A DNA stretch of 63,598 nucleotides, filler included, from Octopus bimaculoides (taxonomy: Eukaryota): the NCBI RefSeq assembly GCF_001194135.2. It is 5 parts of 4 records of this genome, joined end to end, with 100 filler letters (N's around TTAATTAATTAA, not from the genome) between each part and the next. Parts side by side here need not be neighbours in the genome. Positions count along the whole stretch, not along the records: positions 1 to 29,406 come from NC_069000.1; 4 more parts are not named here. The stretch is one strand, 5' to 3'. Under the pieces are notes generated by a model. It ran no database searches, had not been told where the DNA came from, and saw nothing but the letters and a program-made list of their open reading frames with translations. Positions 1-63,598 of the stretch are shown here, piece by piece (within the stretch, counting starts at the first letter, position 1; the number at the start of each line of letters is the position of its first letter). Both the position numbers and the translations under genes were made by a program.

Positions 1-230
1 GTGCGGGTGGCACATAAAAGACACCATTTCGAGCGTGGCCGTTTTCGTGCGGGTGACACGTAAAAGCACCCACTACACTCTCTGAGTGGTTGGCGTTAGG
101 AAGGGCATCCAGCTGTAGAAACTCTGCCAAATCAGACTGGAGCCTGGTGTTGCCATCCGGTTTCACCAGTCCTCAGTCAAATCGTCCAACCCATGCTAGC
201 ATGGAAAGCGGACGTTAAACGATGATGATG
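1..230 (+). mobile_element. SINE/LINE-tail family A (ends ...ccaacccatgctagcatggaaagcggacgttaaac(gat)n)
   Basis: Near-identical copies at about 7590-7900(+), 21640-21978(+) and 27555-28045(+). Older copies at 5870-6260(-), 10505-10860(-), 11087-11217(+), 16493-16670(-), 20505-20656(+), 20697-20930(-), 22690-22975(+), 24030-24200(-), 24900-25180(+), 49405-49570(+), 57340-57715(-). Confidence 0.85.
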
Positions 231-721
231 ATATATATATATACTCTACTGGACCTCCTTAGTCATTCAGTGTATATTTATAGAAAGATTCCTACTGTAT
301 TTTTATAATTAATTATCATTAGGAAGTGTATGAGAAAAATTAAAATATTTTGCGTATTGTATAAGTATAACCAATTTGTTGCACATAAATTTTAACAACA
401 AAGCCTGACATAGTCCCCCAAGGGCCATATGGACCCTGGTTGAGAACCACTGCCTAACCTTTCGTTACCTAACATAAAGCTATGTCCTTCTTTGCTGTAG
501 CCCCTCTCACCCAATGAAGGCCTTAGTCTTGTGAGGTACGTGGAAACCTGTTGTGCAGGTGGCAAAAAAAAAAAAAGAAGGCACCTAGTATACACTTTGT
601 AAAATGGTTGGCATTAAGAAGGGCAACCAGCCATGGAAATCATGCCAAAGCCAACACTGGAGCATGACATTTTCTTTCTTTCTTATGTTATTTTTCTCCT
701 ACTTTTTTCTTTCTTTCTTAG

Positions 722-774
722 GTAATAAGAAGTTATATGGTTGTGCTGCAGCTGCATCTGATTCCGACTCAGAG
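722..774 (+). CDS. GPATCH1: GPATCH1 exon (GNKKLYGCAAAASDSDSE)
   Basis: Long pyrimidine tract, cttag acceptor, gag|gttagt donor; matches the GVKIYGCA region of human GPATCH1. Confidence 0.85.
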
Positions 775-2679
775 GTTAGTTGTGAAATTTTTGTTTTCTT
801 TTAATTTAAAAAAAAATATTTATTAAATTAAATTAAAAAAAAGATTTTTTTCTTATAGTAAAAAATCTNNNNNNNNNNNNNNNNNNNNNNNNNNNNNNNN
901 NNNNNNNNNNNNNNNNNNNNNNNNNNNNNNNNNNNNNNNNNNNNNNNNNNNNNNNNNNNNNNNNNNNNNNNNNNNNNNNNNNNNNNNNNNNNNNNNNNNN
1001 NNNNNNNNNNNNNNNNNNNNNNNNNNNNNNNNNNNNNNNNNNNNNNNNNNNNNNNNNNNNNNNNNNNNNNNNNNNNNNNNNNNNNNNNNNNNNNNNNNNN
1101 NNNNNNNNNNNNNNNNNNNNNNNNNNNNNNNNNNNNNNNNNNNNNNNNNNNNNNNNNNNNNNNNNNNNNNNNNNNNNNNNNNNNNNNNNNNNNNNNNNNN
1201 NNNNNNNNNNNNNNNNNNNNNNNNNNNNNNNNNNNNNNNNNNNNNNNNNNATATGTATGTGTGTATGTGTTTGTCCCCGCCAACATCGCTTGATAACCGA
1301 TGATGCTGGTGTGTTTACGTCCCTGTAACTTAGTGGTTCGGCAAGAAGACACCGATAGAATAAGTACTAGGCTTCCAAAGAATAAGTCCTGGGGGTCGAT
1401 GTGCTTGAGTAAAGGCGGTGCTCCAGCATGGCCACAGTCGAAAGACTGAAGCAAGTAAAAAAAAAGAAAAAAAAAGATAAATATATTCATATAGTGTTAT
1501 TTGTACCAGGAAGGAAGGATAAAAGCCACAACCTCCCTTCTTTAGTCATCCATATTTTTTTTTAACCTACCTTAGTATCTTTGCTTGTGTATATTTATAT
1601 ATGCTTATTATTATAGGCATAAGCATGGCTGCGTGTATTTAAGAAGCTTGCTTGCCCAACCATATAGTCTTGAGTTCAGTCCCACTACACAGCATCTTTG
1701 GTAAATGTCTTCTGGGCCAACCAAAGCCCTGTCCGTGTATTTGGTAGATGGAAACTGAAAGAAGTCCATTGTATATATATAGTTATGTGTAACAGTGTGT
1801 GAGCACCTGTACGTGTGTCGTCATCATCATCATCATCATTTAACATCTGTTTTCCATGCTGGCATGGGTTGGACAGTTTGACAGGAGCTAGTCAGCTGAA
1901 GAGCTGTGTGGGCTCCATGTCTGTGAAAAATGATAAATAATGATGATAGTGATGGTGATGGTGGTGGTGATGATAATGATGAAGTAGTAGTAGTAGTGGT
2001 GGTAGTAGCTAAGTATGAATTATTTTGAATGATTTTGTTTCTGAAGCATTTTTCTTTATCTTAAGATTTCAGACGACAACTCCTTACAGCATGTGGAATT
2101 TGCACCAAAGGATATGTGTCGAATATCGTTTCGTGTCAAAGACAATCTCCATGGCCTTGGTTACAGTGGCATCAATATCATGGCAGCCCTTCCTTCTACG
2201 CATGTTTCGCTATTCTCAGAGCCTTCCAAATACAACAACATTACTGGTATCAAGAGAAACAAGAGAGGCATCAAAGGAATCGTAAGTGTTGACTTAGGTA
2301 CAGATTTCATGGCTTAGTTTTATGCCTTATGTGTTAATCGCAGTTCATAAAATATTTGTAATTTATACAGAATATTCATAGTTCAGTTGTTGCTTAGCCT
2401 TGGGTAAGTTCTGATTGATCAAACCAATGAATTAAAGTATTTCAAGCATAATCATCCCATGATCTTGTATAGCAGACACTGTTTTGTCTATGGTCCTATA
2501 ATCTTCCTTTGTTTAAGATAGTAGGATGTGATCTAATGGAGATGTGGCTGTTGTTTCTTGCAGGCTAAGTGACTGTACAGTTCCTTGTAATATTTCAGTT
2601 GCAAAACAGAACCCCAACTATATTATGGAATTCTATATTCCTGAAAATCTTGCTATAACTTGGAAATCTGTAAAAACAG

Positions 2680-2715
<36 letters not shown>

Positions 2716-3127
2716 GTCATTTATAAGGGCAAATAGTAGCGTGTGGGTTAATAAATCACTTTGAATATATAAATTGATAAATTTGAAGGCTGTCTGTGGG
2801 ACTTGAACCCACTTCTCCTGTAAATATAGTAGACGTTCTACCAGTGAACCAAAGCAATCCCTTGAATTTTAGAAGCTTTGTTCTTACAAGTGAGAATTGT
2901 ATGTTGTTTATATCAAGAATTTAGAAACTTTGAGAGAACGTGAAATAATTAATTTATAATGGTGTAATTCAAAGCACACAGAGCTATAAGTAATAACATT
3001 TAAACATTATTTATAGCTTTATGCACTTCATGTTCCACCATTATAAATGAATTATTTCACATTCTTTGGAAGTTTCTGAATTCTTTTGATGTTAGCAATA
3101 TGTGTGTGTGTGTGTGTGTGTGCGTGT

Positions 3128-3164
<37 letters not shown>

Positions 3165-5034
3165 ATTAAATGTATTTATTCTATCCTAATAAATAATAAT
3201 TCTGATAGAATAAATGGGTTAATAGAAACCAAGGTAGCAAAGATCACGAAATAACTGTGGTGTAATTCCTGTTGGTGAGGCAGAAACTCCTTGATATTTT
3301 GGGTATTTGAGTATATTTAAAAATTTAAGGAATGGAGAAAACGCATGTTATAACTGCATACTTTATTCCGACATATGTTTCGAAGAATTACAATTTATGC
3401 GATCCATAGNNNNNNNNNNNNNNNNNNNNNNNNNNNNNNNNNNNNNNNNNNNNNNNNNNNNNNNNNNNNNNNNNNNNNNNNNNNNNNNNNNNNNNNNNNN
3501 NNNNNNNNNNNNNNNNNNNNNNNNNNNNNNNNNNNNNNNNNNNNNNNNNNNNNNNNNNNNNNNNNNNNNNNNNNNNNNNNNNNNNNNNNNNNNNNNNNNN
3601 NNNNNNNNNNNNNNNNNNNNNNNNNNNNNNNNNNNNNNNNNNNNNNNNNNNNNNNNNNNNNNNNNNNNNNNNNNNNNNNNNNNNNNNNNNNNNNNNNNNN
3701 NNNNNNNNNNNNNNNNNNNNNNNNNNNNNNACATGTATACATATATATATACGTATACACACACATGCACATACATACATACATACAAGCATACAAATAC
3801 ATATATATATAAAAAACCCATATGAATTTATATACATATACCTATACAAGCCTACACACACATACACATATATATACACACACACACATATATATATATA
3901 TACACACACAAAACCTAATCACACATATATATACATATGCATTCATACATATATATACACACATATATACATACATACATATACTTATATACTTACACAT
4001 ATACACACGTATACTTACAAACATACATACATACATCTACACATATATATATATATATATATATCATGTTTAATCTTCACAATATCTGAGAATATTGTTT
4101 TCCACCTGTTTGCCCTAGGCGTTTGGAGTAGGTGCTATGGAGGAAGATGATGAAGATATCTATGCAGCTGACAGTTTATCTAAGTATGATCAGTCGATTG
4201 GGTTTGCTGATGAAGAAGATGATCTACATGGATGGACGGCACCAGGTAGAAACAAACCAGGTAAAAGCAGAAACAAAATTAATTCACAGCTTAGAAAATA
4301 CCATATTTGAAGGCATATAAGATGAACTTTTATTTTCCAAACATGTCTCAAAAAAAATCATTCCAGGTCCTATATGCCAAGCTGAGCCTATATGCTTTAA
4401 CCTTTAGCATTCAGATTATTTTCTTAAATGCAATACTTATTTATTCATATTGCTTGAATTAATCATGCACTATCTCATAACTTTGAGATTTTGATGATGG
4501 ATTTTTCTTTTATTCTTTTATTCTTTCACTTGTTTCAGTCAGTTGATTGCGGCCATGCTGGAACACCACCTTGAAAGGATCCAGTAAAACAAATCAACCC
4601 CAGGACTTATCTTTTTTTTTTTAGCCTAGTACTTATAGTATCGGTCTCTTTTGCCGAACTGCTTGGCAACACAAGTTGTCAAGTGGTAATGGGGGAGTCA
4701 AACATGGACACACACACACACACACATACACACAATGGGCTTTTTCCAGTTTCCATCTACCAAATCTGCTCACATGGCTTTAGTTGGCCCAAGGTTATAT
4801 TAGAAGTCACTTACCCAAGGTGCTATGCAGTGAACAATCTTTTCTTAGTGGTCAGACCATATGGGGTCTACATCTAGCATATTGGATGTCCACTTAGTGG
4901 TCATCCCCCTTATATGTATGTAATATAATTTTTCTGAATCTTCAGATTTTTTCAATATGCTAGGCCACTTGTTTAAATTGATATAAATTAAATTAATATT
5001 CAATTTTTTACCCTTATTATTTAAATTTATAATT

Positions 5035-5071
<37 letters not shown>

Positions 5072-8000
5072 TTACTCTTTTACTCTTTTCAGTCATTTGA
5101 CTGTGGCCATATGACTGACATAAGTAAGAAGAGAAAAGAAAAGACAAGAGATAATTATTTCTTGTATTTTCTATTGATTATTGACTATTTACAACATTTT
5201 TTATTGATTCTCTTTTTCAGGGCCTGCTCCTCCAATGAATTATGTTGGTAAGATATTGGAAGGTTTCATTCTGTCATCAAAACCTTTAACTCTGAAAGTT
5301 GCTTATCCACCACCACAAATCCCTAAGGGCTACCGGCCATATCATACATTTGAAAAGCTACCTTTAGATATTCAACAATCATCTGAAACACTGAAACCTC
5401 AAAACAGCATACTGAATGCTCTCAGTCGCAGTATCATCATTGGAGAGACAAAAACTACAGGTCAGTCGATTAACTGAAGCTTTGATGGATTTTTGCTTTG
5501 TCGTGATTGTCTTAACCCTTTAGCATTTAACCGGCCATATCCGACCCAAATATGCCTCTTCTTTTAAGTTCAAACTGACCAGGTCTAGCCACTCACACCT
5601 ACCCTACAATGTCATCCTAAAATTAAACAATAAATTCATCAAAATCTCAAAGCTATGAGACAATACATGACTAATTCAAAACAGTAAGGATAAATAGGCT
5701 CAACATTTGGCAGAGTAATTTGAATACTAAAGGGTAGAATGAAGCATGAGTAGAAAATGAGATCTTAATTTAGCAATTATTTCATGGTTTTTAGCCATTT
5801 GACTGTGGTCATATTGGGGCATAACATTATATTGATCTTAATGCCTTTCTTATTGACTGGTACATATTCTTATCACCATCACCATCATTATCATTATCAT
5901 CATTCAATGTCTGTTGTCTATGCTGGCGTCAGGTTGGACGGTTTGACCAGGGCTGGCAAACTGGAAGACTGGACTAGACTCCAGTCTGATTTGGCATGGG
6001 TTCTACAAATGGATGCCCTACCTAGCGCCAACCACTCCAAGAGTGTAATGAGTGCTTTTATGTGCTACCAGCATGGATGCCATTTGTGTGACACCAATAT
6101 CCTGCCACAACTGCGATTTTACTTGGCTTGATGGGTCTTCTTCTCAAGCATGGCATAATGCCAAAGGTCTCGGTCATTCATCATTGCGTCTGTGAGGCCT
6201 GGCACTCAAAAAGTGCTTTTCACATGCCACCTTGCCTTCGTGAGGCCCAGCGCTTGACTCAAAAGGATGAAAAGCAAAGTGAACTTGGGTAAGATTTGAA
6301 ATAAATAATTTTTATCTACCAAATTCATGCACAAGGCGTAGTTGGTCTGAGGTTATAGTGGAAAGTTCTTGCTCAAGGTGCTATGCAGTGGGACTGAACC
6401 CAAAACTATATAGTTCAAAGTGAGCTTCTTAACTACACAGCCACACCTGAGCCTATGATTAATTTTTTTGTAATATCTTAATTAAAATATATTTAATCTA
6501 TTACATTTTGATGAAAATTATGTTTAATCCAATTAGTTATTTTATGTTTGTTTCTTTTCTACTTTCAGGAAGTGTTTTTGATCTAATCAGTAAAAGTAGC
6601 TTAAAGAACTTACCAAAATTTGACAGCAGTAAAATATCGGAGAGTAGTGATGAGAAAACTAAATGTTCTAATGATAATAATAATAATGATTATAATAACC
6701 AAAGCGAGTCAGACACACAAACACCATCCAGTAGTCACAGAGAAGAAACAGAGAAAACTGAAAAGGATTCCACTATTGCTGCTGAAAGTTCATCTCAGAC
6801 CAATCAAGCTTTAGGAATGAAACCATTTAAGATCCAGTCATTTCAGCCATTGCAAACATCCTCTGCACTACAATCAGATTTCCAACCATTCTTGCAAGAC
6901 CCTTCAAAACAAGAACGATACAACAAGTACTTACTGTTGTTGAAACATGGTAAAGTTGGTAAGTTGGTTAGTCATATGCTTAGTAAAAAGAAATTTGATA
7001 AAAGAGTCATTAGAAATATAAATCTCAAATTTTATTTTTTATTTCGTCTACTGATTACTACTTTATCTAACGTCTTATATAACTTCTTTATTATTACTAG
7101 ATCCATACAGCCTTGTCTGTGACTCTACCATGACAGAATGGGAGCAGGAAATTGAGAAAGAAGAATTCTCGGAAGCAGCAAAACTATTCAAACCTCTAGC
7201 TGCTGCTATGGCATCTCGGTTCACCAAAGCCAAGTTCCATGATGATGCAGATTCTGTAGAACTTCCTGAAGATGTCACTGTAAGTTTTATCTTTTCTCAC
7301 AAACGCTTAGGCCCTGATGATTTACCAAGTCAGGAATACCAGAATTACATTCCAAAGACTCTTTTAAGTTTAATTATAAGTCTTTGTTACTTTTTTCCTC
7401 ACTTTTTTCTGTTTGTTCTTTTATTGCTTGTTTAGGGGTGTAGCCAGCCCACTTATGCGTACCTTTCCTTCATTGGACACTAAACTCTGCTTGCGAAGAC
7501 TTTTTGAGGCAAGTCAAATCGAAATCGAACTAAATTTGACGACTGGCACCCATGCCAACATCGTCTCCTTCACTGGACACGAAACTCAGCTTGCGAAGAC
7601 TTATTGGGGCAAGTGAAAGCAAAATCGGGATGGCACCTGTGCCCAGCGTCGCCTTTCTGGCACTTGTGCCCGTGATATGTGTAAGGATTTTCGAGCGAGA
7701 TCGTTGCCAGTGCCCCTGGACTGGCTCTTGTGCGGGTGGCACATAAAAGCACTCACTACACTCTCTGAGTGGTTGGTGTTAGGAAGGGCATCCAGCTGTA
7801 GAAACTCTGCCAAATCAGATTGGAGCCTGGTGTAGCCATCTGGTTTCACCAGTCCTCAGTCAAATCGTCCAACCCATGATGATGATGATGATGATGATGA
7901 TTCAACTCTGTATCAATCCAAATTTTGATGTATTTACTTTGTGTTTAACCATTGGGGTAATGAGGACCATCTTAACTATCCTGGGGCTGGCATTGAGCTT

Positions 8001-8352
8001 TGTAGGTATACTGGGGACTGATCAGACTGAGCCATGGCTGGAAGATTCTTTGGCAGTGTGATAGGGAAAGGTGAGGGGAGTTGGGGAGTTGATGACACTT
8101 GCTTTTCTGGCTTACCTGCATTGCTCAGCTGCAGCAATCCTGTTGGTTTTGCAGGTTTGCATGCCCTTTACAGACAGCTGATCACCACTAACCTTTGCCC
8201 TGAATTATCTGCCTCCATGTGCCATGACTGATGCTGAAGACCTTGAGAAAGGCTTTTAACCCTTTAGCATTTAAACTCGGTCTGGGAATTCAACCCATGA
8301 TCTTGCAATTGTGAGTGCATCACCCTAACCACTAAGCCATGTACCTTCACAA

Positions 8353-8388
<36 letters not shown>

Positions 8389-11300
8389 GGTGCTCCAGTA
8401 TGATCACAGCTTTAAAGCTGAAACATTATAAAATAATATATACACAAACACACACACACACACGTATNNNNNNNNNNNNNNNNNNNNNNNNNNNNNNNNN
8501 NNNNNNNNNNNNNNNNNNNNNNNNNNNNNNNNNNNNNNNNNNNNNNNNNNNNNNNNNNNNNNNNNNNNNNNNNNNNNNNNNNNNNNNNNNNNNNNNNNNN
8601 NNNNNNNNNNNNNNNNNNNNNNNNNNNNNNNNNNNNATATATATATATATATATAAGCATGTGACATTGTTTAATTTGTGCTACTTTTTTTAAGACAGTA
8701 GAGTTTGATTAGAAGAGGATTTGGTTGCTATATATAGCATCTTGTAAGTGGTGTTGTTTTGCTCCAGGTTAGCCATGACCATCCCATCTTTTTTTCCAAG
8801 CAGACTGAACCCAAGGCTTCATTATCTATGTCTTTCATTATTACGGCAGATTGTGATTTGAGGGGGATATAGCTGCTACTTCTTGCAGGTTGAGTAATAT
8901 TTGGTGGTCCCTTGTTGACACTGTGCACGTTATGAGTTTATGTAAAGCTGTGTTTATGCCCTGACAGATCAACCATGTTTTTTTCTGGTTTTAATTATTG
9001 CAGGCCAAAAAGAAAGATTTGTCAAATGCAGCAGAAATGAAACTGTATGGAAAATTAACACGGGAAATATTTGATTGGCACCCTGACAAATTGTTGTGTC
9101 GACGGTTCAATGTTCCTGACCCCCACCCAGGGTATGTGACCTACCTTTGTTCTCAATGTATAACTTGTTGTATGGCCCGAAGGCAATTCTGATCAAGCAG
9201 ACCTATAGCATACAGTTAGTTGGTTGAACGAATTAAGTGTGACCCACAACTCTTATTTTTCTCCAGTTATGCCTAGCCTCTACCTAGCTTAAGACTACAC
9301 TGCACTCTCCAATATGCACTGATGAGTCATATGGAGTGGACTGTTACAATGTGGACATACTGCTCTCTCCCCAGTGTCCAGTGTATTTCTGTATACCCAC
9401 AAATTCTCATTGTTTTCATGAAGTAGATTCAACTTGAATTGCTGTTCCTCTATCCTCCTTGACACAATGTTTTGGGTCAGTGAGGCTATTGACTTGTAAC
9501 TAGTATTTCAGTGTTGAATGCAGGGACAGCACTGCTATCTCACAACACACTTTCTTGCTGTAAAGATCCTCTATTTATTATGATGCTTTGTGCTTTCCTT
9601 CATCATCATCATCGTCATAAATTATGATGGTATTACTCTGTTGTTGCCACTATCTTCATTATACATTTATTCAGCAGAATTATGGTTTGACTATTTGAGC
9701 CTGTAACACTGGTTTACCGGTGGATGGCTTATTTTTCTCTATACCATAGCACCACTCTATACTATAGCACCAGTGGGGTGCCAGGTATGTGGTAAAATAA
9801 GGTTCAGGAGGTCAGGGCTCAAAGGGTTAAGCACCCCATATAAACCCACATAACTTCTTTGTATGTTTGGAATTTTTGGAAAATTTTAGGGCGATTTAAT
9901 TGTCATTTTTAGCACAACTCCTGGTCATCTGATACCTTTCTTGTTTCATTTCACTCTCACATGTATTGATGTTTTCCAATATTTTTCTCCCCGTAAACAC
10001 ATTTAATGGAATGATGATGCACCCAAGTGTGGTCCATTGCTAGGATTTAAGCAAAAAATTTGGACGCTCCATATTTTAAACACTGATTTAAAAAAAAAAT
10101 TCGATGAGTGAAATTTTTTGGATTTATGTTTTCAAGTAAAACAATTTTCTCGCATGGCTGGACACGCTTACACAGAAGTTTGGTATATTTTAGGTCTGGT
10201 ATTATTGGTGTACCAAGATCAAGACATGACAAATATTCCATTTTTGATTTTCTTGCACCACCGCCGGTAACAGAAGAGAAAAACAAATGTCAGCAAGGTA
10301 CTGTAATGTGGTCTTTTTTATTTGTATTAAGTCCAACTTTGATTTTATTTATTGTTGTCATTTTTGCTTGCAGTGTTGAGTTTAGTTTGATGTTAGTACT
10401 CTACCTGGAAAGAGGTAGAATTTATTTCAATTTCAAAAATGATAAACAAAAGTTGTAGAAGAAGAATAGAACTAGAAAAAAAAAGCCATGAAACTGCTGC
10501 TGCTTACTAACTACATCATCATCATCATTTAACGTCCATTTTCTATGCTGGCATGGGTTAGGCAGTTTGATTGGAAGTGGTAAGCCGGAGAGCTGCACCA
10601 GGTACCAGTCTGTTTTGGCTTGGTTTCTACAGCTGGATGCCCTTCCTAATGCCACCACTTCATAAAGTATACTGGGTGCCTTTAATGTGTCACTGGTATG
10701 GGTGCCTTTAATGTATCACCAGCATGGGTGCCTTTAACATATCACTGGCACAGGTGCCTTCTATGTGTCACCAGCACCAGCCATGACTATGATTTCACTT
10801 AGTTTGACATGTCTTCTCAAGCACAGTGAATTACTAACAGTTTCAACATCTGAAGATCATATTTCACCATCTCATCCCACATCTTCCTGGGTCTCTCCCT
10901 TCCACAGAGAAAAATATTTTTCATTTTTATTCAAATAACATTGGAAAAGAATAAAATAAATGGGGCAGGAGGTGGTGGGGATGAACAAATTAATGACAAC
11001 CCAATATGGTTAAATTGGTTGAAACAAAGTTCTATCATGGCTAAGGTGCATGAAATACTTGTTAGTCATATATATATATATATATGGCATTAGGAAGGGC
11101 ATCCAGCTGTAGAAACTCTGCCAGATCAGATTGGAGTCTGGTTCACCAGTCCTCAGTCAAATTGTCCAACCCATGCTAGCATGGAAAGCGGACATTAAAC
11201 GATGATGATGATGATGATATAAATATATATATATATATTCCTGCTAAGCCAATTTAGCCTCTTTTATGAGTGTATATGTATGTGTGTGTGCGTGTGTACT

Positions 11301-11741
11301 CTTGTTTAGATATATGATGTTTGTAAATGAGCATCGTTATCATGCATGTCAAGATCATATGTCCCCTTTGAAGCTTTTTTCTTTCTTTTTTTTTCTACTT
11401 CATTATTTGGGGATTTGTTTTTTCTTCTTGAATCCTCTGTATTTTTGCTTTCAATGCTGATCCATCATTATCAGCTGATCCTCTGAAGAGCAGTGACAAC
11501 GCGGCAAAGAATACCAGTGATAAAACAACAACCCCTGCACCTGAAAAACCTTCCATTTTCAGTCACCTAATGGCTGAGAAGCCAGCCTCTACACCTTCCA
11601 GCTCTGATAGTCCCGACAAAGAACCAGTGATAACATCAACTCCTCAACCAGTAAGTAAAAAAATTAGTATTCCACCCTTTCAGTCGGGGACTGAATTTGA
11701 TCTGAAATTTAAGTCTTTATGCTTACTTTAGAAATCATTAC

Positions 11742-11804
<63 letters not shown>

Positions 11805-14195
11805 GAAGGTACCAAGCTGGCAGAATTGTTAGCATGCTTGACAAAATGCTTAGTGATATTTTGCCTGTTGCTACATTCTGAGTTCAAATTCTGTTGCGGT
11901 CGACTTTACCTTTCATCATTTCAGGGTCAATAAAATAAGTACCAGACAGTACTTTGTGCAATATGTGTGCAGTTCCAAGTAATGCCGATTTTTGCAATAC
12001 ACCTAGATTGTAGGTTATTTCTTAAGTTTCCTGATGTTTTTCTAGGTTGGGTGGTATTGAACCCAATGTTCCGATGACAATAGGGACAACCTTTATGCTT
12101 GACTCTCGTAGCTGCCACATCTTAGCGATCTCAATTCTCAGGTCTCCGTATTCATCAATCTTTTCTCTTTCTTTCATGATAATATGTTGATCTCCTGGTG
12201 CTGCCTCATCAGTTATTAGGCACTCTTGTTTTGTCCCTCCTAAAGCTTACTAACACCTTGTCTGTCTGGAAGTCAAAGTCCCAGAGGATTTTTCCCTCCC
12301 CCTTTTTGTCCATTACCTTTTCTGATGTATGTTTCATAGATTTTCAACCTGGTTGAAAATCTCTCAACCAGGTTTCTATCTTTATCCTTATTCCATCTTT
12401 GTTACGAGGTCAATTTTGTCTTTAATCATTTAAAGGGCAGAGAATTTTGGTGGTTTACAAATGAACTTGAATTGTGTTCAGAGTTGAAGGAAAATTTCTT
12501 TGCAGTGAATTATATTGTATTTTGATTTATGAATTTACACATAATATGGCTTATGTTGACTTGTGAAGTGAAGCTGATGTGGGACACAAATATTTTAAAC
12601 TGCCCCAATAAATACTTTTGTTTTATTGGATTTGTTATTTATAGAAGCCTTCTGGTTTCTTTCATTTCAGACTGTAGAAGAGGGAGAGAGGCCACCTATG
12701 GATCTCTTTAAAGCTATATTTGCTGACTCATCCTCAGATAGTGAAGAAGAGGAAGAAGAAGAGAAGCCTGAGAGAAAGACAGAAGAGCACAAAGAGGAAG
12801 AAAAGAAGAAAAAGGAAGGAGTGAATGAAAATGAAAAAAATAGGGCAAAAGAAACAGAGTCCAAAGAGAAAGAATTGAAGCCAACATTACCACCAGGTAA
12901 ATCAGTCTGTATTAAATGTGAATATCAAATTTGCATTTATGTATCTGAGTTTTGTGTGTATATATATATATATATATACTCACGCACACATATCTTTTAT
13001 TAGTCATTAGACTGTGGCCATGCTGGGGTACCACATTGAAGAATTTTTAGTTGAATGAGTTGAACTCAGTACTTAATATTTTGCTAAGCCTGGTACTTAT
13101 TCCATCGGTCTGTTTTGCCAAACTGCTAAGTTATAGGTATGTAAGCCTGCCAACACCAGTTGTCAAGCAGTGGTGGGGACAAACAAACATAAAAACACAA
13201 ACGCACCAAGTTCCAATGTCTGTTTTAGGTAAGACATGTACTTTGTAACCATGGGACCTCAGCTTCAGTCAGACTACATGGTACNNNNNNNNNNNNNNNN
13301 NNNNNNNNNNNNNNNNNNNNNNNNNNNNNNNNNNNNNNNNNNNNNNNNNNNNNNNNNNNNNNNNNNNNNNNNNNNNNNNNNNNNNNNNNNNNNNNNNNNN
13401 NNNNNNNNNNNNNNNNNNNNNNNNNNNNNNNNNNNNNNNNNNNNNNNNNNNNNNNNNNNNNNNNNNNNNNNNNNNNNNNNNNNNNNNNNNNNNNNNNNNN
13501 NNNNNNNNNNNNNNNNNNNNNNNNNNNNNNNNNNNNNNNNNNNNNNNNNNNNNNNNNNNNNNNNNNNNNNNNNNNNNNNNNNNNNNNNNNNNNNNNNNNN
13601 NNNNNNNNNNNNNNNNNNNNNNNNNNNNNNNNNNNNNNNNNNNNNNNNNNNNNNNNNNNNNNNNNNNNNNNNNNNNNNNNNNNNNNNNNNNNNNNNNNNN
13701 NNNNNNNNNNNNNNNNNNNNNNNNNNNNNNNNNNNNNNNNNNNNNNNNNNNNNNNNNNNNNNNNNNNNNNNNNNNNNNNNNNNNNNNNNNNNNNNNNNNN
13801 NNNNNNNNNNNNNNNNNNNNNNNNNNNNNNNNNNNNNNNNNNNNNNNNNNNNNNNNNNNNNNNNNNNNNNNNNNNNNNNNNNNNNNNNNNNNNNNNNNNN
13901 NNNNNNNNNNNNNNNNNNNNNNNNNNNNNNNCTCTCACTCTTTCAATTTGTCCTCCGTGTTCTTTTGTAGAAGAAATCAGTTGTAGTCAGGTCTGAATCT
14001 GGACAGAGTTGGGCTTTTCTCAGGCCTACAAATGTCCAAGACAAACCGTATATCATGGCAGTGCCCTTATGACTCCATCAAGGAATTGAGAGCCCAAAGC
14101 AAGTCAACCTTAGTGGAATTTGAACACAAAACAAAGACATGAGATGCTGCTAAGCATGTCGCCCGGTGTGCTAACGATTTTGCCAGCTTGCCACC

Positions 14196-14227
<32 letters not shown>

Positions 14228-15957
14228 CCTTTCTACTATAGGCACAAGGCCTGAGATATGGAGGGAGGGGACTAGTCGATTACATCAACCTCAGTGTTTC
14301 ACTGGTACTTAATTTATTGACCCCAAGAGGACGAAAGGCAAAGTTGGCCTCAGCGGAATTTGAACTCAGAACACAGCGACAGGTGAAATACCGCTAAGCA
14401 TTTTGTCCAGCATGCTAACGGTTCTGCCAGCTCGCCACCTTTATATCATGGCAGCACCCTCATGACTCTATCAAGGACTTCTGAGCTCAAAGCAAGTCAA
14501 CCTTAATAAAATTTGAACTGAAAAACATAGACAGATGAAATGTTGCTAAGCATTTTGCCCGGTGTGATTATGATTTTGCCAACTTGCTGCCTTATGAAAA
14601 TAATAATCCTTTCTACTATGGGCACAAGGCCTGAAATTTTGGGAATTAGTTGATTACATTGGTCCCAGTACATGACTGGTACTTATTCTAACAACTCCAA
14701 AAGGATGAAAGGCAAAGTCGACTATTGCAGAAGTTGAATGTGAAGATGGATAAGATGCTGCAACGCATTCTGTTTTGCCAAGCAGGCTAACGATTCTGCC
14801 AGCTTAATAATAATTATAATATAATAATACCAACAACTCACACAAATTAGGAATTATTTTTCTCAATGGTGATATATAACTGGTGATTCTGTGGATCATC
14901 TCAGATTTATAAATCTTTTTTTTTTTTTTTTAGGTTCATCTAATAAGCAACTGGATCCATTGGACAAGAAACTTCTTGGGTTCCTGAAGAAATCTTCATC
15001 AAAAAAGCACAGACACAAAAGTAAGCACACATCAAAGAAGTCAGAAAAGGTATGTGCAGTATTACACTTTATTTCATGTAACCCTTAATATTTCAGGTAA
15101 GCTTTGAAGTCATTTCAACCATTTCGTTGTCATATTTCTGTTGGAAAACATTTTGCTAGTTTTAATTAAGTTTTTTGCTTGTTTCAGTCATTAAACTGCG
15201 GCCATGCTGGGGCACCACTTTGGTGAATTTTTAGTTGAATGCATCAACCTTATTTTTCTTTTTTAAAGCTTGGTACTGATTCTGTTGGTTTCTTTTGCTG
15301 AACCACTAAGTTACGGGGGCATAAATACATCAGCACTGGTTGTCAAGCAGTGGTGGGGGGGACAAACACTGATACAAAGACAGGTAGACACACACAAATA
15401 TGTGTGTGTATGTATATAGCTCATCATATATATATATATGATGAGCTTCTTTCAGTTTCCATCTATCAAATCCACTCACAAGGTTTTGGTTGGCCTGAGG
15501 TTGTAGTAGAAGACACTTGCCCAAGGTGCCATGCAGTGAGACTGGACCTAGAACCATGTGGATGGAAGCAAGCTTCTTACTACAGCCATGCTTATGCCTA
15601 GGTTACTTTTAAAAAGGAAGTTTCTATCATAGAACCAAGGGTCGTCGTAGGTAGGTTGGTATCAAAAAGGTTAATACCTTGTGTAATATAAACATAGTAC
15701 AATATGTTTATATTGTTTGTTTAGTATGTAAGTTACTTTAGCATTTAGGTAATCTAATTTGAGAACCTATTAAAAAAAAAACTAAACTTCTTGTCCTTAA
15801 TGTGTTTTGTGACTTTGTCTCAAATTTGTTTATATTGCAGGATAAGCATCGACAAAGAAAAGATAAAAAACAGAAAAAGAAAAAGAAGAAAAGGAAAAAA
15901 CACTCATCATCAAGGACATATGATTCTTCCAGTTCTTCATCATCATCTGCAGACTGA
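722..15957 (+). CDS. GPATCH1: G-patch domain-containing protein 1, 3' ~694 codons: join(722-774,2066-2281,4119-4260,5221-5460,6569-6958,7101-7279,9004-9131,10194-10297,11475-11650,12671-12896,14934-15049,15841-15957); 5' part lies upstream of the window
   Basis: All introns are GT-AG with matching phases (0,0,1,1,1,0,2,1,0,1,0). The spliced product has GPATCH1 motifs in the right order: KLYGC, FAPKD, KDNLHGLGY, AFGVGAMEEDDEDIY, GWTAP, YVGKILEGF, YPPPQIPKGYRP, DPSKQERY, MTEWE, MKLYGKLTREIFDWHPDKLLCRRFNVPDP, DKYSIFDFL, RPPMDLFKAIF, then a K/S-rich tail. Confidence 0.95.
2066..2281 (+). CDS. GPATCH1: GPATCH1 exon (ISDDNSLQHVEFAPKD...GIKGI)
   Basis: The ttaag acceptor gives phase 0, whereas the nearby ttcag at 2072 is out of phase; atc|gtaagt donor. 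Confidence 0.9.
4119..4260 (+). CDS. GPATCH1: GPATCH1 exon (AFGVGAMEEDDEDIY...GWTAPGRNKP)
   Basis: cctag acceptor; donor g|gtaaaa at 4261, with an in-frame alternative g|gtagaa at 4246. Confidence 0.9.
5221..5460 (+). CDS. GPATCH1: GPATCH1 exon (PAPPMNYVGKILEGF...GETKTT)
   Basis: ttttcag acceptor, g|gtcagt donor, phase 1-1. Confidence 0.93.
5512..5734. mobile_element. piggyBac-like MITE (TTAA-ccctttagcatt ... aatgctaaaggg)
   Basis: TTAA followed by CCC terminus. Related copies at about 4398-4500, 23596-23810 and 35478-35724 (opposite orientation). Confidence 0.6.
6569..6958 (+). CDS. GPATCH1: GPATCH1 exon (SVFDLIS...DPSKQERYNKYLLLLKHGKV)
   Basis: tttcag acceptor, g|gtaagt donor; KHGKV-D aligns with human KQGQK-D. 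Confidence 0.92.
7101..7279 (+). CDS. GPATCH1: GPATCH1 exon (DPYSLVCDSTMTEWE...ELPEDVT)
   Basis: actag acceptor, act|gtaagt donor. Confidence 0.93.
7433..7900 (+). mobile_element. Longer family A copy with internal subrepeats and (GAT)n tail
   Basis: Shares its 3' 230 nt with 1-230 and 21640-21978. Confidence 0.85.
9004..9131 (+). CDS. GPATCH1: GPATCH1 exon (AKKKDLS...WHPDKLLCRRFNVPDPHP)
   Basis: ttgcag acceptor, gg|gtatgt donor; contains the most conserved GPATCH1 motif. Confidence 0.96.
10194..10297 (+). CDS. GPATCH1: GPATCH1 exon (SGIIGVPRSRHDKYSIFDFL...CQQ)
   Basis: tttag acceptor in phase 2, g|gtactg donor. Confidence 0.9.
11475..11650 (+). CDS. GPATCH1: GPATCH1 exon, low-complexity S/T/P linker (ADPLKSSDNAAK...TSTPQP)
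   Basis: atcag acceptor, cca|gtaagt donor, open frame with phases 1 and 0 that bridge the flanking exons. Too short for the ORF track. Confidence 0.85.
11940..12345 (-). mobile_element. R4/Dong-type non-LTR retrotransposon 3' fragment (restriction-like endonuclease region), decayed
   Basis: Minus-strand frames read ILWDFDFQTDK, EKIDEYGDLRIEIAKMWQL..IKVVPIVIGTLG and LQKSALLGTAHIL.KVL, with frameshifts and stops. Confidence 0.8.
12671..12896 (+). CDS. GPATCH1: GPATCH1 exon (TVEEGERPPMDLFKAIFADSSSDSEEE...PTLPP)
   Basis: tttcag acceptor, g|gtaaat donor; RP(S/P)MDLF(R/K)AIF motif. Confidence 0.94.
14934..15049 (+). CDS. GPATCH1: GPATCH1 exon (SSNKQLDPLDKK...KKSEK)
   Basis: poly-T then tag acceptor, aag|gtatgt donor. 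Confidence 0.88.
15841..15957 (+). CDS. GPATCH1: GPATCH1 last coding exon (DKHRQRKDKKQKKKKKKRKKHSSSRTYDSSSSSSSSAD*)
   Basis: ttgcag acceptor, basic then Ser-rich tail as in GPATCH1, TGA at 15955-15957. Confidence 0.88.
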   Translation, partial: DKHRQRKDKKQKKKKKKRKKHSSSRTYDSSSSSSSSAD

Positions 15958-18900
15958 GTTTTCTCAATCAATCCATTTCAACTGCTGTCATACCAATTTA
16001 TAACATTTACAACAAGGTTAGTTCTGAAATTAAATTGTTGTTACTTATTATGAACCTACAACTGAAGTTTTACATAATGAATTGAATTTTATACTTAAAA
16101 AGTATAAGATTTAGAAGTTCTGAGTTTAAACTCCACTGGTTTGGCTTCATCCTTTCACAAACAATAAAGTGATAGAGTTCATTTAATTTGTAAAGATTGT
16201 GTTCTTTCTGTCTAGTAAAGAGAAGATTGCACTTAATGTTATACATTTTCTTCAGAAAAAATACAATGTTTTTATTGATATTTTCTCATTTAAGTTTGTA
16301 AATATATTTACAGTCTTGTAAGAAATTATTTTATTAGGATTACCAGATACTATAGTCATGATATATTTCATGTTCTGTCTGTAAATAGGAATTGAAACAC
16401 TGATGGAAATTTTATTTTGAGACTGTTACTCTTATGAAGTCAACAATCCCAAATGTGTTTTTCTGTTAGTATTAATAACTACTTTTGGCATATCATCATC
16501 ATCATTTAATTTCCGTTTTCCTTGCTGGCATGGGTTAGATGGTTTGACTGGAACTGGTACGCCAGAGTGCTGCACCATTGCTCATCTGTTTTGGCCTAGT
16601 TTCTACAACTGGATGCCCTTCCTAATGCCAACCAGGCAGGCGTCTACTATGTGGCACAGGTACCTTTTATGTGGACTGCATATATGGTGAAGTATCTTAG
16701 CTGTGGAGTTGGAATGGATAAAAATGTATCAACTAAAAAAAAAAGAAAAAATGTAAATTCTAATAGCTTGAATTAAAATTTTCAATTTCACAGATACTAA
16801 TTTGACTGTTTTCTGCACTGAAAAGTGATCAAACCAGAGTTAAAAGTGTTTCTCGAAGAGAATTTGGTAACAGGAATTCTGTTTCTGAGAACAAAATGTT
16901 TATAAATTTTTGGATTTAGATTATTTTTTAGCTTCTTTTCTAATAGATATGTTTTTCTCAAATGTGTTGTAGAAATAAATGTTACAATTATTTACAATAT
17001 AATTTCTATTTCATTTATTAATGTAATCTTTCATGTTATATTCACTTAAATTTTATAATTTTTTTTTTTTTGTTTTTAAATGGTCATTTAAGTTGCTCAA
17101 AGGATTCAGTCTTTTAATTTTAGCTTCAAATGTAATTTAGATTTCTGAAATGGTAAACAAAAATGTTTGTAAATTTTGTTTTATAGTTACTCTTATCAGA
17201 CAGGTAGTCATGATGGGTATATTGGGATTCGTTTATTACTACCCCGGTGTCACTCTGATGGCATCTGGTGCTCTCTCACTCAATAATAATAATCTTTTCT
17301 GCTATGGGCACAAGGCCTGAAATATCTGGGGAGGTTCTTTCATCTTGTCCCCTAATAATAATAACAACACATCAGTATATTTATAATTAGGGTGCTAAAA
17401 TGTAGCCTGGTGATTCATACTGTCCATATATGTTGCATGCTTTCAGTTAACATTAAGAAATATATGATTAGTCAAAGTACATATGGAGGAGTTAGAGCCA
17501 GTGCTGCCATAAATTAATGAGTTGACGTCAAGGCTGAAAGGTTTTGTGAGATTCAGGGCTCTGATTTGAATTGCTAACCTTTTAACTGACGTTATTTATC
17601 TTGGCCAGTTGCAACAGAACTGATATCTTATTTCATCTGCTTCTTTTATCTATTTTAGATGCTGCTTTCCTTGTGATGTTCACCTGAATTGTTTTTTTTT
17701 TGTTTTGTTTTTAATGAAATCTCCTGCAACGAAACAGTTCTCTTGAAGCTAAGTGCTTATTTCATGACAAACCCATCTATCTGCAGCAGAAGTAACTGTT
17801 GGCAACTGCAATATGAGCAATTAGGAACAGAATTCATTGATTGGATGTTTTGCTTGTTAATATCCAAACAATAAATTGTAAATATCTCAATAAATGTTTG
17901 TTTGTTTTTATCATTGAGGTGGTGAATTCGTAAAATCATTATTGTTGATAAAAATGCCTTGCAGTATTTATTCTGGCTCTTTACATTCCAAGAAATAAAA
18001 CATCATAAATATTGGTACAATTCAATTAAGCCTACACCTGCCCCTGAAGCTGCATAGTTCAGCAGTTAGTGTCAAGCTCACAATTATGAGATAGTGAATT
18101 CGATTCCCAGACTAGACTGTGTTCTTGAGCAAGACACTTTATTTCATGTTGCTCCAGTTCACTCAGCTGTAGAAATGAGTTGCAACATCAATGGTGCCAA
18201 ACTGTATCAGCCTTTGCCTTTCCCTTGGATAACATCGGTGGCATGGAGAGAGGATTCTGGTATGCATGGGCAACTGCTGGTCTTCCATAAACAACTTTGC
18301 TTAGACGTGCCTTGGGGTGGGGAACACTCTAGGCGCAATCCCATGGTCATTCATGACCAAAGGGGGCCTTTACCCTTTTGCCCCCCAATAGAACCATTAT
18401 AATCATGCATAAGTAGGATACCAGATATTCTATCATAAAGTACCTGTTCACTTCTATTACTCCATCCTACACATACCAAGCTAAATACATATAGTTAAAA
18501 AGTTTGTAGTTTCAGGGTTGTTCCTACTGCATGGTACATATCTTCTGCTATAGTCCCAGGTAAACTATAGAATTGTGAGTGACTTTGGTGGACAGAAACT
18601 AAACGAAGTGTCATGTATATGTGAATGTATGTTTATATGTGTTGCCAATTCTAATACATCAGCAACTTGCTTTGTATCTTCAAAGGCATGTGAAATAAGA
18701 GATCCATTACTTGAAAAACAGGTAAGGGTTATTGGTAAGAATGGCATCTGGTTGTAAAACAATACCTCAATAATATATTCATCTAACCCATGCTGTCATG
18801 GAAAAAAATTCAAAACATGTAAAAGTGAATGAATGTGTGTGTGAGTTTTAACATTGATATTTTCTGTATGCTATGTAAAAGCAATGTCACTGGTCAATAT

Positions 18901-19346
18901 AGTAACATTTATCAATAATCTGCTATAAAAACATATTTACTGACCTGTTTCTTCCCAATTGTGAAATATGTTATTAGTTGTGATGGAAAACACAATGTGT
19001 GTGTGTGTGTGTCTCGCTATGTTTTAGTCTCATAGCTACCTGGTCAAGATCAGAAGTCAACGCTTTTCTGTCTAATGACACAAAGAAAAGGAAAAAACAT
19101 TTCTAAACAAAAATAATGCAGTCCACGAAGATTTTATTAATTATAATACATGTACAGGGTTAAAGTAAATTACTCTCTTCAATATAATGGAAAGTCCTTG
19201 CAGTGTAGAACTATGAGAAGATGAAAGAATACTGTTGAGGCTGCAAAGGGAAATGAATGACAATACAACATAAGAAAAACTGAGCAGGGAGAAAGAGAGG
19301 GAAAAAAAAATGGTATTTAGATTTGTTTCTAAAAAATATGGGCATT

Positions 19347-19352
19347 TTTATT
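19347..19352 (-). terminator. Candidate ENY2 poly(A) signal AATAAA (another at 19133-19138)
   Basis: tttatt on + lies about 90 and 300 nt downstream of the ENY2 stop. Confidence 0.45.
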
Positions 19353-19439
19353 GCTGTCACCAATTGGTTTTGTATCGTTTCTTTTGTCATCATTTTGCTG
19401 AAAACGACATCGTTCAGTATGCCATGGAATTTAGTATCA

Positions 19440-19522
19440 TTACCACATATTAGGGGTTTGTTGTGAAAGGAATGTTCGAATTCGTTGAAGGAGTTCTCGT
19501 TTAACATCATCAGGAACAAGAG
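19440..19522 (-). CDS. ENY2: ENY2 last exon ([27 protein letters not shown])
   Basis: Strong pyrimidine tract and ttcag acceptor on -; TAA ends at 19440. Confidence 0.95.
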
Positions 19523-22380
19523 CTGAAGTAAAAAAAGGAAAAAATATTTAACAGAGTATATTGTTATCATTTTATTGTTCATTTTTCTATACAGGGATGG
19601 CTCGGACAGACAGACAGACCATCATAATCTAAGTCAGCTCTTATTCAGAGTTACTTATTTCTTTATTGCCCACAAGGGGCTAAACATAGAGGAGACAAAC
19701 GGATTAAGTCGATTATAGCGACCCCAGTGCGTAAACTGGTACTTAATTTATCGACCCCGAAAGGATGAAAGGCAAAGTTGACCTCGGCAGAATTTGAACT
19801 CAGAACGGAACGGCAGACGAAATACCGCTAAGCATTTCGCCCGGCGTGCTAACGTTTCTGTCATCTCGCTGCTCTTATTCAGAGTAACTGACATCTTAGA
19901 GGAGTCAGAAGGTAATGTCTTGCACACAGGTTCCATTATTTTGATATGTTTTCTATAGCTGGATGCCCTTCCTAACACATGCTGCCACTTTATAGTGTAG
20001 TGGGTGATGGGATAGCGAGAGAGACAGAGATGGAGAGAGCTAATAACTATTAGAGATGGATGATGGTACATGTTAATAAAGAGTCACTCGGAGAGAGAGA
20101 GAGTATGATGACCAGTAGTGGAGAAGGGTCAGGGTACTGGTCAGTGTATGGACAGATTTGTTGTCATATTCCTCACTAAACAGGCATCAAGACAAGGGAT
20201 TGATGATAGAAGAGTGGTAAAGTGATAATGGCTTATGGTAGAGAGATTGAATATGGACAGATCAAATGAGGTGCAAGACAAGGCTGTGTGGTTAAGAAGT
20301 TTGCTAACCAACCACATGGTTCCAAGTTCAGTCCCATTACGTGGCACCTTGGGTAAGTGTCTTCTAGTATAGCACCAAGCAGACCAAATCCTTGTGAGTG
20401 GATCTGATAGACAGAAAATTGAAAGAAGCCTGTTGTGTGTCTCTCCTTTTCTTGACATTGTGTGATAGTTGCAAATGACTGTCATTGTCATTTATTTCCA
20501 ATATTTCACATGAACACAGTTGGCGGTGAAGAAATATTACCTTGCTTGGAAACAGGTGAGGATTGGTAACAGGAATGGCATCTGGCTGTAGAAAATTTGC
20601 CCCAAACTTTATCCAACCCATGCAAGTATGGAAAAATGGATGTTAAAATGATGATGTTACACAGAGTTTTACATTAATAGGAAAGACAATGAGTGCAAAG
20701 TGGACATCAACATCTGATGTCCACTTTCCATGCTGGCATGGGGTAGATGGTTTGACTGGAGCTGATGAGCCAAAGAGCTGCACCAGGTTCCAGTCTGATT
20801 TTGCATGGTTTCTACATCTGGATGCCCTTCCCAACACCAACCACTCCAGGAGTGTAATGGGGGCTTTTACGTGACAGCAGCAATGACCATGATTATGATT
20901 CACGGGTGGGTGCCATTTACATGGCACTGCCAACGACCAGGACTATGATGCACAATTGCAGTAGAAGAGACACAAACATACCTCGACCAGTTGGTGTTAT
21001 CTGTGTGACCAAATCATCCACCGTTACACATTCAAGTCCTTTTTTCTTCACTATGTCTGAAAAACAAGCACACAAACAAACAAAAAAATAAGGATATAAA
21101 TTGCAATATAACATTGATTTCTGACATTGTAATGTAGTCTCAAATATATGACAGAAGAGTTTTAGCAACTGAATCGGCATTAATGTATAGCTGATATTTT
21201 ATTTTATTGTTCTGATATTAGTTATAGTTGAAATATAACACAGAGGATCACAATGCATGGGCGACTGCTGGTCTTCCATAAACCACCTTGCTCAGACTTG
21301 TGCCTCAGAGGTGAACTTTCTAGGTGCAATCCCGTGGTCATTCATGACCAAAGGAAGTTTAACCCTTTACTATCATTATTATTATAATTATCATTAGTTA
21401 GCAGAAATGTTACAGTGCTAGACTAAAATGGTGAAGAACAGGAAAGAATGAAAAGTAATCATTTACACTGTAATACTAACCTTTGCAATGTGCTTTCAGT
21501 TGGTCCCTCCATCCACATTCAATTAATCGAGTTCTTAATAACTCCTTTAACCTGAAATTAAGAAAAAAGAGATACCAAAATTAAATTACTTTCAATGAAT
21601 GTATTTGATTAGGAAAAGTCAAGTGACTGACTATTAATCACACTTCATGAAATGTGCCCGCGGCATGAGTAAGGACTTTCGAGCGAGATCGTTGCCAGTG
21701 CCCCTGGACTGGCTCTTGTGCGGGTGGCACATAAAATACACCATTTCGAGCATGGCCGTTGCCAGTACCGCCTGACTGGCCTTCGTGCTGGTGGCACGTA
21801 AAAGCACCCACTACACTCTCTGAGTGGTTGGCATTAGGAAGGGCATCCAGCTGTAGAAACTCTGCCAAATCAGATTGGAGCCTGGTGTAGCCATCTGGTT
21901 TCACCAGTCCTCAGTCAAATCGTCCAATCCATGCTAGCATGAAAAGCGGACGTTAAACGACGATGATGATGATGATGATTTTTACATGACACCGGTGCAG
22001 GAATCTTCCCCTTCACCAGGGGAAGCATGGGTCTTCTTGAGTACAGCAAGGTGCTAGGTATCTCAGTCTTTTGTCATCTCACTTCAGCTGAGAGTCTAAT
22101 CTCGATAGTGTATGCAACTTACTAGAAACTCACCCATATTCCACACTCCATCTCACAGTGTTTCCAATATTGACTGCTCTAGTTCATTATTAAGCCAATT
22201 CTACTATTAAACTGGCTAATAATTAAAACATTTACATTAATGCTCCAGCATAGCCACTGCTAACTGAATGAAACCAGTAAAAGAATTTGCCATAATTACC
22301 TTTCTCTTTCACCGCTCTCCATCAGTTGCTGGTTTATTACAGCTCGAAGCTGAGCATCTTTCGCTTTCCTTTCAGGATTT
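19440..22380 (-). CDS. ENY2: Transcription and mRNA export factor ENY2 (Sus1): join on - of 22380-22300, 21551-21481, 21056-20982, 19522-19440; start exon not located
   Basis: Spliced product (x)[102 protein letters not shown], collinear with human ENY2. GT-AG introns with phases 2,1,1. Confidence 0.96.
20982..21056 (-). CDS. ENY2: ENY2 exon ([25 protein letters not shown])
   Basis: tttcag acceptor, g|gtatgt donor, 75 nt. Confidence 0.95.
21481..21551 (-). CDS. ENY2: ENY2 exon ([23 protein letters not shown])
   Basis: tttcag acceptor, g|gttagt donor, 71 nt. Confidence 0.96.
21640..21978 (+). mobile_element. Young family A copy in ENY2 intron
   Basis: CpGs retained, (GAT)n tail. Confidence 0.85.
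22300..22380 (-). CDS. ENY2: ENY2 exon 2, ancestral-like copy ([27 protein letters not shown])
   Basis: cttgtag acceptor, ag|gtaatt donor, 81 nt, phase 2-2; resembles human [21 protein letters not shown]. Confidence 0.93.
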
Positions 22381-24549
22381 CTACAAGATAAATTAGACAA
22401 TAAATAAATAAATAAAACAAAAACCTAACAAAACAAAGAAGACCCCACAAAACACAAAAAATATTTTAAGATTATGAAAATCATAATGAAGTAAAGCAAC
22501 TTAATTTAAAGTGGTGTAATTTCAAAGCAAAACATTTTCATCCATTTTAGTGACATATTCGGATGGTTGTGTGGTCAAGCTTATTTTGCAAGCTTGTGGC
22601 ACCTTGGACATGTGTCTTCTACTATAGACCTGAGTCAACCACTGCCTTGTGAGCGAACTTGTTAGATGGAAGCTGTGTAAAAGCCTGTCAAGGTTAGTGC
22701 TGGTGATATGTAAAAGGACACCTGTGCTGGTGACATGTAAAAGGCACTTGTTCTGCTGACACACAAAAGAAATCTGTACTGGTGATACGTAAAAGACATC
22801 CAACACATCCTGTAAAGTGGTTGGTACTAGGAAGGACATCCAGCCATAGAAACCATGCCAAATCAGAGTGGAACCTAGTTCAGCTCTCCGGCTTGCCAGC
22901 TCTGGTCAAAACAGCCCAACCCATGCCAGCATAGGAAACGGACGTTAATTCATGATAATGATGATGATGATGATATTCACCTTGTACCTTGACCATGCAT
23001 CTCTTTCTCTTTTCAGATGGGCAAGACATGTATGCACCACATCTGCAAGACACCTGCTCCTGTCCCCACATCTAGCTTTCTCATCCCTCAATATTGTACC
23101 CCACTTAGTTGAGCGAGTCTTGTCTTGCAAGTACTTGGTGACCTCACTAGTGCTGGTGCCATAAAAAAAAAAAACATCCTCTACACTCACTTTGTGAAGT
23201 GGTTGGTATTAGGAAGGGCATCCAGCTGTAGAAACCATGCCAAAGCAGACATTGGAGTTTGGCACAGCCCTCTGGCTTGTCTCAACATCATTGTTCAATG
23301 GGTTGGATGGTTTGACAGGAGCTGGCCAGGTAGAAGACTGCACTAAACTTCTGTATCTGTTTTGGTACAGATTTTACAGATAGATGCCCTTCCTAAAACC
23401 AACCACCCTGCAGAGTGGCTTATCTATTCATTTCAAACCATCCAAGACATAGCAGTATGGGAAAATGTTGTTATATAATAATGAAGATGAATGATGATTA
23501 TTATGTAATTAATAAAGTTGTCTGACATCTAATCAGTGGCATTCTTCAATGGAGGATTAATGTAATTGACTTCAAGGAAGTGCTTTTCCAAGCTTTAACC
23601 CTTTAGCATTTAAACTGGCCGTTTCTGGCCCAAATATTCTACTTGTTTTATGTTCAAACCAGCTAGAGCTGATCTATAACATTTACCCAACAATAACATT
23701 CTAAAAATAAGCAATCACATCATAAAAGTCTCAAAGCTGTGAGATAATGCTTGATTAATTCAAAACAATTGAATAAATAAGCATTACATTTAACAGAATA
23801 ATCTGAATACTAGTGTGTACAGCAAGAAAATGAAATAATTCTGAATTATATAGAACTACTGCCAGCCTAGTGTTGCAAACGTGAATGAATTTATAAAAAT
23901 GGTTTGAATGACCAGACCATCTAAAACTAGTTTCCTTTTATCTTTTACTTGATTCATTCATTGGACTGCAGCTATACTGAGGCTCTGCTTTGAAAGGTTT
24001 TAGTTGAACAAATTGACCCCAGTTCTTATTGGTTTAACCAGAGCTGGCAAGCCCAAGAGCTGCACCAGGTTCCAGTCTAGTTTGGCTTGGTTTCTATGGC
24101 CTTCCTAATGCCAACCACTTTACAGAGTGTGCTGAGTGCAGTTAACGTGGCACCACACGAGCACTATTACATGGCACTAGCATCAGTGCTTTTTACATGG
24201 CACTGGTGCAGGAGTCTTGCAGGCCAGTCTTCTTCACCAAGGGAAGCAGCCTTGACACATTTGCTGTGGAGTATGGGTCTTCTTGAGTACAGCAAGGTGC
24301 CAGGTATCTCAGTCCTTTGTCATCTCACTTCAGCTAAGAGTCTAATCTCGATAATGTATGCAACTTACTAGAAACTCACCCATATTCCACACTCCATCTC
24401 ACAGTGTTTCCAATATTGACTGCTCTAGTTCATTATTAAGCCAATTCTACTATTAAACTGGTTAATAATTAAAACGTTTGCATTAATGCTCCAGCATGGC
24501 TACCATTAAATGATTGACACTAGTAAAAGGATTTGCTATAATTACTCAC

Positions 24550-24630
24550 TTTTCTCTTTCACCACTGTCTTTCAGTTGCTGGTTCATTACAGCTCGAAGC
24601 TGAGCATCTTTGGTTTTCCTTTCAGGATTT
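24550..24630 (-). CDS. ENY2: Duplicated ENY2 exon 2, diverged copy ([27 protein letters not shown]); alternative exon or pseudoexon
   Basis: Same 81-nt length and phase 2-2, no stop, intact cttgtag acceptor, aa|gtgagt donor. Eight substitutions versus 22300-22380. Whether it is used is unknown. Confidence 0.6.
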
Positions 24631-27554
24631 CTACAAGAAATTAGACAATAAAAAATAAATTTTGATTATATTGAACATATAATCAAAATCTTTGTATCTC
24701 CTAACCATACATTTCCTTTACAGCAGCACATCTGTTTCTGCCCTCTTTCTTGTTAACTTTCTCTCTCTCTCTCTTTCTGGATGGATAACCATGTACCTCT
24801 TCTACAGCAAGACATCTGTTTCTGTCTCTCTGTCACACTTGAACCATTCATCATCTGGCACAAGATCACCTCTTCCAATGCCCCATCCTTTCTCAAAGAT
24901 TTCTTGTCTTGCAAAGTTACTTGGTGACCCTGCCAGTGCAGGTGCCACTTAAAAAGCATCCATTCCACACTGTAAAGTGGTTGGCATTTGGAAGGACATC
25001 CAGCTGACCTTGCCTGCACTGTGCGGTGTGGTTGGCATTAGGAAGGGCATCCAGCCGTAAAAAAGCCATGCCAAAACAGACACAGAAGTCTGGTGCAGGC
25101 TCCTGCCTGGTCAGCTCCTGTTAAACTGTCCAACCCATGCCAGCATGGAAGGAGGACATTAAACAATGATAATGATGAATGAAACAGTGATATGAAGATC
25201 AAATCAACAAAGTGGAAATAAGAACATTTATTAAAATAGAATTTCCATGGGTTCTGCTGGTCACAACAACTATAACAATAATAATCCTTTCTACTGCAGG
25301 CACAAGGCCTGAAATTTTGAGGGAGGGGGGCCTAGTTGCTTACATCAAACCCATTGCTCAACAGATACTTATTTCGTCGATCCTGAAAGGTCAAAAAGGC
25401 AAAGTCAAACCTAGACAGAATTTGAACTCAGAGCATAAAGCCAGAAGAAATGCCACTACGCATTTTGTGCGGTGTGGTAACAATTCTACCAGCTTGCTGC
25501 CTCAATAAAAATGGTTTCAAGTTTTGGCACAAGGCCAGCAATTTTAGGGAAGGAGTAAATCGAATAGTGAAAAGAGGTTGCAGGTTATATTGTAATAAAA
25601 GGGTAAGATCCAGAATCCAAGGCGACTTGTGGTAGTCTGTGTTGGTGAAAGTTAATCCACAAAAGTTTATAAAAGAAAAGTAAAGCACATTGAAATGTTG
25701 AGGATGAGTGAAAAAATCTATCATGCCAGACACCTGGTCTATTTTGGAGAGAGAGAGAGAATATAGAGGCCTTAACACCACCTTCATAGATGGATTAAAT
25801 AACTTCAAAATATATTTGGTTTCAAATATTAATGTCTTAATGAGGTTCTAAAGACATTACCGTAAGTTGAAAAGATCTTTGCTACTATACACAAGAATCT
25901 GTGGTGTAATTTTGCTAGAATTCACTCTAATCTCATTTGATAATTATAACAGGATAACAGTAATACAGTATCTGCTGCAGCCTTCTATACTCAAGAGTAA
26001 CCTCCTACGTTTTCAACCTTTACTTTTCAATTATGCTGCCTCATGATACTGATGTCTTTATATAATATAAAGGCATGTTGAGTTAATCTTTCTTGTCACA
26101 GTTTGAGATTGATTTTATTGCATTAATCTTCTAAACTTATTATGGATTACTGTTGTGAATCTGACAATTTTTCAGCATCACTAGACACAAACTGATGTCA
26201 CTCAAGTTGAAAAATCTTTGGCCCAAGTGTACATTGTATGCTTCAGTGAGCTTCATTGCAATAAAAAGCTTGGAAAATGTTACCAGCTAAATACAAAAAG
26301 GTTATAATGATATAGCATAAAAACCTAGAGACATATGTCTAACGGGAACAGGAGAAAGACATAATTGTCAAAATGTGCTACAAGTAAGATAGTCAGCAAC
26401 CAGGAAATGACCAAAATGTGACTAACTGATTAATATAACCAGATTGATAACTTGAATTTTAATTAGTACAACTTATATTAATAATAGTGATGATTATAAT
26501 GATAAATTCAAGGCTCAGAATCATTTACTGTAAGAGAAGATAGTGTTGTTTTGAATTGATTCAAGTATATTTAGTAATAAATCAATGAACACAGAAAGAG
26601 AAAAAAAATCAATCCAGACAAGACTGAACATAAGAATGAAGCAGTAAAGATATTGTCAAAAAAAACAAAAAAAAAACAATAAGTACTTTATAATAAGAAA
26701 CCCAGACAAACTAGTCAGTTTATTTCAAACTTAGTCTGACATTCCTAGCTCAATTTTTATGTATATATTAACTCCTAGAAAATATCTACAGCACTAAAGT
26801 ATCAAGAAGAATAAATAGGTTATGCAAACATCAGGGTCAATGGTGTGTAAAATATGTAGATGAAAGAATATAACAGGTTTTTGAGAACAATGAAATTAGG
26901 TAAATTAGGAAAAAAAAAAAGTGGTGTGTATGTGTGAGCTTCATATATCTATTTATGTCAAGAAATGCGAAGTTGAATAGACATACAACTAAAGCTAAGT
27001 GGTTTCTAATTTGATTATCTCGAATAATTCCATCAAATTTTAATGTAGTTATCTCTTCATAATTATTATAATAAAATAAACATATAATCATTCACATAAT
27101 AGGATTATAAAATTACTATAGAATAATCCTTTAAAGCTTAACATCAACAATATTAAACCTCCAATGTTGGCACTTGTCACAATTACATCTCTAAACATAA
27201 TCAATAATTTTTATTATTTCAAGTACAAAGCAAGGAAAAGGATTAAAAGGAACTTAATTCCATCAGGCATATAAAAGTGGGGTTATTTGCTGTCAATAAA
27301 GTAAGTGTGCTGGAGAGTAATTCTAACTTAATAATGACCCAAAGCAGTCTATATTCTAATTTCAGTGGTACTTCCTATCATTATAATTATCATGTTAATG
27401 CTCTTAGGAATAGCATTAACTGATACTTTGCTTGCCTGTAGTAGTGGGTTCAAATCCCTTAAATGTATAGTTAGGAGAAGTAAAGACACCACTAAATTAA
27501 CTTCAACTTAGATACTCTACCTATAAATATAAATTTATTATAATGTAATTTGAG

Positions 27555-28045
27555 TGAGATCGTTGCCAGTGCCCCTGGACTGGCTCTTGTGCAGGTGGCA
27601 CATAAAATACACCATTTTGAGCGTGGCCGTTGCCAGTACCGCCTGACTGGCCTTCGTAGGATTTTCGAGCGAGATCGTTGCCAGTGCCCCTGGACTGGCT
27701 CTTGNNNNNNNNNNCCGTTGCCAGTACCGCCTGACTGGCCTTCGTAGGATTTTCGAGCGAGATCGTTGCCAGTGCCCCTGGACTGGCTCTTGTGCGAGTG
27801 GCACATAAAATACACCATTTTGAGCGTGGCTGTTGCCAGTACTGCCTGACTGGCCTTTGTGCGGGTGACATGTAAAAGCACCGACTACACTCTCAGAATG
27901 GTTGGCGTTAGGAAGGGCATCCAGCTGTAGAAACTCTGCCAAATCAGATTGGAGCCTGGTGTTGTCATCTGGTTTCACCAGTCCTCAGTCAAATCGTCCA
28001 ACCCATGCTAGCATGGAAAGCGGATGTTAAACGATGATGATGATG
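27555..28045 (+). mobile_element. Family A copy with reiterated internal subrepeats around a small gap
   Basis: Same 3' end and (GAT)n tail; repeated gttgccagtgcccctggactggctcttg units. Confidence 0.8.
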
Positions 28046-28645
28046 TAATTCCCACTTCTTTAGAATACAAGATCTAATGCAATGAATAAGAGTGCTGTGT
28101 TTTGAGTCAATGCCTTTGTCAAGGAGCATCGGCCTGGGTGTTCCAGCTTCCCACAGCTCCCATCCCCAAGCAGTTTAGAGAAAGTATTCCATGAGAAATC
28201 ATTATGCAGTGACATTAAAGCTGTGTGCGTTTTCACACCTTCAAGTATTGTTGGATATGAATAAATTTAACATAGAACGAGAAACCAATTGTAACAGTAA
28301 TGTCACAATTAGCTGTATGTATGTATGTATATGTGTGTGTGTGTGTGTATGTGTGTGTGTATATTCTTTTATTTGCTATAGCCATTAGACTTTGGCCAGT
28401 ACCTATTTGAAAGTCTTTTTTAAAGTCTGGTACTTTTCCTATCGATCACACCCGCACACAATATATATGTATATATATATATATATATATATAGGCGCAG
28501 GCTTGCTTCTCAACCACATGGTATATATACGTGTATGTATGTATACATATATATATATATATATGGCAGCAGTGACATGACTGAAAAAAGTAAAACAATA
28601 AAAAATTGCTTGTGTGTGTGTGTCTATATATGTGTCTGTGTTTGT

Positions 28646-28809
28646 CCCCCACCATTGCTTGAAAACCGATGTTGGTGTGTTTACGTCCCTGTAAACTAGC
28701 GGTTCGACAACAGAAACCGTTAGAATACCCCCACCATCGCTTGAAAACCAATGTTGGTGTGTTTACGTCCCTGTAAACTAGCGGTTCGACAACAGAAACC
28801 GTTAGAATA
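28646..28809 (+). repeat. 82-bp direct tandem duplication inside a SINE body; same unit recurs at 29284-29406 between gaps
   Basis: cccccaccat.gcttgaaaacc.atgttggtgtgtttacgtccctgtaaactagcggttcgacaacagaaaccgttagaata twice. Confidence 0.85.
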
Positions 28810-29949
28810 AGTACTAGGCTCACAAGGAATAAGGGTAATTTTTCAGTCAAATGACTGAAACAAAAGAATATGTGTGTGTGTGTGTATGTACACTACGGAC
28901 ATCTATGTATGTTTGCACGTACATACACATATACGTATGTATGTAGTCTGCACATGCATACATACATATGTATGCAATGTTCGCTAAGTAAAATACAAAC
29001 TTGAATAACAGTACAATACCAAAGCGAACTTCATCAAATTCTCTAAAGAAACCAGTACTTCAAATATTTATATCTAATAATAACCGTTACAGTACTTGAT
29101 CCAATACAACAGTGACCCCTGCCAGATTCTGGTACGGGTGACGAAGCAAGAAACACAGCATGTAAACCCTCGAAAAATAGCATTTCAGCGCAACTCCCAA
29201 GCAAACAATATTGTTAAATGTATAATTTAAATAGGCGCAGGAGTGGCTGTGTGGTAAGTAGCTTGCTTACCAANNNNNNNNNNTGTTTACGTCCCTGTAA
29301 ACTAGCGGTTCGACAACAGAAACCGTTAGAATACCCCCACCATCGCTTGAAAACCAATGTTGGTGTGTTTACGTCCCTGTAAACTAGCGGTTCGACAACA
29401 GAAACCNNNNNNNNNNNNNNNNNNNNNNNNNNNNNNNNNNNNNNNNNNNNTTAATTAATTAANNNNNNNNNNNNNNNNNNNNNNNNNNNNNNNNNNNNNN
29501 NNNNNNTATATATATATATATATATACATACATACATACATATATATGTATTTATATATTTATACATTTATACACATATATATATTTATACATACATGCA
29601 TGCATACATGTGCAAGTGTGTGCATGTATTTGTGCGTATAGATATGTCTGCGTATATATCATATACGCCTCTATAGGCCTGTGTTAGTCGTGGGATATGG
29701 GTCCCGTTTGAAACCGCTCGTTAAATAGTTTAGTAATCACTTCTAACTACATTTAGAAATTTATGCATGGGGTACAGGTGTTTAGATGTGGATGAGGTCT
29801 TTATGATGTACTGACAGGAAACCGAGACACAATATGATATTTTGAAGGGTCTAGAGGAAAGGTTAATATGTAATATAAGCTTCACCTTTGATTTTGAAAG
29901 GGGATGTTGATCCTCGCAAAATCGTAAGTGCACACACGTGCACATACAT

Positions 29950-30367
29950 AAATTCACTTATGTATGTATGTTATGTATGTATGTATGTATGTATGTATGT
30001 ATGTGTGTATGTATGTCGATACATATATTCATACACACATACACACACGCACACTCACATACATACATACATACATACATACATACATACATACATACAT
30101 ACATACATACATACATACTTGTACGCATATATGCATATGCAAGTGTATGAACAATGCACTCACTCATATATGTGCACATACATGTTATGACTATATACAT
30201 ATATATATATATGTACATATATATATATATGTATGTGTATGTGTATATATATATATATATATGCGNNNNNNNNNNNNNNNNNNNNNNNNNNNNNNNNNNN
30301 NNNNNNNNNNNNNNNNNNNNNNNNNNNNNNNNNNNNNNNNNNNNNNNNNNNNNNNNNNNNNNNNNNN

Positions 30368-30406
<39 letters not shown>

Positions 30407-30470
30407 GTATATATATATGTGTGTATGTGTGTGTGTGTGTATATATATACATATATATGCGAATGTATAA
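29950..30470. repeat. Compound (TATG)n/(TACA)n/(TA)n microsatellite block; similar blocks at 3730-4065, 32650-33240, 52550-53205, 57980-58120, 62950-63598
   Basis: Visible di- and tetranucleotide arrays; these produce the Y/I/H/T/C/V/M pseudo-ORFs. Confidence 0.95.
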
Positions 30471-30501
30471 AAAAACAAAACAAATAAAAATAAATACTGA
30501 C

Positions 30502-30719
30502 CACACGTTAGGATGAGATCTCTGTCCAGTTTGTCTGTAATATACATGCCGTCGAGGGCTTCGCGATCAATGTGTCGAAGATCCGCCTCGGAATCGAACC
30601 CTTTCGTTCGGAAGATGTCGTAGTAATGTAAAAGTCCCAGCTGTTCCAGGAAAGTTTTGACCCCACAAGGGATCATTCGATAGCTATCGTCTTTCATATT
30701 CGATGATATCAGGTACGAT
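30502..30719 (-). CDS. Exon encoding a sterile alpha motif (SAM) domain (MKDDSYRMIPCGVKTFLEQLGLLHYYDIFRTKGFDSEADLRHIDREALDGMYITDKLDRDLILTC)
   Basis: SAM pattern V..FLE.LGL..Y...F...GFD....L..ID...L..M.IT...R..IL; cattag acceptor, g|gtcagt donor; normal composition amid microsatellites. ATG at 30697 may or may not be the start. Confidence 0.85.
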
Positions 30720-31760
30720 CTAATGTATATTTATAATGTATATAAATATATATGTATATATGTATATGTATATGTATATATAATGCACGTATGAAACTTA
30801 TAAATAAGAATATATAAATATATGTTTTGGTATATATATATATATATATTGTTGTGTATATATGCGTGTGTGTTAATATATCTATATATATAGTTTGTAA
30901 GTCTTTGAACAAATGCCGGATATAAAAAGAAAAATCACAAGTTTTGTTCCAGATGTCAGTTGAAATTATAGATGATCCCCAAGTTCTTCGCTTCTAAAGA
31001 AATGCGTCTTTTTCTCAGAGAGTCAAGTATTTTGTAATGAAAAGTGAAAATTGAATCTCTTAGCAATGAAAGAAATCAAACCATTCCGATGTATTTTCCA
31101 TACCTGTCGAAGAAACAATGATCAACAAGTGTGCTTTCACCTCACCTTTCAAATTATCTATGTACCTATTTATATTTGTTTCTTGTTTTTATCAATAAAT
31201 TTCGGCACCTATTTTGTATGTTTTGACAAGTTCGAAACTGCTTACAGGTGAAGGAGAAGAAGGAGAAGGAGAAGAAGGCGAAAGCTAGAAAAGGCTTGAG
31301 AAGAAGAAGAAGAAGAAAGAGAAGAAAAGGTAGAAAGAAGTGTGGTGATTATTCTAAGTGTACCTGACGTTAACGATTAGATAAGCTTGTAAAAATAATA
31401 ATGAATAATAATGAATGCTGGATGTTTTGCTAGGTGATAGAGAATATATTAATAATAATAATAAGAATAATATCAAGTAAATAGGATCAGGCCTTAACAG
31501 GCTTTCATACAGCGATCGTCTTGTGTGCAGCCCCTCAGAAAGTAATCAGGTCCATGCGCGGTGTGATAGGCTAGCTGTGTGCTGAAGACAACGCTGTTCT
31601 CACCTGTTCGTTTACCTTGTTGTCAAAGTAACAAGCCGACAATAAACAACACACGTGTTAGGGAGCAGGCCTGCGCTTGTTGAACGTTTTTTAAGGCGTT
31701 TTTCCGACTGTGGTTACCCTTTATAGCAGGGGCTGACGGGTGTGGGAGTGCGGTTGGGGG

Positions 31761-32653
31761 NNNNNNNNNNNNNNNNNNNNNNNNNNNNNNNNNNNNNNNN
31801 NNNNNNNNNNNNNNNNNNNNNNNNNNNNNNNNNNNNNNNNNNNNNNNNNNNNNNNNNNNNNNNNNNNNNNNNNNNNNNNNNNNNNNNNNNNNNNNNNNNN
31901 NNNNNNNNNNNNNNNNNNNNNNNNNNNNNNNNNNNNNNNNNNNNNNNNNNNNNNNNNNNNNNNNNNNNNNNNNNNNNNNNNNNNNNNNNNNNNNNNNNNN
32001 NNNNNNNNNNNNNNNNNNNNNNNNNNNNNNNNNNNNNNNNNNNNNNNNNNNNNNNNNNNNNNNNNNNNNNNNNNNNNNNNNNNNNNNNNNNNNNNNNNNN
32101 NNNNNNNNNNNNNNNNNNNNNNNNNNNNNNNNNNNNNNNNNNNNNNNNNNNNNNNNNNNNNNNNNNNNNNNNNNNNNNNNNNNNNNNNNNNNNNNNNNNN
32201 NNNNNNNNNNNNNNNNNNNNNNNNNNNNNNNNNNNNNNNNNNNNNNNNNNNNNNNNNNNNNNNNNNNNNNNNNNNNNNNNNNNNNNNNNNNNNNNNNNNN
32301 NNNNNNNNNNNNNNNNNNNNNNNNNNNNNNNNNNNNNNNNNNNNNNNNNNNNNNNNNNNNNNNNNNNNNNNNNNNNNNNNNNNNNNNNNNNNNNNNNNNN
32401 NNNNNNNNNNNNNNNNNNNNNNNNNNNNNNNNNNNNNNNNNNNNNNNNNNNNNNNNNNNNNNNNNNNNNNNNNNNNNNNNNNNNNNNNNNNNNNNNNNNN
32501 NNNNNNNNNNNNNNNNNNNNNNNNNNNNNNNNNNNNNNNNNNNNNNNNNNNNNNNNNNNNNNNNNNNNNNNNNNNNNNNNNNNNNNNNNNNNNNNNNNNN
32601 NNNNNNNNNNNNNNNNNNNNNNNNNNNNNNNNNNNNNNNNNNNNNNNNNNNNN
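31761..32653. other. Assembly gap; about 30 N runs occur in the window and may hide exons
   Basis: N runs. Some contain the spacer ttaattaattaa (29451, 40234, 46381, 62396). Confidence 1.
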
Positions 32654-33023
32654 TATATATATATATATATGTATATGTTCGTATGCATATATGAACTCAA
32701 AGACATCCTTTATACACACACATATATATGTGTGTATGTATATATATTTATATGTGTGTGTATACACACACGTACACACAGAAATATGTATATATGTTTA
32801 TATGCATGTATACATTGTGGGAGGGATGGGGGGATATGGGTATATATAAAAGGCTGGCTGGCTGGATAAATGGATGTTTGTGTATATGTATATTTGTATA
32901 TGTTTGTGTGCGTGTTTGTACATAGAAATATATTTGTATGCATTCATGTATTATTATCAATCAATCAATGAATCAATGAATCGATGAACGAGTGACTGAA
33001 TGACTAAATGGATCAATCAATGA

Positions 33024-33069
<46 letters not shown>

Positions 33070-33084
33070 TTTTCTATCTGTCAA

Positions 33085-33167
<83 letters not shown>

Positions 33168-35874
33168 AGATATATAGATAGACCGACAGATATGTGCTTG
33201 TGTATGTGCACGTATGTGTGAATATATATGCATACATACATANNNNNNNNNNNNNNNNNNNNNNNNNNNNNNNNNNNNNNNNNNNNNNNNNNNNNNNNNN
33301 NNNNNNNNNNNNNNNNNNNNNNNNNNNNNNNNNNNNNNNNNNNNNNNNNNNNNNNNNNNNNNNNNNNNNNNNNNNNNNNNNNNNNNNNNNNNNNNNNNNN
33401 NNNNNNNNNNNNNNNNNNNNNNNNNNNNNNNNNNNNNNNNNNNNNNNNNNNNNNNNNNNNNNNNNNNNNNNNNNNNNNNNNNNNNNNNNNNNNNNNNNNN
33501 NNNNNNNNNNNNNNNNNNNNNNNNNNNNNNNNNNNNNNNNNNNNNNNNNNNNNNNNNNNNNNNNNNNNNNNNNNNNNNNNNNNNNNNNNNNNNNNNNNNN
33601 NNNNNNNNNNNNNNNNNNNNNNNNNNNNNNNNNNNNNNNNNNNNNNNNNNNNNNNNNNNTTTCCCTTCGTCGGCGTTCGACAGCTGATGACCTTGGTGAG
33701 AGAGATAAATCTGGCAAAACCTTATATCTTCTTTTCCAGTGACATTCTTCACTGATATTGAAAAGGTGAAAACAAGCAATGTTAATTCTCTAAATGAAGT
33801 ATTAACAGTAACTGCACGATAAAGTGTAGTATATTGCCACTTAAGTGTGGCTGACCCCTAGGGGTGGATGTTACTGTTGCTTTTAGCCCCAGGAGGACAT
33901 CTCCTCCAGCTGGCTTATCGACACACGACTGTGTCCTGTTTGCCAAGGGAGTTATCCCTCTCACCGCGACCAGCAACATATATATATATACATGTGTATC
34001 TATATATGCGCATATACACGCACGTACACACACACACACACACGCACACGACATGCTTAGCGGCATTTCGTCCGACTGTACGCTCTGTGTCCAAATTTCG
34101 TCAAAATCTTTCCCTATCATCCTTTCGGGGTCGATAAAATAAGTACCAGTTGAGCACTGGGGTCGATGTATTCGATTTCCCCTCCTCTCAGAATTGCTAG
34201 CCCTGTGGCAAAACTTTGGAAGAATTATTAGTAACCTCCACCTGTTGTATCCCGCTGTGGATAAATAACTAAAATGCTAAATGGAAGAAATGATAAAGAC
34301 TCGAGTAAAACGACTTATAAGTGTGTATATAAGAGGTGCGATGGGTACAACGGGAGCGCCTTGGTTGTAGGTCCAATTATTCAAAGCTAACATGTATCCC
34401 CTGCGCCTCAAACACCTATTATCTGGTCACATCCCTTCACGTTCCAATTTCAACTCATCTCGTCGGAATCAACTTTGCCTCTCATCTTATCGTGGTATGA
34501 GAGAGCCTCTACATAGTCGCCTGACCTGCTAGACATAGCAACCAAGTCTCCTTCTAGTTATACTACAGTGTTTTTAAGATAAATGAAAGAGCACATTGGA
34601 TTACGTAGCCTTTGATATACCGTGCCATAAAGACGGAAGATTATAACTATATCATCTGTCCGTGCTTACAGGCTCTTGAGGCCAAAGTTTAAACCGGACT
34701 TTCAAGCCGTTTAAGGCTGAATGGTATATCCGTTAGCTGCATGGTTAATCCCAGGGGCTCTTAGGATGAGTGTAAGTGCGTATATACACAGTACAAGGCC
34801 TTTTTGTCGTTACGTCTTTTAAATCACGCCTGATCTAGTGCTAAGCAATTACAAACAAGAACAACAGCAGTTACAATAGGACATAGGGCGACTGATAAGA
34901 TAAGTTACCCCACTCCTGAAGTACCGTGGTTGATAACAAGGACTCCAATAACCCCCACAGGTTATTGGAGTTCATGTAATCGACTATGATCTTTTGCAAA
35001 CTCTGTGACCTAGGGTATGTGCTGTCCAGGACAACCCTTCAGTTTGCTGTCCCCGCCATGCTTTTCTCCCTACACAGCCCCAAAAGTGCTCCTCCAGCCC
35101 ACCATAAAAACTCTGTCTGGGGTGGGCCTCCCCCATTACACCTTACCACCCTATTACGCTACTGACCTTATATCAATGATAGAAATTATTTATCTATTTA
35201 TTTATGTTTGTGGAGTGGCAGAATCGGTATATAACTGCATTCCGCTAAGTTCTGAGTTCGAATCGCCAACCATCGAGTGAAATAACCTTTGAACATTTTT
35301 ATAAGATCGAAATTTCTAAAAAAAAGAAAAAAAAAAACAAAAAAACAAAAAAAACAAACAAAAACAAGGAAATAAACTTCAACACAATATATATTTTCCA
35401 TTGTTTGATATCAGCTCGTAAAAAATTGATAAGGAGTGGCCCTCTCGATCGACTTGAAGAGTAATTCTTTAAAAATTTTAATCCCTTAGCATTCAGATTA
35501 CATCGTCAAATGTAATGCTTATCTGTTCACATTGTTTTTAATTAATCCTGCATTATCTTGAGGCATAAAGATTTCGATGATATAACTGTTTTTTTTTTTT
35601 GAGAATGACATTGTTGGGTAAGTGTAAGAGGTCGGATCTGGTCCGTTTGAATATAAAACAAACAAACAAACAAAAAATCAGGTAGACTATTTGGGCCAGG
35701 CATGACCAGCTTGAATGCTAAGGGATAAATAACCTCAGTTGCAAGCATGTACTGGGTGGGGGTCGATTTAAATGGTTATAACTTTCGCCCTCCATGCCAG
35801 CATGAACAGTTTAGTATGAAAAAAAAATCAAGACCACATTACGAGAAGAAGCAATAAAAACTGAAACAAAACGG

Positions 35875-36035
35875 GCGGCGAGCTGGCAGAAACGTTAGCG
35901 CACCGGGCGAAATGCTTAGCGTTATTATTTCGTCTGCCGTTACCTTCCGAGTTCAAATTCCGCCGAGGTCGACTTTGCCTTTTATCCTTTCAGGATCGAT
36001 TAAATAAGTACCAGTTACGCACTGGGGTCGATATA
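35875..36035 (+). mobile_element. tRNA-head SINE family C (ggcgagctggcagaaacgttagc...gagttcaaattccgccgaggtcgactttgcctttcatcc)
   Basis: B-box-like gagttcaaattcc. Other copies at about 11810-11945(+), 14090-14810(-, several), 19640-19870(-), 25270-25500(-), 34050-34220(+), 36130-36300(+), 48545-48750(+), 58940-59170(+). Confidence 0.8.
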
Positions 36036-37783
36036 CTGACAAGCAAATCTGTGGTATTGAGCAGAATATTTGCTGTAGTCCATTTTTTTTTTATACCAAG
36101 GCAAACCAATGTACAATGATAACACTGCACGCTGGACGAAATGCTTAGCGGTATTTCGCCCGTCCTTACGTTCTGAGTTCAAATTCCGCCGAGGCCGACT
36201 TTAGCTNNNNNNNNNNATAATCGACTGATCCCCACCCGCCAAAATTCGAGTCCATGTGCCACCGGTAGAAAGGATTATTATTATTATTATTATTATTATT
36301 TCAGAAAAAAAAAATGTTTATTGTTATTAGAGAAGAAAATATGTACCTGCTCCTAGGCGCCCGTATATATTTGCCCATCCGGTGCGTAAATGGCGTGTAC
36401 AGATGCTGGTGTTTATAAAAAAACAGGATGAAATAAGTTACATACACAATTATACACGCACTGCCCGGCACGCGCGATCGAGTGCTTGTTGCATGCGCAG
36501 GTATATACACATTGCCGCGTGTATCCATATGAAGAGACACACGTACACACACACACACATGCGCGCGCGCGCGCGCTCTAATGTAAGGGACAATAGAGAA
36601 ATGACTAAAGGTAAGGGCGGTGGAGGTGGTTATGGATTGGGTGGTGGTGGTGGCGATGGTGGCGGTGGTGGTGATGGTGGTGGTGGTGGTGGCAGCGGTA
36701 GTGGTGGTGGTGACACAAGCATATGTTCTGACACATGAATGGGATTCAAAATCATAAATAAACGTGTGTGTGTGTGTGTATGTCTGTGTGTGTGTGTCTG
36801 TGTGTATATATATATATATATATTAATATATATATATATATATAAATGTATATNNNNNNNNNNNNNNNNNNNNNNNNNNNNNNNNNNNNNNNNNNNNNNN
36901 NNNNNNNNNNNNNNNNNNNNNNNNNNNNNNNNNNNNNNNNNNNNNNNNNNNNNNNNNNNNNNNNNNNNNNNNNNNNNNNNNNNNNNNNNNNNNNNNNNNN
37001 NNNNNNNNNNNNNNNNNNNNNNNNNNNNNNNNNNNNNNNNNNNNNNNNNNNNNNNNNNNNNNNNNNNNNNNNNNNNNNNNNNNNNNNNNNNNNNNNNNNN
37101 NNNNNNNNNNNNNNNNNNNNNNNNNNNNNNNNNNNNNNNNNNNNNNNNNNNNNNNNNNNNNNNNNNNNNNNNNNNNNNNNNNNNNNNNNNNNNNNNNNNN
37201 NNNNNNNNNNNNNNNNNNNNNNNNNNNNNNNNNNNNNNNNNNNNNNNNNNNNNNNNNNNNNNNNNNNNNNNNNNNNNNNNNNNNNNNNNNNNNNNNNNNN
37301 NNNNNNNNNNNNNNNNNNNNNNNNNNNNNNNNNNNNNNNNNNNNNNNNNNNNNNNNNNNNNNNNNNNNNNNNNNNNNNNNNNNNNNNNNNNNNNNNNNNN
37401 NNNNNNNNNNNNNNNNNNNNNNNNNNNNNNNNNNNNNNNNNNNNNNNNNNNNNNNNNNNNNNNNNNNNNNNNNNNNNNNNNNNNNNNNNNNNNNNNNNNN
37501 NNNNNNNNNNNNNNNNNNNNNNNNNNNNNNNNNNNNNNNNNNNNNNNNNNNNNNNNNNNNNNNNNNNNNNNNNNNNNNNNNNNNNNNNNNNNNNNNNNNN
37601 NNNNNNNNNNNNNNNNNNNNNNNNNNNNNNNNNNNNNNNNNNNNNNNNNNNNNNNNNNNNNNNNNNNNNNNNNNNNNNNNNNNNNNNNNNNNNNNNNNNN
37701 NNNNNNNNNNNNNNNNNNNNNNNNNNNNNNNNNNNNNNNNNNNNNNNNNNNNNNNNNNNNNNNNNNNNNNNNNNNNNNNNNNN

Positions 37784-37841
<58 letters not shown>

Positions 37842-37984
37842 ACACACACACATGTATACATATGCACACACACATATGCGCGCATATACATACACATAAT
37901 CACACGCACGCAAAAACTCGCACGTATACACACGTGGATAGAGAAATTCACCAATGCATTAAATACAACTAAGAAGCACATTCA

Positions 37985-38023
<39 letters not shown>

Positions 38024-38919
38024 GTACACACACAAGCACAGAAGCACACACTCTCACACAGAAGCACATACACACGCGCGCGCGCACTTACATACACGCG
38101 CACTCACACACCCAGATTCGTAAACACACGACTAAACTGACAGGTAAACACAAACCCACAAGTCCATCGACAAGCAGACACACCTTCGGCAAAGGAAGCA
38201 GGTGCAATGGGAAGCGATCAGGCTTGCTTATGGATGATAGGTGACACTATAAATATTATATGTCCAGTGAATATGTTATTTCGTTCCTCACCAAACATAA
38301 CGACATGTGGGAGGTTGATCTTTGTCTCATTAAAAGAAAAACATCAATAGATTTCTTTATGTCTAATGTTACCTGACCAGACATCTTCACTTGGCTGTAT
38401 TACGGAAGCAGAACAAGCATGATCTGCGTGTGTGTGTATGTGTGCATCTCTCTCTCTCTCTCCATATGTATATGAGAAAGTTAGGGGTTGAGGGTTCAAC
38501 CCACTAAGGGATAGTATCTATCCAATATACTGCTGGGACGGTACCCAATCATTGTTACACTAGTGTTATATCAGGTGCAATAAATGGGAGCGGGTAAAAA
38601 GGTGGGGAGGGGGCGGTACCCTAAATTTGTATATCAATTAGAAAATGGAGGATAATATGCTGAACCCAACGACTTGCAGACAGTGTATCCCGTTGAATTC
38701 ATTAATTTAATTCATAGCTAAAATGACAAAAAGACCCACAAAGTACAGGTATTTATGACAAACCGTGTTATTTTGACAACAGGGTTTACAGATAAAAGTA
38801 CAAAGTACATAAGGAATTAGAGAATGAACAAAAGTTTAATCTTACAGCTGTTTCGGCCTAGATTTGGCATGCCCCATTCTATCCGAATAGTTCCCGCCGG
38901 AGTGATTATCGGATGATAA

Positions 38920-39330
38920 TCTCTCGTTCTCTCTCCTCTCGCTTCCGTTTATTTCTCGCCCCCTCTTTCTGTCTCCCACACTCTCTGTCTATCCCCCTCT
39001 CTCTCTCTCGTTCTCTCACGCACTGTCTCACTCTCGCTCTCTCACTTCCTCTCCCCTCTTTGAGCCTGTCTTTCGTTCACTCTCACTTACCCTCTTTGTC
39101 TATCTCTCACGATCTCTCCCACTCTGTCTCTCTGTCTCTCATTGTCTCTCTCCCACTGTCTCTCTCTATGTCTCTCGCCCTCTCTTCTGCTTTCTGTTAC
39201 TGTCTCTCGTTCTCTATCTCCCACATTCTGTCTCTATCTCACTCTCTTCCCAACTTCCCCTCTCACTCACTTATTCTCTATCTGTCTCTCGTTCTCCCTG
39301 TTTCTTACGCTCTCTCCCACTTTCTCGCAC
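38920..39330. repeat. Degenerate (CT)n polypyrimidine tract; similar tract at 56040-56580
   Basis: Directly visible. Confidence 0.9.
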
Positions 39331-39819
39331 ATGCGTGTCTATATATGCATGTTAGTATCAATATGAGTGTGCGTGCGCATGTTAGTTTCACTGTACGTAC
39401 GTGTTAGTGTACATATGTGTATGTTAGTATGTGTATGTCCGCGTACGCGTACAGGTGTATGTGCGCGTGTGATTATTCATATATCCGGATTATACATCCG
39501 AATCACAATTTCCTTCATGAACCTAACACATCAACTCACAGAGATAGAAAAGAAAAAAAAATAATTAACAATCGTCTAAATTACATATTTAAGTGATTAC
39601 GTGGCCACTGATGTCACCTGTCATTTATCATGTTTTTGAAGTTAATGAGAAATAACGTCAGGTCGAAATGAATTCATTCATTTTGTATAGTATTAGATCG
39701 GGTGAGGCAGCATTTAATATGAAGTTTCTCTTTAAGACAGAGGTTATCGTACTTCGAGACATTCGTAAAAATTCAGTGGAATCAATCGTTATTTTTTTAC
39801 CTTTATCTTCATCTTTTAC

Positions 39820-40189
39820 TTCTTCCAGTCATTTGACTGTGGCCATGCTGGGGCACCGTCTTGAAGGGTTTTAGTCGAACAAATCGACCTCAAGGCTTTT
39901 TTTTTAAAAAAAAAAGCCTAGTACTTATTCTATCGGTCTTTTCTGCCGAATCGCTAAGTTACGGGAGCGTAAACACACCAGCATCGGTTGTCAAGCGATG
40001 ATGAGAGGACAAAGAAAGAAAGAAACACACACACATACAACGCGCTTCTTTCAGTTTCTGCCTACCAAATCCACTCACAAGGCTTTAGTCGGCCCGAAGC
40101 TATAGAAGAAGACACTTGCCCAAGGTGCTACGCAGTAGGACTGAACCCAGGACCATGTGGTTGATAAGCAAGCTACTTACCGCACAACT
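39820..40189 (-). mobile_element. tRNA-head SINE family B (gtggctgtgtggtaagtagcttgcttaccaaccacatggttc..gggttcagtcccactgcgtggcaccttgggcaag)
   Basis: A/B-box-like head. Other copies at about 1618-1780(+), 4540-4830(-), 6330-6460(-), 13000-13200(-), 15180-15600(-), 20280-20430(+), 41335-41490(+), 44178-44290(+), 46520-46870(-), 55285-55930(-). Confidence 0.8.
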
Positions 40190-40525
40190 NNNNNNNNNNN
40201 NNNNNNNNNNNNNNNNNNNNNNNNNNNNNNNNNTTAATTAATTAANNNNNNNNNNNNNNNNNNNNNNNNNNNNNNNNNNNNNNNNNNNNATTGGAATAGT
40301 GAAATTTTCATTCACTTAACCATGAAACGATTCGTATCCAATTAACTAAAGACTTGTTTTGTTTACGCTTTTCCCTCCGGTTTTTTGTTCTATGTGTGCC
40401 ATAAATATCGCCATCCGTTTTAGAGAAAAATTTGTAGTTTAGAATCAGTAGTTCTTTGACTGCTATTTCTAAATTTTCAGTATGTTGGAGAAGCAACTCA
40501 ATTGCTAATCCCTGTATATTTATGA

Positions 40526-40556
<31 letters not shown>

Positions 40557-40573
40557 ACTTGTCTTTTATTCAG

Positions 40574-40737
40574 GTGAAACTTGTCTTATACAAACAGCAA
40601 AATGCAGTAGTAACGATGGTGTTTAATGGACGAGATACAACCCTTAGAAACTGGTTTTCTATCAAAAATCTGAAAAGTTCTCCATGGACGGATTTACCAA
40701 AGTCTAAACCCAATTACTTCTCAATTGCTGGATATAA
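40574..40737 (+). CDS. Glucan-binding-like gene exon (VKLVLYK...NYFSIAGY)
   Basis: ttcag acceptor; aa|gtatat donor in phase 2 (weak but compatible with the next exon). Confidence 0.8.
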
Positions 40738-41948
40738 GTATATAATAATTCTTAATCATTGTTTTCTTTTCTCCTTTTGTAGTTATTACCTTCAGAAGTA
40801 GACTTTATAACGTGTATTGATTAGAATCTAATTTCAATGTATTGCTTATGACGCTATAGTCTGCGCTAAATGTCCCGAAAACTCATTTCGTATAGACGAC
40901 AAACGCTAAAAAGCATCGAATGTGAGCCCGACGCTCTAACCACTGAGCTATGTGCCTTCAACTAATACTACAACAACAATAGCAACCGCACCGGCAAAGG
41001 TAACAACAATAGCAACGTTAAGACGACGACACTAAGACACAACAGCGACAACAACAACAGCAAAATCGCGAACAACATCAACTGAAATACACGTCCTATT
41101 TTTATTTTCCTTCTACAGAGAAAAGCGACGGTTCTACGTGTCTAACGATCATTTTTTGTGTGGCGGAGACGATGGCTGGCTTGTCATCATCGAAGAATTT
41201 TACTTGTGCCATTGGGAAGTGTCACTTGTGTATCCCCGATTCCTATACTCTAACGAACCTTCGAAAACCACATGGCTACTCAGTAAGTATTTTGTTGTTT
41301 GAGAACATTTTGTCTTTTATCTTTTATCCGTGTAGGTGTGGCTATGTGGTAAGCAATTTGCTTCCCAACTACATAAATTCGGGTTCAGTCTTACTGTATG
41401 ATACTTTGGGCAAGTGTCTTCAATATAGCCGCGCACCGACTAAAGCTTATTGAATGAATTTGGTAGATGGAAACTGAAAGAAGCCCGTGACATACCCAGG
41501 GATCTCAACGTTAAATGTTGAAATATATCTGAAGACTTATGGGAGAGGAATTGACAAAGGCAGTGGAGAAGATCCTCCATATAATACAACACAAACTTTT
41601 AAATTGGTAGGGTCTTTCTAAGGATGTAGGAAGTACTTGTCAGAACAATCTTCTAGATTTCTTTGGGACATGTTTTTCTTGGGATGTTATCAAGATGTTT
41701 CTGGCATTTATTATTTTTTTTGTCATATCTAGGGCGCCTACAATAACAGTAGCAGTTTTTGCTTTAAGAGTCCACATCTTTTGTATTTCAATTTCTAGTT
41801 CCTAATATTCATTAAGTTTGTCAAATTCTTTTACAGATATCTTTTTATCATAGGCAATACATATATCAAGAAGCTTACAAGTATTTTCTTCCCTGTCACA
41901 AATAATATTGTCTGTTCTATTAGCTGGATCGTTCTATTATTATTATTA

Positions 41949-42016
<68 letters not shown>

Positions 42017-42301
42017 GCCTTTGTTCAGCTTCTAACGCTGGAGATGTACTACAGTGTCAGCTGTTCACTACCAGTGAACTAAGGTAACAACTCTTATTTT
42101 TCGAGCACCTTCCGGAGTATTCGAGCGGTTCGAAGCAGTGCTGTTTTCTGCAAGTGCTCCGCCCTTACTGCAGTCCCTATTTTTTCCATTGACATTATTT
42201 TGGTCAGAAGGGACTGCAATGTCAGTGAGCAGGTGTTTTCCCCAATCCTTGACTATTATGTCTGGGCAATTAGCTTTTATTTCTTCGTCGGTTTGTACCG
42301 G

Positions 42302-42358
<57 letters not shown>

Positions 42359-43436
42359 GTATTTTAAAAGGATTGACATAACTCTCCACAATGGTAAACA
42401 GACAAGACGAAGAGCGCGATGCGATAGCAATAGATATTTTATTGGTTGAACGATATTTCGACAGCAAGCCTGTCTTTTTGTCGAGTTCAAAATAGAAAGT
42501 GATGAGAATTCAAAATTGTAGGAATTCAAATCTAAAGAATGAACGAGAGCAGCCAGCGTCCACACGTTGGTTGAATGACATCATCAGTTTTTAAGTTTCC
42601 GTTTTATAACAGGCGAAAATAAAAAGACAGGAGAAAGACAAAAAAAAAAGGCAGGGAAAAAGACAATAAAAGAGAGGAAAGAAAAAAGAATACTGAATCA
42701 AACAGTTTTGTGTAAATTTGATGATATTCTCCTGCCATTTTATTCATTCCTTCNNNNNNNNNNNNNNNNNNNNNNNNNNNNNNNNNNNNNNNNNNNNNNN
42801 NNNNNNNNNNNNNNNNNNNNNNNNNNNNNNNNNNNNNNNNNNNNNNNNNNNNNNNNNNNNNNNNNNNNNNNNNNNNNNNNNNNNNNNNNNNNNNNNNNNN
42901 NNNNNNNNNNNNNNNNNNNNNNNNNNNNNNNNNNNNNNNNNNNNNNNNNNNNNNNNNNNNNNNNNNNNNNNNNNNNNNNNNNNNNNNNNNNNNNNNNNNN
43001 NNNNNNNNNNNNNNNNNNNNNNNNNNNNNNNNNNNNNNNNNNNNNNNNNNNNNNNNNNNNNNNNNNNNNNNNNNNNNNNNNNNNNNNNNNNNNNNNNNNN
43101 NNNNNNNNNNNNNNNNNNNNNNNNNNNNNNNNNNNNNNNNNNNNNNNNNNNNNNNNNNNNNNNNNNNNNNNNNNNNNNNNNNNNNNNNNNNNNNNNNNNN
43201 NNNNNNNNNNNNNNNNNNNNNNNNNNNNNNNNNNNNNNNNNNNNNNNNNNNNNNNNNNNNNNNNNNNNNNNNNNNNNNNNNNNNNNNNNNNNNNNNNNNN
43301 NNNNNNNNNNNNNNNNNNNNNNNNNNNNNNNNNNNNNNNNNNNNNNNNNNNNNNNNNNNNNNNNNNNNNNNNNNNNNNNNNNNNNNNNNNNNNNNNNNNN
43401 NNNNNNNNNNNNNNNNNNNNNNNNNNNNNNNNNNNN

Positions 43437-43506
<70 letters not shown>

Positions 43507-43734
43507 GCAACAACATCGAAAAATACCTTAGGAATGAGAACCCAGGTTCGAAATTTTCCCAAGACACCTGATGAAGGCTGGAGGGTATATCAGCCGAAAC
43601 GTTGTGTTAACTAACAACAAACAAGATGAGGATAAATATCCGTCAAATGTAAATAATGTATTATTATTATTGTTGTTGTTGATGTTGTTGCTAGCAGCAG
43701 CAGCAGCAGTAGCAGCAGCAGTAGCAGCAGCAGC

Positions 43735-43786
<52 letters not shown>

Positions 43787-43915
43787 CCGCTACTGCCGTT
43801 GTTGCTATTTTTTTATGTTTATTGTTTGTTTTTATTCTTGTTCCTGATGTTACTCTTTCCAGGTTACGGATCAGCAGATACCCTGGCCATATTCATCCGC
43901 TTGATACAGAAATAA
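40574..43915 (+). CDS. 3' exons (40574-40737, 41119-41282, 43863-43915) of a protein with a lophotrochozoan domain of the type annotated as beta-1,3-glucan-binding-protein-like; upstream exons not found
   Basis: Phase-consistent splice gives VKLVLYKQQNAVVTMVFNGRDTTLRNWFSIKNLKSSPWTDLPKSKPNYFSIAGYKEKRRFYVSNDHFLCGGDDGWLVIIEEFYLCHWEVSLVYPRFLYSNEPSKTTWLLSYGSADTLAIFIRLIQK*. The family name is from memory, not from a search. Confidence 0.8.
41119..41282 (+). CDS. Glucan-binding-like gene exon (EKRRFYVSNDH...CHWE...PRFLYS...TWLL)
   Basis: ttccttctacag acceptor, a|gtaagt donor. The ORF track shows the wrong frame here. Confidence 0.85.
41500..41935 (-). mobile_element. R4/Dong-type LINE 3' fragment
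   Basis: ANRTDNIICDREENTCKLLDICIAYDKKISVKEFDKLNEY*ELEIEIQKMWTLKAKTATVIVGAL, a decayed PD..D-type endonuclease. Confidence 0.8.
42017..42301 (-). mobile_element. R4/Dong-type LINE 3' end (internally deleted) with (AAT)n tail
   Basis: PVQTDEEIKANCPDIIVKD..LLTDIAVPSDQN, then HLQKTALLRTARILRKVLEK*, a 3' UTR and (AAT)n. Confidence 0.75.
43563..43608 (+). ncRNA. Minimal type I hammerhead ribozyme (Penelope-like element relic)
   Basis: gacac-CTGATGA-a-ggctg[gagggtatat]cagcc-GAAAC-GTT-gtgtt: intact core, 5-bp stem II, palindromic AACGTT in place of stem III, stem I gacac/gtgtt. Confidence 0.75.
43863..43915 (+). CDS. Glucan-binding-like gene last exon (SYGSADTLAIFIRLIQK*)
   Basis: ctttccag acceptor in phase 1, TAA, then AATAAA at 44064-44069. 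Confidence 0.8.
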
Positions 43916-44063
43916 CCAAAACTATCTATCTATATGAGCATCTATACCATCTGTGACCATCTATATATCTATACTATCTATATCTATACTATACTATATC
44001 TATACCACCTATATCTATACTATATGACCATCACCGCTGACCCACACTCCATGTGCACTACTC

Positions 44064-44069
44064 AATAAA
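44064..44069 (+). terminator. Poly(A) signal AATAAA
   Basis: About 150 nt after the stop at 43915. Confidence 0.55.
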
Positions 44070-44574
44070 AGTCACTGATAACCATTCTATTCAACATTGG
44101 TCTTTCATTCTCTCTCTTTTTTTTTACTTTGAGATAAGCACATTTATTATTATTTGTTGCACCTATATGTATACATACAGGCGCAAGAGTGGCTGTGTGG
44201 TAAGTAGCTTGCTTACCAACCACATGGTTTCGGGTTCAGTCCCACTGCGTGGCACCTTGGGCAAGTGCCTTCTACTATAGCTTCGAGCCGAGGCTACAGT
44301 TTTTTTTGTGTTTTTTTTTAAAGTTTTCTTCTTTCCTTTTTCTTTCTTTACTTCCCTTTTTTCCCATCACATGACTTTGTAAATAACCAATCTAGTACGT
44401 ATACTCGGCTTCGTATATTTTACCCCTGTGTCACTTTGATGGCATGCACTGCTCTCTCACTCAATAATAACACATACATACATGCATACATACATACATG
44501 CATACATACATACATACATACATACATACATACATACATACATACATGCATATATATACGTACTACGTATGTAC

Positions 44575-44930
44575 ATGCGAAAATTCGAAGAAGATAGTAA
44601 CATTGACATGAAGCGAAGCCCCTCTTGGACTCGTGACCGCTACATCACATCATACTTCGAAGGCTGTGCATTGGCAATCCAAGAACAGGAGATTGCTGCT
44701 AAATACCTGATCAACAAAAGAGAGAGTGAAGCCCTTGCAGTTGCAAGATGCAGCCGTAAATGTCGATTATATCACATTTCTGTGGAAGACATCACATGTG
44801 TGATTAAGTAGCTGTTCAGAAATATCATCATAGTACTAACTCCCTCGGTGACACGACAGTCGCAAAAGCAATCTACAATACCATTAGGAACAAAAAAAAG
44901 ACTCCTGGAACAAATATAGAAAATCCCCAG
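44575..44930 (+). mobile_element. RLE-type LINE fragment (post-RT region with decayed CCHC knuckle)
   Basis: ITSYFEGCALAIQEQEIAAKYL..KR...KCRLYH..VEDITCVI, followed by stops. Confidence 0.7.
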
Positions 44931-46726
44931 TTTGTAATCCGGACTCGAGTTTCAGGGCTATTTCCAGCCAACTTATTACAGTCTGTTAAAGTCTGTCATA
45001 CCGGCCATGACGNNNNNNNNNNNNNNNNNNNNNNNNNNNNNNNNNNNNNNNNNNNNNNNNNNNNNNNNNNNNNNNNNNNNNNNNNNNNNNNNNNNNNNNN
45101 NNNNNNNNNNNNNNNNNNNNNNNNNNNNNNNNNNNNNNNNNNNNNNNNNNNNNNNNNNNNNNNNNNNNNNNNNNNNNNNNNNNNNNNNNNNNNNNNNNNN
45201 NNNNNNNNNNNNNNNNNNNNNNNNNNNNNNNNNNNNNNNNNNNNNNNNNNNNNNNNNNNNNNNNNNNNNNNNNNNNNNNNNNNNNNNNNNNNNNNNNNNN
45301 NNNNNNNNNNNNNNNNNNNNNNNNNNNNNNNNNNNNNNNNNNNNNNNNNNNNNNNNNNNNNNNNNNNNNNNNNNNNNNNNNNNNNNNNNNNNNNNNNNNN
45401 NNNNNNNNNNNNNNNNNNNNNNNNNNNNNNNNNNNNNNNNNNNNNNNNNNNNNNNNNNNNNNNNNNNNNNNNNNNNNNNNNNNNNNNNNNNNNNNNNNNN
45501 NNNNNNNNNNNNNNNNNNNAATATATACATATATATATATTTATATATATAATAGTGGCTAGTTGAAGTCAATAATTCAAGCATAGTTCATGTTATAGAT
45601 GCAGTGATGGCATTAGTGGCTTCGTTATTGTTATTCAGAGACGGATTCTCTGTTGTAGTGGTGGTTGATTGCTGCGGCGTCAAGTAGTTGGGCGGTAGAT
45701 GTTTTGGTCTTGTTTCTTAGGAGACCACGTGTGCAAGTCATTAAATGGAAACACTTGAATAGAATAGAAATACAATGCTGGCTGTGTGCAGTGGTAGGAT
45801 AAAGGGTTTTGTTCAGTCTCTGAAGCTGGTGTGGTGTTTAATAAAAGACTTAGTTGTTACACTTGCAAAGATATCGACTCAACGTTGATTATGTATGGAT
45901 ATGTATATGTATACGTACAGATGCATCTCGAAAGTGAATAGGCAAACTTCATTGCACTGTTTTATCCCTGTGGATCCCACTTCCGGTTGCAGTTCATAGT
46001 CATATCCAGGTAAAAAACAAATAAAGAGAGGGAGAGAGATAAAAGGAAAAACTTCATCATGCCTAAAACTGCGTTTTGCTTGATTAACACCAGTGAACAT
46101 GTAGTGGTGATCTGAATTATAAAATGTCGCCACGCAAGAGGATTGAAACGGGAACAGAAACCACGTAGTTTGTAAAGTGAACACAGCCATGCCTACGATA
46201 ATAGCTCTCTCTCACTCCCTATCTCTTTCATTCTCTCTGACTTTATCTCTTTCTTTCTGTACATACATAATTACTCAGGCACACACACACATACATGCAT
46301 ACTTACATATATATATACCTATATATATATATATATNNNNNNNNNNNNNNNNNNNNNNNNNNNNNNNNNNNNNNNNNNNNTTAATTAATTAANNNNNNNN
46401 NNNNNNNNNNNNNNNNNNNNNNNNNNNNNNNNNNNNATGTATGTATGTATGTATGTATGTGTATGTATATATGTGTGTATGTATATATGTATGCATATAT
46501 ATTTGTGTGTGCGTGTATCTTTTATCTTTTACTTGTTTCAGTCATTAGACTAAGGCCATGCTGGGGCACCGCACTGAAACATTTCAGTCGAGCGAAATGA
46601 CCCCAAGACTTTTTTTTAAAGTCATTTTTGCTGAACCGCTAGGCTAAAGGGACATAAAGGAACATAGAGCAGCAGCCAAGTGGTAGTGGTGNNNNNNNNN
46701 NNNNNNNNGTGGTGGTGGAAAAACAC

Positions 46727-46764
<38 letters not shown>

Positions 46765-47027
46765 TATATATACGATGGATTTCTTTCAGTTTCCGTCCAC
46801 CAAATCCATTCACAAGGCTTTGATCAGTCCCAGGAGATACTTTGCCCAAGATGCTATGCAGTGGGACTGAGAATATATTCCCTATGTGTCTGGTGTAAAA
46901 AACACTGGAAAGTAAGTCATTGTCAAGCGAGACTACTCACGCAGAAAATATATTTCCTTACGCCCAGCTCCATTGCGTGACTTTTAGAGGCCCCCTGCAA
47001 CTTTTCATTTCATTTATGGATTAACAA

Positions 47028-47195
47028 GGCAACTGTTAGTTTCATGCTGAAAATTCTCAACAATTATCTAACCTGTCACAGGGGACATTGGGACTTAATC
47101 TTGGATGACAATATCAAGATGGAAATGAGTACCAACTTCCCATGTGGCAGGTTTGATAATTGTTGAGAATTCTTGGCCTGAAGCTAACGGTTGCC
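47028..47195. mobile_element. Fold-back (almost wholly palindromic) element
   Basis: ggcaactgttagtttca..aattctcaacaattatc.aacctg.caca pairs with the reverse complement of 47130-47195; central atcttg/caagat. Confidence 0.7.
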
Positions 47196-48829
47196 CCACA
47201 AATAAAAAAGAAGTTCACATACACACGTGCATATGTATATGTGTATGTGTGTGTGTGAGTGTAATTTGTTCCAGTAATTGGCCTTGAATTAAGCCGGGGC
47301 AGTGCGTTAACGAGTTTTAGTCAGACAAATTGAATCCAGTACTCTTTTTAAAGTCTGGTACTGATTCTAACAATGTGAATCAATAAGCTTTCAATTGGAC
47401 AGAGAAATCAAAATGCTTAGGGCTTTGAAGATAGGTTTACGACCCTTGCTTACTGATGTAATTGTGTATTCTTAAGGGTAAAGGTTCTGCAAGGACATGG
47501 TGAAGGCTAAATTTCAGTACACCGGCTTATAGGATAATCCAGCTCTACCCAGATGATGAGTGTGTGCTTGGTGGATTGACGGAATTGTACTCTGGTAGAT
47601 TTTCACGTTTCTTGCATTTTGCAGGAAGAGAGCGGGAGGAAAAGAGGAGATAAGTACGGGCGGGTAAGGAGAGGATATGGAGGGGGAGGGAAATGACGAA
47701 AAAAGGAGTAGGGGNNNNNNNNNNNNNNNNNNNNNNNNNNNNNNNNNNNNNNNNNNNNNNNNNNNNNNNNNNNNNNNNNNNNNNNNNNNNNNNNNNNNNN
47801 NNNNNNNNNNNNNNNNNNNNNNNNNNNNNNNNNNNNNNNNNNNNNNNNNNNNNNNNNNNNNNNNNNNNNNNNNNNNNNNNNNNNNNNNNNNNNNNNNNNN
47901 NNNNNNNNNNNNNNNNNNNNNNNNNNNNNNNNNNNNNNNNNNNNNNNNNNNNNNNNNNNNNNNNNNNNNNNNNNNNNNNNNNNNNNNNNNNNNNNNNNNN
48001 NNNNNNNNNNNNNNNNNNNNNNNNNNNNNNNNNNNNNNNNNNNNNNNNNNNNNNNNNNNNNNNNNNNNNNNNNNNNNNNNNNNNNNNNNNNNNNNNNNNN
48101 NNNNNNNNNNNNNNNNNNNNNNNNNNNNNNNNNNNNNNNNNNNNNNNNNNNNNNNNNNNNNNNNNNNNNNNNNNNNNNNNNNNNNNNNNNNNNNNNNNNN
48201 NNNNNNNNNNNNNNNNNNNNNNNNNNNNNNNNNNNNNNNNNNNNNNNNNNNNNNNNNNNNNNNNNNNNNNNNNNNNNNNNNNNNNNNNNNNNNNNNNNNN
48301 NNNNNNNNNNNNNNNNNNNNNNNNNNNNNNNNNNNNNNNNNNNNNNNNNNNNNNNNNNNNNNNNNNNNNNNNNNNNNNNNNNNNNNNNNNNAGTACCAGT
48401 TATGCACTGGGGTTAATGTAATCAACTTAATCCCTTTGTCTGTGCTTTTTGTCCCCTCTATGTTTAGCCCCTATGGGCAATAAAGAAATAGATATGTATA
48501 TATATATATATATATTTATAAATTTATATATATGTATATATATAGCGGCGAGCTGGCAGAATCGTTAGCGGTATTTCGTCTGCCGTTACATTCTGAGTTC
48601 AAATTCGCTGTGGTCGACTTTGCCTTTCATCCTTTCGGAGTTGATTAAATAAGTACCAGTTATGCACTGGGGTTAATGTAATCAACTTAATCCCTTTGTC
48701 TGTGCTTTTTGTCCCCTCTATGTTTAGCCCCTATGGGCAATAAAGAAATAGATATGTATATATATATATATTTATACACATGCACACACACACACATGCA
48801 CATATATCTATAGACATATAAGCAAGGTG

Positions 48830-49130
48830 CGATCCTATTGAGAGATGCAGAGGGTTTGTAAGTGTTTCTCTCTGCAGATCTTCCAGCATGCTCGGCATCA
48901 CAGGGGCCAGTAGTTAGAAGGCCGTCAATTCGGCAGGGGAGTCAGCTGTGATTGCCTCCAGAGGATCAAAATGTACGAAACCTGGAAGGGGCCCTGCTAC
49001 CAGGGGTAGTGTGAACTGGGCTCAACCTGAGCCTTGGTCACCTTGGCTGGGTTGCCTGGGTGAGAGTGTTTGGTTATTGAAAGATCCGAAACACCAAATT
49101 ACTCCAGGAAACATCACATGATGTATATGT
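48830..49130 (+). mobile_element. Probable non-LTR retrotransposon 3' UTR relic (HERO/R2-superfamily-like)
   Basis: gttgcctgggtgagagtgtttggttattgaaagatccgaaacacc..actccagg..acatcac resembles 3' ends I recall for this group; no ORF. Confidence 0.3.
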
Positions 49131-50146
49131 ACAATAGATATTTGGAGCTTGGGTATACACCTGGTAGTATGCCGATTAAAGCACTTTCACGGACTATGGC
49201 TACCTGATGTCATCCGCAGTATTGGTAGAAATGCCGCTGGATTTACTTCATGAATTCCTCAGTGTATTTTGAGTATATAACAAATGTGAGAAGGAGAAAA
49301 TGGAATTCATGAGATTCTTTATTAATCACAACAATCGTTTTTCTCATTTGATATATATGTATGTGTATATATATACATTTATGTATATATATATATATAT
49401 ACACATTAGTACACTCTTGGAGTGGTTAGCATTAGGAAGGGCATCCAGCTGTAGAAACTTTGCCAGACCAGATTGAGCCTGGTGCAGCCTTCTGGCTCGT
49501 CAGCCCTCAATCAAACCGTCCAACCCATGCCAGAATGGAAAGCGGATGTTAAACAATGATGATGATGTTGGTGTATGAGAACGCACGCGCGTGGAGTGCT
49601 CGCTCCTCGTCAGTTATCCGCCAGAAATCATCACAATTTCACTGCATTATCGATAATATATGTAAATCTATCTATCTATCTANNNNNNNNNNNNNNNNNN
49701 NNNNNNNNNNNNNNNNNNNNNNNNNNNNNNNNNNNNNNNNNNNNNNNNNNNNNNNNNNNNNNNNNNNNNNNNNNNNNNNNNNNNNNNNNNNNNNNNNNNN
49801 NNNNNNNNNNNNNNNNNNNNNNNNNNNNNNNNNNNNNNNNNNNNNNNNNNNNNNNNNNNNNNNNNNNNNNNNNNNNNNNNNNNNNNNNNNNNNNNNNNNN
49901 NNNNNNNNNNNNNNNNNNNNNNNNNNNNNNNNNNNNNNNNNNNNNNNNNNNNNNNNNNNNNNNNNNNNNNNNNNNNNNNNNNNNNNNNNNNNNNNNNNNN
50001 NNNNNNNNNNNNNNNNNNNNNNNNNNNNNNNNNNNNNNNNNNNNNNNNNNNNNNNNNNNNNNNNNNNNNNNNNNNNNNNNNNNNNNNNNNNNNNNNNNNN
50101 NNNNNNGAGTCCACCTAGCGGTCATTCCTCTTATATGTATGTAATA

Positions 50147-63598: not shown

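What the first reader, a model, noticed from the sequence alone, without database searches (positions are those of the whole stretch)
22300..24630. ENY2/Sus1 carries two in-frame copies of its symmetric 81-nt exon 2: candidate mutually exclusive or tandem-inclusion isoforms
Seen: exon 2 (22300-22380) is duplicated 2250 nt upstream (24550-24630) in the same orientation, inside the same gene. Both copies are 81 nt, phase 2-2, stop-free and have AG/GT sites. The copy changes five residues (A>T, I>M, M>K, E>D, R>K) through 8 substitutions, only one synonymous. Either copy alone, or both together, keeps the frame. Known: ENY2/Sus1 is a ~100-aa five-helix protein wrapping Sgf11/ATXN7L3 (SAGA DUB module) and Sac3/GANP (TREX-2); yeast SUS1 is regulated by exon-2 skipping and intron retention. 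Inference: exon choice could yield ENY2 variants with an altered or doubled helix 1 and different SAGA versus TREX-2 partitioning. The excess of nonsynonymous change is equally compatible with a decaying pseudoexon.
Basis: partly seen in the sequence, partly recalled or inferred. Interest (0 to 1): 0.75.

Follow-up and report, generated by a model that had tools for sequence, protein, structure and literature searches.

The report
Duplicated exon 2 in octopus ENY2
Octopus ENY2, a small adaptor protein shared by two gene-expression complexes, carries a real second copy of its exon 2 that is at least 34 million years old; public gene models splice it in together with the original exon, not instead of it, so this is an ordinary kind of event in an unusually conserved gene.

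Summary
The window is Octopus bimaculoides chromosome CM046620.1, with ENY2 on the minus strand. Exon 2 (22380-22300) has a second 81-nt, in-frame, AG/GT-flanked copy at 24630-24550, with 8 substitutions and 5 residue changes.

It is not an assembly artefact. O. sinensis and O. vulgaris carry the same copy with the same derived changes. Argonauta hians has a single exon 2. The duplication therefore predates the split about 34 My ago and is octopus-lineage specific.

The duplicated block is about 0.45 kb: the acceptor, the exon and roughly 390 nt of intron. A shared 4-nt insertion gives copy B a consensus GTGAGT donor while keeping it 81 nt long.

Public models already include it. O. sinensis isoform X1 and the O. 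vulgaris protein (132 aa) read exon1-B-A-3-4-5, and X2 (105 aa) skips B. No protein with B replacing A is on record. So tandem inclusion is partly supported and mutually exclusive splicing is not. B alters three ENY2-invariant helix-1 positions.

New here:
- The distal introns of the two copies evolve in concert (gene conversion) while the exons stay distinct.
- Both copies carry an identical 45-nt element complementary to a conserved site in intron 1, a candidate docking-site/selector structure.

Function is untested, and low-level noise is not excluded.

The parts
24550..24630 (-). Exon B: upstream duplicated copy of ENY2 exon 2 (81 nt; encodes [27 protein letters not shown]). An in-frame ATG created by the I>M change lies at 24587-24585.
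   Evidence: Present with the same derived changes in O. sinensis and O. vulgaris. Included in RefSeq and ENA protein models.
24544..24549 (-). New GTGAGT donor of exon B, created by a 4-nt insertion relative to copy A. The ancestral GT is 4 nt downstream and would shift the frame.
   Evidence: Shared by all three Octopus species.
22300..22380 (-). Exon A: canonical ENY2 exon 2 (81 nt; [27 protein letters not shown]), covering helix 1, the hinge and the start of helix 2.
   Evidence: aligns to human ENY2 4DHX residues 6-28.
24187..24655 (-). Duplicated block, copy B (about 25 nt of acceptor region + exon + about 390 nt of intron, with indels towards its 3' end, where it abuts a SINE-like repeat).
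   Evidence: (families D1, D6, D16).
21976..22405 (-). Duplicated block, copy A.
24275..24396 (-). Part of the intron downstream of exon B where copies A and B share species-specific bases (concerted evolution by gene conversion). The counterpart downstream of A is about 22030-22150.
   Evidence: 7 species-grouping sites and 0 paralog-grouping sites here, against 0 and 10 in the exon plus proximal intron; Fisher p=5e-5.
24399..24444 (-). Candidate selector B: 46-nt intronic element 106-151 nt downstream of exon B, identical to selector A.
22153..22198 (-). Candidate selector A: identical element 102-147 nt downstream of exon A.
27323..27367 (-). Candidate docking site in intron 1, 2.7 kb upstream of exon B. 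It is complementary to both selectors (33 bp, -39 kcal/mol). A 54-nt core is identical in the three Octopus species.
21481..21551 (-). ENY2 exon 3 (71 nt).
20982..21056 (-). ENY2 exon 4 (75 nt).
19440..19522 (-). ENY2 exon 5, coding part including the TAA stop.

Best explanation
A segment of about 0.45 kb containing ENY2 exon 2, its 3' splice site and about 390 nt of downstream intron was duplicated into intron 1. This happened in the Octopus lineage, after the split from Argonauta and before the O. bimaculoides / O. vulgaris-sinensis split about 34 My ago. The upstream copy (B) now behaves as an in-frame alternative cassette exon. When B is skipped, the canonical 105-aa five-helix ENY2 is made. 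When B is included it is spliced to exon A, not in place of it, giving a 132-aa protein with a 27-residue N-terminal extension that is a diverged extra copy of helix 1. SHOWN: the duplication and its extent; its presence and frame in three species and its absence in Argonauta; the new consensus donor; the existence of public models with B+A and with A only; gene conversion of the distal intron while the exons stay distinct. INFERRED: that the models reflect real transcripts; that copy B went through an early burst of amino-acid change followed by constraint; that the one docking site in intron 1, pairing with the selector just downstream of B, loops B out and so favours the canonical isoform; and that the extra helix has any function at the protein level.
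For: Anatomy. Gene identity: Pfam EnY2 at 115-117 bits against a cut-off of 27, and human ENY2 4DHX at E=3.8e-45. Species: the window is 100% identical to O. bimaculoides GCA_001194135.2. Exon B in O. sinensis (L001) and O. vulgaris (L002) carries all six derived substitutions and the 4-nt donor insertion. Argonauta hians has a single 78-nt exon 2 and no second copy in 26.8 kb. Isoforms on record: P0121 (132 aa, exon1+B+A), P0123 (105 aa, A only) and P0001 (starts inside B, continues into A). Constraint since the split: exon B differs at 1/81 against 6.0-7.3% in orthologous introns, p=0.016-0.064. Rate: 6 substitutions on the B stem against 1 on the two later B branches, p about 0.008-0.07 depending on the assumed stem length. 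Donor AAA|GTGAGT matches the consensus as well as any constitutive donor of this gene. AlphaFold2 on the B+A protein gives helix 2-22 (pLDDT about 60-70) followed by the five canonical helices at pLDDT >90. Docking site and selectors: 33 bp, -39 kcal/mol, z=-6.8 against shuffles, the best of 3926 windows across the 29-kb piece, single-copy elements, with the docking site 54/54 and the selectors 53/53 identical across species. Split time of 34 My: PMC10700109.
Against: No read-level evidence could be examined, and the gene models are predictions. The O. vulgaris pipeline also used UniProt O. bimaculoides and O. vulgaris proteomes as evidence, so the three models are not fully independent. The B lineage shows about 6.5 nonsynonymous and 0.5 synonymous changes, which does not differ from neutral expectation (p=0.2-0.6). 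Three changes hit family-invariant positions, as expected for relaxed constraint. The cross-species conservation test rests on effectively one species pair and is borderline. Intactness over 34 My at about 6% divergence is not improbable for a neutral 81-nt segment. A duplex of -39 kcal/mol or better is found for 18% of random 55-nt windows in this TE-rich locus. No covariation is available, because all paired positions are invariant.
Confidence: 0.6

Rival explanations
1. Non-functional duplicated pseudoexon. B is a neutral by-product of a local duplication that still has usable splice sites. It is included at low, noisy levels, or mainly by gene predictors, and the 132-aa protein has no role.
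For: All B-lineage changes are amino-acid changes, and three hit positions invariant in 39 other ENY2 (I>M, aliphatic>K, E>D). The ratio of nonsynonymous to synonymous change is not distinguishable from neutrality. No transcript or peptide data were accessible. The collection contains no Logan (read-assembly) copy of any Octopus ENY2 isoform.
Against: The frame, AG acceptor and GTGAGT donor are retained in three species across about 34 My. Exon B is at least as conserved between species as constitutive exon A (1/81 against 2/81) and more so than introns. The 4-nt insertion created a consensus donor that exactly preserves 81 nt. Gene conversion homogenised the neighbouring intron but left the divergent exon untouched in both lineages. 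Separate X1 and X2 isoforms were emitted by NCBI's pipeline. To my knowledge that pipeline reports variants only with transcript support, but this was not tested here.
Confidence: 0.3
2. Mutually exclusive exons. B replaces A in some transcripts, giving a 105-aa ENY2 with an alternative helix 1.
For: The exons have equal length and phase, which is typical of mutually exclusive exon pairs derived from tandem duplication (PMC9013439, PMC6071210). One docking site with two identical selectors exists. That architecture is associated with mutually exclusive splicing (PMC6071210).
Against: No B-only protein is in the Octopus cluster or by exact look-up, whereas B+A and A-only are both on record. Nothing enforces exclusivity: 81 nt is a multiple of 3, the B-A intron is 2169 nt, and all sites are GT-AG. 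The docking site is upstream and the selectors are downstream of each exon, so pairing loops out either B alone or B+A and never A alone. B alters three family-invariant helix-1 positions.
Confidence: 0.08
3. Assembly or haplotype artefact: the second copy is a falsely duplicated allele.
For: The O. bimaculoides assembly has gaps nearby, and exon 1 itself is lost in a gap.
Against: No gap lies between 19000 and 27704. The copies differ by 10% plus indels. The same copy, with the same derived substitutions and donor insertion, is present in two independent assemblies of other species.
Confidence: 0.01

Closest known systems
Tandem exon duplication giving alternative exons (Letunic et al. 2002 as cited in PMC9013439; human catalogue in PMC9741552 and PMC8373072)
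   Same: Adjacent homologous exons of identical length and phase in one gene. The flanking intron was co-duplicated. The copy has diverged at a handful of residues.
   Different: Most characterised cases are ancient and are spliced as substitutions, one exon or the other (PMC9741552 abstract). Here the event is young and genus-level, and the recorded isoforms include both exons or only the original.
Docking-site/selector competing RNA structures created by duplicating one arm of a stem (Ivanov & Pervouchine 2018, PMC6071210; Dscam exon 6, 14-3-3zeta, srp)
   Same: One unique intronic site is complementary to an element that was duplicated together with the exon, giving two identical competing partners. 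The elements are invariant across the available species.
   Different: The selectors lie downstream of the exons and the docking site lies upstream, so pairing encloses B, or B+A, rather than exposing one exon. There is no covariation and no functional test. Comparable duplex energies are common in this TE-rich locus.
ENY2/Sus1 regulation by splicing and by whole-gene paralogues (yeast SUS1 two-intron alternative splicing, PMC3201863 and PMC4691836; Drosophila e(y)2b retrocopy, PDB 9JUA and PMC12611072)
   Same: Diversification or dosage control of the same small adaptor protein. In yeast, an intronic RNA structure modulates SUS1 expression.
   Different: Those cases involve intron retention, exon skipping or whole-gene copies. 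An internal exon duplication adding a sixth helix is not mentioned in the metazoan e(y)2 survey: a term search for 'exon duplication', 'tandem', 'isoform' and 'mollus' found nothing.

Membership tests
ENY2/Sus1 (Pfam PF10163 EnY2) | Match to the family profile above the curated cut-off | tested here: met
   115-117 bits against a cut-off of 27 for P0121, P0123 and P0001.
ENY2/Sus1 (Pfam PF10163 EnY2) | Five-helix articulated hairpin as in solved ENY2/Sus1 structures | tested here: met
   E=3.8e-45 to human ENY2 4DHX_B over residues 6-98. The AF2 model has the five canonical helices at pLDDT >90, plus one extra N-terminal helix from exon B. The fold is described in PMC3378895.
ENY2/Sus1 (Pfam PF10163 EnY2) | Binding to the Sgf11/ATXN7L3 and Sac3/GANP helices | not testable with these tools
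   Needs complex modelling or biochemistry.
Tandem exon duplication | Two homologous exons, adjacent, same strand, same gene, same length and phase | tested here: met
   81 nt each, 90% identical, 2250 nt apart, with no other exon between them.
Tandem exon duplication | Duplication is genomic and heritable, not an assembly error or dispersed repeat | tested here: met
   Orthologous copies in O. sinensis and O. vulgaris. The block occurs only twice per locus. It is absent in Argonauta.
Alternative cassette exon | Isoforms with and without the exon | tested here: inconclusive
   Public protein models with B (P0121, P0001) and without B (P0123) exist, but no reads or junction counts could be examined.
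Mutually exclusive exons | Exactly one of the two exons in mature transcripts | tested here: not met
   Recorded models contain both exons or only A. B-only sequences are absent from the collection. This is a database test, not a read-level test.
Mutually exclusive exons | A mechanism enforcing exclusivity (frame/NMD, steric hindrance, incompatible spliceosomes) | tested here: not met
   The exon length is a multiple of 3. The intervening intron is 2169 nt. All sites are GT-AG.
Docking-site/selector competing RNA structure | One docking site complementary to two or more selectors in the same pre-mRNA | tested here: met
   27323-27367 pairs with 24399-24444 and with the identical 22153-22198: 33 bp, -39 kcal/mol.
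Docking-site/selector competing RNA structure | Evolutionary support (conservation with compensatory changes) | tested here: inconclusive
   All paired positions are invariant in three species, so there is no covariation. No homologue was found in Argonauta. The locus background rate of equally stable duplexes is 18%.
Docking-site/selector competing RNA structure | Effect of the pairing on exon choice | not testable with these tools
   Needs minigene mutagenesis.

The most novel reading that the evidence does not exclude
Octopuses have evolved a regulated, protein-level ENY2 variant with a sixth helix, a neofunctionalised copy of helix 1. Its distinct sequence is kept by selection against the gene conversion that homogenises the adjacent intron. 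Its inclusion is set by competition between two identical intronic selectors for one docking site in intron 1. The extra helix changes how ENY2 grips ATXN7L3 (SAGA deubiquitinase module) or GANP (TREX-2).
Probability: 0.12. Interest if true: 0.6.

Novelty: new member of a known kind. Interest (0 to 1): 0.35.

Why it matters
ENY2/Sus1 is one of the most constrained small adaptor proteins in eukaryotes. In 39 other metazoan sequences, several helix-1 positions are invariant. A lineage-specific isoform that adds a diverged helix 1 would be a natural experiment on how the 'gripping' helices of ENY2 recognise their partner helices in SAGA and TREX-2.

For the evolution of splicing, this is a young, datable exon duplication: present in Octopus, absent in Argonauta. 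It has three features together that are rarely seen at this early stage:
- a newly created consensus donor that preserves the frame;
- gene conversion that stops short of the exon;
- a duplicated intronic element complementary to a single upstream site, which is exactly the starting configuration proposed for docking-site/selector systems (PMC6071210).

If B turns out to be noise, the locus is still a clean example of how gene predictors propagate duplicated exons into reference proteomes.

Tried and rejected
1. Exon 1 in the window. A pattern search for ATGGCNGAGT found no exact hit. Comparison with O. sinensis shows that exon 1 (ATGGCCGA|gtaagt) lies in an assembly gap of O. bimaculoides just outside the piece.

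2. B-only isoform. It is not among the six members of the Octopus ENY2 cluster. Exact look-ups found nothing for two B-only forms, a B-only form starting at the internal Met, a form skipping both exons, and the full O. bimaculoides tandem form.

A 44-aa query returned no candidates because of the word index, so this is uninformative and cost one search.

4. Dispersed-repeat or TE origin of the exon block: rejected. Only two copies exist per locus, and only the 3' end (block positions >430) is a SINE-like repeat.

5. Independent duplications in each species, as an explanation for the high within-species identity of the intron: rejected. The exon, the proximal intron and the donor insertion group by paralogue across species.

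6. Positive selection on B: not demonstrable.

7. Known RNA family or tRNA at the conserved intronic block or docking site: none found.

8. Docking site and selectors in Argonauta: none, only low-complexity matches.

9. Literature. No paper in the library holds both ENY2 and octopus, or ENY2 with exon duplication.
Full report
**What is in the window.**
The piece is 100% identical to Octopus bimaculoides assembly GCA_001194135.2, chromosome CM046620.1. A tblastn with human ENY2 places a complete set of ENY2 coding exons on the minus strand:
- exon A: 22380-22300
- exon 3: 21551-21481
- exon 4: 21056-20982
- exon 5: 19522-19440, including the stop

The spliced product is 100% identical to the O. 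bimaculoides RefSeq ENY2. It matches Pfam EnY2 (115-117 bits, cut-off 27) and human ENY2 in PDB 4DHX (E=3.8e-45). Exon 1 (ATGGCCGA|gtaagt in O. sinensis, O. vulgaris and Argonauta) is not in the window. The sequence just upstream of it aligns to the edge of a 2.35-kb run of N that ends where the window begins.

**The observation.**
Exon A has a second copy, exon B, at 24630-24550. It has the same orientation, the same 81-nt length, the same phase and no stop codon. Its acceptor is tag| and its donor is |gtgagt. There are eight substitutions, giving A>T, I>M, M>K, E>D and R>K.

The similarity is not confined to the exon. It starts about 25 nt upstream of the acceptor and runs about 390 nt into the downstream intron (276 nt at 93%). 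There it meets a SINE-like dispersed repeat. The block itself occurs only twice per locus.

At the donor, copy B has a 4-nt insertion that creates a consensus GTGAGT. The ancestral GT now lies 4 nt further on and would give an 85-nt, frame-shifting exon. No assembly gap lies between the copies.

**It is old, shared and lineage-specific.**
I fetched the loci encoding the O. sinensis/O. vulgaris protein (L001, L002) and the Argonauta hians protein (L003).

Both Octopus species have exon B. It is 81 nt and in frame, and it carries every derived substitution and the donor insertion. It differs from the O. bimaculoides copy at one base (GTA>GCA, V>A).

Argonauta has one exon 2 (78 nt) and no second copy anywhere in 26.8 kb. 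Using Argonauta and other metazoans as outgroups, all amino-acid changes occurred in B. The two plainly synonymous differences seen in the window arose in exon A of O. bimaculoides.

[quoted passage not shown] The copy is therefore at least that old, and it is not an assembly artefact.

**What public models do with it.**
The 90%-identity cluster of the O. bimaculoides protein has six members.

| Protein | Species / accession | Length | Composition |
|---|---|---|---|
| P0121 | O. sinensis isoform X1 (XP_029647786.1) and O. vulgaris (CAI9737746.1) | 132 aa | MAE + B + A + rest |
| P0123 | O. sinensis isoform X2 (XP_029647787.1) | 105 aa | MAE + A + rest |
| P0001 | O. bimaculoides (XP_014784021.1) | 115 aa | starts at the ATG created by the I>M change inside B, continues through A |
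| P0122 | Argonauta hians | 102 aa | single exon 2 |
| P0124, P0125 | two proteins from read assemblies (Logan), species not determined | 100 and 106 aa | single-copy forms |

The P0001 start is what one expects when exon 1 is hidden in a gap.

The recorded alternatives are therefore 'both exons' or 'A only'. No B-only protein is in the cluster. Exact look-ups of B-only, internal-Met B-only and skip-both sequences found nothing.

These are predictions, not reads. The O. vulgaris pipeline combined Iso-Seq, RNA-seq and ab initio calls with UniProt proteomes of O. vulgaris and O. bimaculoides, so the models are not fully independent.

**Is B constrained?**
- *Between species.* Between O. bimaculoides and O. 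sinensis, orthologous intron differs by 6.0-7.3%. Exon B differs at 1/81 (p=0.016-0.064 depending on the baseline) and exon A at 2/81.
- *Type of change.* On the B lineage there are about 6.5 nonsynonymous and 0.5 synonymous changes. That is not distinguishable from neutrality (p=0.2-0.6). It contrasts with A, which has 0 nonsynonymous and 2 synonymous (Fisher p=0.03-0.08).
- *Timing.* Six of the seven B changes predate the species split. For any plausible stem length this is a burst followed by stasis (p about 0.008-0.07).
- *Positions hit.* Three changes fall at positions that do not vary in 39 other metazoan ENY2: Ile15 (I 37, V 2) to Met, aliphatic position 20 (V/I/L 39/39) to Lys, and Glu21 (39/39) to Asp.

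Taken together, B is not evolving as a replacement helix 1. It either drifted early and then happened to stay intact, or it acquired a different role and is now conserved. The data lean to the second reading but do not settle it.

**Concerted evolution that stops short of the exon.**
In a six-way alignment (A and B from three species), the exon and the first ~30 nt of intron contain 10 sites, plus the indel, that group the sequences by paralogue and none that group them by species. From about 150 to 275 nt into the intron there are 7 sites that group by species and none that group by paralogue (Fisher p=5e-5).

The distal intron has therefore been homogenised by gene conversion after the species split. 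The exon and its donor kept their paralogue-specific sequence in both lineages. This also explains why the within-species identity of the introns (96-98%) exceeds that of the exons (90%).

**A candidate docking-site/selector structure.**
I searched the duplicated intron for complementarity to the rest of the pre-mRNA. The search found one site in intron 1 (27367-27323, 2.7 kb upstream of B). It pairs with an element present identically downstream of B (24444-24399) and downstream of A (22198-22153).

In favour:
- The duplex has 33 bp in helices of 14, 11 and 5 bp plus 3 bp, at -39 kcal/mol.
- It has z=-6.8 against shuffles and is the best of 3926 windows across the piece.
- The elements are single-copy.
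- The docking site (54/54) and the selectors (53/53) are identical in all three species, while the flanks differ.

Caveats:
- 18% of random 55-nt windows in this TE-rich locus find a partner at least as stable.
- There is no covariation.
- Argonauta has nothing comparable.
- Rfam and tRNA scans are empty.

The geometry is docking site upstream and selectors downstream of each exon. Pairing would enclose B alone, or B and A together. This fits B skipping and simultaneous inclusion as alternatives, not substitution of B for A. It resembles the starting configuration proposed by Ivanov and Pervouchine, in which one arm of a stem is duplicated (PMC6071210). I rate it as a lead.

**Protein consequence.**
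ENY2 is a five-helix articulated hairpin that wraps around a partner helix (PMC3378895; PMC2823527 and PMC2726291). Exon 2 encodes helix 1, the hinge and the first turn of helix 2.

AlphaFold2 on the B+A protein gives an extra N-terminal helix at residues 2-22 with pLDDT about 60-70. The five canonical helices follow at pLDDT >90. Whether the sixth helix extends the grip, competes with helix 1 or is simply disordered cannot be decided here.

**Verdict.**

The existence of the two isoforms is already in RefSeq and ENA, but no paper in the library mentions it. It is a new, young member of a well-known class. It has two instructive extras: gene conversion sparing the exon, and a duplicated selector-like element. 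Interest is modest (0.35) and would rise if read-level data show regulated inclusion.

Noticed in passing
just beyond window 29406 (L004 2831-5181): ENY2 exon 1 of O. bimaculoides falls in a 2.35-kb assembly gap. As a result the RefSeq protein XP_014784021.1 is N-terminally truncated and starts at the ATG (window 24587-24585) that the I>M substitution created inside exon B.
   Followed up: yes
window 21824-21875/23355-23406; 24096-24154/24941-24999; 23298-23417/25017-25138: Inverted copies of a SINE-like repeat (46-86 nt, 73-86% complementary) flank exon A and exon B separately. Such pairs could also loop out either exon or promote back-splicing.
   Followed up: partly
L001 about 25490-25800 and L002 about 22130-22440: O. 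sinensis and O. vulgaris have a lineage-specific insertion about 265 nt downstream of exon B, with a tRNA-like head (GGCCTAGTGGTTAGAGC...TTCGAATC), probably a SINE. The sequence immediately upstream of exon B's acceptor (beyond about -12) is also unalignable between O. bimaculoides and O. sinensis.
   Followed up: no
L001 27658 (O. sinensis exon A acceptor): The O. sinensis assembly has ttgAag| where O. vulgaris and O. bimaculoides have ttgTag| at position -3 of the constitutive exon A acceptor. This is a less favoured base there, and it may be a real variant or a sequencing error.
   Followed up: no
window 1-13003 (+ strand) and loci L001-L004: A GPATCH1-like gene (DUF1604, G-patch, TGH domains) converges on ENY2 from downstream, and TRIQK lies upstream. 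The order TRIQK-ENY2-GPATCH1 is conserved from Octopus to Argonauta. ENY2 intron 1 is 12-15 kb in Octopus against 3.8 kb in Argonauta.
   Followed up: partly
window 28243-28975: Sub-threshold Rfam hits to mir-297/mir-466/mir-3149 on both strands (22-44 bits, against gathering scores of 64-101). They lie in simple TG/TA-type repeats and are almost certainly low-complexity artefacts.
   Followed up: no
L003 13796-13873: Argonauta hians exon 2 is one codon shorter (78 nt, ...KNKEELRAAI...) than the Octopus exon.
   Followed up: no
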